A stretch of DNA of 63,967 nucleotides, counting the filler, from a bacterium (lineage in GTDB: Bacteria > JACRDZ01 > JAQUKH01): the NCBI GenBank assembly GCA_028719205.1. It is 4 parts of 4 records of this genome, joined end to end, with 100 filler letters (N's around TTAATTAATTAA, not from the genome) between each part and the next. Parts side by side here need not be neighbours in the genome. Positions count along the whole stretch, not along the records: positions 18,583 to 35,999 come from JAQUKH010000042.1; 3 more parts are not named here. One strand, given 5' to 3'. The translations under genes were made by a program, and so were the position numbers. Positions 1 through 63,967 of this stretch are shown one piece after another (position 1 is the first letter of the stretch; each line of letters begins with the position of its first letter). Under the pieces are notes generated by a model. That model had not been told where the DNA came from and did no database searches. It saw nothing but the letters and a program-made list of their open reading frames with translations.

Positions 1-537
1 AATGACCTCCTGCTTTGTGATGCCTGTAATGAAGGGCAGGTTTATAATAAACAGGATGTAAAAAACTATTTTAAGAAGATAGAAAACATTTTTATCGAAA
101 AATATAAAATGAAGATCAGAAATATCAAAGATTTTATTCCTGGCAATGAATTTAAGCTTAAAGAAATTTCATTGGCTAATGATAAAAATATTCCTTTTGT
201 GTTTTTTAAACCTGTTTATACGGAGTATGAAGCCCATTATATGGATTCATTGCCCCGCGTGCTTATTATTGAAGGGCTAACCTCCGAATATGTCAGGATT
301 TGGCTTGAGGAGCAAAATTTGTCTTGCGCGAATTTGCAGGATGAAGAAGAAAAACGCGGGATCGAAATGTATTTTAAATACGTTATGTTAAACCATTTTT
401 TATTAAGAGAACAGATGGCAAGATTTATTTATCTGAATAACGCGGCTTCTTTAAGCTTCAGAAGAATAAACGCGATCGTGGAAACAAGAGGCGAAGGTAA
501 ATTAGTAGAAGCTATAAAGAAGTGTTTCGAACAGTAA
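1..537 (+). CDS. 5'-partial protein with DA1-like zinc-peptidase domain and degenerate HEXXH
   Basis: Frame 1 is open from base 1 (NDLLLCDACNEGQV...) into ORF 109..537. LCDAC, SLPRVLIIEGLTSEYVRIWL and SFRRINAIV..G resemble DA1 motifs (LCLEC, GLPRLLTGSILAHEMMHAW, GFR). Confidence 0.5.
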   Translation, partial: NDLLLCDACNEGQVYNKQDVKNYFKKIENIFIEKYKMKIRNIKDFIPGNEFKLKEISLANDKNIPFVFFKPVYTEYEAHYMDSLPRVLIIEGLTSEYVRIWLEEQNLSCANLQDEEEKRGIEMYFKYVMLNHFLLREQMARFIYLNNAASLSFRRINAIVETRGEGKLVEAIKKCFEQ

Positions 538-540
538 ATG

Positions 541-589
541 ACTGGTGACTTTGTGACTTTTTTTTACTCCATGCCCCATGCTCCATGCT
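541..589 (+). repeat. Short tandem repeat patch (GTGACTT units and CCATGC 7-mers) overlapping the speE-like stop codon
   Basis: actggtgactttgtgactt ... ctccatgccccatgctccatgct; the same units recur at 6.3, 8.2, 9.2 and 10.5 kb. Confidence 0.75.
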
Positions 590-2804
590 CTTTTACCAGC
601 ACCACGCTTAAAGTTACTAAATTAATACAAGTTATAGTGACCAGCGTAAAGTATATCCCCAACAGCGGTATAAAAAGAGCAGTGGTTAAAAGCGCTCCAA
701 ATGCCGATCCGAGCAGGTCGAACGCGTAAAACCTTCCAAAGGATATTACTTCATCATTTTTATCAGGAGATATCCTGTTAGCCAGAGAAAATAATGCGCC
801 TATGATGAATGAAGGTATGAATAAAATGGTCAAAAACACAAAGATATTAATATCACCGGTGTATTTTGAGAAAAATAATATAATAAATAACGGATATAAA
901 GATAAAGTTAAAAATAAATAATTAAAAGTAATATTTAATCCCTGGATTTTTTCCATGGATCTTGCGGCGAAATAACTGCCTGAGGCCGATCCCAGCATAA
1001 AACTCGCGATGATCAATCCTAATTGAAGATATAAATACCCTGTTTTAATTTGAAATATCAGGCTGATAATAAGTTCCAGTGATATGCCGGTGAATCCCGC
1101 GGACATAACTGATAATGGAATAAAATCCGGTTTTTTAACTATCGTGAACAAAAGCAGGATTATTCCGATAGTAAAAACAGCTCCCAGGATATTTTCAATA
1201 GTAAATACACGTTCAAGCATAGTTACAATTTTTACCAGGAGGTTTGAGGTTTTGCTTGCCCAGAGAAGAAGGTCATAAAAATAATTTACAGGTGCCAGGT
1301 CCTTGTTTAGAGGTTGAGCAGGGGATAATTGCAGGTTAAGCTGGTCAATCCTGTCCTTTGATAACCGGAACGGGATCTGGTCAGGGGAAAGAAATAAAAG
1401 GTTTATCTCCGCTGTCTTTAGCCTTTCGCCTAATATCGATCCATCCAGAGTTATCAGTCCTTTTGCTTTGCCTGAAAGAAAAATATTTGTGCCTCCGGGT
1501 ATTATTTTAACCTCAGGGAAAATATCTAATAATGTATGGTAAGTACTTGCCAATAATCTTATTTGCTCCGGGCTGATATAATTTTCTCCGGAGGGCAGGG
1601 CCAGGGAAAATACTCCATCAGCGGAAAGCGTATCTCTCACTTCTTTAAAAAATTCCAGGGTGTAAAAACGGTTCAATGAACTTGTATAAGGTTCAGGCAG
1701 GTTCATAATTACGAAGCCAAATTTTTGACGGGTGTTCTTGACGAACGCGCGCCCGTCCGTGTTTATTATTGAAATTCTTTTATCGTATGTAAAAGGAACG
1801 GCATCTCCGGGCAGTAATTCTTTTGCCATATCAATAATAAGAGGGTCAAGTTCAACATAAATAATTTTTTCTATATTTTTATACTTTAAAAGTTCAGAAA
1901 GGCTCCCGTTCAACCCTCCCCCGATGACCAGCGCGTTTTTCGCTTCAATATTTTGCAGCGCTGTAAAATGGATATCTTCCGCGGAGAATTTATCAGGATA
2001 GGTAAACGCGTATAATCCGTTATCATAAAAGCTGACAGTATTTTCTTTTTTAAGCGCGGTTATCTGTCCGTAAACGGATGACCTGTTTTCAAGAATAAGG
2101 TATCCCTGCCAGCGCAGTTTAATGCTTGTATCATCTAATATTTTTATGAAACCGGAAGAAAATATACTTAAAGTAATACATGAGAATATAACAGCAAATA
2201 CCATGTTAAACTTATTAAATAAAAAATAAAATATCAAAAAACAATTAAGGATCAAAAGCGCCCCGATAATAAGAACGATTTGCCATGCCGAAAGGTATCT
2301 GATCAAAATAAAATTGCCGATGATCCCCGATGTGCCGGCGCCGAGCGCGTCAAGCATATATGTATAACCGGCCGCTTTAGAAGGTTCATTCAAACAGTTA
2401 TTTAATATCCGGCAGGCAAGGGGGAAGAGAAAACCTGATAAAAGGCAGAAGGGCGTAATAAATATAAAACTGTTCAGGATCATTGTCCCTGATCCAATGA
2501 TCTCGCCCTGAATAGGTTTATTAAAAATTATATTGCTTTTCAGAAGAAAGATCATTACAAAAAGGATAAAGAACAAAAGTACCTGGCATATCACGAAAAC
2601 CAGGGGCAGAGTTTTTAATTTAATTTCTAATTTTTTGCTTATATAACTTCCGCCTGCGTTTCCCAGCAGCCAGAAAAAGAAAACGATCCCCAGCGTAAGT
2701 TCATTGCCATAGAAGATAACAAAAAGCTCCCGAATAATAACGATCTGGCTCAAGAACACGCAAAACCCTAAAAGAAAAATAATAGAAAATATTTTCTTTC
2801 GCAT
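564..2804 (-). CDS. Membrane-bound spermidine synthase-like protein (TM bundles flanking an aminopropyltransferase-like domain)
   Basis: N- and C-terminal TM bundles; ALVIGGG, IIYVELDP, DGRAFV and NRFYTLEFF motifs. Confidence 0.85.
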   Translation of the reverse strand: MRKKIFSIIFLLGFCVFLSQIVIIRELFVIFYGNELTLGIVFFFWLLGNAGGSYISKKLEIKLKTLPLVFVICQVLLFFILFVMIFLLKSNIIFNKPIQGEIIGSGTMILNSFIFITPFCLLSGFLFPLACRILNNCLNEPSKAAGYTYMLDALGAGTSGIIGNFILIRYLSAWQIVLIIGALLILNCFLIFYFLFNKFNMVFAVIFSCITLSIFSSGFIKILDDTSIKLRWQGYLILENRSSVYGQITALKKENTVSFYDNGLYAFTYPDKFSAEDIHFTALQNIEAKNALVIGGGLNGSLSELLKYKNIEKIIYVELDPLIIDMAKELLPGDAVPFTYDKRISIINTDGRAFVKNTRQKFGFVIMNLPEPYTSSLNRFYTLEFFKEVRDTLSADGVFSLALPSGENYISPEQIRLLASTYHTLLDIFPEVKIIPGGTNIFLSGKAKGLITLDGSILGERLKTAEINLLFLSPDQIPFRLSKDRIDQLNLQLSPAQPLNKDLAPVNYFYDLLLWASKTSNLLVKIVTMLERVFTIENILGAVFTIGIILLLFTIVKKPDFIPLSVMSAGFTGISLELIISLIFQIKTGYLYLQLGLIIASFMLGSASGSYFAARSMEKIQGLNITFNYLFLTLSLYPLFIILFFSKYTGDINIFVFLTILFIPSFIIGALFSLANRISPDKNDEVISFGRFYAFDLLGSAFGALLTTALFIPLLGIYFTLVTITCINLVTLSVVLVKEHGAWGME

Positions 2805-2855
2805 AAAACAAAAATATCATGAAATTGTATAAATATCAACTTTATAAAATTCATA

Positions 2856-2885
2856 TTGACTACTGTCTTATAGCAGTTCTATAAT
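2856..2885 (+). promoter_or_regulatory. sigma70-like promoter
   Basis: TTGACT-18bp-TATAAT upstream of the rlmN-like gene. Confidence 0.55.
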
Positions 2886-2921
2886 ACACCTCTGACTTAA
2901 CCATAAAAACTAAGGCGAAAG

Positions 2922-3974
2922 ATGCTGGGTAAAATCATTTTAAAGAATTTGACTACTGAAGAACTGTATGGCCGGATAAAACCTATGGGCGGGAGTTTGT
3001 ATCTTGCGAGGAAAATACAGACGGCTGCTCTGCGCGGTAATGAATGGCTCAAGAGCGGGCCGGATATATCGGAGCGGGTTTTGGCGCGTGTACGGGAAGT
3101 TGGGATATTACCGCGGTTAAAGATGCTCAATAGGATTGAATCTCTCAAAGACGGATTTGCGCGTTATGTTTTTGAAGGTGAAGGCAAAGGCGCTTTTGAG
3201 GCGGTAAGAATACCCATTTTGCATCGTGAAGAGGATCGTAAATATATCGTTTGTGTAAGTTCGCAGGTTGGATGCGCGATGGGATGCATTTTCTGCAAGA
3301 CGGGGAAAATGGGGTTTATCAGGGATCTTGAAACCTGGGAGATCGTGGATCAGGTGGTTCAGATTGCCCGTGATTCCCAATATCCGGTTAAAGGAGTAGT
3401 GTTCATGGGAATGGGTGAACCCCTGCTGAATTATGACGCTGTGATGAAAGCCGCGGGCATACTTTCCGAACCGTGCGGCATGGCAATTTCCTCAAAAGCG
3501 ATCACTATAGGCACCTCAGGAGTTGTGCCCGGCATTAAACGGTTCATAGAAGATAAAAAGAAATACAGGCTCATAGTGTCCCTGACCTCGGCAGATCCGG
3601 CGAAACGAAAAAAACTCATGCCGGTTGAAAATAAATGGCCGACTGGCATTCTTATGGAAAGCCTGAGGGAATATCATAAGCAAACCAGAAAACGAATAAC
3701 CCTCGCGTGGATACTTATCTCGGGTTTAAATACGGGCATAGCAGACGCGCGGGAACTCGCTATGCTCACCAATGGGCTTCCTGTAAAAATTGACCTTATT
3801 GATGTAAATGACCCTGAAGGAAAATTTGTCGCGCCATCGAGCATCGAACTTAATTCATTCAGGGACGCTCTACACAAGGAACTCAGGATGCCCGTGGCAA
3901 GGCGTTATAGCGGCGGAGCGGATATTAATGCCGCGTGCGGTTTGCTTGCGACGCAGGTTCAAACGATTATTTAA
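2922..3974 (+). CDS. rlmN: RlmN/Cfr-family radical SAM RNA methyltransferase
   Basis: CVSSQVGCAMGCIFCKTG (CxxxCxxC), VVFMGMGEPLLN, DINAACG; may be a paralog rather than the main RlmN. Confidence 0.8.
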   Translation: MLGKIILKNLTTEELYGRIKPMGGSLYLARKIQTAALRGNEWLKSGPDISERVLARVREVGILPRLKMLNRIESLKDGFARYVFEGEGKGAFEAVRIPILHREEDRKYIVCVSSQVGCAMGCIFCKTGKMGFIRDLETWEIVDQVVQIARDSQYPVKGVVFMGMGEPLLNYDAVMKAAGILSEPCGMAISSKAITIGTSGVVPGIKRFIEDKKKYRLIVSLTSADPAKRKKLMPVENKWPTGILMESLREYHKQTRKRITLAWILISGLNTGIADARELAMLTNGLPVKIDLIDVNDPEGKFVAPSSIELNSFRDALHKELRMPVARRYSGGADINAACGLLATQVQTII

Positions 3975-3995
3975 TGATAATGAAAGGAAAATATT

Positions 3996-4352
3996 ATGAA
4001 AAATATTTATCTGACGGTTATTTTACTTTCCTGCAGTAATATCTTTATGACGTTTGCCTGGTACGGCCATCTTAAAAATCTTAATAACAGGTCCTGGATA
4101 CTGGCGGCGCTTATCAGCTGGGGAATAGCATTTTTCGAATATATGCTGCAGGTGCCCGCGAACAGGATAGGGTATAAGGTCCTGAATGTCGGACAGTTAA
4201 AGATCATTCAGGAAGTGATCACGCTGGCCATCTTTGTCCCATTCTCAATTTATTTCATGAAAGAGAAAATGAATTACGATTATCTATGGGCCGCCCTATG
4301 CCTCCTCGGCGCGGTATTTTTCATCTTCAGAACAAAAATATTGGGATTGTAA
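3996..4352 (+). CDS. DMT-superfamily small membrane protein (DUF486-like)
   Basis: SNIFMTFAWYGHLK, SWGIAFFEY..QVPANRIG, QLKIIQEVITL. Confidence 0.85.
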   Translation: MKNIYLTVILLSCSNIFMTFAWYGHLKNLNNRSWILAALISWGIAFFEYMLQVPANRIGYKVLNVGQLKIIQEVITLAIFVPFSIYFMKEKMNYDYLWAALCLLGAVFFIFRTKILGL

Positions 4353-4411
4353 CATTTATTAATTGTCAGGTTCACGCTTTTGGCGGCTGGGGAAAAAAGG
4401 AGAATAATAGA

Positions 4412-5362
4412 ATGGAAACTATGAAAGCAATTATATGCGCAAAATATGGTCCACCCGAAGTACTTCAGATCAAACAATGTAAAAAACCTGTCCCGGGAAA
4501 AGATGAGGTTTTGATCAAAATATACGCGGCATCAGTTACAAATAGTGATATCTTTATTCGAAGTTCAAACGTACCTTTCTTAATGATGATTCCGATGCGG
4601 CTAATGATCGGCCTTACAAAACCAAGGCAAGAAATTATTGGAGAGGTTTTTTCTGGTGAAATTGAATCTGTGGGATCTGGAATACACCGTTTTAAAGCAG
4701 GTGACCAGGTATATGGGCTTACCGGCTTTTCGCTTGGGGCATACGCTGATTACAAATGCATGAAGGAAATAGATTCCAAACAGGGATGTTTAGCGTTAAA
4801 ACCAGAAAATATAAGTTTTGAGGAAGCTACCTCTGCCGCGTATGGGGGATTATTGGCATTCCAATCTATGGAAAAAGGAAATATAAAAGCTGGGCAAAAA
4901 ATATTAATTTATGGCGCTTCCGGAACATCCGGTACAATCGCAATACAGTTTGCCAGGTATCTTGGTGCTGAAGTTACAGGTATATGTGGTTCATCAAATA
5001 TTGCATTGGTAAAATCTTTAGGTGCTGATAAAGTCCTGGATTATACCAGAAAGGACTCTATAAAAATGCTGGAAAAGTATGATTTTATACTTGATGCTGT
5101 CGGTAAAAGAAAGACTTCTGAATTGAAAAAAGCATGTGAGAAAGCATTAACACCAAATGGAAAATATTTCTCTATAGATGATAGTGCTTTGTTGCTGGAA
5201 TCAGACCGGTTGAATAGAATAAGAGAGCTAATCGAATCAGAAAAAATCAGGCCAATAAATGATAAGTGTTATCCCTTTGAGCAAATAGTTGAAGCGCATA
5301 AATATGTGGAGCTGGGCCACAAAAAAGGGAATGTAGCAATTACCGTAAATAAAAAACCCTGA
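4412..5362 (+). CDS. NAD(P)-dependent alcohol dehydrogenase / quinone oxidoreductase (MDR family)
   Basis: MKAIIC.KYGPPEVL, ILIYGASGTSG, EAHKYVELGHKKGNV; start moved to ATG 4412 after AAGGAG. Confidence 0.88.
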   Translation: METMKAIICAKYGPPEVLQIKQCKKPVPGKDEVLIKIYAASVTNSDIFIRSSNVPFLMMIPMRLMIGLTKPRQEIIGEVFSGEIESVGSGIHRFKAGDQVYGLTGFSLGAYADYKCMKEIDSKQGCLALKPENISFEEATSAAYGGLLAFQSMEKGNIKAGQKILIYGASGTSGTIAIQFARYLGAEVTGICGSSNIALVKSLGADKVLDYTRKDSIKMLEKYDFILDAVGKRKTSELKKACEKALTPNGKYFSIDDSALLLESDRLNRIRELIESEKIRPINDKCYPFEQIVEAHKYVELGHKKGNVAITVNKKP

Positions 5363-5421
5363 CAACTTGTGACTTATTTTTATGGAATCTTGCCGGGGAA
5401 AGGGGTAAAATATAAACATAT

Positions 5422-5961
5422 ATGAAAAAGACAGATGTTTTTCAGCTAATTTCTGATATTTTTAAAAATGAAGAAATACAATGTGTTTTAATCGGTGGTT
5501 TTGCAGTTAACTATTATAAAGTTACGCGGCAAACCGCTGATGTGGATTTTTTGATCACAAAAAAGGATTTTGAAAAAATATCCGTTTCACTGAAAAAGGC
5601 TGGTTATAAAAAAGATTTTGCCCAGGATGTATTTGCAAGATGCACCAGTGATAACTTTTTGATGGATATTGATTTTATGTTTGTTGATAAAGAAACGTTA
5701 GATAAGATCATGAAGGACGGAGAAAAGATAAGCATCGCAGGACAAAAATTTATAGTTCCGTCCCTGAACAACCTGATTGCTCTCAAATTACATTCAATTA
5801 AACATAATAAAAAAATACGGGAATTCAGAGATTTGCCTGATATTATTAATTTGATAAGGGTAAATAATCTGGATTTTAATAGTCCTGAATTCAAAGAATT
5901 ATGCCTGAAATACGGTACGGAAGAAATTTATCAGAAGTTATTAACAAGCTTAAAGGAATAA
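5422..5961 (+). CDS. Nucleotidyltransferase (AbiEii/DUF6036-like), putative TA component
   Basis: VLIGGFAV..Y...RQTADVDF, LIALKL, RDLPDI. Confidence 0.75.
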   Translation: MKKTDVFQLISDIFKNEEIQCVLIGGFAVNYYKVTRQTADVDFLITKKDFEKISVSLKKAGYKKDFAQDVFARCTSDNFLMDIDFMFVDKETLDKIMKDGEKISIAGQKFIVPSLNNLIALKLHSIKHNKKIREFRDLPDIINLIRVNNLDFNSPEFKELCLKYGTEEIYQKLLTSLKE

Positions 5962-5965
5962 TATT

Positions 5966-6139
5966 GTGGAAAAATTAAATCTTCCTATAATTATAAAACC
6001 GCTTCCAAAACAAAAAGCACTTTCTATGAATGAATATCTGGAATTCGTTGAATTTCACTTAAAGCATACTTTTAACCGGAAAGCATATAACGAAGAAAAG
6101 AAAAAGCTTTCAGTTAATGTCCCGTTTTCAATAAAATAG
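5966..6139 (+). CDS. 57-aa hypothetical protein, putative partner of the nucleotidyltransferase (absent from ORF track)
   Basis: GTG start after AAAGGA; MEKLNLPIIIKPLPKQKALSMNEYLEFVEFHLKHTFNRKAYNEEKKKLSVNVPFSIK*. Confidence 0.65.
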   Translation: MEKLNLPIIIKPLPKQKALSMNEYLEFVEFHLKHTFNRKAYNEEKKKLSVNVPFSIK

Positions 6140-6174
6140 TAATAGAATTAGTAATACTGTTGGATAAAATATTA

Positions 6175-6199
6175 GTAGGGGCGACCGGCCGGTCGCCCT
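6175..6199 (+). repeat. GTAG-family REP
   Basis: GTAG-GGGCGACCGGCCGGTCGCCC palindrome. Confidence 0.75.
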
Positions 6200-6221
6200 T
6201 ATTTTTGGATTTATTTGTTTT

Positions 6222-6248
6222 GTAGGGGCAGGTCTTGCGCCTGCCCTC
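6222..6248 (+). repeat. GTAG-family REP (inverted near-identical copy at 12691-12717)
   Basis: GTAGGGGCAGGTCTTGCGCCTGCCCTC. Confidence 0.75.
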
Positions 6249-6251
6249 CGA

Positions 6252-6655
6252 GTTGTTCAAACTGTTTAAACTGCTAAAACTGCTTGAACGGTTCAAACGA
6301 CTCTTCACCTTCCGCACTATCTTCCAACTCCATGCCCTATGCGCCATGCTTCTTTCCTTACTTGTGACTGGTGTCTTTGTGACTTTGCAACTTCCGCCAC
6401 GGCGGACAAGTGTGACTTTTTTATTCTTTGCTGGTGACTTTGTGACTTGTGACATGTTTTTTCTTGTGACGTTGCAACTTGCCTGCCCGCCGCAGGAGGG
6501 TGACGTTTCCTCTGCTATCTTTTCTATTGAACAAATCTAAAAATATGATATAGTTTAATGGATTGCTTTTTCTGTAAAAATGCGAGAAGTGGCCATATCA
6601 ATTCATTCATATCTGCCTTAAGGGCAGGTTGCCCATCCATTTCAGCCAGGTCTTG
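6252..6655 (+). repeat. Mosaic intergenic repeat module (9-mer TTYAAACNG, 7-mer CCATGC, TGTGACTT arrays, hairpin inserts, promoter block)
   Basis: Units read directly; homologous modules at 8200-8356, 9100-9335 and 10394-10730. Confidence 0.85.
6527..6554 (+). promoter_or_regulatory. sigma70-like promoter inside a duplicated block
   Basis: TTGAAC-16bp-TATAGT with TG at the extended -10; identical copy at 10616-10643. Confidence 0.55.
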
Positions 6656-6695
6656 AAGCAACTACGTATGTTCATATATTAATTTTTAATAGCAT

Positions 6696-8171
6696 ATGAA
6701 GACAATATCAAAATATATTTTACTAATTATAATGTTTACAGTATTTCAGCAAAAAATATCCGCTGAAAATGAAAACGTGAATAATGATATTTCAAAAAAA
6801 GCGATAATTTTAATGGGTGAAAAAAAATATAATGAGGCTATAAATCTTTTTGATAAGTTAATAGAGTCAAATCCCAATGATGCGATGATTTTTTATAACC
6901 GCGGTATTTGTTTCACCAAGCTTAAATACTATCCTGAAGCAATAAATGATTATGAGAAGGCGTTAAGCTGTAATATAGATGAATCCTTTAAAACAGATAT
7001 GCTTCTGAAACTGGGCTCGGCCTATTCAAATGTTAATAACATTAACCGGGCAATGGAAAGCTGGTTTAAAGTGTTGAAGATCGATTATTCAAATAAGAAG
7101 GCACGCAAATATATTTCAGAAGCAATTTATAAAATAACAAAAACCGATTCTGAAACAGCCCAAAAATATATTAAAAACGGAATCAAATATTTTGATGAGG
7201 GCGATTACAGATCCGCCATAGAGGAATATATAAAAGCCCTGAAAGAAGACCCTGAGTATTTGGGCGCTAAATATGAATTAGGTATGGCATATCTGGAAAA
7301 TGGGGAATTAGATGTTGCGCTTGTTATTTTTCTCGAAGTTTTGGAGAAAGCTCCTTACCTGGATAATGTTTATCAGGAATTAGGCAATTTATATAATATT
7401 AAAAAGAATTACATACCGGCTGGAGAAATGTTCGAAAAGGCGTTGGAGTTTACGCTGGACGATACAAGAAGGCCTTATCTTGAGGCAAGGAATAAACTGG
7501 TTAATATTTATCTAAAAAATAACGATTCTAAAAGCGCGGTATTGCATTTGGAAAGATTATATGTATTACTGCCGGACTCCGTTGAAATAAGGGACTCGTT
7601 GGGAATAAATTATATAAATTCCGGTGAATATAAAAAGGCAGAAAATTTATTTCTGGCTATACTTTCAAAAGAGCCTGATAATGTTTTCGCTAATGGTGAA
7701 TTAGGCATCGTTTATTCAATTATCGGAAAACATGAAGAGTCCGTTAAAATATATGAAAAACTTATCACAATCACTCCTGATAATTCCATAATTTGCATGA
7801 ACCTTGGTAATGGCTATAGATCTCTGAAAAATTATGAAAAAGCCATAGATGCCTTTAAAAAATCAATTCAATTGGATCCTAATAATAACTCGGCGTATTG
7901 GAATCTTGGCGATCTGTATTTTTCTTTAAAAAATTATGACGAGTCGCTCATTATACTGAAAAATGCCGTAAAATTAGATCCAAACGACTCACGAACTTAT
8001 TACCAAATAGCCAGAATATATTCATTACAGAAAAATGAGAAAGACGCAATAATAAACCTGGAAATGGCGATTACTCTTAACGATAAATACATTGAAGAGA
8101 TAAAAAATAATAAGGATTTTGATAATTTGATGAATAATAAACAATTCCATGAATTACTAATAGATAAATGA
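6696..8171 (+). CDS. Secreted tetratricopeptide-repeat protein
   Basis: Signal peptide, about 12 TPR-like repeats, C-terminal YYQIARIYSL...DFDNL cap. Confidence 0.85.
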   Translation: MKTISKYILLIIMFTVFQQKISAENENVNNDISKKAIILMGEKKYNEAINLFDKLIESNPNDAMIFYNRGICFTKLKYYPEAINDYEKALSCNIDESFKTDMLLKLGSAYSNVNNINRAMESWFKVLKIDYSNKKARKYISEAIYKITKTDSETAQKYIKNGIKYFDEGDYRSAIEEYIKALKEDPEYLGAKYELGMAYLENGELDVALVIFLEVLEKAPYLDNVYQELGNLYNIKKNYIPAGEMFEKALEFTLDDTRRPYLEARNKLVNIYLKNNDSKSAVLHLERLYVLLPDSVEIRDSLGINYINSGEYKKAENLFLAILSKEPDNVFANGELGIVYSIIGKHEESVKIYEKLITITPDNSIICMNLGNGYRSLKNYEKAIDAFKKSIQLDPNNNSAYWNLGDLYFSLKNYDESLIILKNAVKLDPNDSRTYYQIARIYSLQKNEKDAIINLEMAITLNDKYIEEIKNNKDFDNLMNNKQFHELLIDK

Positions 8172-8199
8172 TTTTCGCGTTTTTTCGAACTATCTTCTT

Positions 8200-8356
8200 A
8201 AATCCATACCCCATGTTTTTAAAATGCTTGTGATTTCTAGCCACAGCGGATAAGAGTGACTTCTTTATTCTTCTTGTGACTTATTTCTATATATCTAGAT
8301 ATTCCGCGCTATATTAACGGTTCGATCTGTTTGAACGGCTCAAACTGTTTAAACGT
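8200..8356 (+). repeat. Degenerate mosaic repeat module
   Basis: ccataccccatg, cttgtgac, decayed hairpin agccacagcggataag, tttgaacggctcaaactgtttaaac. Confidence 0.65.
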
Positions 8357-8405
8357 TTTTTAAAGGACAAATCAGTATATTAGTGTTACAATTAGACATA
8401 ATATT

Positions 8406-8729
8406 ATGAATAATGATATTTTAAAATTTATCAAGCTTTGTGTAAAAAAGCGTAAAATATATTGGACGTATCATGTGAATATGAGATTAAAAGGGCGTAG
8501 TATATCCCGTGAAGCGATTTTATATTCAGTAGATACTTATGTGATAATAGAAAATTACCCTGAAGATAAATATTTACCGAGCTATCTTATTTATGCGGAA
8601 GATGAAGGTGTGGCAATACACATTCATATGGCAGTTGATATAAAAAACAACAATATAAGAATAATTACAAGTTATAGGCCAACGTTAGATAAATGGAACG
8701 ATGACTTAAAAACAAGGAGAACGCCATGA
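8406..8729 (+). CDS. DUF4258 protein (putative RNase toxin)
   Basis: WTYHVNMRLKGR.I, IIENYPEDKYLPSYL, IITSYRP...W....KTRR. Confidence 0.8.
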   Translation: MNNDILKFIKLCVKKRKIYWTYHVNMRLKGRSISREAILYSVDTYVIIENYPEDKYLPSYLIYAEDEGVAIHIHMAVDIKNNNIRIITSYRPTLDKWNDDLKTRRTP

Positions 8730-8947
8730 AATGCCAAAATTGCGGTGGAAAATTGAAAAAAGTTATTACTAATTTACCATTTAAAGCTGAATACGATTCT
8801 ATTATTATTATTAAAAAATTACCGGTATTGCAATGTGAAAACTGTAGTGAATATTTAATTGAAGATCCGGTGATGGAAAAAGTAGACAATATTTTGTGTA
8901 AAGTTGATAAAACGGCTGAACTTGAAATTTTAAGTTATGCCGTATAA
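8726..8947 (+). CDS. YgiT-type zinc finger protein (MqsA-like antitoxin, no HTH)
   Basis: MKCQNCGG...LPVLQCENCSEY; ATGA overlap with the DUF4258 gene. Confidence 0.8.
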   Translation: MKCQNCGGKLKKVITNLPFKAEYDSIIIIKKLPVLQCENCSEYLIEDPVMEKVDNILCKVDKTAELEILSYAV

Positions 8948-8987
8948 AAAACAGAGGCGAGATTTCCTATTCCAAACATTTTTATTT

Positions 8988-9030
8988 GTAGGGGCGAACC
9001 TGCCCGCCTCAGGAGGGTAATCATTCGCCC
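8988..9030 (+). repeat. GTAG-REP interrupted by a 19-nt hairpin insert
   Basis: GTAGGGGCGAA[CCTGCCCGCCTCAGGAGGG]TAATCATTCGCCC. Confidence 0.75.
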
Positions 9031-9099
9031 TTTTTGTTTTATTCTTAATTCCTTAGGAATCAATTTAAAAGTTGCATTATTAGTGAATTTAAAAAAATT

Positions 9100-9335
9100 C
9101 TGAAAACTGTTTAAACTGCTTGAACGGTTTAAACGATTCTTCCGCTTCCGACTTCTGCTCATCCTCGCTATCTTCCCATTTCTTTACTGGTGACGTTGTG
9201 ACTTGTGACTTTGTTGCTTGTGACTTTGCAACTTCCGCCACGGCGGACAAGTGTGACTTATTTTCCCCATACTCTATGCCCTATGCGCCATGCATCTTTC
9301 CTTGCTTGTGACTTACGACTATAGACTATTGACTT
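9100..9335 (+). repeat. Mosaic intergenic repeat module
   Basis: 9-mer array (aaactgtttaaactgcttgaacggtttaaacg), tgtgactt array with TCCGCCACGGCGGACAAG insert, ccatactctatgccctatgcgccatgc, gactatagactattgact. Confidence 0.85.
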
Positions 9336-9416
9336 CTTTGCTTATTCCTTCCGCACATCTGCTCTTACGCTTCCGGGCCCGCCTAATAATTATCAATATT
9401 TGAAAATATTATTTTA

Positions 9417-9445
9417 TTGACAAGAGGGGATAAGAGAAATAGAAT
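9417..9445 (+). promoter_or_regulatory. sigma70-like promoter
   Basis: TTGACA-17bp-TAGAAT. Confidence 0.6.
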
Positions 9446-9522
9446 TAAAATTAGTAATATGAAATAGTTGCCAAATTGAAGAAGTGAGGGGTGTGAGCGT
9501 TATGCCATAAGAGGAGGATAAC

Positions 9523-10377
9523 ATGGCGACAATTAAGGATTTCATCAAGAAGCACCCGGTGATTACCTATTTCGTTATGACATTCGCCATCTCATGGGGT
9601 GGCGTCCTCATCGTGATCGGTCCCGGTGGAATCCCGGCTGCCTCCAAGGAACAGTTTGATGCGCTACTCCCGGCCGCGATTCTGGCGTTGCTCGCCGGGC
9701 CCAGTGTAACGGGCATCCTGTTGACCGGCCTTGTCTATGGAAGAGCGGGCTATCTCGAGTTTTTATCCCGGCTGTTCAGGTGGCGGGTTGGTATTCGCTG
9801 GTACGCGGCAGCGCTCCTGATCGCCCCGCTTGTGATGACGGCGGTACTATTTGCACTCTCTTTTTTATCCCCACAGTTCCTACCCGGCATATTTGTATCA
9901 AATGACAAGATATCCCATTTGATGTTCGGTCTCTCGGTGGGGTTAGTTGCAGGCCTCTTCGAGGAGCTTGGCTGGACAGGCTTTGCAATTCCTGAATTGA
10001 TAAAGCGTTATAGTGTATTTATTACCGGTCTTATCGTTGGTGTTCTATGGGGAGTATGGCACTTGATCGTGTGCTACTGGATAAGCGGCACTTACTCCGG
10101 AGAACTTTCCCTGATCAGCTACCTGCTCGATCCTCTATTATTGTTGCCGGTCTTCAGGGTGCTTATGGTGTGGGTCTACGACCGTACAGGGAGTCTTCTC
10201 GTAGGGATGCTTATGCATATAAGTCTTACAGCCAGCGCGCGAATCATCAGTCCCCTGGTGATAGCTGGGGTGTCTCTCCTGGCCTTTGATCTTGTATGGT
10301 TCGCCGCTGTATGCGGCATAGTTGCCGCGGTCGCCGTGGCCAACGGAGGACAATTTTCGCGACAACCGATCAAATGA
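9523..10377 (+). CDS. CPBP (CAAX/Abi) intramembrane metalloprotease
   Basis: FEELGWTGF, WGVWH, GMLMH motifs; GC visibly above flanks; GTTATGC core-site-like motif at 9499 before the RBS. Confidence 0.88.
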   Translation: MATIKDFIKKHPVITYFVMTFAISWGGVLIVIGPGGIPAASKEQFDALLPAAILALLAGPSVTGILLTGLVYGRAGYLEFLSRLFRWRVGIRWYAAALLIAPLVMTAVLFALSFLSPQFLPGIFVSNDKISHLMFGLSVGLVAGLFEELGWTGFAIPELIKRYSVFITGLIVGVLWGVWHLIVCYWISGTYSGELSLISYLLDPLLLLPVFRVLMVWVYDRTGSLLVGMLMHISLTASARIISPLVIAGVSLLAFDLVWFAAVCGIVAAVAVANGGQFSRQPIK

Positions 10378-10393
10378 AAATAATATTAACAGC

Positions 10394-10730
10394 CTCTTTC
10401 CTTGCTTGTGATTTGTTTCCGTTGTTTTTCTTGATTAACTTATTAGAGCGGCTCAAACTGTTAAAACTGCTTGAACGGATTAAACGATTTTTCACCTTCC
10501 GCGCTATCTTCTCATTTCTTTACTGATGACGTTGTGACTTTGCAACTTGCCTGCCCGCCTCTGGAGGGCCTGCCCGCCGTAGGAGGGTGACTTTTTATTT
10601 CTGCTATCTTTTCTATTGAACAAATCTAAAAATATGATATAGTTTAACGGATTGCTTCTTTGTATAAAAATGCGAGAAGTGGCGATATTTATTCATTCTT
10701 ACTTATCTATTCTTTTTAGCCAAGTCTCAA
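10394..10730 (+). repeat. Mosaic intergenic repeat module with tandem 19-nt inserts and duplicated promoter block
   Basis: About 10600-10700 is nearly identical to 6511-6610; shares the 9-mer array and cttccgcgctatctt. Confidence 0.85.
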
Positions 10731-10775
10731 TGTAATTACGCTGTTTGTATATTAATTGTTAAGAGGAATAAAAAT

Positions 10776-11246
10776 ATGAATACGAAAATAGCTGAAAAAC
10801 TTTTATTGTTACAATTGGAGTGGATAAAAGCTGCAGACTCAAAGGTCTCTCCCATTTTTGCAATTAATGTCGCTATGTTAGGATTAATCGTTGCTTTGAT
10901 AAAAACGGTAACCTTATGGACTATTGGTCCGGCAATAATATCTACTTTAAGTCTTATCCCCTTAGCTTTAAGCATAGGATTCCTTGCATTTGCAATGTTT
11001 CCGAGATTAAGCGGTCCAAAAGGTTCAAATGTGTTTTTCGGCGAAATTACCAAGAAAGCAGAAACCGTATATTTAAATGAAATGAAAACATTGAATGATG
11101 AAAAATATGAAAACGATCTTTTAAGTCAAGTTTATAGAAATGCTGAAATAGCAGAAACAAAATACGCTTATGTAAAGTTGGCTTTCATATCTTCTTTCAT
11201 AAGTGTTCCATTTTGGTTATTAGCAATTTACTTGCTATATGTTTAG
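10776..11246 (+). CDS. pycTM: Pycsar transmembrane effector (PycTM)
   Basis: WIKAADSK, AMFPRL, NVFFGEI, DLLSQVYRNAEIAETKY; three TM helices; directly upstream of the cyclase. Confidence 0.85.
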   Translation: MNTKIAEKLLLLQLEWIKAADSKVSPIFAINVAMLGLIVALIKTVTLWTIGPAIISTLSLIPLALSIGFLAFAMFPRLSGPKGSNVFFGEITKKAETVYLNEMKTLNDEKYENDLLSQVYRNAEIAETKYAYVKLAFISSFISVPFWLLAIYLLYV

Positions 11247-11267
11247 TTTAGGAGTGGATGTAAAGAT

Positions 11268-11960
11268 ATGTCTTTAAAAGATGAGTTGGAAAGCAAAGTA
11301 AAAAGCATATTTAGTGAGCAATGGACTGAGAGGGATGGGCAAGTTGTACCATCAGTTGAAGATTTAAAGCTTGGTAATGATGCCGTAAAACTTGATGGTG
11401 TAGTCCTTTATGCTGATATGTCTGAATCTACGAAATTAGTAGATTCAAAAAAGGCATTCTTTGCTGCGGAGATTTATAAAGCATATTTACACTGTACAGC
11501 TAAGATAATTGAGTATGAAGGTGGAGAAATTACAGCTTATGATGGAGACAGAATTATGGCTGTATTTATTGGTGATAGCAAAAATACGTCGGCAGTGAAA
11601 GCTGCATTGAAAATCAACTATTCCAGAATACAAATAGTCAATCCTGCAATTAAAAATCAATACAAAGATGAGACATATCAAGTTAAACATACAATAGGGA
11701 TTGATAGTTCCAATCTTTTTATCGCAAGAACAGGCATTCGGGGATCAAATGATCTTGTTTGGGTTGGAAAGGCTGCAAACCACGCAGCCAAACTTTGCGA
11801 GCTGTCAAATGACTACACCACTAGAATAACAGCCGATGTTTACAATAACCTCCATCAAAGTGTTAAATATTTTGAAGAAAAATCTATGTGGGAGAAAGTT
11901 ACTTGGATTGATATGAATAAAACTATTTACTGTTCAACATGGTGGTGGAGTGTCTCTTAA
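11268..11960 (+). CDS. pycC: Pycsar pyrimidine cyclase, uridylate-cyclase-like
   Basis: VLYADMSEST, TAYDGDRIMAVF.G.SKNTSA, IGID, R.GIRG.NDLVWVG.AAN.AAKL, C-terminal STWWW; closely resembles the cUMP-making Burkholderia PycC type as recalled. Confidence 0.9.
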   Translation: MSLKDELESKVKSIFSEQWTERDGQVVPSVEDLKLGNDAVKLDGVVLYADMSESTKLVDSKKAFFAAEIYKAYLHCTAKIIEYEGGEITAYDGDRIMAVFIGDSKNTSAVKAALKINYSRIQIVNPAIKNQYKDETYQVKHTIGIDSSNLFIARTGIRGSNDLVWVGKAANHAAKLCELSNDYTTRITADVYNNLHQSVKYFEEKSMWEKVTWIDMNKTIYCSTWWWSVS

Positions 11961-12022
11961 CAAATTACTGCACTTGACATTTTTTTACTTCGCTCAAAAT
12001 GCAGGTAAACTCAACGTCGAAA
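11955..12022 (+). other. Degenerate attC site ending the Pycsar cassette
   Basis: R'' TCTTAAC-AAATT-L'' ACTGCACT ... GGTAAAC-TCAAC-GTCGAAA; CTCTTAAC is the exact complement of GTTAAGAG at 10758 upstream of pycTM. Confidence 0.65.
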
Positions 12023-12044
12023 CATAAGGAGATCTCTTTAATCC

Positions 12045-12466
12045 ATGGGAAAAGAATTAAGGGAGTATAGAAACCATCTGGTTGCAGCAGAACAAAAAGC
12101 ACAAGAAGATTTTGATAAAACAGTACTATCCTTGTCAGGTGGTGCTCTTGGCATCTCCTTTGCATTTATAAAAGATATTGTTGGTGCAGGTCCTTTCGAA
12201 AAACTCTTTTTTCTATTGTTTTCATGGATTTCTTGGAGTAGTAGCATTATCATTGTACTATTGTCATTTTTCTTCAGCCACTTGGCTTTGCGTCAAGCAA
12301 TAAATCAGGTAGATAAAAAAATATCTACAACGAGCGACCTGGTGGTTGCTACGACTTTATCACTGCTATATTTAATATCCTCGGAGGTTTATTATTTTTC
12401 GTTGGGGTTATTTCAATAATTTATTTTGTTAGTTACAATCTACCAAAAGGAGGGCAAATAAAATGA
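12045..12466 (+). pseudogene. 3-TM membrane protein with probable frameshift in an A7 run near 12315-12321
   Basis: ORF ends at 12419, but the shifted frame gives NIYNERPGGCYDFITAIFNILGGLLFFVGVISIIYFVSYNLPKGGQIK* ending in an ATGA overlap with the next ORF; may be a sequencing error. Confidence 0.6.
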
Positions 12467-12615
12467 CGGATAATCAAAAAGATACACCTATCAAAGCTCC
12501 TGTGCCTGAACCTAATAAGCACTTTGAAAGGGGTTATAGGCCACCACCACCTCCTCCAAAGCCAGATGGAGGTTATAGACCTCCTCCACCTCCACCAAAA
12601 CCAACTAAGAAATAA
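12463..12615 (+). CDS. 50-aa proline-rich peptide with duplicated GYRPPPPPPKP (absent from ORF track)
   Basis: AGGAGG RBS; MTDNQKDTPIKAPVPEPNKHFERGYRPPPPPPKPDGGYRPPPPPPKPTKK*; the two repeats differ at synonymous positions. Confidence 0.75.
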   Translation: MTDNQKDTPIKAPVPEPNKHFERGYRPPPPPPKPDGGYRPPPPPPKPTKK

Positions 12616-12690
12616 ATTGTTTCAATAAAGGTTTTTTTGTATTCGGAACATTGTTTTCTAGAGTAACTAACTATTAAAAGGAAACGGTAA

Positions 12691-12717
12691 GAGGGCAGGC
12701 ACAAGACCTGCCCCTAC
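12691..12717 (-). repeat. GTAG-family REP, inverted relative to the 6222 copy
   Basis: Reverse complement GTAGGGGCAGGTCTTGTGCCTGCCCTC (one mismatch to the 6222 copy). Confidence 0.75.
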
Positions 12718-12869
12718 AAAAAAATCCCATCCAACAAAACCATAATGTATGTCAGGGACATTGGTTCCTAGTAATACTAACTATTTAAATCATCTCTTTA
12801 TCTTCTCATTTTTTTAAATAATTCCAAGAACCATTCATTTTGCATTTCACGCACAGTTCATATGCATTC

Positions 12870-12897
12870 TTGACAAAAAAAGTTAATTTGATATAAT
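12870..12897 (+). promoter_or_regulatory. sigma70-like promoter
   Basis: TTGACA-16bp-TATAAT. Confidence 0.55.
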
Positions 12898-13030
12898 AAT
12901 AACGAGCGAATAATATAAATTAAATAGAATATTTATTTAGTTTTCAGGAATACAAGGTTTAAAATATTAGTGATCTAATTCAAAGTTTCTATCAGAATAT
13001 AATAACCATAAAACAGAAGGGGGTATTTGT

Positions 13031-14149
13031 ATGTATCAAGAGAAAAGAACAAATGCTCGTTTTGAACCTCCAGAGATAAATGTTTCAGCGAAAACAACAT
13101 CTGGAAACCAGCTCACTGGATATTTACTTGATATCTCCTCTGGGGGGTTGGCAATAGATTTACCAGAAAAGGTAGATCTCCCGGATATAAATTCTAAAGT
13201 AGAAATCAATGTAAGAATTAAGGATTATTCTCCAAACTGGATTTCACTCGGTTATGCTAACGTTTCACGCAGATGGACTGAATCAACATATTTTGATAAT
13301 GGGAAAGGAGTTGCACTAATACTTGATGCTAAAATTACAGACCAAAATTTATATCGTTTTCTTTTAAAAGGAACGCAACAACATACTCGTTTGATAAAAC
13401 AAGATAGTTTAGCGTCCCAAGATATCAACCATCTTAGTGCATATAGACGTTCACTTTCTGATTGTCAAATACATCTATTTACAAGCACAATAACACTTTC
13501 GGTATCATTTGCAGCTGCGTATTTTGCATTAAATTATTATGGTATAGTTACAAAAAGTAAAGACGATATTGCTATGAGTTTTTGGCGTACTCTTGTAGCA
13601 GCTTTGCCAGGAATTATTGCAATCGTTTTTGGTCTTATGGTTTCACAAAAAAATGCGTCAATTCAACGGATTGATGCTTATTTGACAGTACTTAAGGAAT
13701 GTTTAATTAAAAATAGTTATCCACGAGAATATAAGGGATGGGAAACGGAATCATTTAAATTAAGGCATGTTATGAATACCACGTCTTGTGAAAATTGCGA
13801 AATTATTAGAAAATGTGGCACATTAACAGAAAGAGAGCAAAAGTATCTTGATTCCCGTAAACTTTTTACAAATCCACCAATTGATATTTATTATATAATT
13901 ATGTATTTTAGCTTCTATGCAATATTAATAATATCAACGATTGCAGTAGTTTTTGAATTGCAGCAATATCAATGGGGTTTAAATATATTTATGTTAATAA
14001 GCTCTACAATAACATTGATTATGTTGATTTCATTATTTGGTATATTTTATTTAAACGTTCAACTTAGAAAAGGAAAATATTCGATTGATTATTACAAACG
14101 TTGCTGGATTGATTTACTTAGCAGATGTCGAAAAAATGTTATTTTATAA
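13031..14149 (+). CDS. PilZ-domain plus 4-TM membrane protein
   Basis: EKRTNARF (RxxxR) and DISSGG (DxSxxG); two pairs of TM helices; CENC..C loop. Confidence 0.7.
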   Translation: MYQEKRTNARFEPPEINVSAKTTSGNQLTGYLLDISSGGLAIDLPEKVDLPDINSKVEINVRIKDYSPNWISLGYANVSRRWTESTYFDNGKGVALILDAKITDQNLYRFLLKGTQQHTRLIKQDSLASQDINHLSAYRRSLSDCQIHLFTSTITLSVSFAAAYFALNYYGIVTKSKDDIAMSFWRTLVAALPGIIAIVFGLMVSQKNASIQRIDAYLTVLKECLIKNSYPREYKGWETESFKLRHVMNTTSCENCEIIRKCGTLTEREQKYLDSRKLFTNPPIDIYYIIMYFSFYAILIISTIAVVFELQQYQWGLNIFMLISSTITLIMLISLFGIFYLNVQLRKGKYSIDYYKRCWIDLLSRCRKNVIL

Positions 14150-14295
14150 ATATTTGAACAAAAGTGTATCCGTTGTTGCCTAGAGTGACTAATTATTGAC
14201 AAATATTTGAAGAATGGTACAATCACAATATACCAAGATGAGCAAGATTAGATATGCCGGGTGTAGGCTTTGCTAAGGCCCAAACAGGAGGACTT

Positions 14296-14895
14296 ATGAA
14301 ACAAATTTCAGGCGTTTTATTTTTTGTTCTTGTGTTGATAAGCTTTGGAAATTTTGGTGCTTTTGCGGAAAATAAGAAAGTGTCGGCCGCGCATATTTGC
14401 CAGGTTGGCAATTTGAAAAGTACCGATAGCCAGACATTACTAAAGGTAGGCGATAAAGCTCCGGATTTTGAGTTGATATCTATCTCTGGTGAAAAGGTCA
14501 GTTTAGGACAGTATTTTGGCAAAAAAAATATTGTTATTTCATTTGTGCCGGCGGCATGGACCCCGGTATGTTCAAATCAGTGGCCTGGATACAATGAAAT
14601 TGAGGATATTTTTAAGGCGCATGACGCGATACTTTTGGGAATTACGGAAGATAACATTCCCACTCTATATGCCTGGACGCAGGATATGGGCGGTGTTTGG
14701 TTCCCGGTCTTGTCTGATTTTTGGCCTCATGGTGCTGTGGCGATGAAATATGGAGTTTTACGTTCCAGCGGCACTTCAGAACGCGCGTTATTTGTTATTG
14801 ACAAAAAAGGTATCATTTCTTACATAGATGTGCACAATATTAATACCCAGCCGGACATTGATGTTTTAACTGATGAGTTGAAGAAATTGAAATAA
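14296..14895 (+). CDS. Exported peroxiredoxin (AhpE/AhpC-TSA family)
   Basis: GDKAPDFEL, PAAWTPVC, LSDFWPHG, ERALFVIDK; start after AGGAGG. Confidence 0.85.
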   Translation: MKQISGVLFFVLVLISFGNFGAFAENKKVSAAHICQVGNLKSTDSQTLLKVGDKAPDFELISISGEKVSLGQYFGKKNIVISFVPAAWTPVCSNQWPGYNEIEDIFKAHDAILLGITEDNIPTLYAWTQDMGGVWFPVLSDFWPHGAVAMKYGVLRSSGTSERALFVIDKKGIISYIDVHNINTQPDIDVLTDELKKLK

Positions 14896-15163
14896 ATGAG
14901 TTTGCGGCCAAAAATATTATTATAGACGCCCAAAGAGTAAAGTGTTATAATTATTTAAGATAGTTAAGCAGTCATTGAAAACCTCTAATCGGTTCAATCC
15001 ACTAAAGGTGTACAAGTCGGCTTCGTTCAAAAGAACTCTTTCCAAAATAAAGACTTCGGAATAAATCCTGTATGTTAGAAAAATATGAAAGAATAATTTG
15101 GGAGTTCAATAGATATTGTTTTTGGAATTAGTATAATATTTAATCTTAAAATTGGAGAAATAA

Positions 15164-16237
15164 ATGGATGTTGGAATTGTAGGATTGCCTAATGTCGGGA
15201 AATCAACGCTTTTTAACGCTTTAACGGGCGCGGGTATTGCCGCGGAAAATTTTCCTTTCACAACAATTGAGCCTAATGTTGGGATCGTGCCTTTGCCTGA
15301 TGAAAGGATGAATGTTTTAGCGGAAAAAGTCAGCAGTAAAAAAATCGTGCCCGCGGGAATACGATTTGTTGATATTGCCGGAATTGTTAAGGGCGCGAGC
15401 AAAGGCGAGGGGCTCGGAAATAAATTTTTGTCGCATATCCGGGCGGTGGACGCGATTACACATGTAGTTCGTTGTTTTAGAGATGATGATGTTATAAATG
15501 TGCTGGGTAATCTTGATCCTTTGCAGGCCGCGGATATTATAGAAACAGAGCTTTTATTAGCTGATCTGCAGCAGGCTGAGAACGCGCTTGAAAGAGTAAG
15601 AAAATCTGCAAAATCAGGAGATGCGGAGGCTAAAGCGAAATTTGAAATAATTCAAAAAGTCATTGAGGGTTTTAACGATGGCAAATCGATCAGAGTCCAA
15701 AAGATCGATAAAACTTTAATTGGTGAATTTCAGTTTTTAACTGAAAAACCGCTATTGTATGTCGCGAATACTGATGAAAAAAATACCTGTCCTGATATGA
15801 TAAAAACACTGGAAGAACGCGCGAAATTAGAGGGAGCGGGGATAGTTGTTTTGTGCGCTAAAATGGAAGCTGAAATTGTTGAACTGCCCCAGGAGGATCG
15901 CGCGTCATATTATGAAGCGGCGGGAATAATATCACCCGGGCTTACAAAATTAGCTCAGGAAGGCCAGAAACTTCTTGACCAGGTATGTTTTTTTACAACC
16001 GGGCCGAAAGAAACAAGGGCCTGGCTGGTCTCAAGAGGGACTAAAGCTCCAAAAGCCGCGGGGAAGATCCATTCGGATATAGAACGCGGTTTTATCAGGG
16101 CTGAAGTTTATAGATATGATGATCTTATTAAATATGGCTCAGAACAGGAATTAAAATCTAAAGGCTTAGTGACATTAGAAGGAAAAGAATATTTAATGCA
16201 GGATGGAGATGTCGTTAATTTTAGATTTAATATTTAA
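15164..16237 (+). CDS. ychF: Ribosome-associated ATPase YchF
   Basis: GIVGLPNVGKSTLFNALT, DIAGIVKGASKGEGLGNKFL, C-terminal TGS domain. Confidence 0.97.
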   Translation: MDVGIVGLPNVGKSTLFNALTGAGIAAENFPFTTIEPNVGIVPLPDERMNVLAEKVSSKKIVPAGIRFVDIAGIVKGASKGEGLGNKFLSHIRAVDAITHVVRCFRDDDVINVLGNLDPLQAADIIETELLLADLQQAENALERVRKSAKSGDAEAKAKFEIIQKVIEGFNDGKSIRVQKIDKTLIGEFQFLTEKPLLYVANTDEKNTCPDMIKTLEERAKLEGAGIVVLCAKMEAEIVELPQEDRASYYEAAGIISPGLTKLAQEGQKLLDQVCFFTTGPKETRAWLVSRGTKAPKAAGKIHSDIERGFIRAEVYRYDDLIKYGSEQELKSKGLVTLEGKEYLMQDGDVVNFRFNI

Positions 16238-16243
16238 AAAATA

Positions 16244-16269
16244 AAGAATAGGGGTAGCGTCCTATTCTT
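16244..16269 (+). terminator. Hairpin downstream of ychF
   Basis: AAGAATAGG-8nt-CCTATTCTT. Confidence 0.45.
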
Positions 16270-16419
16270 ATGTTTGATCATAATATATATTTAATTGCCC
16301 CAATTTTCTATACTCTTCAGTTCTTCCGCTTTTCCGAACTACGATTTGCCTGAGTCGATATTCCATTTTGAAAAATGAAGTTAATCTGATATACTAACAA
16401 AAAAATAAATGGAACAATT

Positions 16420-17556
16420 ATGAATAATAATAAATTTAAATGTTTATTCCTGTTTTTAATTATTTTATTTCTGATGGGATGCGCTGCTAGAAATATAAAA
16501 AAGCAATCAGATATTGATCTCAAAAAGCTGGAGGAAAGGGCAAAATATCTTAATACTTTAAGTGATGTTCATGCCCGGAATTATGTTCAAATATATTTTG
16601 AATTGGCAAATGCATACATGAGTTCAGGACGAAATGAAGATGCAATCGCCGCTCTTACGAAAGGCCTGCGAGTGAATTCCTGGGATTACGGAAATCAATA
16701 TATTCTCGCTAAACTTGAAATAAAAAAAGGATTTTATCAGCAGGCATCAGAAAGGCTTAATTTTATAATAGAACATTGCAACGATCCTTCACTTATCGAT
16801 TCAACTAAAGCCTTACTTTCAATGGAGGAATTTAAAAATATTAAGGACCAGGCAGTTCTGCGTCCGAATTTGCATAATTATAAGCTTTATATCCTCAAAT
16901 TTAAAGGCGCAAATCCGCTTATTGTAACCTCTATCGCTTCTCGCATTACTCAAGAGTTTGGTTTGATGGTTGAGATTATTGAAGATGAAGCTATTCCAAG
17001 TGAATCTGATATCAGAAATAAAGCTTCCAATCAAAATTTATCCATGCAAAAACAATATAACGCAACTATTCTTTTAGATCAGATCCTGAAAATCTATAAA
17101 GACAAGCTGTCTGAAAAAATGACACTGGGGATATTAGGAATTATTGGTAGTGATATATATGCGGAGGATTACAATTTTCTATTTGGCCTGGCAAGGGAAC
17201 AAATAGGTGTTATAAGTTACGCGCGCTTTTTTGACAATGATCTGGCATGGGATATTGTAATTAAGCGCAGTGTTATGCAGGCATTTTCTTCAACCGGTTT
17301 TATTCTCGGTATCCCCCGTTGTACAACAGCAACATGCGCGCGCGCTTATCCTCATAATCTTTCTGAACATGATAGAAAAGATGATAAGCTTTGTATGATA
17401 TGCCTGGAAAACCTAAACAAAAAATATGCAACAACCAAAACAAACAAAGACCAAATAACAGAATCTCAGCAATTTAATCATTCTTCCGAATCAATGCACG
17501 GGGCTGCGAGTACGCAGTCCGTGATTTCTATTGTTAAAAGAGATAATTATGAATAA
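16420..17556 (+). CDS. TPR lipoprotein with archaemetzincin-like domain lacking HEXXH
   Basis: LMGC lipobox; DIY..DYNFLFGLA..IGVISYARF; SSTGFILGIPRC...C...HDRKDDKLCMIC. Confidence 0.7.
   Translation: MNNNKFKCLFLFLIILFLMGCAARNIKKQSDIDLKKLEERAKYLNTLSDVHARNYVQIYFELANAYMSSGRNEDAIAALTKGLRVNSWDYGNQYILAKLEIKKGFYQQASERLNFIIEHCNDPSLIDSTKALLSMEEFKNIKDQAVLRPNLHNYKLYILKFKGANPLIVTSIASRITQEFGLMVEIIEDEAIPSESDIRNKASNQNLSMQKQYNATILLDQILKIYKDKLSEKMTLGILGIIGSDIYAEDYNFLFGLAREQIGVISYARFFDNDLAWDIVIKRSVMQAFSSTGFILGIPRCTTATCARAYPHNLSEHDRKDDKLCMICLENLNKKYATTKTNKDQITESQQFNHSSESMHGAASTQSVISIVKRDNYE
17453..17539 (+). other. attC-like site with disrupted R'' end
   Basis: GAATC-AATGCACG-GGGCTGCGAGTACGCAGTC-CGTGATT-TCTATT-GTTAAAA; upstream AAATAAC is separated by an insert bounded by GAATC repeats. 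Confidence 0.6.
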
Positions 17557-18130
17557 AAAAACAAAATTACTTTTATCAGTTATAGTTATGTTAATACTTG
17601 GGATTAGTCATCATCCAGCAATTTACAAGAAAACAAATGCTGCTGAAAACATGGATTCAGAAACATCATCGGTTATTTCAGATAAATTAAAAGAAAAAGA
17701 AGTGATTAATAAAAATAGTCCTTCCGGCAAAAACGATATGGATTCAAAACAATATAAGACATTAACCAATGATGGTTTTGTTCGTGATTGGACCACGTCT
17801 GAAGCGTATACTTCGCAAAGTATGCACGAAAGTTTCAAAGCGGAAGTATTGAAAATATTCTCCGCAAAAGAGGGTGATGCTTTATTCCGGGTTTATGTTG
17901 TAAAATGGAAGGGGCAGGAAGTTATAGCGGATGATCCTCTTGTATCGAGCGACTATAAGGTCGGAGATACAGCCACAATACTTATGATGGATTTACCACA
18001 TCCCAGCGGAAAAGCCAATAAACGCCTTCTCAATTTTACAATTATGCCTACTCAAAGTGAGCCGATTGACCGTGAAAAGGCATTAAAAGAGTTAAATGAA
18101 CTCGAGAAAATACTAGAAAACAATAAATAA
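17549..18130 (+). CDS. Secreted hypothetical protein (cassette-like)
   Basis: Signal peptide MNKKTKLLLSV...; starts about 10 bp after GTTAAAA. Confidence 0.7.
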   Translation: MNKKTKLLLSVIVMLILGISHHPAIYKKTNAAENMDSETSSVISDKLKEKEVINKNSPSGKNDMDSKQYKTLTNDGFVRDWTTSEAYTSQSMHESFKAEVLKIFSAKEGDALFRVYVVKWKGQEVIADDPLVSSDYKVGDTATILMMDLPHPSGKANKRLLNFTIMPTQSEPIDREKALKELNELEKILENNK

Positions 18131-18194
18131 GCCCCAGACAATCCAAAATGGACGTGCAGCAATGTTATAGGTATTTTAAAAGGAAAATGATAAC

Positions 18195-18482
18195 GTGAAC
18201 AATGAAAAAAATCCGGTATTCCCGGCTGAACGATCAGGCACTCTTGATAACAAACTGCGGAGATGGATGCAGGATCCTAAAAAAATATTGAGCCCCTATG
18301 TAAAAGAAGGAATGACTGTCCTTGATATAGGCTGCGGCCCGGGTTTTTTTTCCATCGATATAGCCCGAATGGTCGGCAAATCCGGCAGGGTCATTGCGTC
18401 CGATTTGCAGGAAGAGATGCTTCAAAAGCTGAGAGATAAAATCCAGGGAACGGAACTCGAGGAACGTATAACACTGCATAAA
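18195..18482 (+). CDS. Class I SAM-dependent methyltransferase (3'-truncated by contig end)
   Basis: VLDIGCGPGFF, VIASDLQEEML. Confidence 0.88.
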
Positions 18483-18582
18483 NNNNNNNNNNNNNNNNNN
18501 NNNNNNNNNNNNNNNNNNNNNNNNNNTTAATTAATTAANNNNNNNNNNNNNNNNNNNNNNNNNNNNNNNNNNNNNNNNNNNN
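18483..18582. other. Artificial contig-join spacer
   Basis: N run-TTAATTAATTAA-N run. Confidence 0.98.
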
Positions 18583-20496
18583 GTCTCTTTTAGGATCTCC
18601 CCCCGGCCCGCCGACATGCGTATATTGTTTGGAAGATTCCCAGGGATCATTCCTTTGACGATAATCATTAACATGCGCCGTGCCTAACCAGTCAGAATGT
18701 TCTTCCTGTTTGATCATTATATTTTCCGGCGTCACTTCCTTTCTATCTATGGTTACGTCACCTATATAATGAGAACCTAATCTCTTATTAAAAGAATCCT
18801 CCCCCGGAGCTTTGCTCTCAGTCGTATCCAACCCCTCAAAGTAATACACACTGGGATTGTGAGGATTTTTTGCCTCTGTATGACAAGCCTCGCAAAGCTC
18901 GGAATTATTATCCGGAATCGCCAGAATATAATTATCCTGCCCCGTGTGCGCCACATGGCAAGTCCGGCAGACTACTTTATCATTAACCAATTTTATTTTG
19001 GACCGGATATTTTCTATCAGTAAGCCTTCAGTATTTATTAACGAATCTCTGATAGCCATTCTAAACTTATCTCTGCTCATCATTTCAATATCTATCGGAT
19101 GGCTCACTCCCCAAACCTTTTGGGTACCCTCGACCTGTGTTCCCATTGCCTCACTGATAGGAGTTATAAAATTATTATAATCATTATATTGAGGTTTACG
19201 GCCATGACAATCCTCGCAAAAAGAATCCGAGGAACCTGACCGCAATATAGGAGTACCCTCCTTTGCTCCATGAGGGTCATGACAACTGATACAAACTAAA
19301 TATTCTCCTAACGTTCTTTCCTGATTAGCCGGCAAAGTATTCGGGTCCCCTGATTCTTCATAATCTACCCAGGTCATATTATCCGCTTCGTTATAAGGAT
19401 AATGAATAGAGAGCGAAGTTCCTTTTCCGGTTCTGAATATTTTTTCAGAATAAGGCGTTACATTTGAAGAAAAGTTATCGTTAGTCGGCGTGGGAAAGAC
19501 ATTTACCGGATGAGTATATTTATTTCCGGCAACATCAACCGCCGGCATCTCCGTGTGGCATTTTTCACATAAAAGGCTTTCTCCCGGAACACTGCCTGTG
19601 GTATCATTATTCACTACTAAAAGCGGGCCTACTCTTAACGGTGTTTTGTCAGCATACATCCCGTCCCGGGCAGGTTCCCCGCCATGAACCTGATGACAAG
19701 TCATGCATATCACGCCGCCCTGGGTATAAAAAGAAAGATGCCCGCCCAGCACGCCCTTCGGTTTAGTAAAGAGGGTGTCTAAAATAATCCCTATCCCTCC
19801 ATTTCTGGCATTTTCCTTTGAGACGGAAGCACCCACAGGATGAGTTCCTGATCCGGGAAATCCCCTGATACCATTATCAGCTTTTTTACCTGAATCCTCT
19901 CTCTGCTGATGACAGTATGAACAAAAATTCTGTACTGGCCCGTTATAATTTGACGCATTTCCCTCAGGCACAGAAGTATCATACATCATTGCCCTGAGAA
20001 AGCCTCCGTTAATATTATCATGAGGGTTATGACAGGTGGTACATTGCATACTTTTATCTTTTTCAGTCTCCGGCCATTCCTGAGCCGGAGTATTAACCAC
20101 CTCTCCAAGCCAATCGGTATTTTCAACATTGGGGGGTTCATTGCTTGTTGAACCAACCGGATGATTCGCCCGTTTAACATTAAACACAGTAAATATTTTA
20201 CTTGCCTTTGTTCCTGCTGAATTTGTTCCATGGCATGTATAACATATACGGGAAACAACACCAAAATCTCCGTAATCTTTTTCCCTGGGCCTGTAAGGCC
20301 ATACCTGAGAACCTAACGCGCTATGCGGGGTATGGCAATAAGCGCAAACGCCTTCTAATTCAACCCCTCCCGCCCACTCAGAATTAACCTCCAGATTATG
20401 CACCGTCTCAACTATTCCGCTGGCATGTATCAAAGACGGAGTTAACAAAAATAAAAAAATAATAAAATAGATTTTAAAATACAGTTTATTTTCCAT
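18583..20496 (-). CDS. Multiheme cytochrome c, paralog 3 (10 CxxCH visible, truncated by contig end; 14 expected)
   Basis: Signal peptide; paired CxxCHxxH/CxxCH units; colinear with 20486..22843. Confidence 0.9.
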
Positions 20497-22843
20497 CGAC
20501 TATTCCCTGTAAATGGCACCGGTTGCATAATGGCTGATGATCACGGGAAGGTGTCTTTTTATTAAACCAGCCTATGCCGCCCGGAGCGGAAACCGATGTT
20601 GAATCCCCGCCCGCCTCCATAATAAAAGCTCCTCCTAACGAATACGCGTTGTGCGCGGCGTGGCAGCTCTCACAAACCATTATTGGATTATTATTATTAG
20701 CTGTATCGGGATAATCCGCAGGCATGGTAAAACCTTTCAGATATAGCGAATTATAATATCCTACTGCGAATTTTGAATCTCTCGGATTTAACGGTTGGTT
20801 TGTGCGGGAAACAATTTTATTTAATACCGGATGGCTCCCTTCCGGATTATGACATGTCGAACAAAGTTGAGATTCAGTATTGGGAGTTAAAAGTAGCCTG
20901 CCTAATTTTTCCCCGCCATCAACGGCTAAACCTTTAGCCGCGCCGTGCGGGGTATGACAGGATTGACAGATGATCATCGTTCCGCCGTTACCGGATCTTT
21001 TTGGATCCGCGCCCGGCCCGCCTAAATGAGAAAACTGGTTAGAACCAGGCCATGAAGAGTTATAACCGTTATCAACATGAGCAGTTGCCAGCCAATCCGT
21101 TCTGTAACCGGTATCATAATAAGCCACATAAAAAGTATCATAAAGGGGACGGTCTTCCGGAACTACACTCCCGATATAATGGCTTCCCAGCCTTGGTAAT
21201 TCATAGGTTTCTTCCTTATTTACTTTCCCTTGCTTAACCGGCATCCATTCATTCGCCTTTCCATCGGGATAAACTTCACCCGGCCCCTCAAAATAATATA
21301 CACTTGGATTATGAGGTTCATCCGGATAGGTATGACAACATTCACATATTTCAGAATTTCTATCTGTTATTGTCAATAATCTTGAATTCATCGCTGAATG
21401 CGGGGAATGGCACGTCCTGCAGGTAATATAACCGTCTTTTAATCTGAGCGCGTTTTGAATATCTGTAATAAATATTCCTGGCGAATCATATATCTCTAAA
21501 GACTCTCTGATAGCCATCTCAAAACCATCTCTGTTCCTGGAGCGAAAAGATCCTGTACTTATCTTCGTTCCATCCTGCCAAATACTGATACCGACTGTAT
21601 CTACCGGATGATTTTCTCCCGCGACAGGCGCGCTATTATGACAATCTTCACAAAAATTATCTGACGAACCCTTTCTCAAGAGCGGAGTACCGGGCTTGGC
21701 GCCGTGAGGGTCATGACAACTCATACAAACAAGATATTCGCCCAACCCCCTCGCGCCTTTACCTTGATGCGTATTTGGCTCTCCGGATTCCTCGTAATTT
21801 ATCCATGAAACCGGAGGGTAATTAATTGCCAGGGTATCACCTGAAGAGGAAATATTATCATCACTTCTTGTTCCCGGAGGATATCTGTCCAAAGGATGGG
21901 AAAAATAAGCAGTATCTTTCATAAAAGGAGTTTTGCCATGACAGGCTTCGCATAACAGGCTTTGCCCTCCGCCCCCGGTTGGAATATCCGTAGAATCCGG
22001 TTGTGATTTTGTCGTATCATTATTAATCACCAAAAGCGGGCCTACCCTTAAAGGAGTACCGTCAGCGTATAAACCGTCTTTGCTTGCCGGCACGCCATGA
22101 GGGCTGTGGCATGTAACACATGTTACCCCTCCGGTTGTTCCATAAGCCAAATGGCCGCCTAAGACCCCAAAGGGTTTCGCGAAAATAGCGCTGTCAATAA
22201 AAACACCCGGAAGATTTTCATTGGTTATATTCGCTCCAACCGGATGCGTTCCTTTATTCTCTTTGCCTTTTAAACTGCTTTCTCTTTTTTGATGGCAGTA
22301 GGAACAAAAATTCTGAAGTGTATTTTCGTAATTATAACCGCCCTCATCAGCAGAGGTATCAAACAGCAAGGCATTCAGAAAACGGCCGAACCTGTTATCG
22401 TGCGGGTTATGGCAGGTAGAACATTCTATATCAGTCGTATCCGCGGCGTGAGGCCAGGTACTTGCCAGGAATCTATTATTCAACCAGTCTGTTTCATCAA
22501 CGTTGGGTTCAATATTACTTGCGTTTACAACAGGATGGTTATCCTTTTGTAAATTAAAAACAGTAAAAGATTTATTCGCCTTTGTTCCGGCGCGGTTGGT
22601 CCCATGGCAGGAGTAACACAAATTTCCGATCTTTCCGAATTCTTTTGATTCCATTTCATACCGCCATAACACAGGACCCTTAGAGCTGTGAGGGACATGA
22701 CAATACGCGCAAACGCCTTCAAAATCGCCTCCTCCGGAAAATTGCGCGTTTAGTTCCTGGTTATGAACAGTTTCAATGATACTCGCTTTAACATTAAAAT
22801 TTAAAAATATTATAAGTAAAAAAGCAAGTAACCATTTTTTCAT
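20486..22843 (-). CDS. 14-heme cytochrome c (7 paired-CxxCH units), paralog 2
   Basis: Signal peptide; 14 CxxCH counted. Confidence 0.92.
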   Translation of the reverse strand: MKKWLLAFLLIIFLNFNVKASIIETVHNQELNAQFSGGGDFEGVCAYCHVPHSSKGPVLWRYEMESKEFGKIGNLCYSCHGTNRAGTKANKSFTVFNLQKDNHPVVNASNIEPNVDETDWLNNRFLASTWPHAADTTDIECSTCHNPHDNRFGRFLNALLFDTSADEGGYNYENTLQNFCSYCHQKRESSLKGKENKGTHPVGANITNENLPGVFIDSAIFAKPFGVLGGHLAYGTTGGVTCVTCHSPHGVPASKDGLYADGTPLRVGPLLVINNDTTKSQPDSTDIPTGGGGQSLLCEACHGKTPFMKDTAYFSHPLDRYPPGTRSDDNISSSGDTLAINYPPVSWINYEESGEPNTHQGKGARGLGEYLVCMSCHDPHGAKPGTPLLRKGSSDNFCEDCHNSAPVAGENHPVDTVGISIWQDGTKISTGSFRSRNRDGFEMAIRESLEIYDSPGIFITDIQNALRLKDGYITCRTCHSPHSAMNSRLLTITDRNSEICECCHTYPDEPHNPSVYYFEGPGEVYPDGKANEWMPVKQGKVNKEETYELPRLGSHYIGSVVPEDRPLYDTFYVAYYDTGYRTDWLATAHVDNGYNSSWPGSNQFSHLGGPGADPKRSGNGGTMIICQSCHTPHGAAKGLAVDGGEKLGRLLLTPNTESQLCSTCHNPEGSHPVLNKIVSRTNQPLNPRDSKFAVGYYNSLYLKGFTMPADYPDTANNNNPIMVCESCHAAHNAYSLGGAFIMEAGGDSTSVSAPGGIGWFNKKTPSRDHQPLCNRCHLQGIVDGK

Positions 22844-22883
22844 TGGAAAAATTGATCCCTTTTTACGATCATAAGATTATTAA

Positions 22884-23852
22884 TTATTTTTTGAATTTCC
22901 AGACGGATATTCTATGCCTCAAAAGTTCTGAAACATAAACACGGTCTTTTCTTGCGGCAATACCGCCAACCGTAGTCAAATCTATACGGCCGCCCTTTTC
23001 ATCTGAAAGCGCGAAAAGGAATTTACCCTCCCGGTCAAAAACCTGAATATTCCCTTTTGCGATATCAGCAACATAAACGCGGTCCATTTCATCAACAGCA
23101 ATACCTGATACCTGTCCAAAAAGCCCCGCGACATCGCCCTGTCCGCCGAATTCCGCCATGAAATTCCCGGTATTGTCAAACTTGTAGATCCGGCTGATTA
23201 TTCCGCACGCCACATAAACTTCATCATGGCTGTTGATCGCTATATAAGCGGGCCTGACCAGCCCTCTTGGTTTGCCGCCTATTTCAAAAACAGTTACAAT
23301 AAATTTATAATTTCCATTTTTGTCGTGAACTTCCAGCAACTGATCATCAACGTCCGCCACCCAGACATTTCCCTGGCTGTCCACGGCAACGTCGTTCGCG
23401 CCTGTAGGGCTGTCTTCTTTTATTCCCTGCGGGCCGCGATGCCGGCCTGCTCTCAATTCAAATTTACTTACAAACTCGCCGGCAGGAGTAAAGATCTTCA
23501 CCTGATTTAACATCGGGTCAGCTACATAGATCCTTCCCAGTTGATCGGTCCCAACGCCGTTAGGATCGAGAAATTCCTCGTCTTCCCTGCCTTCTTTCCC
23601 GAACGCTAAAACAAACTCACCCTTATCATTAAAGACCTGTATTCGCCGGTTAACCGTATCGGCGATATATACCATTCCATCCGGAGCCACCGCGACATCC
23701 TGCGGCTGGTTAAACTGGAGCTCCTCTTGTCCTTCCAGGGTATATACAAACAAGGTAGGCGTTGTTAAAAACTTTGTCTGGCAGAAAACCTCCGCGGCAA
23801 GTATAAACACTAATATAAAAACAGCAAATAAACTTTTATTTATAATTTTCAC
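22884..23852 (-). CDS. NHL-repeat 6-bladed beta-propeller, exported
   Basis: FNQPQDVAV.PDG.VYIADT.NRRIQVF-type repeats. Confidence 0.9.
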   Translation of the reverse strand: MKIINKSLFAVFILVFILAAEVFCQTKFLTTPTLFVYTLEGQEELQFNQPQDVAVAPDGMVYIADTVNRRIQVFNDKGEFVLAFGKEGREDEEFLDPNGVGTDQLGRIYVADPMLNQVKIFTPAGEFVSKFELRAGRHRGPQGIKEDSPTGANDVAVDSQGNVWVADVDDQLLEVHDKNGNYKFIVTVFEIGGKPRGLVRPAYIAINSHDEVYVACGIISRIYKFDNTGNFMAEFGGQGDVAGLFGQVSGIAVDEMDRVYVADIAKGNIQVFDREGKFLFALSDEKGGRIDLTTVGGIAARKDRVYVSELLRHRISVWKFKK

Positions 23853-23873
23853 AAAAATACCATTTAAATGAAA

Positions 23874-24764
23874 TTAATGCATTGTTCCTCTTAATTTTCC
23901 GGTCTTTCTGTCATACTTTTCATCAATACCCCTGATACTATTCATTGCAACTTCAACATATTTGCTTTTCGGATATGTCATGATCAGTTTTTTATACTCT
24001 TTTTGCGCCTGGTCAAAATCATTCAGGCCGTCAACGCTATAAAGTTTGGCAATTTTGAACTGAATTTCATCCGCCAAATTACAACTCGGATATTTTTCCA
24101 AGATCTTCCTGGCCATTTCAATTTTCTTTACAGGATCCTTTTCATTATTCATATCCGCGTAAAGAGACAGGGGTTTCCTGTCAAAATCAGAATTTTCCTC
24201 CAGAAATTTTATTCCATCCTCGGCCAGGGACGCCGCTCTTTTTTCAAGTGATAATTTTCCATTTTTATATCTCTCTACTATCTGTTTATAACTTAATATC
24301 GCGTTATCGAAATCTTTTTGCAGGCTGTAACTGTCTGCAATTTCAACATACACTCTTATAACATTTTCGCTTTTAGGATATTTTTTTATAAATAAATTAA
24401 AAAGATCTATTGCTTTTTTAAAATCTTTTCTTCCTCTATAATTATATTCCGCAAAAGATAAAAATTCGTCTTCTTTTAACCTGAAGTTCTTATCCAATTG
24501 AAAAACCTTTTCAAAATCAAATATCGCTTTTTCGTCATCGCCTACCTTTTTATAGTTCAGCGCCCTGTAGAATAATACCCTGGCATTTTCAGGATCAGCC
24601 TTTAGGATTTTATTAAATACAACCATGGAACTGTCAAACTCTTCCCTCGCGAAAAGATCCAGACCGTCAATTAACTCGCTATCCTGCGTTTTTTTGCATC
24701 CAAGCCCGCAAAGAGAAACAAATAATAATACCAAAGAAATTTTAATTAAATTGTGTTTTTTCAT
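23874..24764 (-). CDS. TPR lipoprotein (BamD/CpoB-like repeats)
   Basis: GLGC lipobox; FIKKYPKS and LIMTYPKS repeats; start at ATG 24764 after AAGGA. Confidence 0.8.
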   Translation of the reverse strand: MKKHNLIKISLVLLFVSLCGLGCKKTQDSELIDGLDLFAREEFDSSMVVFNKILKADPENARVLFYRALNYKKVGDDEKAIFDFEKVFQLDKNFRLKEDEFLSFAEYNYRGRKDFKKAIDLFNLFIKKYPKSENVIRVYVEIADSYSLQKDFDNAILSYKQIVERYKNGKLSLEKRAASLAEDGIKFLEENSDFDRKPLSLYADMNNEKDPVKKIEMARKILEKYPSCNLADEIQFKIAKLYSVDGLNDFDQAQKEYKKLIMTYPKSKYVEVAMNSIRGIDEKYDRKTGKLRGTMH

Positions 24765-24772
24765 AGTTTTCC

Positions 24773-26446
24773 TTAAAATGAATGACAGGTATTGCAAAGC
24801 TCATCCTGAGACATTCTCCACATTTTTCCTTCCACTCTTTTATTTTTTTCGCTTTTTAAAAGTCCTTCCTGATGTACCTGATGGCAGGTATTGCATGTAA
24901 TATTCCCCGCATTATCCAGCGGCAGCAAATTAGTATTTACATCTTTTAGGTCCTTCAAGCTTTTAATTTTTACAGTTATTATCTTACCATTGGCTACCGT
25001 TTGCCTTTCATTCGCAAATTTAACCAAATGTCTCGGCTGTGTTCCATCCATTTTTGTTCCCGGGTGATCACGGTCGGCATGGCACAGTATACATAAAAAA
25101 TTAACCTCCCCGATCAAACCGGGATTTTTCCCGCCTTCAACCAGTTTTTCCGCCGGTAACGAATGACAGAATTTACAAGTGGAAGCAATCTGATTTCCCT
25201 TATCGTCCAGCATTTTATGGGGATTTGTTTTTTCCAATTCAGCCCTTATATGGCATTTATAACAAATTTCATTTTTCTTATCATAAGGACCGCCTATCAG
25301 ATAATTCGGGTTTTTGTCCGCGATATTTTCTTTTGGTTTTTCCGCCCGGCATTCAAATTTTCTTTCATGGCACGTTAAACACGTAACTTTTCCATCCACC
25401 AATGGCAAATCTTTTGACATTTTTGTAATTTTTGAATTAGGGCTTTCTCCTACATTTAAAGGATGATGGTCTCCCTTATCCTGCGACGCTTTATGGCACC
25501 AGTTGCACATCGCTACATCATTCCCGAATTTAATAAAGGCATCCGCCCCTTTAGCACCGGCCGCAGGGATCTTATCATGGCAGGAAAGGCAGAACAACCC
25601 TTTTTCATGAGGATTTATCTCTTTTGATTTTACGGCAAAACTAATATAATCAGGCCTTAAAATATACATGGTTCCTGTATTGCCATGCCCATTATGACAG
25701 GTAGCACATGTCATCGCCCCGTCAATAACAGGCAGAGTCGTCGGGAATTCATTACGGATAGCTTTATCAGCAAACGGATTAACCTGTATAAAATGCCCGC
25801 CCTGCGCCGATCCATGGCAAAAATCGCACAGCTCGATTATATCCCTTTTTATAGTCTCTTTTACAACATCCTTTGCCTTTTTCGGGTCACTGCTGTGGCA
25901 AAAACCGCATAATTTCTCATCATTTACGTGAGGAGATCTTTTAGTGAACTCTTCTCCATGGCACTTATTACAAAGATCCAATCTCTTTTTTAAAATAGGC
26001 TGGCCGCCTGCCTCATCTGAAAACCCGCGCAATAAAACATTTGAAGCTATTTCCACATGAACTAAATGACAAGTACTGCAGACAACCTTGCCTTCCGAAG
26101 CACCTGATTTCCCCAACGGCAGAAAATCCGGGATCTTTACATCGGCGCTTGGAACAACATTAACCTTATGATGTTCAGCCCCTTCATGGCAGCTCCTGCA
26201 TAACTCAACAACATCATTGTTCGGCATAAGAAGTTTAGCATCTTTATCATCCGGTTTCGGCCTTGTTAAATGGCACGACTCACAGCCTAACTGCATATGA
26301 ATGTTAGGGGTGATCTGGGGGCCTGTTTCGGCTTTTTTCCCCGCTGCGGAATCCAAACCTCTTTTTTTCCTCTGCGCAAAACTGGTGGTTGAAGAAACAG
26401 ATAAAACAAACACTAATAATAAAAGACATAAATTTATTTTTTTCAC
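24773..26446 (-). CDS. 15-heme cytochrome c
   Basis: GTG start, signal peptide, 15 CxxCH counted. Confidence 0.9.
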   Translation of the reverse strand: MKKINLCLLLLVFVLSVSSTTSFAQRKKRGLDSAAGKKAETGPQITPNIHMQLGCESCHLTRPKPDDKDAKLLMPNNDVVELCRSCHEGAEHHKVNVVPSADVKIPDFLPLGKSGASEGKVVCSTCHLVHVEIASNVLLRGFSDEAGGQPILKKRLDLCNKCHGEEFTKRSPHVNDEKLCGFCHSSDPKKAKDVVKETIKRDIIELCDFCHGSAQGGHFIQVNPFADKAIRNEFPTTLPVIDGAMTCATCHNGHGNTGTMYILRPDYISFAVKSKEINPHEKGLFCLSCHDKIPAAGAKGADAFIKFGNDVAMCNWCHKASQDKGDHHPLNVGESPNSKITKMSKDLPLVDGKVTCLTCHERKFECRAEKPKENIADKNPNYLIGGPYDKKNEICYKCHIRAELEKTNPHKMLDDKGNQIASTCKFCHSLPAEKLVEGGKNPGLIGEVNFLCILCHADRDHPGTKMDGTQPRHLVKFANERQTVANGKIITVKIKSLKDLKDVNTNLLPLDNAGNITCNTCHQVHQEGLLKSEKNKRVEGKMWRMSQDELCNTCHSF

Positions 26447-26510
26447 TTTTTACCGCCTTCTTTATTTAAGCTTTTATAGCTTATTTAATATTTTTTTTAT
26501 CTTTTTTTTC

Positions 26511-26555
26511 AAAAAGGGGGCTCAATTGTTTCTTATTATAAAACAATTGAGCCCC
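26511..26555 (-). terminator. Rho-independent terminator after the 950-aa cytochrome
   Basis: GGGGCTCAATTGTTT...AAACAATTGAGCCCC 15-bp stem followed by a T run on the minus strand. Confidence 0.8.
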
Positions 26556-26582
26556 GCAATTTAAGTTTAACTTAGTACCTTA

Positions 26583-29435
26583 CTATTTTGCACCATACTT
26601 ATGACAGAGACGGCATGTCGCATTATCGTCTCTTTCAGGTATAGTCGGCACCTTATTCCATAAACCAGTTGTACCAAAAGTACCGCTTATAGTCGCGCTA
26701 TCACCTTCCAGTATCATCGCGCCCATCTTTGAATCGGCATTATGTACTGTATGGCAACCGTCGCAATTCATTCTGCCTCCCGCATAGTTAGCCGGGGCAA
26801 TTTCCTGTCCATTATTATAGGCAAATTTACTTGTAGTAATATTTACCGCATCACCTTCCAGTTTAGTAATCTTATATGAAAGATTACCCGAATCAAATGC
26901 CGCACCTGATGTATCTGCGCTCATTAGATGCGTAAATGTGGTATCACCCACAGTTACCTCTGGAATATGGCAACGTTTGCACATATATGAATCTACGTTA
27001 GGAGCTAACAGTAATCTGGATATCTTAGGATTATCTGCTACACCAACACCACTGTTATGAGCAACATGACATCCCTGACAGCTAATTACATATTCACCAG
27101 TTGCCGTAGTTCCATAATGGCCCTTCTGGCCTGAACCTGAACTGTCTGTGCTAGCCCAGTATCTTCCGATAAATCCAGCTGTGTCTAACCATCTATCTTT
27201 GGCCTCACCTGTACCGCCAACTGAACCTCTTCTGCGGTCTATCGTAGTTAATATCGCACCAGAAGCACCGTTACGGTCTATATTTCTTTCACCTAACCAG
27301 CAGCTATCTGCTGTATTTATTGTTGGCCGTGTACCTGAGAACTGGCCAATGTAATGACTGCCTAATCTTGTACTATCAGTTCCTGCAGCAGTTATACCAT
27401 ACGCATTAGGTGCGGAGGTAGTATCTCCAGCTGAAGTATATCCCCTCTTGTTTGTATAATTCCACCAAGGTGTACCGGTAGCACCGGCGCCTTCAATGTA
27501 GTAATAGCTTGGGTTTGCATCTGTTTCACCATTTGCTGACCCGCTGCCTCTACCATATTTCCAGGCAGCCGCCTTACTTCCACCCAATCCGCCTGTACCA
27601 TTTCCTGATACGTAAACAGTATCTCCCGGAGTATGGCAGTTAACACATATCTGAGAGAATGGAGTCTGATAATCGGCTAACAGAGGTTTTTCAACACCTT
27701 TATGCGCCTTATGACAGCTCCAGCATGAAATGTACTCAGCAGTTGTACCTTTATTAAACGTTTTTAGACCAGCTCTGTTCGGGAACTTAATGTTTCCATT
27801 ACCTTCCGCATCACCTGTTACCAGGGTTGCAGCTGGGCCTGACGGATGTGTAGTCCAATCTGTGAAATACGCTGTGTCAGCGCCTGTTCCAACAGCTACG
27901 TCGCTATGACAACCATCACAGAAAGTTGTATCACTTCTACCGGCCAAATTACGTTCCATACCTCTCTTTAAGATAGGGCTGTTTATGGCCGCCTGATGCG
28001 GTTCATGACAGCTTAAACAGGTTAAGTACTTACCATCTGTTGTCCTGTCTGTATTTTGAGTATGGGTCGGATTACCGGTAACACCCCTTATTCCACCGGA
28101 TTCTCTGTATTTCAACCATTGACTTGGCGGATACCTAATATCCATTGAACCAAATTCCGGTTCTGACGCTATGTTGTCAAGTGTTCCAACACCCACTACG
28201 CCACTTGTCTCCGGCGGATATTTATCTACCGGATGAGCAAACGCGTTCGTAGATTGTAAAGTATTGTCCAAATCAGGTGTCAAACCATGGCACCATTCAC
28301 AAAGGATATTCTCTTCGTGTGTTGCCGGCAAGACAAACACTGTCTCACTCTTAAATGGAAACTCACTCTTAGTCGGCGCAAACCCAGGCGCAGCGTCTGC
28401 GAAACTCCAAGCATTATCAACAGCTAACAACGGGCCTACATGTAATTCTGTAGTAGCCGAATCATGGTAGGTATCATCGTCTGTGTGCATTACACCGTGA
28501 GGCATATGACAGCTCTGGCATATCAAATCATTGCCGTAAGTCCTTGCACCCAGAAAAACAGCTGTAGTACCAATGGCCCAACCGGAATCCCAAATAGCTC
28601 TACCGGCTCTGTTGCCTGATACTAAGTTTGTCGAACCATAAAAATTTCTGAACATATAAACTTCATCTCTTACCGCTCCAGGATTACCTGTAAATGAAGC
28701 AGTATCGGCACGACCCGAGGAAACCGGATGAGTACCATAACCACCAATGTTATTCGAGCTTGTATCAGCTTCACGATTTATATGGCAATAAGAACAAAAA
28801 TTCTTATTATTTGCAGGGCCATTCTCATTATATACCGGAGCCCTTAAGAATTTTCTTTTCGCAAGCCCATATACTGCATCTGATCCAAATGCGATCGGAT
28901 TCCAATCATGAGGATTGTGGCAAGAAGAACATTCTATGTCCTTGTCAGGTTTCGCGCCGGCAGCCCAGCTGCTGGTCCATGGCCAATCATTAGAGATCGC
29001 GCTGTCCAGATTCGTATTCTGGAGTGTTGCGCTCTGGTGCGAGCTTCTTGTCCCGAAAACCGGATGTGAATCCATGTGAGTATTTTTCAGCGGTGTAACT
29101 AATGGATCTAATGTTGCAAAAATCTCATTATTTACGTCCATATTAGGATAGTTCAAATAACCGCTACCCACATGACACTTTGAACATAAGGAACCTACAA
29201 CACCATATTTTAATTTTTCTTCTTCGTTCGCCAATGGAAACAACCTGTCACCTTTGGATGAATGCGGTACATGACAATATGCACATATACCCGCTTTATC
29301 CTTGGAAGTGATGTTGAGCCAAGAGACGAGATCATGCGGACTTCCCGTGATCGCCGCAGATACCCCGCTTGCTTTCAGCAGGCCCAAGCCCACAATCAAA
29401 AGCAAACTTACAAGTAGCTTCTTTGTTACGTTCAT
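26583..29435 (-). CDS. 14-heme OmcE-like cytochrome c, paralog 1 (950 aa, G/S/T/A-rich)
   Basis: Signal peptide; ITGSPHDL..ICAYCHVPH..LCSKCH..HP..ECSSCHNPH..FLR..FCSYCH follows the OmcE tetraheme pattern, then five more diheme units. Confidence 0.9.
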   Translation of the reverse strand: MNVTKKLLVSLLLIVGLGLLKASGVSAAITGSPHDLVSWLNITSKDKAGICAYCHVPHSSKGDRLFPLANEEEKLKYGVVGSLCSKCHVGSGYLNYPNMDVNNEIFATLDPLVTPLKNTHMDSHPVFGTRSSHQSATLQNTNLDSAISNDWPWTSSWAAGAKPDKDIECSSCHNPHDWNPIAFGSDAVYGLAKRKFLRAPVYNENGPANNKNFCSYCHINREADTSSNNIGGYGTHPVSSGRADTASFTGNPGAVRDEVYMFRNFYGSTNLVSGNRAGRAIWDSGWAIGTTAVFLGARTYGNDLICQSCHMPHGVMHTDDDTYHDSATTELHVGPLLAVDNAWSFADAAPGFAPTKSEFPFKSETVFVLPATHEENILCEWCHGLTPDLDNTLQSTNAFAHPVDKYPPETSGVVGVGTLDNIASEPEFGSMDIRYPPSQWLKYRESGGIRGVTGNPTHTQNTDRTTDGKYLTCLSCHEPHQAAINSPILKRGMERNLAGRSDTTFCDGCHSDVAVGTGADTAYFTDWTTHPSGPAATLVTGDAEGNGNIKFPNRAGLKTFNKGTTAEYISCWSCHKAHKGVEKPLLADYQTPFSQICVNCHTPGDTVYVSGNGTGGLGGSKAAAWKYGRGSGSANGETDANPSYYYIEGAGATGTPWWNYTNKRGYTSAGDTTSAPNAYGITAAGTDSTRLGSHYIGQFSGTRPTINTADSCWLGERNIDRNGASGAILTTIDRRRGSVGGTGEAKDRWLDTAGFIGRYWASTDSSGSGQKGHYGTTATGEYVISCQGCHVAHNSGVGVADNPKISRLLLAPNVDSYMCKRCHIPEVTVGDTTFTHLMSADTSGAAFDSGNLSYKITKLEGDAVNITTSKFAYNNGQEIAPANYAGGRMNCDGCHTVHNADSKMGAMILEGDSATISGTFGTTGLWNKVPTIPERDDNATCRLCHKYGAK

Positions 29436-29444
29436 TTCCCCCTC

Positions 29445-30560
29445 CTATTTTGTTTTTTTGGTCAAATATCGAAAAACCTTGACGTGGGATCCTTTTCTAT
29501 CGTTACAACTTATATAAATTAAATTATCACGATCAATACTTATAGCATTAAGTATCGGAACATTAAGCTTTGCACCGTTCTCATCGCAAAGCGCGTATAG
29601 AAAGGTGCCTTCTTTTGAAAATACCTGTATTACACTATTCCCCCTGTCGCTTACATAAAGCCGTTCTAATTTATCGATCGCCAGTCCGTTTGGCGCGTTA
29701 AACCCTCCAGCCCCGTCACCCATATATCCAAAACTGCCTAAATAATTACCCTTGGCGTTAAACCTATGCACCCTGCAGATCAAAGGGTCTATCACATAAA
29801 CTTCATCCAAACTATTAAACTTGGGATGCCCCGGCGTAAGCACAGCCAATTCCTCTCCCTTTTTATTTTTAAATTTAGTGATCTGGTATTTATACTTGCC
29901 GTTCATATCGTTGATCTGTATTCTGCCATTTCCGCTATCGGTTACATAAATATCCCCGCGGCTGTTAACAGCAACACCCGAAGCCCCCTGGCCGGGCAAA
30001 TTTTTCTGTAAACTATCCTGTAATCTGACGGAAAAAAGATATTTCCCTTCAGGGCTGAATATCTTAACTCCATTTTCACTCCAATCCACCACATAAATAT
30101 TGCCTTTTGCATCAGTCGTAATATCCATCAAGCCGCCGATTTTAGACACATTTTCCGCATCATATTCTTTCCTTCTTTCTCTTTCCTCTTCGGGGTCAGC
30201 ATTAGTCCTGACCCTATAACCGGCTTTTTGTCCCCCAAAACGAAATAATAAATCCCCCGCTTGGTTAAACGCCAATATCTCACGCGTCGATGAATCTGCG
30301 ACATAAATAACTTTTTGATCCGGAGAGAAAACAACCTGGGCCGCCAGCGAGAACATTCCAATCCCAATTTCCTTGACTAATTCCACCGCCTGATAACTTG
30401 CCGGAATAACCTTGGCTTCTTCATCGGGATTTGTAACAATAATGCTTGTCTCGGTTAAAGCCGCACCACCTGTTGTTTCCTGAGCGAAATTGGCCACGCT
30501 GAAAACAGCCGTGATAAAGCCAATAACCAAAAGAAATGAAACAATTTTCTTTAAAAACAT
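29445..30560 (-). CDS. NHL-repeat beta-propeller, exported
   Basis: GVAVNSRGDIYVTDSGNGRIQ, FNAPNGLAID.L.RLYVSDRGN. Confidence 0.9.
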   Translation of the reverse strand: MFLKKIVSFLLVIGFITAVFSVANFAQETTGGAALTETSIIVTNPDEEAKVIPASYQAVELVKEIGIGMFSLAAQVVFSPDQKVIYVADSSTREILAFNQAGDLLFRFGGQKAGYRVRTNADPEEERERRKEYDAENVSKIGGLMDITTDAKGNIYVVDWSENGVKIFSPEGKYLFSVRLQDSLQKNLPGQGASGVAVNSRGDIYVTDSGNGRIQINDMNGKYKYQITKFKNKKGEELAVLTPGHPKFNSLDEVYVIDPLICRVHRFNAKGNYLGSFGYMGDGAGGFNAPNGLAIDKLERLYVSDRGNSVIQVFSKEGTFLYALCDENGAKLNVPILNAISIDRDNLIYISCNDRKGSHVKVFRYLTKKTK

Positions 30561-30647
30561 CAGCTATCTCCTCTATTTTTGGATTATATCTTAAATGTTA
30601 TACCTTAAACACAAGAAAGTCAACTGAAAACTTGTTTATACAGGTAC

Positions 30648-31061
30648 TTAACTTTCAGCTTCATCTCTTGGTTGTTTTCTTCTTTCCACACCTTCCACCC
30701 TGGGTTCCATACTTTTAATAATATAAGCGGAAAATATATACGCGTCATAAATGCTGAAAGCGAGAAGTCCTAAATAAAGCGCGAGGGGAAGGTAACGGGA
30801 TACTCCTTGAGTTTTCGCGTATTCATACGCGATCGGGCCGACAAGATTCAGGTCATTTGCCTGGCGCAGGGCGTCATTATAATCCTGCTGTAAAAAAATG
30901 AACCATGTCAATAAGCCAATGGCCATAAGGATCATTATCAAAGACCTTATAACCTCCCTGTTATACGCCTGTCCCGCACCCGGGAAAAACAAGGACGCAA
31001 GCGCCGCGATAACCGGGCTTTTCTTTATTTTGCCTCGTTCCAGCCTCTGTCTCAATATCAT
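30648..31061 (-). CDS. Small membrane protein (TM2/DUF5683-like)
   Basis: KSPVIAALASLFFPGAGQAYN ... SIYDAY. Confidence 0.75.
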   Translation of the reverse strand: MILRQRLERGKIKKSPVIAALASLFFPGAGQAYNREVIRSLIMILMAIGLLTWFIFLQQDYNDALRQANDLNLVGPIAYEYAKTQGVSRYLPLALYLGLLAFSIYDAYIFSAYIIKSMEPRVEGVERRKQPRDEAES

Positions 31062-31091
31062 AGACCCTCTCTTTTTTTTAAAGCACCAAAG

Positions 31092-31120
31092 ATTTTATTA
31101 CAATATTTGTTTGTTGTCAA
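31092..31120 (-). promoter_or_regulatory. Internal sigma70-like promoter
   Basis: TTGACA-17bp-TAAAAT on the minus strand. Confidence 0.5.
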
Positions 31121-31142
31121 GAAATATTTCAAAATAAAAAAA

Positions 31143-32321
31143 CTATTCTTTTTTCTGTTCCATATTAGGATGGCAGCTCGGGCAAAGTTTTTCCACGGGT
31201 TTCCAAAATATGAATTTATTATCCGATCCATGCGGATTATGACAGCTGTAACAGACTATATTTTCTTTTTCATCAAGGAAGATACCTTTTTCAACCGCTA
31301 CCGGAGATCCGCTTGTCGGCTGCAGATCTGACGGATGCTTATGTTTTTTTATTTTCTCAATTATAGGAATATGACATTCTGTTTCCACGCATAACTTCGC
31401 GGGAGGCTGTCTTAAATTAAAAAGTTCGTCAGATTCATGGGGATGGTGACACCCGAGACAATCCCCGTCAGAAATAGCTTTATGAGGAACCAGAATCGCC
31501 CCGTCCTCAACAAAACTCTCCTTCCCGTTTTCATCTTTTATTGACTTCCATTTAACTTTTTTATCTAAATGGCACAAATAACACATCTTCGCCTTTCCGT
31601 CTTCCCACAGGACAAAATCATTTGTTGTCCCATGAGGGCTATGACATCCCATACAAAACAGTTTTTTAACCGCCGTATGCGCATTTGCCTTCATCGAACC
31701 TATTCCCTCATGGCAGGTCACACAAATCTGCCCTCCACCGTCAACTACCACCTTGTATCCGTTATTATATCCTTCCGGATCATGACAAGCGAGGCATGCG
31801 CCTTCACCGGCAGGCCCGTGCATATAGCCCCATTTCATAATATCCTTTTTATGGCATAAACTATAACACATCTTCCTGTCGGATTTCATAGGATCCATCG
31901 CGTGGCATTCTATACATTGTCCGTCTTTTTTACCGGTATGAAATATATAACTGCTGAATCCAGCGGGCCCAGTTGAATCATAAGTTTTTAAAACAAAAAA
32001 TTTATAATTTTTCAGGCTAAAAACCTCTAATTGTATTTTTTCTTTTACATCAATATCGCTTACCTCGATCTTATTTAATCCGTAATTTAAATTTAACGGA
32101 AAATGGAAATTCCCGTCGCGCGGATTCACAAAAGGCCCTTCTTCACCGTTAAGCCAGTAACGCAGTTTTTTAGCGTCTGTCTTTCCTACAATAAAGACCG
32201 TATTTGTAAAAATATAAATTTTTTTGTCAGGAGAAATAATCGTAATAGCAGCTTCGGATCTTGTCGGTAACGGAAAGAAATATATGCAGAAAACAAACAA
32301 AAATAATAAATTTTTTTTCAC
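31143..32321 (-). CDS. Ig-like domain plus ~10-heme cytochrome c (8 CxxCH, 1 CX3CH, 1 CX4CH)
   Basis: LNYGLNKIEV Ig motif; HGP..G.CLACHDPE repeats; CYSLCH, CVETECH. Confidence 0.88.
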   Translation of the reverse strand: MKKNLLFLFVFCIYFFPLPTRSEAAITIISPDKKIYIFTNTVFIVGKTDAKKLRYWLNGEEGPFVNPRDGNFHFPLNLNYGLNKIEVSDIDVKEKIQLEVFSLKNYKFFVLKTYDSTGPAGFSSYIFHTGKKDGQCIECHAMDPMKSDRKMCYSLCHKKDIMKWGYMHGPAGEGACLACHDPEGYNNGYKVVVDGGGQICVTCHEGIGSMKANAHTAVKKLFCMGCHSPHGTTNDFVLWEDGKAKMCYLCHLDKKVKWKSIKDENGKESFVEDGAILVPHKAISDGDCLGCHHPHESDELFNLRQPPAKLCVETECHIPIIEKIKKHKHPSDLQPTSGSPVAVEKGIFLDEKENIVCYSCHNPHGSDNKFIFWKPVEKLCPSCHPNMEQKKE

Positions 32322-32352
32322 CCAGTCCTTCCTCTATTTATCTCTATACTGT

Positions 32353-33072
32353 TTATTTGATCTCTTTGAGAAAAAACTTATCCTTGCCGCCGTGAGAATC
32401 ATGGCAATAAGAACATTCTTCTTTGTTGCTGTTCTTTAAATTAGCAAGATGTTCTGTTATTGACTCTTCTTCGTGGCACATATAACATATCTTGTTTTTA
32501 TTCTCGCGTAAAAATCTGACTTCTATTGAACCATGGGGATCGTGGCAGGCTGTACACGCGCCAGAACCTATGGGGCCATGAACAAATTTATTTTTTTCAA
32601 AACTGTCATGGCAATTAAAACAAATTACTTTTGAAACATCAACGGAAGGATATTTATCTTTCAATTCTTTGGTATGGCACTCAGAACATTCGTTATCCAG
32701 GATAGGCGCGTGTATTAAAACTTTCACATAATCACTTTGCGTGTTTTTTTTTTCTTTCTCGTATAAAATATTTATGGTCTGGGTCTCCGCTCCATTCACA
32801 ATTTTCAGTTCATTCACCCCTGAATTCAGCTTGATCTTATCAGTGAAAATATTTCCCTTTTCCAGCTTAATTGTATTAATTGAAGAATTATTTAACATTA
32901 ATTTTAATTCTTTATCACTTCCGGTATATTTACCTATAACAGGCAAATATTCCTGATCAAGTTCGAGCTTTTCGCCTTTAGGAAAAATAATATCAAGATT
33001 TTTGCCGCAAACACCATTACAATATATTAAGACATAAACTGCCAATACAATCCAAAAAGATCTTGTTTTCAT
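32353..33072 (-). CDS. Ig-like domain plus pentaheme cytochrome c
   Basis: LNSGVNELKI; 5 CxxCH. Confidence 0.88.
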   Translation of the reverse strand: MKTRSFWIVLAVYVLIYCNGVCGKNLDIIFPKGEKLELDQEYLPVIGKYTGSDKELKLMLNNSSINTIKLEKGNIFTDKIKLNSGVNELKIVNGAETQTINILYEKEKKNTQSDYVKVLIHAPILDNECSECHTKELKDKYPSVDVSKVICFNCHDSFEKNKFVHGPIGSGACTACHDPHGSIEVRFLRENKNKICYMCHEEESITEHLANLKNSNKEECSYCHDSHGGKDKFFLKEIK

Positions 33073-33097
33073 TTTATGATTAAGTCCTCTCTAACAC

Positions 33098-34336
33098 TTA
33101 TTTAGTCCGCTTTTGTAATTTTTCGATTATTCCCCTGTATTCATCGCTGGCTTTCTTTAATTCAACTAACGCCTCTTCTTTATTTCCTTCTTCAAGTAAA
33201 ATTTCACCCAGGTCATTATAGGCGTTCGCAAGGTTCGGATGCACTTCCCGCTTCTTTTTCATTCCCGCGAACAAATCTTTGCCTACATCCGCGAATAGTG
33301 AAATAGTTTTCTTGAATTCTGCCTTTGCGTCCTCTTTTTTGCCCTGTTTTCTATAAACCGCTCCCAACCCATAATGCGAGTCGCCTGATGCCGGATCTAA
33401 CTCCAGCGCTTTCTTAAATTCAGCAAAGGCATCATCAGGCATATTTTTTTTAAGGTTAAAAAAACCGTAATCAATATGAGGCTGGACTTCGTCAGGATTG
33501 ATCGATATCGCCGCGCTATATTCCACCAAAGCCTCTGCCATATTCCCTTGTTTATCATAAATGTTTGCCAGCATAATATGTGGTTTAACATAATTCGCGT
33601 CTGCCTCCGCGGATTTTTTCAACTTTATGACAGCGCTGTCAAACTCACCGTCTTTCAGGAACTTTTCCGCCATATTCATTTCCATCGCGGCATCTTTATT
33701 AGGCTTAAAAGTCCTCTTTATCGACATTTGCTTCGACTCATGAACCGCGGCTATCTCAATACCTAACGCCTTTTTCACGTTATCCTTAACATTATCCTCA
33801 CCTTTAAGAGGGCTCCACATAGGCATTAAATAGTCAATCTTGCCTTCTTTACTGATGATCATAAAAGATGGGAACGAAACAACTCCATACAATTTATATA
33901 CTGTCTGTTTTTGGTCTAAAAGAATAAGAAACGGATATTTTTTTTCTTCGAGCAATTTATTTATTTCCGCGATTTCAGTTTCGTTTACATCGCGGGGTTC
34001 CGGCGGAGTATAAACAGCTAAAACCTCCAAACCATTCTCTTTATTATACCAGCTATAAAGCTGAGCCAGCACATCCAGTTCTTTCACACTATCTTTAGAG
34101 GTCAGGTTCCAAAAACAAACAGCTACTGTATTTTTACCCTGATAATCAGTAATCGCGACACTTCCGCCTTTAAGATTACTTAAACTGAAATCCAATGCCT
34201 TTTCTCCCACACTCGCGTTCTGGATAGCATACGCGTTGTTAATGGCGTGTACGGAAGATGCAAAATAAACAGAGACAAATAAATTAAATATCAGTATCCA
34301 GAGATAATAAAACTTCATTTCATTTTTTTTCATCAT
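33098..34336 (-). CDS. Exported TlpA/redoxin-like plus TPR protein lacking CxxC
   Basis: GEKALDFSL.NLKG..V.ITDYQGK..VAVCFWNLTSKDS..EL; YGVVSFPS; C-terminal TPRs. Confidence 0.8.
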   Translation of the reverse strand: MMKKNEMKFYYLWILIFNLFVSVYFASSVHAINNAYAIQNASVGEKALDFSLSNLKGGSVAITDYQGKNTVAVCFWNLTSKDSVKELDVLAQLYSWYNKENGLEVLAVYTPPEPRDVNETEIAEINKLLEEKKYPFLILLDQKQTVYKLYGVVSFPSFMIISKEGKIDYLMPMWSPLKGEDNVKDNVKKALGIEIAAVHESKQMSIKRTFKPNKDAAMEMNMAEKFLKDGEFDSAVIKLKKSAEADANYVKPHIMLANIYDKQGNMAEALVEYSAAISINPDEVQPHIDYGFFNLKKNMPDDAFAEFKKALELDPASGDSHYGLGAVYRKQGKKEDAKAEFKKTISLFADVGKDLFAGMKKKREVHPNLANAYNDLGEILLEEGNKEEALVELKKASDEYRGIIEKLQKRTK

Positions 34337-34347
34337 ATCTCCTAATG

Positions 34348-35999
34348 TTAATACCAATTTTCTTCCGGTACAGGATTTTCACGGTCATAATCCCTGGGTT
34401 TATGACAACCAACTACACACCTTCCGCCTGTAGGTGTTTTTGTAAATTCAACTTTGTAATTCCAATACGGGCTAAACGGCACTTCTAAACGAATATGTTT
34501 TTCCTGAGTAGAAGCATGTACCTCATGGCACGCGCGGCAGGTACGCCCTTTTTTCTTATTAACATGTATATAATGCATATTCTTTTTCCCGTTCCTGAAA
34601 TCTGTTAAGGTCGCGGTAAAAGGATCCAGAACAACTGTTTTCTTATGGCATCCGAAACACAGGTCATATTTACTCTCTTCAAACGCGTCATAAAACGGTT
34701 TTGGGAAATCTTTCTGCAATATCTTTGTGAAATTAGAGCCATGCGGATTATGGCATGCTACACAATCGCCTTGTTTGACAGGGCCATGTTTTGAAGGTTT
34801 ATTAAATTCAATTTCTTTATCCTGGTGGCACATATAACACAATTTTTCGCCTTCGCGTAAAAGTTGATATTTGGTATCTGACGCGTGCGCGTCATGGCAT
34901 TTACTGCACTGGCCTTCAGCCACCGGAGGATGTTTCTCTTTGTTAGCCGCGAATTGTTCTTTCTTTTCTTTATGGCACATATAACATAAACTCGCCCCTT
35001 CATCCTTTAACTGATATTTAAAATCAGAGGTATGAGGATCATGGCAATCACCGCACTTTCTCTCCGCCACTGGTTTATGCACAAATTCTTTTTGCATGTC
35101 TTTGCCCTTAGCTTCATGACAGACAAAACAAAGTTCCGCGGGCGATTTTTCCAGCTGGAACTTATTCGGGGAGGCATGAGGGTTATGACATACGTTACAA
35201 TCGCCCGCGGCTACCGGGCCATGCACAAATTTCATATTAGCCTTGTTCCTTTTATGGCACATATAACACAATTCCGCGCCCAAACCGCGCAGTTGAAATT
35301 CCTGAGCTCCACCGTGAGGGTCATGACAGGCATTACAATCGCCGCCGCCGACCGGGCCATGAACAAACTGCTGGGCAAAATCCATTTCTTTATCGGTATG
35401 ACAACGGTAACATAAAGCGCTTCCCGTAACTACCAGAGAAAATTTATTAAAAGTTCCATGCGGGCTGTGGCAGCCTATACATGCCCCGTCACCTACCGGG
35501 CCGTGACTGTATACAAAGGCTTCAACACTTTTGTCAGTATGGCAGCCATCTGCCGGATTAATACAGGAGATCGTGCCTCTTAATAACCTTCCGGGATAAA
35601 CCCCTTTACTTTCCGATAAATCATGGCAGTCGTTACATATCTCCGCGCGGCCTTTGATCGGTTTATGATCAAAAAACTTTTTAAAGTCTCTCTGCACAAA
35701 ATCAGGAATAACAGTAGCGTCTTTTTTATAAAATATTTTCACGGAGGCTGTTCCTACGTCTTTATCTTTCGCAACGATCTTGATCTCATTCATTCCTTCC
35801 TTTAAAGCCACCGGGCCAAGAAATGTTCCTTTTAAAACATCAACTAATTTTGTAGGAGAATCATTTACCAATCTATTAACCTGAGTTACTGACGAGTCAT
35901 GGATCAAACCTACAATTCTCATCTCAGGAAATTCATATATAATATTTGTATTAGGAATCAGGATTTCAACATTAGAAGAAACTTCTGCATGACTATTTA
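34348..35999 (-). CDS. ~16-heme cytochrome c (14 CxxCH, CX6CH, CX3CH), 5'-partial
   Basis: Frame open to the contig end; HGPV..G.CxxCHxPH repeats; C-terminal FRNG..N.H..HV...KGRTCRACH...GG.CVVGCH. Confidence 0.9.
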
Positions 36000-36099
36000 N
36001 NNNNNNNNNNNNNNNNNNNNNNNNNNNNNNNNNNNNNNNNNNNTTAATTAATTAANNNNNNNNNNNNNNNNNNNNNNNNNNNNNNNNNNNNNNNNNNNN
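36000..36099. other. Artificial contig-join spacer
   Basis: N run-TTAATTAATTAA-N run. Confidence 0.98.
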
Positions 36100-36100
36100 C

Positions 36101-36823
36101 TATGCCGGCAATAACCCGCCTGTACTGCAAAATATAAATTTTACGATAAATCCCGGGGAGACCATCGCTCTGATGGGTAAGATCGGTACAGGGAAAACAA
36201 GCCTTGTCAATCTGATTCCCCATCTTTACGATGTTGAAGACGGAATGATCTTTATAGACGATGAAGATATAAATGACATCTCCCCGGCAACAATCCGTGA
36301 ACAAACAGGTTTCGTTCCGCAGGAGACATTTTTGTTTTCCGATACGATCAAAAACAATATTATCTACGGCAAAGATAACTTTTCTGACGACGGCCTGGTC
36401 GATAAAATAATAAAAACCGCGGGAATGGATAAAGAGATAGATCAATTTCAGGATAAATTCGAGACACTATTGGGTGAACGTGGCATTAACCTTTCCGGCG
36501 GTCAAAAACAGCGATTAGCCATTGCAAGGGCAATAATCACAAACCCTAATATCTTGATCTTTGATGATTGTTTTTCAAGCATGGATATTTCCACGGAAAG
36601 GCTGATCATGGAAAACTTAAGGGATGTTCTGAAAAATAGAACAACTATCATTATCAGCCACCGGACCTCAACGATCCGCATGGCTGACCGCATCATTGTT
36701 TTAGATCAAGGTCAAATTGCCGAACATGGAACACACGAAGAACTACTGGATAAAAAAGGGCTTTACGCTGAACTATATCATTTAGAAAAACTAAAAGAAG
36801 AACTGGAAAACGGCGGCCAATGA
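36101..36823 (+). CDS. ABC exporter subunit (MdlA-like), 5'-partial
   Basis: Frame open from contig start; GKIGTGKT, LSGGQKQR, degenerate Walker B FDDC. Confidence 0.9.
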   Translation, partial: YAGNNPPVLQNINFTINPGETIALMGKIGTGKTSLVNLIPHLYDVEDGMIFIDDEDINDISPATIREQTGFVPQETFLFSDTIKNNIIYGKDNFSDDGLVDKIIKTAGMDKEIDQFQDKFETLLGERGINLSGGQKQRLAIARAIITNPNILIFDDCFSSMDISTERLIMENLRDVLKNRTTIIISHRTSTIRMADRIIVLDQGQIAEHGTHEELLDKKGLYAELYHLEKLKEELENGGQ

Positions 36824-38598
36824 ACCATAGTAATTTTATCTACGAAAATAAAACAAAAAATTATGACCAGAAGACGATCAGACGGCTGGTTAAATATCTT
36901 TTCCCCCAAAAATATTATATTTTTCTCGCGCTCCTGATCCTGACGGCAAACTCTTTATTACTGCTTGTTAATCCCTATCTTTTTAAGATAGCGATTGATT
37001 CATATATTATCCCGGGGAAACTGACAGGACTTAATAAGATCGCGCTGGTGTATCTTTTAGTCCTTTTGCTTTCTTTCATCATCCGTTATTTCCAGGTTTA
37101 CCTGAATGAGTTTATAGGCCAAAGGACTATCCACCAACTGCGCATGGAAATATTCCGGCATCTTTTAAAACTGCCTCTTTCCTTTTACGAACAAAAGCCG
37201 GTTGGGAGATTAATGACAAGCCTGACAACAGACATGGAAGTCCTTAATGAACTTTTTACTTCAGGCCTTCTCATGACCATAAACGATATTTTAATGCTTT
37301 TGGGGATAATTATTGCAATGCTTTTTTTAAGCCCGAAACTTGCCCTTGTAACTTTCAGCGTACTGCCTTTTTTGATCATCGCTACCTATTTTTTCCGTAA
37401 AAAATCAACCATAAGCTTCCGTAAGATCAGAAGCAAGATATCAGCGATCAACGCTTATCTTCAGGAAAATATAAGCGGGATCAAGATCATAAAACTTTTT
37501 AACCGGGAAGAACATAATTTCCGGAAATTCAGCAAGCTGAATACCGAGCACCGCGACGCTTATCTCGATACGATCTTTTATTATTCTGTTTTTTATCCCA
37601 TCGTGGAATTTATAAGCGCCCTTGGCGTTGCCCTTATTATCTTGTATGGCGGAACCCAGACACTGAAGAACGCTATTCCTTTGGGAATCCTTATCGCCTT
37701 CCTTCAATATTTGGACAGGTTCTTCAGGCCGATCGAGGACCTGAGTGAAAAATATAATATTTTTCTTTCCGCGGTCGTTTCTGGCGAACGGATCTTCAGC
37801 CTCCTTGATACGCCTGACACGCTCCCCGATCCGAAAGATCCGGTGGAACTTAAAAACTTTAATACAGCTATAACCTTCAAAAATGTTTATTTCTCTTATA
37901 AAGATAATCCAGAAGAGCAGGATTATATATTGAAAAATATAAATCTTACAATAAAGAAGGGTGAGAAATTAGCCATTGTCGGCGCGACAGGCGCGGGAAA
38001 AACATCTTTGATAAATATTATTACCCGTTCCTATGAGATCCAAAAAGGGGAGATCCTTATCGACGGGGTACCGGTTAACCTTGTTAATAAAAAAGATCTG
38101 CAGAGCCTTTTCGCGCTTATCCAGCAGGACTTTTTTCTCTTTACCGGAAGCTTTAAGGATAATATTTCCCTGAATGATAAAGCAATTAATATTGATAAAA
38201 TAAAAGAGTCCGCGCGCCTTTCCAAAGCAGATACCTTTATTGAAAAATATGAAAAACAATATGACCAGAATGTTTTTGAACGGGGGGCGATCCTTTCTAC
38301 CGGGCAAAAACAGCTTTTATCTTTTGCCCGCGCGATCGCGTTCGGCCGGCCGATCCTGTTAATGGATGAAGCTACATCAAACGTTGACCTGGGAACCGAA
38401 AAACTGATCCAGGAAGGATTAAAAAATCTGTTTAAAAATAAAACAGCCATTATAATAGCCCACCGCCTCTCAACCATACGCGACGCCGACCGCATTATAG
38501 TCCTTCACAAAGGCGAGATCCGTGAGGAAGGAACTCATGATGAGTTATTGAAAAAACAGGGAATATATCACAAGTTATACCAGATGCAGTTCAGGTAA
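36820..38598 (+). CDS. ABC exporter subunit (MdlB-like)
   Basis: TMD plus GATGAGKT, LSTGQKQ, MDEATS; heterodimeric exporter pair. Confidence 0.92.
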   Translation: MNHSNFIYENKTKNYDQKTIRRLVKYLFPQKYYIFLALLILTANSLLLLVNPYLFKIAIDSYIIPGKLTGLNKIALVYLLVLLLSFIIRYFQVYLNEFIGQRTIHQLRMEIFRHLLKLPLSFYEQKPVGRLMTSLTTDMEVLNELFTSGLLMTINDILMLLGIIIAMLFLSPKLALVTFSVLPFLIIATYFFRKKSTISFRKIRSKISAINAYLQENISGIKIIKLFNREEHNFRKFSKLNTEHRDAYLDTIFYYSVFYPIVEFISALGVALIILYGGTQTLKNAIPLGILIAFLQYLDRFFRPIEDLSEKYNIFLSAVVSGERIFSLLDTPDTLPDPKDPVELKNFNTAITFKNVYFSYKDNPEEQDYILKNINLTIKKGEKLAIVGATGAGKTSLINIITRSYEIQKGEILIDGVPVNLVNKKDLQSLFALIQQDFFLFTGSFKDNISLNDKAINIDKIKESARLSKADTFIEKYEKQYDQNVFERGAILSTGQKQLLSFARAIAFGRPILLMDEATSNVDLGTEKLIQEGLKNLFKNKTAIIIAHRLSTIRDADRIIVLHKGEIREEGTHDELLKKQGIYHKLYQMQFR

Positions 38599-38667
38599 AA
38601 TACTTTGTTTAGAGTGTCCATCTTTCTTTTACTCGACAGAACAATAGAAAAGTTATAGAATATCCTG

Positions 38668-39909
38668 ATGACAGATAGATCTATTGAAGCTTCTATAGTC
38701 AAACCATTTTACATTATTAAAAAACAGGGCGTATATTTATTTCTTGCCTGGACCCTAATCGCTTTTTCCTCTTTAGCTATAAATCTCTACATTAACCATA
38801 AAACAACGATTAACGCGGCCGCTGACACAGCAAGAACACATTATGAAATTAATATTACATACAGATTACTGATCGCTGACTTAGGGGGTGTATATGGACT
38901 TACCGATAATGTAGCTCCGAATCCCCACCTTTTAGTCCCAAACAGGGATATAATTACAATAAACGGCGAACATCTGACGCTTATTAATCCGGCATATTTT
39001 ACAAGAATGGTTTTTGATAAGATCAAGGCATCATCCCCTCTTCCGTTATTAAACAGAATTACAAGCCTAAAACCCCTTAATCCAAATAATAAGCCTGATG
39101 AGTGGGAAAAGGAAGGATTGCTTGCTTTTGAAAAAGGCCAAAAAGAAGTAGCCGAGATCACAAAGATTTATGACGAACCATATTTCAGGCTGATGAAGCC
39201 CTTTATTACTGAACAAAGCTGTTTGAAATGCCATGAAAAACAGGGGTATAAAATAGGAGATATCCGCGGGGGAATAAGCATAGCTGTCCCGTTAAAACCA
39301 TTTTATGAAAATGAGTCAAAAGAAAGAACTATTATTATAATTACCCACTTGTTATTATGGTTTTTAGTAAGCGGAAGCATTTTTGCATTTACCAATATAT
39401 CGGCAAAAAACGCGGAAACTTATGAACAGACAAAAGATATGTCCCTGCATGACCACCTTACCGGGCTCGCGAACAGGCGCCTTATGGAAATTGAACTTGA
39501 AATCTTTTTCGCGAAAGCAAAAAGATATAATAATAAATTGTCAGCAATTATGTTAGATATAGATCATTTTAAAAAGTTTAACGATACCTACGGACACGAG
39601 GCGGGAGACAAAGCACTTTCCATAATTGCTGAAATAATTGAAATGGAAGTCAGGGAAACAGATCTCGCGATAAGGTATGGCGGTGAGGAATTCTTAATTC
39701 TTTTACCGCAAACCGGATTGACAGAAACAATTGAAGCAGCTGAAAGAATAAAGAAAGCGGTTAATTTACAAACAAAATATACGGTAAGCTTAGGCGTTTC
39801 AACTTATAATAAAGATATGCAGCAAAAAGAAGATATAATAAAAAAGGCTGATGACGCGTTATATTTGGCTAAAAACAAAGGCAGAAACCGTATCGAAGTA
39901 ATTACATAA
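38668..39909 (+). CDS. Diguanylate cyclase with periplasmic c-heme sensor (DUF3365-like)
   Basis: SLKPLNP.N.PDEWE, SCLKCH..QGY..GDIRGGIS; RETD I-site, RYGGEEF. Confidence 0.9.
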   Translation: MTDRSIEASIVKPFYIIKKQGVYLFLAWTLIAFSSLAINLYINHKTTINAAADTARTHYEINITYRLLIADLGGVYGLTDNVAPNPHLLVPNRDIITINGEHLTLINPAYFTRMVFDKIKASSPLPLLNRITSLKPLNPNNKPDEWEKEGLLAFEKGQKEVAEITKIYDEPYFRLMKPFITEQSCLKCHEKQGYKIGDIRGGISIAVPLKPFYENESKERTIIIITHLLLWFLVSGSIFAFTNISAKNAETYEQTKDMSLHDHLTGLANRRLMEIELEIFFAKAKRYNNKLSAIMLDIDHFKKFNDTYGHEAGDKALSIIAEIIEMEVRETDLAIRYGGEEFLILLPQTGLTETIEAAERIKKAVNLQTKYTVSLGVSTYNKDMQQKEDIIKKADDALYLAKNKGRNRIEVIT

Positions 39910-39998
39910 CCCTTTATAACTTAATAATTTTCCCTCCACCATTTAAACTTATTGTTTAATATACCGAAAAGAAACATAGCAATTAAAATTAAATAAAA

Positions 39999-41306
39999 AT
40001 GGATTTAATTTATTTTTACTTTCAAAATAATTTAGACGCTGTGTTCCTTATTTACGGCCTGGCTTTTTTAGTAATGGGTATTGTAATCCTGGTCCAGCCA
40101 AGGGAAAAAAGCGAGTTTGAGATCGCGAATATATTATGGCTTCTGGCATTATTCGGCATAACACACGGCGCGAATGAATTAATGGATATGTGGGCTATAA
40201 TTAAAGGGAGGAACCATACGTCGGATATAATCCGCTGGTTCATGCTGGCGATTTCTTTTGTTTTCTTATTTGAATTCGGAAGGCGATTGTTTCAGCTGGC
40301 AGCGTCAAACACAAATTTATTTTATAAAAAAATTTCAACACTGCTGGGCTGGTGGGTAACACCTTTAGTAATTTGTTTTATTCTGATTGCTGGTTTTGTG
40401 TCTCCTGACTTCTGGGCAACAGGCACCATTTGGACAAGATACCTTCTCGGTTTTCCCGGCGGAATATTGATCGGTTCAGGATTATTTTTGTATTATGAAC
40501 ACAAAAAAGAAATTTTAGATCCGCTGGGAGTAAAAAAATATTTTAGAATAATTAGTGTGTCTTTTTTCATTTATGGCATTCTTGGAGGATTTATTGTACC
40601 TAAAGGGATCTTTTTCCCTTCTAATTATATAAACACCGATTCATTCATAAACCTGGCTCACATACCTGTCCAGGTATTCCGGGCTATATGCGCTATAACT
40701 GTCGCGTGGGGTGTAAGCGGCATGCTTAAAATTTTCAACTGGGAAATAAGGACTAAACTTGAGGAAGCGCAAACATTGTTAAAACAACAGTTAAAAGAAA
40801 TTGAAAAAAGTTATATGGAAGTTGTTAAAAACTCCTCCGATATGATCTATTTTATAGATACTGATAATCATATTATCCACTCAAATAAACAGGGGCATGA
40901 ATTGCCTGGCTATTTAAAAACCGAACTTATAGGTAAATCTTTCAAAGAACTGTGCACTTCTGAATTATGGAAAGATATTGAAGATTGCCTGGAAAAACTT
41001 AAACGGGAAGGAACTTTTTTAATCGACAAGGGAAATATAATAAAGAAAGATAGTGATAAACTTGACATCTCGATCCATTTGGTCGCTGTGTATGATATCC
41101 TGAAAAATTATACAGGGGCAAGAGTAATAATCAGGGATATAACAAAGAAGGTTAAACTCAAAGAAGAACATATGAAAAAAGTAAAAGAACTGGAAGACTT
41201 TTATGAAATGGCTATTGGCAGGGAGCTTAAAATGTTAGAACTAAAAGAGGAAGTGAATAAACTTAACAGAGAATTAAAAAATATTAAAAATGAAAAACAA
41301 ATTTAG
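39999..41306 (+). CDS. Multi-TM sensor plus PAS plus C-terminal coiled coil, no output domain
   Basis: About 7 TM (LALFGITHG..E), PAS, ends ELEDFYEMAIGRELKMLELKEEVN. Confidence 0.75.
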   Translation: MDLIYFYFQNNLDAVFLIYGLAFLVMGIVILVQPREKSEFEIANILWLLALFGITHGANELMDMWAIIKGRNHTSDIIRWFMLAISFVFLFEFGRRLFQLAASNTNLFYKKISTLLGWWVTPLVICFILIAGFVSPDFWATGTIWTRYLLGFPGGILIGSGLFLYYEHKKEILDPLGVKKYFRIISVSFFIYGILGGFIVPKGIFFPSNYINTDSFINLAHIPVQVFRAICAITVAWGVSGMLKIFNWEIRTKLEEAQTLLKQQLKEIEKSYMEVVKNSSDMIYFIDTDNHIIHSNKQGHELPGYLKTELIGKSFKELCTSELWKDIEDCLEKLKREGTFLIDKGNIIKKDSDKLDISIHLVAVYDILKNYTGARVIIRDITKKVKLKEEHMKKVKELEDFYEMAIGRELKMLELKEEVNKLNRELKNIKNEKQI

Positions 41307-42534
41307 TTTTTTTATCGGCGTTTTCGGCTGGCTGTTGTTCATAGCATATTTAGCTTATGACTATAATGAGCATAAACAGAATTTATTCCAACACCTGCTT
41401 TCAACAAATTCTTTTTCCGAATATTTTTTGCATTTCCTGATTTTAATAACACCTCTTGGATCAACCTTAACAGCTTATATGATAAATGACAGGAAAAAAC
41501 TGCTTGATAAGACACAACGATCTGAAAAACACCTGGAACACGCGGCCAATGAATGGAAAACAACATTTGACTCTATGCCTTACGGTGTTATGCTCATTGA
41601 TAATGAATATAAAATTGTCAGAACAAATAAATATATTTCAGATCTCTATAAAATACCGATAAAAGAATTAATTTCCCAAAAATGTTATCAGGCCCTTCAT
41701 AAAAAAGGCAGTCCTGTTGAAGATTGCCCTTTAGAAAAATCAATTAAGACCCAGAAGGCGGAAACATACGAATATTTTAATTCGGTTTTTAATAAATATT
41801 TAAAGATAACTGTTACACCTGTATTTGGCGAAGGGCGGGACCCAATTGCCTTTGTCCACCTGATAATCGATAATACAGAAGTTAAACAACAGGAAAATAA
41901 ACTCATTGACAGCAGGAATGCTTTTTTCAATATGCTTAAAGATACCGACAACGCCCATAATGAGTTGAAAGAGTTACATCAGGACCTTATTATTGCTTTC
42001 GCGAATGCCATTGACGCGAAAAGCCACTGGACAGAGGGGCATTCTATAGGTGTTGCCAGATATGCCGTTACCATCGCCAAAGAAATGGGAATAAATGAAA
42101 CCGAGATAGACGTCCTTAATACTGCCGCGCTTTTGCATGATATCGGAAAAATAGGCACGTTTGATGGAATACTTGATAAAAAAGGCACGCTGACCGAAGA
42201 AGAATACGGCCAGATAATGAAACATCCCGTTCAAGGTGAAAAAATATTAAAACCAATAAAGGGATTAAATAATGTGGTATCCATAATAAGGTCGCATCAT
42301 GAAAAGGTTGATGGAAAAGGTTATCCGGATAACCTGACAGGTGAAAAAATCCCCCTGCTTTCAAAAATACTATGTGTCGCTGATTCCTTTGATTCAATGG
42401 TATCTGAAAGGCCCTATCGCCCTTCAGTCAGCAAAAAAGACGCTATATCAGAAATAAAAAGATGTTCCGGAACACAATTTGACCCTAAGGTTGTTGAAAC
42501 ACTTTTGAATCTGGTAGAAAAAGAAAAGATATAA
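41290..42534 (+). CDS. PAS / HD-GYP cyclic-dinucleotide phosphodiesterase
   Basis: EWKTTFDSM, LLHDIGK, HHEKVDGKGYP, GTQFDP. Confidence 0.92.
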   Translation: MKNKFSFFIGVFGWLLFIAYLAYDYNEHKQNLFQHLLSTNSFSEYFLHFLILITPLGSTLTAYMINDRKKLLDKTQRSEKHLEHAANEWKTTFDSMPYGVMLIDNEYKIVRTNKYISDLYKIPIKELISQKCYQALHKKGSPVEDCPLEKSIKTQKAETYEYFNSVFNKYLKITVTPVFGEGRDPIAFVHLIIDNTEVKQQENKLIDSRNAFFNMLKDTDNAHNELKELHQDLIIAFANAIDAKSHWTEGHSIGVARYAVTIAKEMGINETEIDVLNTAALLHDIGKIGTFDGILDKKGTLTEEEYGQIMKHPVQGEKILKPIKGLNNVVSIIRSHHEKVDGKGYPDNLTGEKIPLLSKILCVADSFDSMVSERPYRPSVSKKDAISEIKRCSGTQFDPKVVETLLNLVEKEKI

Positions 42535-42560
42535 ACTTAAGGGGATAATAATTTTGAAGA

Positions 42561-43652
42561 TCAAAGAGGCAGTAATTTTTTCTTCTTTTGATAAACAGGC
42601 CAGGAATAATGTCCCGAGGCGTTCCACGCGAGCCATCCCATTGCCCCCGTATCGTTCACCGCTTTTATCTGTAAAAGGACATATTGCCCGTTAAATATAT
42701 TATCTACACGGTACGGAAAATCCTGGATCCACGGCCTGACTTTCGCCTTTGTTAACATTGCCTTAACCAATGTTTTTTCTGTAAAATATTTCATTGCTTC
42801 ATAGGGATGCAGCCTTGGACAATTTAGATTTGAAAATTCATCTGCGATATGAGAAGGATAATTCATCGGGCATATAAAATCTAAAAATTCAGACATATGA
42901 TCCACCCGCTGGCCAAGCATCTCTATATCTTCCTGTTTATTCATACTCGCTATTCCAAACACATCAGCTGAAATTTTTACAGAATTATTATATGATTTTA
43001 TATCCTTATAAACATATTCCAAAAATCCCTCGATTGCCTCATATGGCTTGCAGGAATTATCAGCTCTTTTATAAAGACCCTTATCTCCCGGATTCGGGAA
43101 GCGGATATAATCAAAATTTATTTCATCAAAGCCAAAGCTGATCAATTCCTTTATTATGGAAAGGTTATATTTCCAAACCATCGGGTGGTAGGGTTTTGTC
43201 CAATTACCTTCTTTAGACAACGCCCATTCCGGCTGTCCTTTTGCTAAAATAGTGTCCTGAAAAATCACAACGCGGGCGATAGTATAAATCCCGCGCTCGT
43301 GAAATTCCTGTACTAATTGTTTTACATTTTTAATTGCCGGCCTGCACGCGCCTATCTTTTGCGCCAGTTTTACATTACTGGCGTAAGGCAGCATGCCATC
43401 CTCTGTCTTCATCGCGATCACAATAGTATTCAAATTCGATTGTTTATAATGATCTAAAATCTCTTTTGTTTTTTCAGCGGAAGAAAAGCACCACGGGGTA
43501 AAGTGTAAACCTCTGAGATTATTTTTGGGGATTATGTTTTCTTCATTATCCTGAGAAACATATCTTAACGGGGAACGGGCAAAAACCGAAAATATGAACA
43601 TCTGGGACACAACGAAGACCAGTAAGGCTTGATATATAGTTCTTAACTTCAT
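42561..43652 (-). CDS. Putative glycoside hydrolase (DUF4015-like)
   Basis: GIYTIARVVIFQD, GFDEINFDYIRFP, PMNYPSH, RPWIQDF, WNASGHY. Confidence 0.8.
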   Translation of the reverse strand: MKLRTIYQALLVFVVSQMFIFSVFARSPLRYVSQDNEENIIPKNNLRGLHFTPWCFSSAEKTKEILDHYKQSNLNTIVIAMKTEDGMLPYASNVKLAQKIGACRPAIKNVKQLVQEFHERGIYTIARVVIFQDTILAKGQPEWALSKEGNWTKPYHPMVWKYNLSIIKELISFGFDEINFDYIRFPNPGDKGLYKRADNSCKPYEAIEGFLEYVYKDIKSYNNSVKISADVFGIASMNKQEDIEMLGQRVDHMSEFLDFICPMNYPSHIADEFSNLNCPRLHPYEAMKYFTEKTLVKAMLTKAKVRPWIQDFPYRVDNIFNGQYVLLQIKAVNDTGAMGWLAWNASGHYSWPVYQKKKKLLPL

Positions 43653-43765
43653 GATTTCCTTCTCCCAACTGTTATATATGCCTGTTTAACCAATTCGTCA
43701 TAATTATAAAAATACTTTATTTTTTTGTTCTGATGGAATATAATGAAAATTAAAAAGGCGAAACT

Positions 43766-44308
43766 ATGGCATGGATAATTTTTAACGGGAATAAAATATT
43801 AAAAAGCGGCAAGTTCAAGCTAAAACGCGATGAAAAAATCATCGGGCAGGATATTATTCTGGAACGCTCAAAAATCCCGAAGATCTTCAAAAACCATCTT
43901 AAATACTATGCCCTTCCATTTCAAACGCCGTCTGTAGCGGTGGATATTCTTATTAAAGGAAAGGATAATTCTTTCATAATGATCAAAAGGAAGAATCCGC
44001 CTTACAAAAACTACTGGGCCCTGCCGGGAGGATTTGTTGATGTCTTTGAAACCGTGGAAGAGGCTGCGGTTCGTGAGGCAAAGGAAGAAACCTGCCTGGA
44101 TGTAAAGCTTGAAAAGATCATAGGTGTATATTCGGGGCCAAAAAGAGACCCGCGCCGCCATGTCGTTGCAATTCTTTTCCTGGCAAAAGCAGTTGGCGGT
44201 ATTTTAAAAGGCGCGGATGACGCGAGTGAGGCCATTGCGTTCACAAAACCGCCAAAAAGAATCGCGTTCGACCACAGAAAAATGTTAAAAGACGCTGGAA
44301 TATTTTAA
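43766..44308 (+). CDS. NUDIX hydrolase
   Basis: WALPGGFV...ETVEEAAVREAKEET, RDPR, AFDH. Confidence 0.9.
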   Translation: MAWIIFNGNKILKSGKFKLKRDEKIIGQDIILERSKIPKIFKNHLKYYALPFQTPSVAVDILIKGKDNSFIMIKRKNPPYKNYWALPGGFVDVFETVEEAAVREAKEETCLDVKLEKIIGVYSGPKRDPRRHVVAILFLAKAVGGILKGADDASEAIAFTKPPKRIAFDHRKMLKDAGIF

Positions 44309-44329
44309 GTATTTTTTAGGGATATTACT

Positions 44330-45163
44330 TCAAAACGGCAGTTGTCTCTTTTTTCTTTTCCCAAATACTCCAATGCCGGCCAGTACGGATCCGAGGAGAA
44401 GTATTGTACAGGGCTCGGGTACAGCATGCGCGATTGCACTACCGCTACCCGGCAAAGTAAGGCCCGGTGTTACATTATCTGTAGGTATCCACGGTAGAAG
44501 CAGGTCATAAGTCACCCAATCAGCATCAAACCTATCACGCCGTGTCGGGCTATCAACATCCCCGAAATCAAAAGGAATTGTCGTCAGTCCGGGCCCAGAC
44601 TGATAACCCGGATTTATTACATATTCAACATGGCCGGAACTCGTTGGAAAACCAGTCCATGTGCCAAGGTCAGTCAGGTAAACCCTCTCTACATCGTTTG
44701 TTGTGGTCACAGAGCCTGAAAATCCGGTCGTTACCTTACCCCAAACACCTTTCGGAATACCCGGAGTAAAATATCCCTGTACGCGAAGATAATCTCCCGC
44801 AGACCCTGACGGTGGATTGTTGGTATCACAGGTCATCGTGAAGTCAGTAAGTTCAACCCCGAATCCTCCGGAAGATGTTCCAGGCACATAAATAGCGGTA
44901 CCCTGATAATGCCGCCATCCAACGACGTCACTCATGACCCAATGGTCAAACGTCAGTATCCCGTCAGCCGGGTTTAAATCATTGCTGTCCTGATCGTTTA
45001 TAAAGAAACTTTCAGTTGTAAAATCGACAGTCAAATTAGAGGCAAATACAGAATTCCCCAAAGTTCCTGCCAAGGCAAGAACTGATATGAAAAGTAATGA
45101 CATGAAGCTATGCTGAAATGGACTAATTGTTATTGAATGACGCAGGCCGGAAAATGTTTTCAT
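44330..45163 (-). CDS. PEP-CTERM surface protein
   Basis: Signal peptide; VPEPCTILLLGSVLAGIGVFGKRKKR. Confidence 0.88.
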   Translation of the reverse strand: MKTFSGLRHSITISPFQHSFMSLLFISVLALAGTLGNSVFASNLTVDFTTESFFINDQDSNDLNPADGILTFDHWVMSDVVGWRHYQGTAIYVPGTSSGGFGVELTDFTMTCDTNNPPSGSAGDYLRVQGYFTPGIPKGVWGKVTTGFSGSVTTTNDVERVYLTDLGTWTGFPTSSGHVEYVINPGYQSGPGLTTIPFDFGDVDSPTRRDRFDADWVTYDLLLPWIPTDNVTPGLTLPGSGSAIAHAVPEPCTILLLGSVLAGIGVFGKRKKRQLPF

Positions 45164-45362
45164 GATTCACTCTCCTTTTATATATAACTTTTTATCCATT
45201 TTACTCACACTATTTCTTACGAACAGGTTAGGACAAATTATATAAAAAAGCAATGGCATAATTCCACTTTTTTCTGACTTTTTCCCACAATGGTTTGTTT
45301 ATTTTTAGTGTTTTTTTGACACAGGAAAGCGATCCGATACATGTTTTGGTTAGATCAAATTT

Positions 45363-45596
45363 TTAATACTTTAATGACTTTCCCATAGAAATTATGATAA
45401 CCCCCAATCTCTGTTCAGTTTCTACTCTTCGATGAGCTTCAGCGGCTTGCCCTAACGGATAAATTTTGTCAACGATTGATTTTATTTTTCCCTCTTCAAT
45501 CATTTTCTTGAGTGCAAGTAGTCCTTCCTCCTTTTCCCCGGCAAAAACAAAAATCGCTGTCTTACCGGTAAATTTAGACGTCAGAACAGACCTTAA
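45363..45596 (-). pseudogene. 3' fragment of an MDR alcohol dehydrogenase fused to a truncated attC
   Basis: LRSVLTSKFTGKTAIFVFAGEKEEGLLALKKMIEEGKIKSIVDKIYPLGQAAEAHRRVETEQRLG...*; no 5' part. Confidence 0.7.
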
Positions 45597-45638
45597 GCCG
45601 CGCCGCTATGCGGCGGCGGCTTCATTGATTCGTTAAAA
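45594..45638 (-). other. attC site truncated at L'
   Basis: TTTTAAC-GAATC-AATGAAGC-CGCCGCCGCATAGCGGCGCG-GCTTA| then ADH sequence. Confidence 0.75.
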
Positions 45639-45644
45639 CCTTAT

Positions 45645-46712
45645 TTACTCATTTTTTTTAATTTGTTTCATTGCTGATTTAATGAACTTGCCAAATTTAC
45701 GGTCCTTTTTACGTTTTTCAACATACGACATATTATTATATTCTGATTCCTTGATTAATTTCAAATAGCTTTGATACCTCTCTTCACTTAACTCTCCATT
45801 TTTAACCGCTGATAAAAGAGCACAACCGGTTTCTTGAGTGTGAGTACAATCAGTGAAACGGCAATTTTCAACCAATACTTGAATTTCTGAAAAGCTTTCG
45901 TTTATACCTTTGTCGGCATTAATAGTTCCTAATTCTCTCATTCCTGGTGTGTCGATTATCATCGCACCATTTTTAAGGATAATTAATTGGCGACGTGCTG
46001 TTGTATGTCTTCCTTTGCTATCTTTATTACGAATGGTATTAGTTTTAAAAAGGTCCTGACCAATCAACTTATTTAAAAGAGTAGTTTTCCCAACTCCTGA
46101 TGATCCAAGCAAACAATAGGTTTTCCCTGGTTCCAATACCTGACGAACTTGATCCAATCCAAAATTAGTGTTATTGCTCATCGCTATTATTTTACAATTA
46201 ATATTTGATCTTCTAACCTCAAAAATCATTTTATCTAATTTCTCAAGACTGACAAGATCAGCTTTAGTTAAAAGAAATATCGGTTCGATATTGCCTTCAT
46301 TTACCATTACAAGATACCGCTCAAGCCGGCGCAAATTGAAATTAGAATCACACGATTGAACAATGAATGCAAAATCAATGTTTGAGGCGATCATTTGATA
46401 ATCAATTTTTTTACCCGCTGATTTTCTTCGTAAAAATGATTTTCTTGGAAATATTTCTTGGATAATCGCAAAAGAATCCGAATCGTAATATTGCGCTAAA
46501 ACCCAATCTCCTACGCATGGAAAATCTGTGTTTGATTCCACATGAAAAGTGAAGCGCCCTGAAAGCTCAGCGAAAACTTCATTTTTCCCATTTCTTATCA
46601 AATAGCTATCACGATCAACTGCGGTTATTCGAGCAATATTTAAACCCGGATATTGTAAGTCTATTTTTTGATCAAGAAACCATTTGTCAAATCCCAAATC
46701 TTTTAATTCCAT
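45645..46712 (-). CDS. rsgA: Ribosome small subunit-dependent GTPase RsgA (gene cassette)
   Basis: VGDWV, TKADL, GSSGVGKTT, GRHTT, DTPG, CRFTDCTH..E.GC. Confidence 0.93.
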   Translation of the reverse strand: MELKDLGFDKWFLDQKIDLQYPGLNIARITAVDRDSYLIRNGKNEVFAELSGRFTFHVESNTDFPCVGDWVLAQYYDSDSFAIIQEIFPRKSFLRRKSAGKKIDYQMIASNIDFAFIVQSCDSNFNLRRLERYLVMVNEGNIEPIFLLTKADLVSLEKLDKMIFEVRRSNINCKIIAMSNNTNFGLDQVRQVLEPGKTYCLLGSSGVGKTTLLNKLIGQDLFKTNTIRNKDSKGRHTTARRQLIILKNGAMIIDTPGMRELGTINADKGINESFSEIQVLVENCRFTDCTHTQETGCALLSAVKNGELSEERYQSYLKLIKESEYNNMSYVEKRKKDRKFGKFIKSAMKQIKKNE

Positions 46713-46735
46713 GTATTTTATAAATATTATTTATA

Positions 46736-46795
46736 TTTTAACGTCAAAAATAAGCCGCGCCATTATGCGGCATCGGTTTCATTATTTTGTTAAAT
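46736..46795 (-). other. attC site
   Basis: ATTTAAC-AAAAT-AATGAAAC...GCTTATT-TTTGAC-GTTAAAA. Confidence 0.85.
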
Positions 46796-47771
46796 TTTTA
46801 TTTGTTTTTTCTTCTAATACAATACCTTCTACTTTTTCACCCATTTTTTCTAATGCTTCTTTAGCTACTTTTCGAATATAATAATCTTTTGTTGTAATTT
46901 GTGTTTTATCAGTTGTACCTTCTAGAAAATGATTATCTTTTAATAGATCTTTAAGTCTTGGAATTAATTCGCGAATGTTTAATTGACCCGCAAATTTTAC
47001 ACCTTTTCTTATATTACTTGCGTCTTCTGATTTAATTAATTCAAAGGTATATTCAATGCTTTTTTTATTTCCATAATCACGTAAAGATACCCATTTATCT
47101 TCTTTAAATACACTCTTAATTTGAACAATATTCATGATAGTTTGTTTTAAATCCTTATCTAAATTCGCCCAATTTTCATCTGTAGCTGTAGAATTTATTT
47201 TATTATTAATTTCATGTAACTTTTCATCCAATAAATCTCCGTTGGTAAGATTAATCATTAATATTTTTCCATAATCAAGTCTTATATACAAAACATCATA
47301 TTCAGGATGGAAAAATGAAATTGAATCTCCATTCCACCAATAGCTGGATACAGATTGTTGAATATGCATATAATCATCGTCTAAACCGAGCGATTCTAAA
47401 TTATGTGCTTTGATTAAATTTCCTTTGTCTGGTGAGTATATTACTATAGGCAATTTACCAATATTAGACCACTCATTTAGTGTTATTACATATCCTGAAT
47501 CTGATATTAGTGCTCCAGCAGGGGCAGTATCATTAATTAAATTTCTAGACCATACTGTTTCACGTTTCCCATTAGTTGTTTTGTATAAAATTGCTTTACA
47601 TTCACCATTATTTTTTAAATCTGTATTTGGTGTGATTTTTAAAATATATTTCCCTGCAGGTGAAGAAAACTCCTTTTCTTCTGGTTTACCCCACCAATCT
47701 GCCAATTTGATTTCTCCAATAAAGAATAAGGTAATAATTACTAAAAATATTTTTATTTTATTATTTTCCAT
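46782..47771 (-). CDS. Secreted hypothetical protein with C-terminal HEAT-like repeat (cassette)
   Basis: Signal peptide; IRKVAKEALEKMG; paralog of 48765..49478; stop codon lies inside the attC. Confidence 0.75.
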   Translation of the reverse strand: MENNKIKIFLVIITLFFIGEIKLADWWGKPEEKEFSSPAGKYILKITPNTDLKNNGECKAILYKTTNGKRETVWSRNLINDTAPAGALISDSGYVITLNEWSNIGKLPIVIYSPDKGNLIKAHNLESLGLDDDYMHIQQSVSSYWWNGDSISFFHPEYDVLYIRLDYGKILMINLTNGDLLDEKLHEINNKINSTATDENWANLDKDLKQTIMNIVQIKSVFKEDKWVSLRDYGNKKSIEYTFELIKSEDASNIRKGVKFAGQLNIRELIPRLKDLLKDNHFLEGTTDKTQITTKDYYIRKVAKEALEKMGEKVEGIVLEEKTNKNLTK

Positions 47772-47896
47772 TTTTAACGCCGAAGCTCACTGGCGGGTTA
47801 CTGCCCGTCCAGTGCAGTGATGGTATGAAAACGTGCCTACTCTAGGTTATAATATTTCTGTCACAAAACAAAATAACCTTAAAAAAGGAGGCACGT

Positions 47897-48501
47897 ATGT
47901 ATACTATCGGTTGTGATCAACACAAGAAATATTCGTATCTTGTATCAAAGGATTAGAAAGGCAATACTGTTGACTAGCTAAAATTATACCACTCAGGAAA
48001 GGAAAAGATAAGAGATTATTTTAAGTCGGTACCAAAAGATTCAGTTGTAGTTTTAGAGAGCTGTGGTTTTGATCACTGGCTGGGAGATATGGTTGAAGAA
48101 ATAGGGTTGACAGTTAAATTGGCACATACCGCAAAAACAAAAGCAATAGCCGAAGAGAAAATAAAAACTGATAAGATAAGTGCAAACGTTTTGGCGGATC
48201 TATTGAGAGCAAATATGCTGCCTGAGGCTTATCGCGCGCCTCGTGAAACAAGAGATGCCCGGGCAATGATGCGATACCGGCTAAGATTAATTTCAATAAG
48301 GACCAATTTGAAGAATAAAATTCATTCAACCATTGATTATATTTACGAACAGCTTTTGTGGAAGCCGCGCATACTGCTATGAAAAATGATTCGTATTTGA
48401 AAAATCATTTCGATAAAATATGTAATAAAAAAGGGTATGGAGTTGCGATAGTAGCGGTTGCACATAAGCTTGTAAAACTGGAATGCTCTATATTTAAATG
48501 A
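47897..48501 (+). pseudogene. IS110-family transposase pseudogene
   Basis: MYTIGCDQHKKYS..., two in-frame TAG, KTDKISA, internal deletion/frameshift, then YLRTAFVEAA...AIVAVAHKL. Confidence 0.88.
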
Positions 48502-48502
48502 A

Positions 48503-48640
48503 TTGTGAATAGTGCCGTTCTGTTGATAATAAAATCTTATCAACAGAACTTGGATAACTACTTCGTAGTTACCCACACTTTTCACAATATGATTATTGAT
48601 ATCACTTCCTGAAAGGGCGTATAGGTTATTTTTTGCTTGA
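48503..48640 (+). ncRNA. Candidate seek/bridge RNA region of the IS1111-type element
   Basis: 3' non-coding end with outer stem TTGTGAA/TTCACAA enclosing GTTCTGTTGATAA/TTATCAACAGAAC and TAACTAC-TTC-GTAGTTA hairpins; function inferred from position. Confidence 0.45.
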
Positions 48641-48764
48641 CAGGAGATACGTTTCCATGGACGACTGGTTAAAAATTATTTAGATTTAGTTGTTTTTATT
48701 TCTTTCAATACATTCTGTAATACTTTTAACATTTTTTCGGCTTCTTTTCGTATTTCCGATTCGC

Positions 48765-49478
48765 TTATTTGTTATATTCTGTGTTAGGCCTATAGGTAGT
48801 ATCTTCTTCCATTATAACGGCGTCCACTTTTTCCCCCATAGATTCCAAAGCCTGTTTAGCTGCCTGTCGAATGGTAAATATTATGAAAGCTTTATCGTTT
48901 TCAAGATGTACTCTAATGGAATTAGTATTACCTGAAAGTAACTTTTTTAAATCTGGAATTGTTTCTTTTAACTTTAATTGGCCACAAATTATTGCTCCTG
49001 CTTCTTTATCAGAAGGTTTTTGAGATTTTATCAACATTTGCGCAAGTTCAATTATTCTTTTTTCAATAAATAACTTCTCCGCTTCAGAAATCTCTTTAAG
49101 AATTTTACCGGTATAGAGATTAATTAATATTAAATTGCCATCTTTGAGTCTAATGATAACAATATTTTCATCTTTGTTAAAAAACATTATGGCGTTTTCG
49201 TACCAATAATTACCTCCATCAAGTACATAGGGTAAATTTTTAATATCTATTGATGGTAATTCTTCAAGTTTAAAAGAAAATAAATCGCTTTTATTTCTAT
49301 CTTTTATGATAATAGCTTTTTCTTTTTTTTCAACACATGTTTGTATCTCTACAGTAAATAAACTATTACTTGTAGTAATAGTTTCATTAGGAATAGGCCA
49401 TGATGCATAAATATACGAGGATAAAAATATTAACAATATAAAGATGTTTAGATAAAATATTATGAGTTGTTTTTTCAT
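48765..49478 (-). CDS. Secreted hypothetical protein with HEAT-like repeat (cassette); possible C-terminal frameshift
   Basis: IRQAAKQALESMGEKV; a shifted frame continues QISESEIRKEAEK...TKSK* to 48676, next to R''. Confidence 0.75.
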   Translation of the reverse strand: MKKQLIIFYLNIFILLIFLSSYIYASWPIPNETITTSNSLFTVEIQTCVEKKEKAIIIKDRNKSDLFSFKLEELPSIDIKNLPYVLDGGNYWYENAIMFFNKDENIVIIRLKDGNLILINLYTGKILKEISEAEKLFIEKRIIELAQMLIKSQKPSDKEAGAIICGQLKLKETIPDLKKLLSGNTNSIRVHLENDKAFIIFTIRQAAKQALESMGEKVDAVIMEEDTTYRPNTEYNK

Positions 49479-49485
49479 TATTTTG

Positions 49486-49568
49486 TTTTAACGTGGAAGC
49501 TCACCGGTTTTTAACAGACGGCATTTTTTTGCCGGCTGTTAAAAATCCGGTGCAGCACTTTGTTAAAA
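49486..49568 (-). other. attC site
   Basis: TTTTAAC-AAAGT-GCTGCACC...GGTGAGC-TTCCAC-GTTAAAA. Confidence 0.88.
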
Positions 49569-49668
49569 GCTTTTATTTGCTTTTTTAATTCTGTAATTTT
49601 TATCTGTTAGTCTTCAAAATTCCGTCAAGCAATTTTAGAACCATTTGTAAGTAATCTTAAAATTACAA

Positions 49669-49926
49669 TTACCACCGAGCTACCCATGCGAGAAATGTAA
49701 AAACTAAAAAAATTATCCCCCATAAAAGTGACGCAATACTTGGAATAATCGCATCTTTTCCCTCGTAATATCCATTCTGAGAGGAAAAAAATGAGGGACG
49801 CTGTCGTGGCCTAACAAAATAAATCTTTCGCCTTATAATTCCTTTAATTCCATTAAATAACATAATAAGCGCTATCAAAGAAGAACTTAGCATAAAAATA
49901 ATTTGGGATATTTTGTATAAGTTCAT
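49669..49926 (-). CDS. Small 2-TM hypothetical protein (cassette)
   Basis: ATG directly after R' GTTAAAA; two hydrophobic segments. Confidence 0.7.
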   Translation of the reverse strand: MNLYKISQIIFMLSSSLIALIMLFNGIKGIIRRKIYFVRPRQRPSFFSSQNGYYEGKDAIIPSIASLLWGIIFLVFTFLAWVARW

Positions 49927-49927
49927 T

Positions 49928-49988
49928 TTTTAACGTCCGAAACTCAGAGGCGGGCTACTGCCCGTCCTCTGCAGTGCACTTGTTAAAA
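49928..49988 (-). other. attC site
   Basis: TTTTAAC-AAGTGC-ACTGCAGA-GGACGGGCAGTAGCCCGCC-TCTGAGT-TTCGGAC-GTTAAAA. Confidence 0.85.
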
Positions 49989-50022
49989 TCTTGATTATCC
50001 ATAATTGAACGGCCAAATTTCA

Positions 50023-50295
50023 TTAAGCTGCTTTTTTTAGATGTTTCTCGGCCAAATATAAATCTCTGGTAATTTGCAAATTCATCCAAAATTCAGAGGA
50101 TGTATTCAATGCTCTACTTAATAAAATTGCGGTTTCTGCTGTCATGTCTCTTTTCCCATTTATTAAAGTATTTATCCTTTGAATAGGGACTCCCATTTTT
50201 TCTGAAAGTGCTGTCTGTTTTAATCCTAATGGTTTTAGAAATTCATGCAATAATACTTCTCCAGGATGTACTGGTATTCGATTTTTTGGAATCAT
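50023..50295 (-). CDS. higA: HigA antitoxin
   Basis: PVHPGEVL..EFLKPLG, NGKR..TAETA..L, FWMNLQ; start after GGGAG. Confidence 0.93.
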   Translation of the reverse strand: MIPKNRIPVHPGEVLLHEFLKPLGLKQTALSEKMGVPIQRINTLINGKRDMTAETAILLSRALNTSSEFWMNLQITRDLYLAEKHLKKAA

Positions 50296-50308
50296 ATATT
50301 CACTCCCT

Positions 50309-50602
50309 TTATTTATGGTAATCAATTATTTGAACTGAACTGGCATTGCCATCTGACCATATAAAAATAATTCTATATTGATCATTAAGTCTAATACTAT
50401 GATAACCTGAAATATTACCTTTTAATTTCTCCAACCTATTTGCTGGGGGACTTGTTAAATCTTTAAGTTCTTTCGCTGCATTCAACATATCTAGTTTGCG
50501 GCAAGCAGCTTTCCATATTATCTTATTTACTTTTCTTGCCAATTTTGTATCATTTCCATTATAAATATCTTCAGTTATTTTATCTTTAAATGATTTTATC
50601 AT
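50309..50602 (-). CDS. higB: HigB (RelE-family) toxin
   Basis: MIKSFKDK.TE, PPANRLEKLKG, HSIRLNDQYRI.F.W, IIDYH. Confidence 0.93.
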   Translation of the reverse strand: MIKSFKDKITEDIYNGNDTKLARKVNKIIWKAACRKLDMLNAAKELKDLTSPPANRLEKLKGNISGYHSIRLNDQYRIIFIWSDGNASSVQIIDYHK

Positions 50603-50659
50603 AAGTAGAATAATATTAACATATTAACGTATAGTGTGCAAGCATTAATTATATTATTA

Positions 50660-50719
50660 TTTTAACGACAGAAATCAGAGGCGGGCTACTGACCGTCCTC
50701 TGGATTGCTATTGTTAAAT
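50660..50719 (-). other. attC site
   Basis: ATTTAAC-AATAGC-AATCCAGA-GGACGGTCAGTAGCCCGCC-TCTGATT-TCTGTC-GTTAAAA. Confidence 0.85.
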
Positions 50720-50817
50720 TCTTAATTATTCTATATCTTTTCTTTTTGTTTGTCGATCAAATAAAGTGGGGGGCGTTATGCGCTATTAGTTCTGCCTTCC
50801 CTAAATTCCTTCCATCC

Positions 50818-51153
50818 CTATCTCTTCAGAAATACCATTACTACCAAAAATATTACCATGACAATCAGCAGGATGAGATACATTCTTGCAAAGCTACGGT
50901 TTTCAGCCGAAATGGGTTTTGCATTTTGTGCGAAAATAAACTCTGAAGGCACTTCCGCAATCTGTTGCAATGCGTTATCTGCGTTCTTTGAAGAAACGAA
51001 CAGCAAATAGGTACGCCATGGAATCCTGCCACCACCCACGTTTTCCTCGATGCGAAAAGGAATGCCCGATGACTTGAGAAGAGCTATCGCTCTTGCAAAA
51101 GCCTCTGGTTCACTAGATTTAAAAATAGCAATTTCTTGGTTTTGCGTATTCAT
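50818..51153 (-). CDS. DUF2007-like protein with C-terminal TM (cassette-like)
   Basis: AIALLKSSGIPF ... LFV....DNA; hydrophobic C-terminus. Confidence 0.65.
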   Translation of the reverse strand: MNTQNQEIAIFKSSEPEAFARAIALLKSSGIPFRIEENVGGGRIPWRTYLLFVSSKNADNALQQIAEVPSEFIFAQNAKPISAENRSFARMYLILLIVMVIFLVVMVFLKR

Positions 51154-51235
51154 ATCTTTTGTGTCGAACGTTAAATGTTTTGATACTCCAAAGTTTGAAT
51201 TTCCTTATCTATTATTTCTTTATTTGTAATTGATT

Positions 51236-51577
51236 TTACTCAATATTTAATTTACTTACACTATATATTATAAATTTATCTTTTAATCCTTGTGGAAGAT
51301 TATCAAACTTTTTATATTTATTATAGAAATATAAGTTATTAAAAATTAATGATATTAAAAATAATTCTAATAATATGCCTATTGCCGACAATCTTAGTAA
51401 TGTTTGGGTTTCTATGTGGAATTGAAATAGCGGTTCTAACCGATAGAAATCAAAAAACCAAACAAATGGTATGGGACTTAATAAAACCCCTGATATTATT
51501 TTTAAGTTTCTTTTATATGTTATATCATTTTTATATGCAAATATTAATAACCTGTAATGGTATTTTAGGTTTGTCAT
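51236..51577 (-). CDS. Small 2-TM hypothetical protein (cassette)
   Basis: Very AT-rich; preceded by R' GTTATAA at 51596-51602. Confidence 0.6.
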   Translation of the reverse strand: MTNLKYHYRLLIFAYKNDITYKRNLKIISGVLLSPIPFVWFFDFYRLEPLFQFHIETQTLLRLSAIGILLELFLISLIFNNLYFYNKYKKFDNLPQGLKDKFIIYSVSKLNIE

Positions 51578-51602
51578 TTTCTTAATTTATTTTTCTTATA
51601 AC

Positions 51603-53110
51603 GAAGCTGTCGAAAAACTCTGATTTTAGAATTTTCTTCAGCCTTAAATTTAATTTTTATTTAAAACGTAAAATCTTCCGGTTATTTTATAAATATTTTT
51701 TATTTTATCTTCAAATGGTGCTTTAATTAACTTATTCTTCTCGTTTATCACTTTACTTTAAGCAAAATCCATTCCGTACCTGTATATTTTACCAATATTA
51801 TGGATAATTGCGAACAATTTCCATTGGATATTTATTTTTGGTTTTCCTCTTAAGGTGAATTTGGTTAACCCCAGATTGTTTTTTATGTTCCCAAAAACGG
51901 GTTCGATTATTCCCATTCGTTTGCTATAAATATACCTTCCGGCTACTGAATCAATTTTCTTTTTCATTTTTTCTAATAAACTATCTTTCGCTCCTTCATG
52001 ATCATAAAATATGTGCACTTGTCTTGAAATAGTATTGGGATTCCTTAGACATTTTGCTCTTAATTCGCAAACGCGACAGGCTGTTTTTTTTGCTCTATAA
52101 GCAATTGCTTTTCTGCCAAAACGTTCAAAGTTTCTATTACATATATACATCGCAGAACCGGAAGGGCATATCAGTTTTTGCTTTTCTTTGTCATATGTAA
52201 AATCTTTTGGCATAAAATATTTATTTGTTTTATTGGCTTTATACCGGTCTACCGGGTATTTATGCATTTCTGCCGTCTCAAAACGCGGGTCTCTTTTCCG
52301 AAATCTATAATCCGGTATATACGCGTCCAATCCTTTTTCATAAAGCATATGAATATTTTCTTTGCTATGGTATCCGCTGTCAGTAATTATTTTCCCTTCC
52401 TTTAAATAGTCTTCGTCTTTTCCGATCGCTTTAATATTTTCTTCAGTGTTATCCAGTACATCCTTTAACAGCTTTTGTTCAGAACCTTCGCCGTATGCTT
52501 CGGCATTTATTATCACCTGATGTTTTTTATCAGCCACCGCTATTCCATTATAGCCTTGTATTACTCCGTGAGATGAAGGCATCTTCGCGCTTTCGTTATC
52601 TGTTATGTTACTCTTTCTTATATTGCCTTTAGCACCTGGCTTATCTTCATTTTCATTGATCCATTTTGTGATCTTTTCTATTTTATTCTTCAGTTTTATT
52701 ATGCGTTTGCCTCTGTTATCATCATCTGATTCATTAATATCTTCTTTATCTTTTTCCTTGTGCTGGCTCATAAGATGTTTTACCGTTTTTTCTATCTTTT
52801 CTTTTTTCTTAATAAAATCCGCTCTTGTTCCGCTCCATTCCTTTGACGCGTTTGAGGGTAATTTACACCCGTCTATAGCAAACATTGTTCCGCCGATTAA
52901 TCCCATTTCTTCGCACATCATCAGGATATTAATGAATATAGATGTTATCTCTTTCTCCATTGATGATATAAATGCCGCGATCGTTGAATGATCCGGATGG
53001 CTGTCAGCCGATATTGCTATAAATACCACATTTTCATTGCATAAATCTTCTATCTTTCTGGAACTGGTTATTCCTCTTGAATAGGCTAGCAATACTATCT
53101 TTAACAATAT
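51603..53110 (-). mobile_element. IS1182-family element (left end missing at contig break)
   Basis: Terminal repeat-like GAAGCTGTCGAAAAACTC at 51603-51620 downstream of the transposase. Confidence 0.8.
51758..53110 (-). CDS. IS1182-family transposase, 5'-partial
   Basis: YSRGITSSRKIE, PDHSTIA.F, AIDG, TDNESAKM, QGYN, TDSGY, KRMGIIEPVFGNIK. Confidence 0.92.
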   Translation of the reverse strand: MLLKIVLLAYSRGITSSRKIEDLCNENVVFIAISADSHPDHSTIAAFISSMEKEITSIFINILMMCEEMGLIGGTMFAIDGCKLPSNASKEWSGTRADFIKKKEKIEKTVKHLMSQHKEKDKEDINESDDDNRGKRIIKLKNKIEKITKWINENEDKPGAKGNIRKSNITDNESAKMPSSHGVIQGYNGIAVADKKHQVIINAEAYGEGSEQKLLKDVLDNTEENIKAIGKDEDYLKEGKIITDSGYHSKENIHMLYEKGLDAYIPDYRFRKRDPRFETAEMHKYPVDRYKANKTNKYFMPKDFTYDKEKQKLICPSGSAMYICNRNFERFGRKAIAYRAKKTACRVCELRAKCLRNPNTISRQVHIFYDHEGAKDSLLEKMKKKIDSVAGRYIYSKRMGIIEPVFGNIKNNLGLTKFTLRGKPKINIQWKLFAIIHNIGKIYRYGMDFA

Positions 53111-53210
53111 NNNNNNNNNNNNNNNNNNNNNNNNNNNNNNNNNNNNNNNNNNNNTTAATTAATTAANNNNNNNNNNNNNNNNNNNNNNNNNNNNNNNNNN
53201 NNNNNNNNNN
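53111..53210. other. Artificial contig-join spacer
   Basis: N run-TTAATTAATTAA-N run. Confidence 0.98.
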
Positions 53211-53285
53211 CGCGATAGCAATTAAAACCGCAAAAACAAGGCCCATAACGCCTAAACCTATAACCGCACTTAAAAAAGAATCCAA
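53211..53285 (-). CDS. rnfB: RnfB N-terminal TM segment (truncated by contig end)
   Basis: TTG start after GGGAG; MDSFLSAVIGLGVMGLVFAVLIAIA; follows rnfA. Confidence 0.7.
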
Positions 53286-53299
53286 TTAAAACTCCCTTC

Positions 53300-53893
53300 T
53301 TACAATCCAAACAAATGGCTGAATCCTAACAACGCCAGCGACATTAAACTCGCGGTAAAAAAGGCGATAGGATATCCTAAAAAATATTTAGGGATCGGAG
53401 CGGTACGCATCCGTTCTCTCAGAGTTGATAACAAAACTATTGATAACGTGTACCCGCATGATACGCCTAAACTATATACAACATTTTTAACAAAACTCAA
53501 TTTATAATCGATCCCCAGAAAAGCAGCCGCTAATACGGCGCAATTAGTGGTGATTAAAGGAAGGTATATCCCTAAACTCCTGTATAAAACAGGCAGATTC
53601 TTTCTAATATACATTTCCTCGAGCTGGACAAGTGTAGCGATAACCAATATAAAAACAGTAGTCCTTAAGAACAAAAGGTTGAAAGGTTCAAGAAAATAAT
53701 GAAAGAAGATCCATGTCACGCTTGAGGACATGATCATTACGAATATAACAGCCATCCCCATTCCAAGGGCGGTTTCAGTTTCATTTGACAGCCCGAAAAA
53801 AGAACAAAGCGCGATAAAACGGATAAGTAAAATGTTATTGATAATACAGGCACTCAGAAAAATCATAAAAAGATTCATATCATTAGAGATCAT
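53300..53893 (-). CDS. rnfA: Rnf complex subunit A
   Basis: LGIYLPLITTNCAVL. Confidence 0.93.
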   Translation of the reverse strand: MISNDMNLFMIFLSACIINNILLIRFIALCSFFGLSNETETALGMGMAVIFVMIMSSSVTWIFFHYFLEPFNLLFLRTTVFILVIATLVQLEEMYIRKNLPVLYRSLGIYLPLITTNCAVLAAAFLGIDYKLSFVKNVVYSLGVSCGYTLSIVLLSTLRERMRTAPIPKYFLGYPIAFFTASLMSLALLGFSHLFGL

Positions 53894-54504
53894 GAACGCT
53901 CCTTCCTTGCATTAAGCCATTTTTTGAAAGCGAATAAAGAACCCATAACTAAAAACGCGCCCGGAGGCATTATCATAATTAAAGCGGGCCTATAGCTGTC
54001 TCCCAAATAAAGCAGTTGATGATTAAGTAATGTTAACGTACCGTTACCAGATATTTCCCTGACTATACCAATAAAAGTTATGACCAGCATATACCCAATG
54101 CTCATTCCCAAACCATCCGCTAATGAGTTCATTACTGTATTTTTATAAGCATAGGCTTCAGCCCTGCCGAGAATAATACAATTTACCACGATCAGCGGGA
54201 CAAATACCCCGAGATTTTTATAAAGCTCAGGTTGGAACGCATTCATTGAATAATCAATAATAGTAACAAAAGTTGAAATAACGATTATAAAAAGAGGAAT
54301 ACGCAGATCATTCGGCACCCATTTCCTTATAAAGGAGATAAAAATATTGGAAAAAATAAGAACAAACGCTAAAGCCAAACTCATTCCAAACGCGTCATTA
54401 GCTGAACCGGAAACAGCCAGAGTCGGGCACAATCCCAGAATTATAACCAGAAGAGGATTTTCTTTCCAAATACCGTTTGTGAACGCGTTCCAGAATTCTT
54501 TCAT
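53890..54504 (-). CDS. rnfE: Rnf complex subunit E
   Basis: LGLCPTLAV, PLIVVNCIILGRAE, PPGAF. Confidence 0.95.
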   Translation of the reverse strand: MKEFWNAFTNGIWKENPLLVIILGLCPTLAVSGSANDAFGMSLALAFVLIFSNIFISFIRKWVPNDLRIPLFIIVISTFVTIIDYSMNAFQPELYKNLGVFVPLIVVNCIILGRAEAYAYKNTVMNSLADGLGMSIGYMLVITFIGIVREISGNGTLTLLNHQLLYLGDSYRPALIMIMPPGAFLVMGSLFAFKKWLNARKERS

Positions 54505-55064
54505 ATTTTTTCCATTATTTGTTTTTTATATGAAACTATACCATCTCTAACCGCCCTTACCACTGCCTGAGAAGAAATTGTCGCCGCGGTTATCGCGTCA
54601 ATTTTTCCGTCATCTTTTTTCAATCTTAATTCAGTTTCGTCTTTCCCGCTGAACTGTTCCTGAAATTTCCGGGTTGTGATCTTCAGCCCTAATCCGGGCG
54701 TTTCTCCCTGATCAAGTTTAGAAATAGCTATACCGTTCACTTTGCCGTCGGGATTAATTCCAATTGTTATATTTATCGGCCCGTTATATCCCCGGCTTTC
54801 TACATTTAAAACTGCTCCGACATATTCTCCATTTCCATTATATCCAAGAAAATATTTATTTCCGTCAATTATTTTTTCCTGAAAACGTTCTTCTAAAGCC
54901 AAAGGCAAAACCTGCTGCCTTTTCCTGTTTTCTTCGGCAAGCCTGTTGATCTCAATTTGTTTCATAGTAACCGTGTTTACCCAGGATAGCAATCCAGCCC
55001 CTACAATACAAAACCCAAATAAAAGCAGGCCGAACTTTATAGTTTTACGCGTAAATTCATTCAT
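54501..55064 (-). CDS. rnfG: Rnf complex subunit G
   Basis: GY.G.I, ETPGLG, DAITAATISS. Confidence 0.93.
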   Translation of the reverse strand: MNEFTRKTIKFGLLLFGFCIVGAGLLSWVNTVTMKQIEINRLAEENRKRQQVLPLALEERFQEKIIDGNKYFLGYNGNGEYVGAVLNVESRGYNGPINITIGINPDGKVNGIAISKLDQGETPGLGLKITTRKFQEQFSGKDETELRLKKDDGKIDAITAATISSQAVVRAVRDGIVSYKKQIMEKI

Positions 55065-55080
55065 AATATTTTAAATGTCC

Positions 55081-56037
55081 TTAATGCCCGAAAGTCTTTG
55101 GCACTGTAAATTTATCGATAGTTGGAACCATTATGTTCATTATCAAAATTGAATAACATACCCCTTCAGGATATCCGCCATAAAATCTTATTAGAACCAC
55201 CAATAATCCGCTGAAAATTCCAAAGATCAACCTGCCAAGCGGTGTAACCGGCGAGGTTACATAATCCGTGGCCATAAAAAACGCTCCCAGGAATACCCCT
55301 CCCGTGAAAATATTAAAAAGCGGGTCTCTTCCTAAAATAAAAGACATTACAAGGACCGTCCCGATAAAAGTAAAAGGAATTCTCCAGTCAATTACTTTTC
55401 TGAACAATAAATATATGCCGCCTAACAGGATAGCCAGGCATGAAGTCTCTCCAATTGCCCCCCCCCGCATACCCAAAATCAAATTAAACCATACTTCTTT
55501 ATTGCTGAGTGATGTTTCTAATCCTTTATACGCAAATCCTTTGATCACTGTTAAAGGAGTAGCGGAAGCAACTGTATCAATTGCCCCGAAAAACGACATT
55601 TGTGGTTTAATAAAATAAGTCATAGCGGCAGGCCATGATGCCAGAAGTATCGCGCGGCTCGCCAGCGCGGGATTAAAAATATTATAACCCAGGCCGCCGA
55701 AAAGATTCTTAACTATAACGATCGCGGCAACAGCTCCGATCCCGGCGATCCATAAAGGGATACTTGGAGGCAGGCAATATGCCAGAAGGATACCTGTCAC
55801 AACCGCGCTCAAGTCATCTACGGTATTCTTTACACCCACTATTTTCTGAATAACCCACTCACTTATAACCGCCATAATTACACATGTTAAGATCACATAT
55901 AAACTATGTATCCCAAAAATATATACACCGGCTATTCCCGCGGGAATAAGCGCGATAATCACATCCAGCATTATTTTCTGCACATTCGCTTTATCTTTAA
56001 TATGAGGCGAAACAGAAACATCTAATTGTTGTTCCAT
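55081..56037 (-). CDS. rnfD: Rnf complex subunit D
   Basis: SPHI, FGGLG.NIFNPAL, SATPL, FFMATDYVTSP. Confidence 0.95.
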   Translation of the reverse strand: MEQQLDVSVSPHIKDKANVQKIMLDVIIALIPAGIAGVYIFGIHSLYVILTCVIMAVISEWVIQKIVGVKNTVDDLSAVVTGILLAYCLPPSIPLWIAGIGAVAAIVIVKNLFGGLGYNIFNPALASRAILLASWPAAMTYFIKPQMSFFGAIDTVASATPLTVIKGFAYKGLETSLSNKEVWFNLILGMRGGAIGETSCLAILLGGIYLLFRKVIDWRIPFTFIGTVLVMSFILGRDPLFNIFTGGVFLGAFFMATDYVTSPVTPLGRLIFGIFSGLLVVLIRFYGGYPEGVCYSILIMNIMVPTIDKFTVPKTFGH

Positions 56038-56067
56038 TAAGAGATCTCCAAATTTCGTAAAAAGTCT

Positions 56068-57390
56068 TTATTTGCGGTTTAATAATTCGCTCTTACATCT
56101 CAAATGTTCCAGTTTTTTACCCTTGACAAATCTAATTAACTGGACCAGCGGTATCTTCGCCGGACAGACATAAGCGCAGGAACCGCATTCTATACAATCC
56201 TCCGGATTGTATTTAAAACCCTCGTTCATCATAAATCTGGCACTGTATAAACCCAGCATATTGGGCATAAGGTGCATAGGGCAAACAGCCACGCAGCGGC
56301 CGCACCGGATGCAGTTCCTTTCTCTCAAGTCCGGCCTTTCATCCAGGGTCATGGCTAAAATACCAGAGGTTCCTTTAATAACCGGAATATCCAAAGAAAA
56401 TTGTGATAATCCCATCATCGGCCCGCCCATTATCACTTTCCATACATCTTTTTTAAAACCGCCGCATTGGTCAATTATGTCTTTAAAACTGGTTCCGATA
56501 CGAACCAATAGATTTCTTTCTGTGGATATACCTGAACCGCATACGGTGATCACCCGTTCCACAAGAGGTTTATTTTCTAAAACCGCGTTCCTTACCGCTA
56601 CAGCGGTACCAACATTATCCACTACCACGCCGACATCCAGAGGAAGTTTACAGCTCGGGACCTCGCGGCTTAAAATAACCTTGATCAATTGTTTCTCCGC
56701 GCCCTGAGGATATTTTGTTTTCAAAACAAAAACCTTATCGCTCCCTTTAACAGCACTTTTTACTTTTTCTATCGCCTTCGGTTTATTATCTTCGATCGCG
56801 ATATATCCGTTTTTCGCGCCGACAGCTTTTTTTATTATTTCCAGGCCTTCTATTATCTCATTGGTCCTTTCTATCATCAGCCGGTTATCACATGTCAAAT
56901 AAGACTCACATTCCGCGCCATTTATTATCACAGTATCAACTTTTGTATTACAAGGCGGGCATAATTTTACATGGGTTGGAAATCCGGCGCCGCCTAACCC
57001 GACAATCCCGGCGTCTTTGATCTTCTGCCTGATCTCCTCGGGAGAAAGTTTATCAAGATCATTTTTTTGTGATGTTACCCATTCGTCAGTACCATCTCCC
57101 TCGATGGTAATACACCATCCGTCACGCAGGATCGGGGATAGACCTTTTTTGATAGATTCGATTTTTCCGGTAATTGAGGAATGGATATTCGCGGAAATAA
57201 AGGCCTTGGCTTCACCTATTTTTTGCCCGGTTTTGACCATATCACCAACGGAAACAACAGGTTCCGCCTGACAGCCTGAGTGCTGCTGTAAAGGGATTAC
57301 AACCTTTTTCGGAAGATCAGCCTTTTCGATCGGCTTATCTTTTGTATTTTTTGATTGAGGCGGGTGTATCCCGCCTGAAAATGTGCGCAT
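56068..57390 (-). CDS. rnfC: Rnf complex subunit C
   Basis: GGIHP, GLGGAGFPT, NGAECE, two CxxCxxCxxxCP. Confidence 0.96.
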   Translation of the reverse strand: MRTFSGGIHPPQSKNTKDKPIEKADLPKKVVIPLQQHSGCQAEPVVSVGDMVKTGQKIGEAKAFISANIHSSITGKIESIKKGLSPILRDGWCITIEGDGTDEWVTSQKNDLDKLSPEEIRQKIKDAGIVGLGGAGFPTHVKLCPPCNTKVDTVIINGAECESYLTCDNRLMIERTNEIIEGLEIIKKAVGAKNGYIAIEDNKPKAIEKVKSAVKGSDKVFVLKTKYPQGAEKQLIKVILSREVPSCKLPLDVGVVVDNVGTAVAVRNAVLENKPLVERVITVCGSGISTERNLLVRIGTSFKDIIDQCGGFKKDVWKVIMGGPMMGLSQFSLDIPVIKGTSGILAMTLDERPDLRERNCIRCGRCVAVCPMHLMPNMLGLYSARFMMNEGFKYNPEDCIECGSCAYVCPAKIPLVQLIRFVKGKKLEHLRCKSELLNRK

Positions 57391-57406
57391 TTTTATCTAA
57401 AAGATA

Positions 57407-57871
57407 TCATAATTTAAAATTTTTTAATACAACTTTTGCCTCATGCATCATTTCTTCCGCTAACTTATCGGGATATCCGCCTGAAAAGATTACTTCTTTT
57501 ATTCCCGCGTTAATTATCATCTTCGCGCATAGCACACACGGCTGGTGCGTGCAATATAATGTTGAACCTTTAATGCTTAAACCGAAAGTCGCCGCCTGAA
57601 TGATCGCGTTTTGTTCTCCGTGCAGGCCGCGGCATATTTCATGGCGCTCGCCTGACGGTACCTTCATTTTTTCCCGAAGGCATCCTACTTCTTCACAATG
57701 TTTCAAACCCGATGCGGCCCCGTTATATCCTGTAACCAAAATCCTTTTATCCTTAACCAGAACCGCGCCTACCTTCCTGCGAAGGCACGTGGACCGCTCC
57801 GAAACAAAATGCGCTATCTTCATAAAATATTCATCCCAGGAAGGGCGAATAGTTTTTTTTATTTTTTTCAT
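57407..57871 (-). CDS. comEB: dCMP deaminase (ComEB-like)
   Basis: [30 protein letters not shown]. Confidence 0.9.
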
Positions 57872-59100
57872 TTATATACCGGAAATTTCTTAACTAAATG
57901 TTTAACCTCTGAAGAAACTTTTTTAAGGACACTATCTTTATCGCTTTTCAAAACCTCATTTATAAGAGACGCTATAATTTTCATCTCTTTTTCTTTCATT
58001 CCTCTTGTCGTCACTGCCGGAGTGCCTATACGTATACCGCTTGTAACGAACGGGCTTCTCATATCTCCGGGAATCCTGTTTTTATTCAAAGTTATACCCG
58101 CAAGGTCCAGTTTTTCTTCCGCGTCTTTACCGGTGATCCCGATATTATTAAGGTCAATAAGCATTAAATGGTTATCCGTTCCTCCTGAAACTAAATTAAA
58201 ACCGAAATTTGTCAATTCCGACGCCATTATCTTCGCGTTTTCCACTACCTGTTTTTGATAACTTTTGAAGTTCTTTGCCATTGCCTCTTTAAAACAAACC
58301 GCCTTAGCCGCGATAACATGCATCAGGGGCCCTCCCTGAATACCCGGAAAAACTACTTTATCTACAGCCTCAGAAAATTCTTTACGGCAAAGGATAAATC
58401 CGCCGCGCGGGCCGCGAAGAGTTTTATGCGTTGTCCCCGCTGTCAAATGAACATATGGAACTGAACTTGGATGAACGCCTCCCACGATCAAACCGGCAAT
58501 ATGCGCGATATCGGCAAAAAGATAGGCGCCATAACGATCCGCTATTTCCCTGAATTTTTTAAAATCAATGATCCTTGGATATGCCGAAGCGCCGCATATG
58601 ATCATTTTCGGGCGATGTTTTTTTGCCATAGCCTCGACCTGGTCAAAATCAATAAATCCGGTCTTAATATCAACACCGTACATTACTGATTTATACAGCT
58701 TTCCGGAAAAACTGACTGAACTGCCGTGCGTAAGATGGCCGCCATGCGCCAGGTCCATACCTAAAATAGTATCACCCGGCTTAAGCATTGAAAAATAAAC
58801 CGCCATATTAGCCTGAGAACCTGAATGGGGCTGCACGTTAACATGTTCCGCGCCGAATAATTTTTGAAGCCTGTCCTGAGCTAATTTTTCAGCTACATCC
58901 ACAAATTCACATCCGCCGTAATAACGCCTGCCCGGATACCCCTCCGCGTATTTATTCGTCATAACAGAACATTGCGCTTCCATTACAGCTTTGCTTACAT
59001 AATTTTCAGAAGCAATAAGAATAAGCTTATCCTCTTCTCTTTTTAATTCTGATTTTATCGCGTTATAAATTTCAGGATCGAATTTTTGTAAAAATGACAT
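57868..59100 (-). CDS. glyA: Serine hydroxymethyltransferase
   Basis: [33 protein letters not shown]. Confidence 0.98.
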
Positions 59101-59116
59101 ATTGGCACTCCACTTT

Positions 59117-59560
59117 TTAATTTTTCTTTTCTATTTCTTCTATCTGGGCAACTCTTTTTTCATGCCGTCCGCCGGAAAAAGAAGTTTTTAACCAGACATT
59201 AACAATTTTAAAAGCCTCTTGTTTATCAAGAAACCTTCCTCCTAAACATAAAAAATTAGCGTTATTATGTTCCCTGGAAAGCCTGGCAATTTCTTCATTA
59301 TAACATAAAGCCGCTCTGATTCCATGAACTTTATTCGCTACAATTGACGCGCCTACGCCGGAGCCGCAGATAAATATCCCAAACTGGTTTTCTTTATTCG
59401 CGACTGATTTCGCGGCATTAAAAGTTAAATAAGGATAATCCACTGATTCAGAACTGTTTGTTCCAAAATCGGTGACTTCATACCCTTCGGTTTTTAAAAA
59501 CTTTTTTAATTCCTCTTTTAATTCAAAACCGCCATGGTCCGATCCGATTGCTATACGCAT
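59117..59560 (-). CDS. rpiB: Ribose-5-phosphate isomerase B
   Basis: IGSDHGG, DYP, CGSGVG, HNNAN, GGRH; start corrected to MRIAIG. Confidence 0.95.
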
Positions 59561-60006
59561 AATCGCTCCTTTAGTTTTATAACTGCCTCTTTTATTTCCC
59601 GAAAACAATTTTCATAGGCATCGGCATTCCCCAGGTAAGGATCAGCTACTTCTGGATCTAAAACGTCTTTATTGACAAATTTTTTCAATAAAAATGTTTT
59701 ATTTTTCACCTTAGGAAAAGAACCGGTTATGTAATCAACATGCTTCTGCCCCATCGTAAGAATTAAATCATATTTATCCAGTAATTTTTCAGTTACCGGC
59801 TGGCTTCTGAACCCGGAAGGATCAATCCCTTCCAGGATCAACAACCTTTCGCTGTCAAAAGACATCCTGACATTTTGCCACGCGCTTATTCCGGCTGAAG
59901 CTGATTCCACTCCGGAACAATCTTTTGTATAATGCCCGAAGAGCTTTTCAGCCAAAGGGCTTCTGCAAGTGTTTCCGGTACACACAAATAAAATTTTCAT
60001 AAACAT
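59551..60006 (-). CDS. ywlE: Low-molecular-weight protein-arginine phosphatase
   Basis: CTGNTCRS (Thr variant), DPY; ywlE-rpiB-glyA gene order. Confidence 0.8.
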   Translation of the reverse strand: MFMKILFVCTGNTCRSPLAEKLFGHYTKDCSGVESASAGISAWQNVRMSFDSERLLILEGIDPSGFRSQPVTEKLLDKYDLILTMGQKHVDYITGSFPKVKNKTFLLKKFVNKDVLDPEVADPYLGNADAYENCFREIKEAVIKLKERLCV

Positions 60007-60521
60007 CACTTCTTTGTAATCTGCTGCTGTAACTGTTTATCTTTTTCAACAACTTTCTTACTCATATCTTCAATATATTTTATAAGTAATTTTTTAATTT
60101 TATCATCTTCCAGGGCTAAAATTCTAACAGCTAAAAGCGCCGCGTTAGCCGCCCCGCTTTCGCCTATTCCCATACAGCCCACCGGTACACCGCCCGGCAT
60201 TTGTACGATAGACATTAAGGCGTCCAGCCCTTTAAGAGGAGAACTTGCTAATGGAACACCTATCACCGGTAAAATTGTGGCAGCCGCGGCTACTCCCGGT
60301 AAATGAGCCGAGCCGCCCGCTCCCGCGATTATTATCTTTAATCCTCTTTTATCCAGGGTTCTTGTGTATTCAACAGTTCTATCAAGCGTCCGATGCGCGG
60401 AAGAAACCTTTACTTCATACGAGATCCCGAATTTATCCAAAACATCCATTGCTGATCTCATTACAGGCAGATCTGAATCACTGCCCATTATTATACTCAC
60501 TAAAGGTTTTTCTTTACTCAT
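60006..60521 (-). CDS. purE: N5-CAIR mutase
   Basis: MGSDSD, SAHRT, AHLPG, SIVQMP.GVPV. Confidence 0.97.
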
Positions 60522-61810
60522 TATGCACCCCTTTCTATCGCTCTTCCCGCAATATCTTTCCTGTAATATATATTTTCATAACTTATTTTTTTAACTGCTT
60601 CGTAAACTTTTTTCTGCGCGTCTTTTAGTGAATCACCCAATGCCGTTACCCCCAATACCCTGCCTCCATTAGTAAAGATCTTATTATCTTTCTTTATCGT
60701 GCCCGCGTGAAAGACATAAGAATCTATCAGGCCTTCAGCCTCATCCAGCCCGGAAATTTCTTTACCTTTTACATAACTGCCCGGATAACCTTTTGACGCG
60801 AGAACCACACAAACCGAAGATTTAGATGCCCATTTTACAGGATTACTTTTCATCCATTCCGATAATTTTTTCTCTTCGACTGCTTCCATTAACTCCACTA
60901 AATCACTTTCCAACCTTGGCAAAATAGCCTGCGTTTCAGGATCGCCAAAACGGCAGTTATATTCCAGAACATAGGGCTCATTATTTTTAATTATAAAACC
61001 AAAATAAATTACACCTCTGAAATCAATGCCTTCTTTTTTTAACCCCCGCAATGTGGGAAATACCACTTTTTTATTAATTTTATCTTCTAATTCTTTATTT
61101 AAAAACGGCACAGGAGAATACGCACCCATCCCGCCGGTATTCGGGCCCTCGTCGTTGTCATAAATTTTTTTATGATCCTGAGCTGAGGACAAAGGTAAAA
61201 TTGTTTCCCCGTCTGTTACCGCGATTATCGACAATTCTTCACCCTCCAGAAATTCCTCAATAACAACCTTTTTCCCGGCATTCCCAAGTGTGTTTTTTTC
61301 CATAAAATCGCTTAAAACACCTCTTGCCTCTTCCTTGCCTTTGCAAATTACTACGCCTTTTCCCGCGGCTAAACCATCCGCCTTGATCACAAGCGGATAT
61401 TTCGCTTTTTCAATAAACTCAGAAGCTTTTGCCGTATCATTAAAAACATTATAATCAGCAGTAGGGATGTTATATTTCTTCATAAAATTTTTGGACCAGA
61501 TCTTACTGCCTTCCAACTGCGCGCCTTTTTTATCAGGCCCGAAAATACGCAATCCTTTGCTCTTAAAAATGTCAACGATCCCCAGGGTTAAAGGCACTTC
61601 CGGCCCGACAACGGTAAAATCAATTTTTTCTTTAACGGCAAAATCCAGAAGGCGGTTTATATCAGCAACTTCGATCGGCACACATTGAGCCAATTTTTCC
61701 ATACCTCCGTTTCCGGGAGCAGCGAAGATCTTTTCGACCTTCGGGCTTTGTTTTATTTTATAAACCAAAGTATGTTCTCTGCCGCCTCCGCCAACAATTA
61801 AAATTCTCAT
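60521..61810 (-). CDS. purD: Phosphoribosylamine-glycine ligase
   Basis: [34 protein letters not shown]. Confidence 0.98.
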
Positions 61811-61935
61811 ATTCTGCCAATCTTGTGTTTTGGTTTTAATTTATTTTTATTGAAAAGTATATTCTACCTTATTATTATTTTTTTTCAAGAGTTTTCTGAA
61901 GCTCCTGTGAAATTCGGTAAATAAAATATTTTTTA

Positions 61936-61964
61936 TTGACGAAATGCATAAAACTGTGTATAAT
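61936..61964 (+). promoter_or_regulatory. sigma70-like promoter
   Basis: TTGACG-17bp-TATAAT. Confidence 0.65.
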
Positions 61965-62082
61965 TTTTTGTTAATTTTACCTAAAACAATTGAGTTTTAA
62001 TTTCATATTAGATCTAAGTTTGTTTTTTGAAATTCTTAGATATTAAAATAATTTTTAGACGGAACTTCAAGGGGGATAATTT

Positions 62083-63967
62083 ATGAAAAGAAATCTGGTA
62101 AAAGTTTTTTCATTGTGTTTGTTTCTTTGTTTTAATATTTTTTTGGTTCCCAGGTTAGTACAAGCTTCAGATCCTGCCATACAATGTATAAACCCCGCAT
62201 GCCATAGTACGGTACATGCCCTGTCAGCCGCAAATCACCAGGGGATGATATCTGATCGATATCATAGCGGAGTCGGAGGATGTCCAGGATGCCATTCTAA
62301 TTTACATCCTGTTTCGTATCCAACACCTTCAGCTCTTACAAGTATTTGCAGCTCATGCCATCCGAATAATGGTGTTACTCATCCTGGTTCAGCTACAACA
62401 AATCCTGTTGTACTATGTGGAAATTGTCATTATGCACATAAGGCTACAGATTCAGTTAAAACCCAAATATCACAAGCAATACATGAAAGAATAATAATGG
62501 ATTCAACTTATTTCGGAGTTGGATTTACAGAATGCGCGGGATGCCATAAGCTGCCGCCTGCGGACATATATCCGACACCTTTAGAACTTGCAAATATTTG
62601 TGCCGCATGCCATCCAAATAACGGGATTGCTCCTGTTTCAACAATAATTAATGCCGGACTGCCTAACGGCTGCTACACAAAAATTCAGACAGCAGTAGAT
62701 TTAACAACGCCTGGTAAAACCATAAACGTATTACCCGGCACATATAATGAGAATGTATTAGTTAATAAAACCTTGACTTTAATAGGCGCCGGGTCAGATT
62801 CGGTATTTGTAAAGGCCTTGGATTCCACTGACGACGTGTTTGAGATCGCGGCGGACAGCGTAAATATAAGCGGTTTTAATATAAACGGCTCTACAGGCAC
62901 TAACAAATCCGGTATATACGTTAACGGATACAGCGGAGCAAATAACAGCAATGTGTCCCAGAATAAGATCTCAGGAAATTATTTGGGTATATTCGCTGTA
63001 AACAGCAATAACAGTGTGTTTGATAATAATAACTTATATGACAATTTATGGGGACTTTACGCTAATCCGGTCACTAATAGTAAAATTTCAAATAACATAG
63101 CTGATTCAAACACAAACATCGGAATAAATTTGATAAACGGCAGTGTTAATAATTTATTAAAAGGTAATGCAGTATCAAATAATACAGGTACCGGAATAGT
63201 GTTAAGAATGAATTGCAGTAACAACACGCTTGTTGATAATATTATATTTAATAATGGAACCGGTTTAAACCTTAACATTATGTCATTTGCACCTGATGCC
63301 AATAACGTAATATATCATAACAATTTTATTGGTAATGGGACACCGGTAACAGACAATAATCCGGCAGATAACAAATACTATGACCTGAGCCTTCTTGAAG
63401 GCAACTACTGGTCCAATTATAATGGTGATGATGACGGAAGCGGCACAGGTAAACACGCGATCGCCGGTGATGGTATCGGAGATAGTTTAACTCCTCATCC
63501 CGCGGAATTTTTTGACCTTTACCCTGTCACAGTTCAAAACGGATGGCTTAATATACAGCCAATACTTGATCCGATAGGCAACAAGTCAGTCAACGAAAAT
63601 CAACTGCTGCAATTTACAATAACCGGAAGCGATCCTGATTCAGGTTTATTGACATATTCAGCCGCGGGATTACCGGCAGGGGCGTTATTTGACGGCGCTA
63701 CTTTTACATGGACACCGGATTACAGCCAATCAGGGATATATCCTGTTACATTTACAGTATCGGATGGTTCAAAGTCAACTTCGGAATCGATCACAATAAC
63801 AGTCATAGATGTATCACAACCTGATCTTATAATGACCGCTCTTTCTACGGCTTCAACCAAAGTCGCGCCCGGAAGTACTTTAATAGTTTCAAATACAGCT
63901 AAAAATCAGGGAGTAACAGCATCAGGAGCATTTACAATCGCTTTTCACCTGTCACAAGATACGATTT
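62083..63967 (+). CDS. Secreted hexaheme cytochrome fused to a NosD/pectin-lyase-like beta-helix, Ig-like and CARDB-like domains (3'-partial; absent from ORF track)
   Basis: GGGGG RBS, signal peptide, CINPACH/CPGCH/CSSCH/CGNCH/CAGCH/CAACH; IQTAVD..PGTYNENV; GNYWSNY..DGIGD; IGNKSVNE..LP.GA.F..FTWTP; PDL...NQG. Confidence 0.88.
   Translation, partial: MKRNLVKVFSLCLFLCFNIFLVPRLVQASDPAIQCINPACHSTVHALSAANHQGMISDRYHSGVGGCPGCHSNLHPVSYPTPSALTSICSSCHPNNGVTHPGSATTNPVVLCGNCHYAHKATDSVKTQISQAIHERIIMDSTYFGVGFTECAGCHKLPPADIYPTPLELANICAACHPNNGIAPVSTIINAGLPNGCYTKIQTAVDLTTPGKTINVLPGTYNENVLVNKTLTLIGAGSDSVFVKALDSTDDVFEIAADSVNISGFNINGSTGTNKSGIYVNGYSGANNSNVSQNKISGNYLGIFAVNSNNSVFDNNNLYDNLWGLYANPVTNSKISNNIADSNTNIGINLINGSVNNLLKGNAVSNNTGTGIVLRMNCSNNTLVDNIIFNNGTGLNLNIMSFAPDANNVIYHNNFIGNGTPVTDNNPADNKYYDLSLLEGNYWSNYNGDDDGSGTGKHAIAGDGIGDSLTPHPAEFFDLYPVTVQNGWLNIQPILDPIGNKSVNENQLLQFTITGSDPDSGLLTYSAAGLPAGALFDGATFTWTPDYSQSGIYPVTFTVSDGSKSTSESITITVIDVSQPDLIMTALSTASTKVAPGSTLIVSNTAKNQGVTASGAFTIAFHLSQDTI

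Follow-up and report, generated by a model that had tools for sequence, protein, structure and literature searches.

A single-strand operon encoding 14-haem cytochromes with an OmcE-like N-terminal module and NHL propeller partners as a probable variant of known electron-export machinery

The omcS companion (osc) operon of Geobacter sulfurreducens encodes two propellers, OscE and OscF, and a porin, OscG. The available text of work on OmcE (PMC13712944) puts the export and assembly of cytochrome nanowires as an open question; in it, the joint presence of a barrel and a propeller serves as the criterion for OmcE homologues that are likely to form nanowires. The Uet cluster of Candidatus Tenderia electrophaga, as far as the available text of its report describes it, comprises a tetrahaem cytochrome (UetA), a PPIase (UetB), a barrel (UetC), NHL proteins (UetH and UetI) and an undecahaem cytochrome (UetJ) (10.1101/2022.05.06.490989).

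Here, a locus with features of such clusters was examined in a window of 63,967 nucleotides, the whole stretch of DNA presented for analysis, in which four contigs are joined via N44-TTAATTAATTAA-N44 spacers. The analysis covered the one contig of 17,417 bp that carries the locus, which is cut at both ends and is filled by one single-strand operon of at least 12 genes with 80 CxxCH motifs. The region originally described, 18583..30560, makes up the downstream two thirds of this operon. Its ORFs, which lie on the minus strand as do all of the features given below, match that description. Two further loci, one from an unclassified MAG (L002) and one from Candidatus Desantisbacteria (L007), are syntenic with the operon and retain the order 14-haem GSU2203-like cytochrome, thioredoxin-TPR protein, 5-haem cytochrome, 8-haem cytochrome, DUF5683 protein, NHL protein, long 14-haem cytochrome, 15-haem cytochrome and TPR protein. 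Genes for an outer-membrane barrel or porin, a PPIase or a tetrahaem OmcE-like protein are absent from the 17.4-kb contig, cut as it is at both ends, and from both syntenic loci; nor is there a secretion-system gene among the operon genes seen. Most likely, the operon encodes an electron-export chain, of the extracellular electron transfer type, in an uncultured and unclassified bacterium that is, as had been stated, unlike Geobacter. The operon points to a capacity for electron export in an unclassified lineage that lacks a cultured relative.

The two complete long cytochromes, of 950 aa (26583..29435) and 785 aa (20486..22843), are colinear and 28% identical. Motif counts on the translations returned 14 CxxCH in each, as predicted, with the odd-numbered motifs being of the form CxxCHxxH and the even-numbered ones plain CxxCH, resulting in seven pairs. 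The third paralog (18583..20496) is 44% identical to the 785-aa protein and was correctly described as being cut at 10 haems: its gene runs into the spacer at 18582, leaving 638 aa with 10 CxxCH and the C-terminal part lost. The lower count is due to the end of the contig, since 14 CxxCH are found in both of its nearest full-length relatives, P0007 (838 aa) and P0008 (811 aa), with which it shares 78% identity. Motif counts detected no CxxxCH, Cx4CH or CxxCK in the three paralogs. Each has one N-terminal hydrophobic stretch and no other, which is the sole basis of, and fits, the prediction of a Sec signal without a membrane anchor.

The three paralogs belong to an unnamed 14-haem c-type cytochrome family that is distributed over several phyla and has members of 668-1027 aa. 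An alignment of 94 14-haem homologues (A1, with the 785-aa protein as its first sequence; 13-14 CxxCH) revealed that all 14 CxxCH motifs are invariant, indicating that the pattern is not a product of chance. Histidine is additionally conserved in 14 columns outside the motifs, at 98-100% in 12 of these and at 86% in the other two. The 950-aa protein has 13 of the 14, with arginine at the fourteenth, plus a +3 histidine of its own on haem 11, which is consistent with the 14 distal histidines counted in the original prediction, and the 785-aa protein has 15 candidates. Judged from the alignment, the conserved histidines would suffice for bis-His ligation of all 14 haems. Among curated models, Paired_CXXCH_1 (PF09699) matched the two complete paralogs above its gathering cut-off of 20.6 (100.2 and 49.8 bits), with DmsE/MtrA decahaem TIGR03508 (57.8 and 38.3 bits) and GSU2203 decahaem NF041028 (34.4 and 25.3 bits) remaining below their curated cut-offs of 192.2 and 325, respectively. 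A search of a protein atlas with the 950-aa protein returned generic Paired_CXXCH clusters only, with recognition below the stated mark, and a search of the literature on 14-haem cytochromes returned unrelated cases only, namely the Pcc periplasmic cytochromes of 338-400 aa (PMC4245776) and PCC3 of Sideroxydans.

NrfA, NrfB and MccA sequences were matched weakly by the profile (E 1e-8 to 3e-5), which raises the question of whether these proteins are catalytic multihaem enzymes, such as nitrite, sulfite or hydroxylamine-type oxidoreductases, as opposed to wires. This is extremely improbable: the matches are confined to paired-CXXCH stretches, every one of the 14 motifs is a CxxCH for which a candidate distal histidine is conserved, and there is no CxxCK or open-site motif.

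Profile comparison indicates that the first four haems of the family (residues 1 to ~205) constitute a module that is homologous to the entire OmcE nanowire subunit. In the 785-aa protein this head (22229..22843) comprises residues 1-205 and haems 1-4, with distal histidines at H27, H52, H103 and H148, followed by H200. The module consists of an N-terminal histidine in an [ST]xH[DN] motif, four CxxCH and four distal histidines, and is succeeded by five more paired-CXXCH units. Searched against PDB sequences, the family profile matched OmcE 7tfs_A with E 1.5e-22 over OmcE residues 6-232, and 9yuq_N, from the D. soudanensis OmcE bundle (9YUQ), with E 2.2e-20. Comparison of the head by hhalign gave a probability of 99.9% (E 5.5e-37), and a profile of 48 tetrahaem sequences matched the family at 99.9% (E 6e-34) with the whole tetrahaem profile covered; against the tetrahaem profile, the 785-aa and 950-aa proteins scored E 2.6e-52 and 1e-50, respectively. 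The four OmcE distal histidines align to H27, H52, H103 and H148, which correspond to the invariant H7, H32, H83 and H128 of the head fragment. The description of the proteins as OmcE-like therefore stands for the N-terminal four-haem module, from the signal peptide through to the OmcE C-terminus. Haems 7-10 form a second, weaker OmcE-like quartet (98.4%, E 4e-15 against the tetrahaem profile). The C-terminal four haems were considered as a further such quartet and rejected, the alignment being limited to a 41-column paired-CXXCH unit. Geobacter OmcG and OmcH were also considered as family members and rejected, since inspection of their N-termini by eye (PMC11492766 supplement) revealed no OmcE-like head. 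The present work accordingly defines a multi-phylum family of 14-haem cytochromes with a complete OmcE module at the N-terminus.

Of the two comparisons proposed for the head with the original prediction, that by profile supports it (hhalign, 99.9%), and that by fold gave no significant match. Foldseek searches of the PDB with AF2 models of the full-length protein and of the head returned nothing at E ≤ 0.001. For the head, modelled without haem at pLDDT 71.6 and pTM 0.69, OmcE 7tfs was the first match, with E 0.2 and TM 0.34; for the full-length model, likewise without haem (pLDDT 63, pTM 0.65), the best match was 6qvm at E 0.22, with OmcE at rank 6 (E 5.7). Searches of the PDB with single sequences returned no match at E ≤ 10 for the 950-aa protein, and weak matches only for the 785-aa protein (9yuq, E 0.0026; 7tfs, E 0.022), indicating that the family profile is needed.

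Both complete paralogs are preceded by a gene for a six-bladed NHL propeller. That of 371 aa (29445..30560; Pfam NHL E 1.5e-20) ends 9 bp upstream of the 950-aa gene, and that of 322 aa (22884..23852; E 7e-24) ends 40 bp upstream of the 785-aa gene. Between the third-paralog gene and the stop of the 785-aa gene there is an 11-bp overlap, and the two have one NHL gene in common, so that the claim of an NHL gene directly upstream of each locus is borne out in this form. The two NHL proteins are 33% identical to each other, match the Pfam NHL model (83 and 72.5 bits; cut-off 20), and are matched also by the six-bladed propeller model DUF5128; by profile, solved NHL propellers in the PDB are recovered at E ~1e-80. 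Neither protein has a clear lipobox, unlike most of their relatives, which renders an anchoring role uncertain.

The association between the two gene types was examined in a neighbourhood survey, based on one scan of genome contigs with one peptide pattern, in which 80 of 330 confirmed relatives were kept, representing 79 loci. The survey is biased towards its motif, and only six of its loci carry 14-haem genes. An NHL gene was found directly upstream of the best family match at 63 of the 79 loci, mostly with a 4-bp overlap; of the 16 loci without this arrangement, three have their cytochrome gene at a contig edge. The ORF upstream of the L005 gene was recognised as NHL by profile search. Other 14-haem loci have stand-alone thioredoxin-like and PPIase genes downstream. 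Across many phyla, then, OmcE-headed cytochromes are coupled at their start to an NHL gene.

Complex prediction was conducted with NHL residues 25-322, head residues 21-205 and four haems. The median score was 0.82, compared with 0.00 for the best of three controls, a value attained by 116 of 157 solved complexes and by 2 of 215 mismatched pairs; this calibration is only roughly valid here, since purpose-made alignments and a riding ligand entered the prediction. At least 61% of contacts are common to the runs, with partner pLDDT of at least 87, and in the predicted contact the top face of the propeller meets the loop that follows haem 2 (in the 785-aa protein, residues 81-99). The multimer check proposed with the original prediction, conducted with the head only, therefore places the propeller on the OmcE-like module and, together with the survey, indicates that the NHL-cytochrome link is real and general. 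The NHL profile had 151 PDB matches, and the best 60 of these include no NHL-cytochrome complex. The propeller-head contact is a specific and testable prediction and, if real, would assign a role to the propellers of these clusters.

The remaining genes encode further cytochromes and accessory proteins. A 557-aa cytochrome with 15 CxxCH (24773..26446), with weak MtrA/DmsE/NrfB-like NCBIfam matches below cut-off, is encoded directly downstream of the long cytochrome, also in both syntenic loci. Next to it is a TPR protein of 307 aa (23874..24797; Pfam TPR) with weak YfiO/BamD-like matches, which is probably a lipoprotein, its orthologues in the syntenic loci having lipobox-like LSGC/FTGC motifs at their N-termini. 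Upstream of the NHL genes are a small DUF5683 membrane protein (30648..31061; 137 aa, Pfam match, two hydrophobic stretches), which has the same place in both syntenic loci, and a 392-aa cytochrome with an N-terminal Ig-like domain (31143..32321; eight CxxCH, one CxxxCH and one Cx4CH), with orthologues in both. Further upstream are a 239-aa pentahaem cytochrome (32353..33072), with relatives in the OmcE/Uet-type clusters L011 and L020, and a 419-aa protein in which a thioredoxin-like domain (AhpC/TSA, ResA-like) is fused to TPR repeats (33098..34357). The latter also has orthologues in both syntenic loci and is probably a cytochrome-maturation helper. Finally, a GSU2203/DmsE-like cytochrome with 14 CxxCH (34348..35999) is cut at its 5' end by the contig end, with the frame open to the spacer; its orthologues in the syntenic loci are of 574-596 aa (E ~1e-201).

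This complement bears on whether the long cytochromes leave the cell at all. Conceivably, they could remain in the periplasm and relay or store electrons (as a capacitor) between the oxidation of quinol at the inner membrane and some other acceptor, with the NHL proteins being folding chaperones only and with no extracellular role. The proteins have Sec signals only, no lipobox, secretion-system gene or barrel was found in the operon, and the best matches of the co-encoded cytochromes, albeit below cut-off, are to periplasmic or envelope families such as DmsE, GSU2203 and NrfB. However, by profile the nearest solved relatives, namely OmcE, the 6qvm S-layer undecahaem and OmcS, are cytochromes of the cell surface or exterior; related NHL-cytochrome clusters carry an OmcE homologue and, where the Uet barrel would be, a protein of ~600-690 aa that matches no Pfam model; and the operon has a conserved TPR lipoprotein of the BamD/YfiO-like type. 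A purely periplasmic function is accordingly regarded as improbable.

The original prediction envisaged a polymerising or rod-like extracellular wire with major and minor subunits. In its polymeric form, the 14-haem proteins would assemble head to tail into extracellular filaments like those of OmcE, with the N-terminal histidine completing the last haem of the neighbouring subunit, the paralogs dividing into major and minor subunits, and with a propeller that caps or chaperones the head until assembly. One interfacial OmcE haem needs a histidine of the next subunit, according to the available text of PMC9473688 and PMC13712944, and the head, as a full OmcE homologue, has kept all four OmcE distal histidines, the N-terminal one being 98% conserved. 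The C-terminus points in the same direction: the number of residues after the last CxxCH has a median of 3 in the 14-haem family (≤15 in 92 of 94; 8 and 5 in the two complete paralogs), similar to the OmcE-like tetrahaem cytochromes (median 2; ≤15 in 45 of 48) and unlike the 10/11-haem relatives (median 65; ≤15 in 1 of 65). Moreover, a conserved histidine follows in cis after every haem pair but the last, and a propeller partner with tandem paralogs recalls the omcS and omcE clusters. Some sequence features, then, are no less compatible with a polymer than with a monomer. Against this, the three syntenic operons have no barrel or porin gene, the histidine arithmetic is loose, with two columns only 86% conserved and 15 candidates in the 785-aa protein, and a 14-haem chain can span the envelope without polymerising. 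Polymerisation is therefore entertained as a tentative possibility. The fuller proposal of a nanowire whose subunits, the largest known, each hold 14 haems, with a head-to-tail interface inherited from OmcE, possibly mixing all three paralogs and with the propeller gripping the head against premature polymerisation, is doubtful. Were it true, the propeller-on-head contact would explain why the OmcE, OmcS and Uet clusters have propeller genes, and polymerisation of the long form would raise the upper limit for nanowire subunits, of which those known have 4-8 haems, to 14.

The reading preferred here, with a rough probability of 0.55, is that each protein is a single-chain 14-haem wire, in 1:1 association with its propeller, within an electron-export chain, and that by default it is not a polymer. 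Each protein would be exported by Sec and have its haem attached with the help of the thioredoxin-TPR protein of the operon, whereupon its dedicated NHL propeller would take it up, with the top face predicted to dock on the loop after haem 2. The chain could then work as one insulated haem wire of ~10 nm, where both the rod shape and the length are assumed, the latter being scaled from the 3.1 nm that a tetrahaem subunit spans (seven subunits measure 21.7 nm in the available text of PMC13712944). Electrons would enter the wire from the co-encoded GSU2203/DmsE-like cytochromes (14-, 8-, 5- and 15-haem) and may be passed towards or beyond the cell surface.

Comparison with described systems shows that the prediction of a new nanowire system was overstated. 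Clusters that combine NHL proteins with OmcE-like or 10/11-haem cytochromes have already been described, in the available texts, as Uet (10.1101/2022.05.06.490989), the OmcE cluster (PMC13712944) and EET1 (10.64898/2026.05.27.727921), and the operon lacks the tetrahaem subunit and large outer-membrane barrel that, in those texts, mark nanowire clusters. The whole subunit of OmcE, from G. sulfurreducens (PDB 7TFS) or D. soudanensis (PDB 9YUQ), aligns to the ~205 N-terminal residues of the family, has, like the family, only a few residues beyond its last CxxCH and, according to the available text of PMC13712944, is accompanied by a propeller gene in its cluster. OmcE differs in having 4 haems in ~220-230 aa, compared with 14 haems in the 785-950 aa of the complete paralogs, which have no barrel gene nearby; 14 CxxCH in 785 or 950 aa likewise do not match the size of the OmcE family at large (about 200-260 aa, four or five haems).

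Nor do the paralogs have the traits of UetJ-like proteins (10-11 CxxCH, ~550-730 aa and, after the last haem, a tail tens of residues long). The Uet cluster and the minimal OmcE cluster of Desulfuromonadia do, however, also have an NHL gene directly upstream of a long cytochrome with an OmcE-like N-terminus, and Uet/OmcE-type clusters L011, L020 and L044 have GSU2203/DmsE-like and pentahaem cytochromes in common with the window operon. The long cytochrome of these clusters differs in its 10-11 haems and its ~65-residue tail after the last haem, and the clusters hold an OmcE homologue, a PPIase and a putative barrel of 590-690 aa with no Pfam match, none of which is in the window operon; the barrel-like protein, tetrahaem subunit and PPIase are present in L031, L044, L011 and L020. 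In the osc operon of G. sulfurreducens, accessory proteins are similarly proposed, in the available text of PMC13194489, for nanowire folding (OscH) and secretion (OscE, OscF and OscG), whereas OmcS itself is a hexahaem cytochrome of another sequence family, with a loose and gappy profile match (E 2e-12) over haems 7-12.

The porin-scaffold-cytochrome clusters termed EET1 of peat Acidobacteriota resemble the operon in having OmcE-like multihaem cytochromes that exceed OmcE in haem number, in conserved clusters, and differ, in the available text (10.64898/2026.05.27.727921), in including porins and in having 8-13 haems as opposed to 14. Many of the surveyed loci stem from the same kinds of genomes as the EET1 clusters. 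The S-layer undecahaem cytochrome of Carboxydothermus ferrireducens (PDB 6QVM), the third-best profile match (E 6.9e-18), is alike in being a single-chain surface wire and differs in its monoderm S-layer context, with the match confined to mid-profile paired-CXXCH stretches. The region is thus best regarded as a variant of known electron-export machinery as opposed to a new kind of system.

Three identical spacers (18483-18582, 36000-36099 and 53111-53210), each consisting of 44 N, TTAATTAATTAA and a further 44 N, indicate that the window is composed of four contigs joined end to end, and that any gene touching a spacer has been cut by assembly as opposed to by biology. The contigs, with a GC content of 30-44%, presumably belong to one bin. 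GlyA, encoded on the fourth contig, shows 80-92% identity only to proteins of unclassified 'bacterium' MAGs, compared with 68% or less to proteins from many phyla, and the proteins most closely related to the cytochromes also come from unclassified organisms. Other genes in the window include those for the Rnf complex (RnfA/E-like, RnfD and RnfC), followed by glyA and purine genes, on the fourth contig (53300-57390, minus strand), a set that represents ordinary core metabolism; genes for a HigB-like toxin and HTH antitoxin adjoining a DDE transposase gene that ends at a contig edge (50023-50602 and 51758-53107, both minus strand); and a row of genes (38668-42534, plus strand) for a GGDEF cyclase that carries a Tll0287-like domain, for a PAS protein and for a protein with an HD domain (HD_5), probably forming a c-di-GMP signalling module. 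Additionally, the window end cuts an unusual haem-bearing beta-helix protein (62083-63967, plus strand), which is secreted, exceeds 628 aa and combines NosD/right-handed beta-helix and Ig-like domains with 5 CxxCH motifs.

The cytochrome locus resides on the second contig (18583-35999; 17,417 bp), whose length agrees with the one given in the protein database for the contig encoding these proteins. All genes there lie on the minus strand, close together, and jointly encode 80 CxxCH motifs. In order of transcription, a gene for a GSU2203/DmsE-like cytochrome with 14 CxxCH, the 5' end of which is lost at the contig end, is followed by genes encoding a fusion of thioredoxin-like and TPR domains, a pentahaem cytochrome, an 8-haem cytochrome whose N-domain is Ig-like, a membrane protein of the DUF5683 type, an NHL propeller of 371 aa (29445-30560), the 950-aa cytochrome (26583-29435), a 15-haem cytochrome, a TPR protein that is probably a lipoprotein, a second NHL propeller of 322 aa (22884-23852), the 785-aa cytochrome (20486-22843) and, running off the contig, the third paralog (18583-20496). 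The NHL assignment of both propeller proteins is firm, with Pfam NHL scores of 83 and 72.5 bits (cut-off 20). Motif counts agree with the original prediction of 14 haems in seven paired units: the 950-aa and 785-aa proteins each contain exactly 14 CxxCH and zero variant motifs, and in both proteins motifs 1, 3, 5, 7, 9, 11 and 13 take the form CxxCHxxH, each then followed by a plain CxxCH. The third paralog is, as had also been claimed, cut at 10 motifs (638 residues) and colinear with the 785-aa protein (44% identity); since the full-length proteins closest to it (811 and 838 aa, 78% identity) have 14 CxxCH, the cut reflects the assembly edge. Each paralog has a single hydrophobic stretch, at the N-terminus.

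Approximately 90 additional proteins, 668-1027 aa long, were found to have 13-14 CxxCH and an N-terminus as in the window paralogs, the named sources including Nitrospirota, Deferrisomatales, Thermodesulfobacteriota, Candidatus Firestonebacteria and Candidatus Desantisbacteria; Gemmatimonadota are present among the surveyed loci. Alignment of 94 sequences revealed that 14 of 14 CxxCH are invariant, and that 14 non-motif His columns are conserved (twelve at 98-100%, two at 86%), which as candidate ligands would suffice for bis-His ligation throughout. The only curated Pfam or NCBIfam model to name the family is Paired_CXXCH_1; against the 14-haem paralogs, the models for DmsE and GSU2203 scored far under their cut-offs, and no description of the family was found in the literature searched.

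The description of the paralogs as OmcE-like was upheld by profile homology of their N-terminal module, or head, which comprises haems 1-4 (residues 1-205 of the 785-aa protein). Single-sequence searches with the paralogs barely reach OmcE. Against PDB sequences, the family profile matched OmcE (7tfs_A) with an E-value of 1.5e-22, OmcE residues 6-232, from the signal peptide to the last residues, corresponding to profile positions 11-172; it also matched 9yuq_N, from the D. soudanensis OmcE bundle (PDB 9YUQ), at 2.2e-20. A second profile, built from 48 tetrahaem proteins met in the searches, aligned at full length to the initial ~200 family columns (probability 99.9%, E 6e-34) and to the head segment alone at E 5.5e-37; two of its members, P0201 and L044:3159-3902, match OmcE when searched singly (E 7e-24 and 2e-25). 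H27, H52, H103 and H148 of the 785-aa protein align with the four non-motif His of the tetrahaem proteins. Judged from these profiles, the homology of the head to OmcE is real. A second OmcE-like quartet, weaker than the first, is made up of haems 7-10 (98.4%, E 4e-15). No such quartet was upheld for the C-terminal four haems, which have only the generic paired-CXXCH unit in common, and a gappy match of the six OmcS haems to family haems 7-12 (E 2e-12) was given little weight. AF2 models without haems had pLDDT values of 63 (whole protein) and 71.6 (head). Foldseek ranked OmcE first for the head model, at only E 0.2 and TM 0.34, and returned no significant match for the whole-protein model, hence the term OmcE-like rests on profiles as opposed to fold.

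Genomic context was surveyed in one scan of genome contigs, in which 330 relatives were confirmed and 79 loci kept, most of them holding a widespread 10/11-haem relative, not a 14-haem gene. At 63 of these 79 loci the cytochrome gene is immediately preceded by the end of an NHL gene, usually with a 4-bp overlap, a conserved pairing that bears out the proposed NHL-cytochrome association; in 3 of the remaining 16 the cytochrome gene is at a contig edge. The pair with the 10/11-haem relative, overlapping by 4 bp, is seen in L008-L079 (e.g. L031:8970-11743 and L044:7843-10922), from Acidobacteriota, Verrucomicrobiota, Planctomycetota, Bacteroidota, Calditrichota, Campylobacterota and Desulfuromonadia. 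Further relatives, with 22, 16 and 18 CxxCH, also lie downstream of an NHL gene (L023:2693-5377, L037:9644-11644 and L065:9623-11968, respectively), indicating that OmcE-headed cytochromes form a series of haem numbers; in the first two a homologue of the window's 15-haem protein comes next. Six loci hold 14-haem genes. Loci in an unclassified MAG (L002) and in Candidatus Desantisbacteria (L007) carry the genes of the window operon in the same order, starting with the first cytochrome and ending with the TPR lipoprotein, after which both operons stop. In these two and in L005 the 14-haem gene has an NHL gene upstream, which is absent from that position in L006; the L001 gene lies at the edge of its contig. 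The 916-aa gene of L003 is preceded only by NHL-like fragments, but a second cytochrome there, probably frameshifted, has a full NHL gene before it. In this Nitrospirota MAG, two overlapping cytochrome ORFs with 5 and 12 CxxCH (L003:9935-13436), downstream of an NHL gene, look like one long OmcE-headed cytochrome split by frameshift or sequencing error. Non-syntenic 14-haem loci have thioredoxin-like and PPIase genes downstream.

Because the gene pair is tightly coupled and the head is common to all these cytochromes, a complex was predicted between NHL residues 25-322 and residues 21-205 of the 785-aa cytochrome, each with an alignment, and four haems. The median score was 0.82, compared with 0.00 for the best of three controls; 116 of 157 solved complexes, as against 2 of 215 mismatched pairs, attain this mark, a calibration that is only rough here owing to self-made alignments and the riding ligand. 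Prediction runs agreed on at least 61% of contacts, with partner pLDDT of at least 87. All six blades contribute on the NHL side, and the cytochrome contacts (residues 46-51 and 60-99) fall mainly in the loop that follows haem 2 and precedes the distal His H103. The NHL profile had 151 PDB matches, and the best 60 of them include no NHL-cytochrome complex, so the score is unlikely to reflect a memorised structure. The 322-aa propeller is accordingly modelled, and predicted, as binding the head of the 785-aa cytochrome; together with the family definition, this predicted contact makes the role of propellers in nanowire clusters directly testable.

The results establish family membership and the homology of the head to OmcE, together with the conservation of the operon, of the NHL-cytochrome pair and of candidate ligands for 14 bis-His haems. 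The favoured reading, with a probability of roughly 0.55, is of a wire formed by a single chain, partnered by a propeller and acting within an electron-export chain. The cytochromes would be exported via Sec, perhaps maturing with the help of the thioredoxin-TPR protein, and each might hold a linear haem chain of ~10 nm, as scaled to 14 haems from the 3.1 nm per four haems of the D. soudanensis OmcE filament (PMC13712944); electrons from the co-encoded cytochromes would then flow outward. That the 14-haem proteins instead polymerise seems unlikely, despite several features that could feasibly suit a polymer. The head keeps the N-terminal His (98% conserved), and in OmcE one haem is completed by a neighbouring subunit's His (PMC9473688, PMC13712944). 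Moreover, the C-terminus lies a median of 3 residues past the last CxxCH (15 or fewer in 92 of 94), matching the tetrahaem proteins (median 2; 15 or fewer in 45 of 48) and contrasting with the 65-residue tail of the 10/11-haem relatives (15 or fewer in 1 of 65), and a conserved His follows every pair in cis except the last. However, the barrel is absent from the three syntenic operons, and the His count is loose. Compared with the single-chain wire, a purely periplasmic role is improbable, and function as an enzyme as opposed to a wire highly so.

In a betaproteobacterial MAG and in Sulfurimonas, Oryzomonas and Desulfuromonas, the NHL-cytochrome pair lies beside further cluster genes, not all present per locus. 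These encode a SurA-like PPIase and an OmcE homologue, another NHL protein, a protein of 590-690 aa without a Pfam match, and cytochromes related to the GSU2203-like and pentahaem ones of the window. They are the published Uet cluster, described as UetA tetrahaem, UetB PPIase, UetC barrel, UetH/I NHL and UetJ undecahaem proteins (10.1101/2022.05.06.490989), and the minimal OmcE cluster, in which OmcE is accompanied by a large barrel, two propeller lipoproteins and two multihaem cytochromes (PMC13712944). The pair with the 10/11-haem relative is far more widespread than these Uet and OmcE papers suggest. OmcE-like cytochromes with 8-13 haems are also reported, in a 2026 preprint, from porin-scaffold-cytochrome clusters of peat Acidobacteriota (10.64898/2026.05.27.727921). 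Whereas the Uet and OmcE clusters include a tetrahaem subunit, barrel and PPIase, the window operon has none of these; indeed, it shares with L002 and L007 the lack of a tetrahaem OmcE-like gene, a PPIase gene or an ORF fit for the 590-690-aa barrel. The operon's system is a variant of the known OmcE/Uet/EET1 kind, with a long OmcE-headed cytochrome of 14 haems in three copies.
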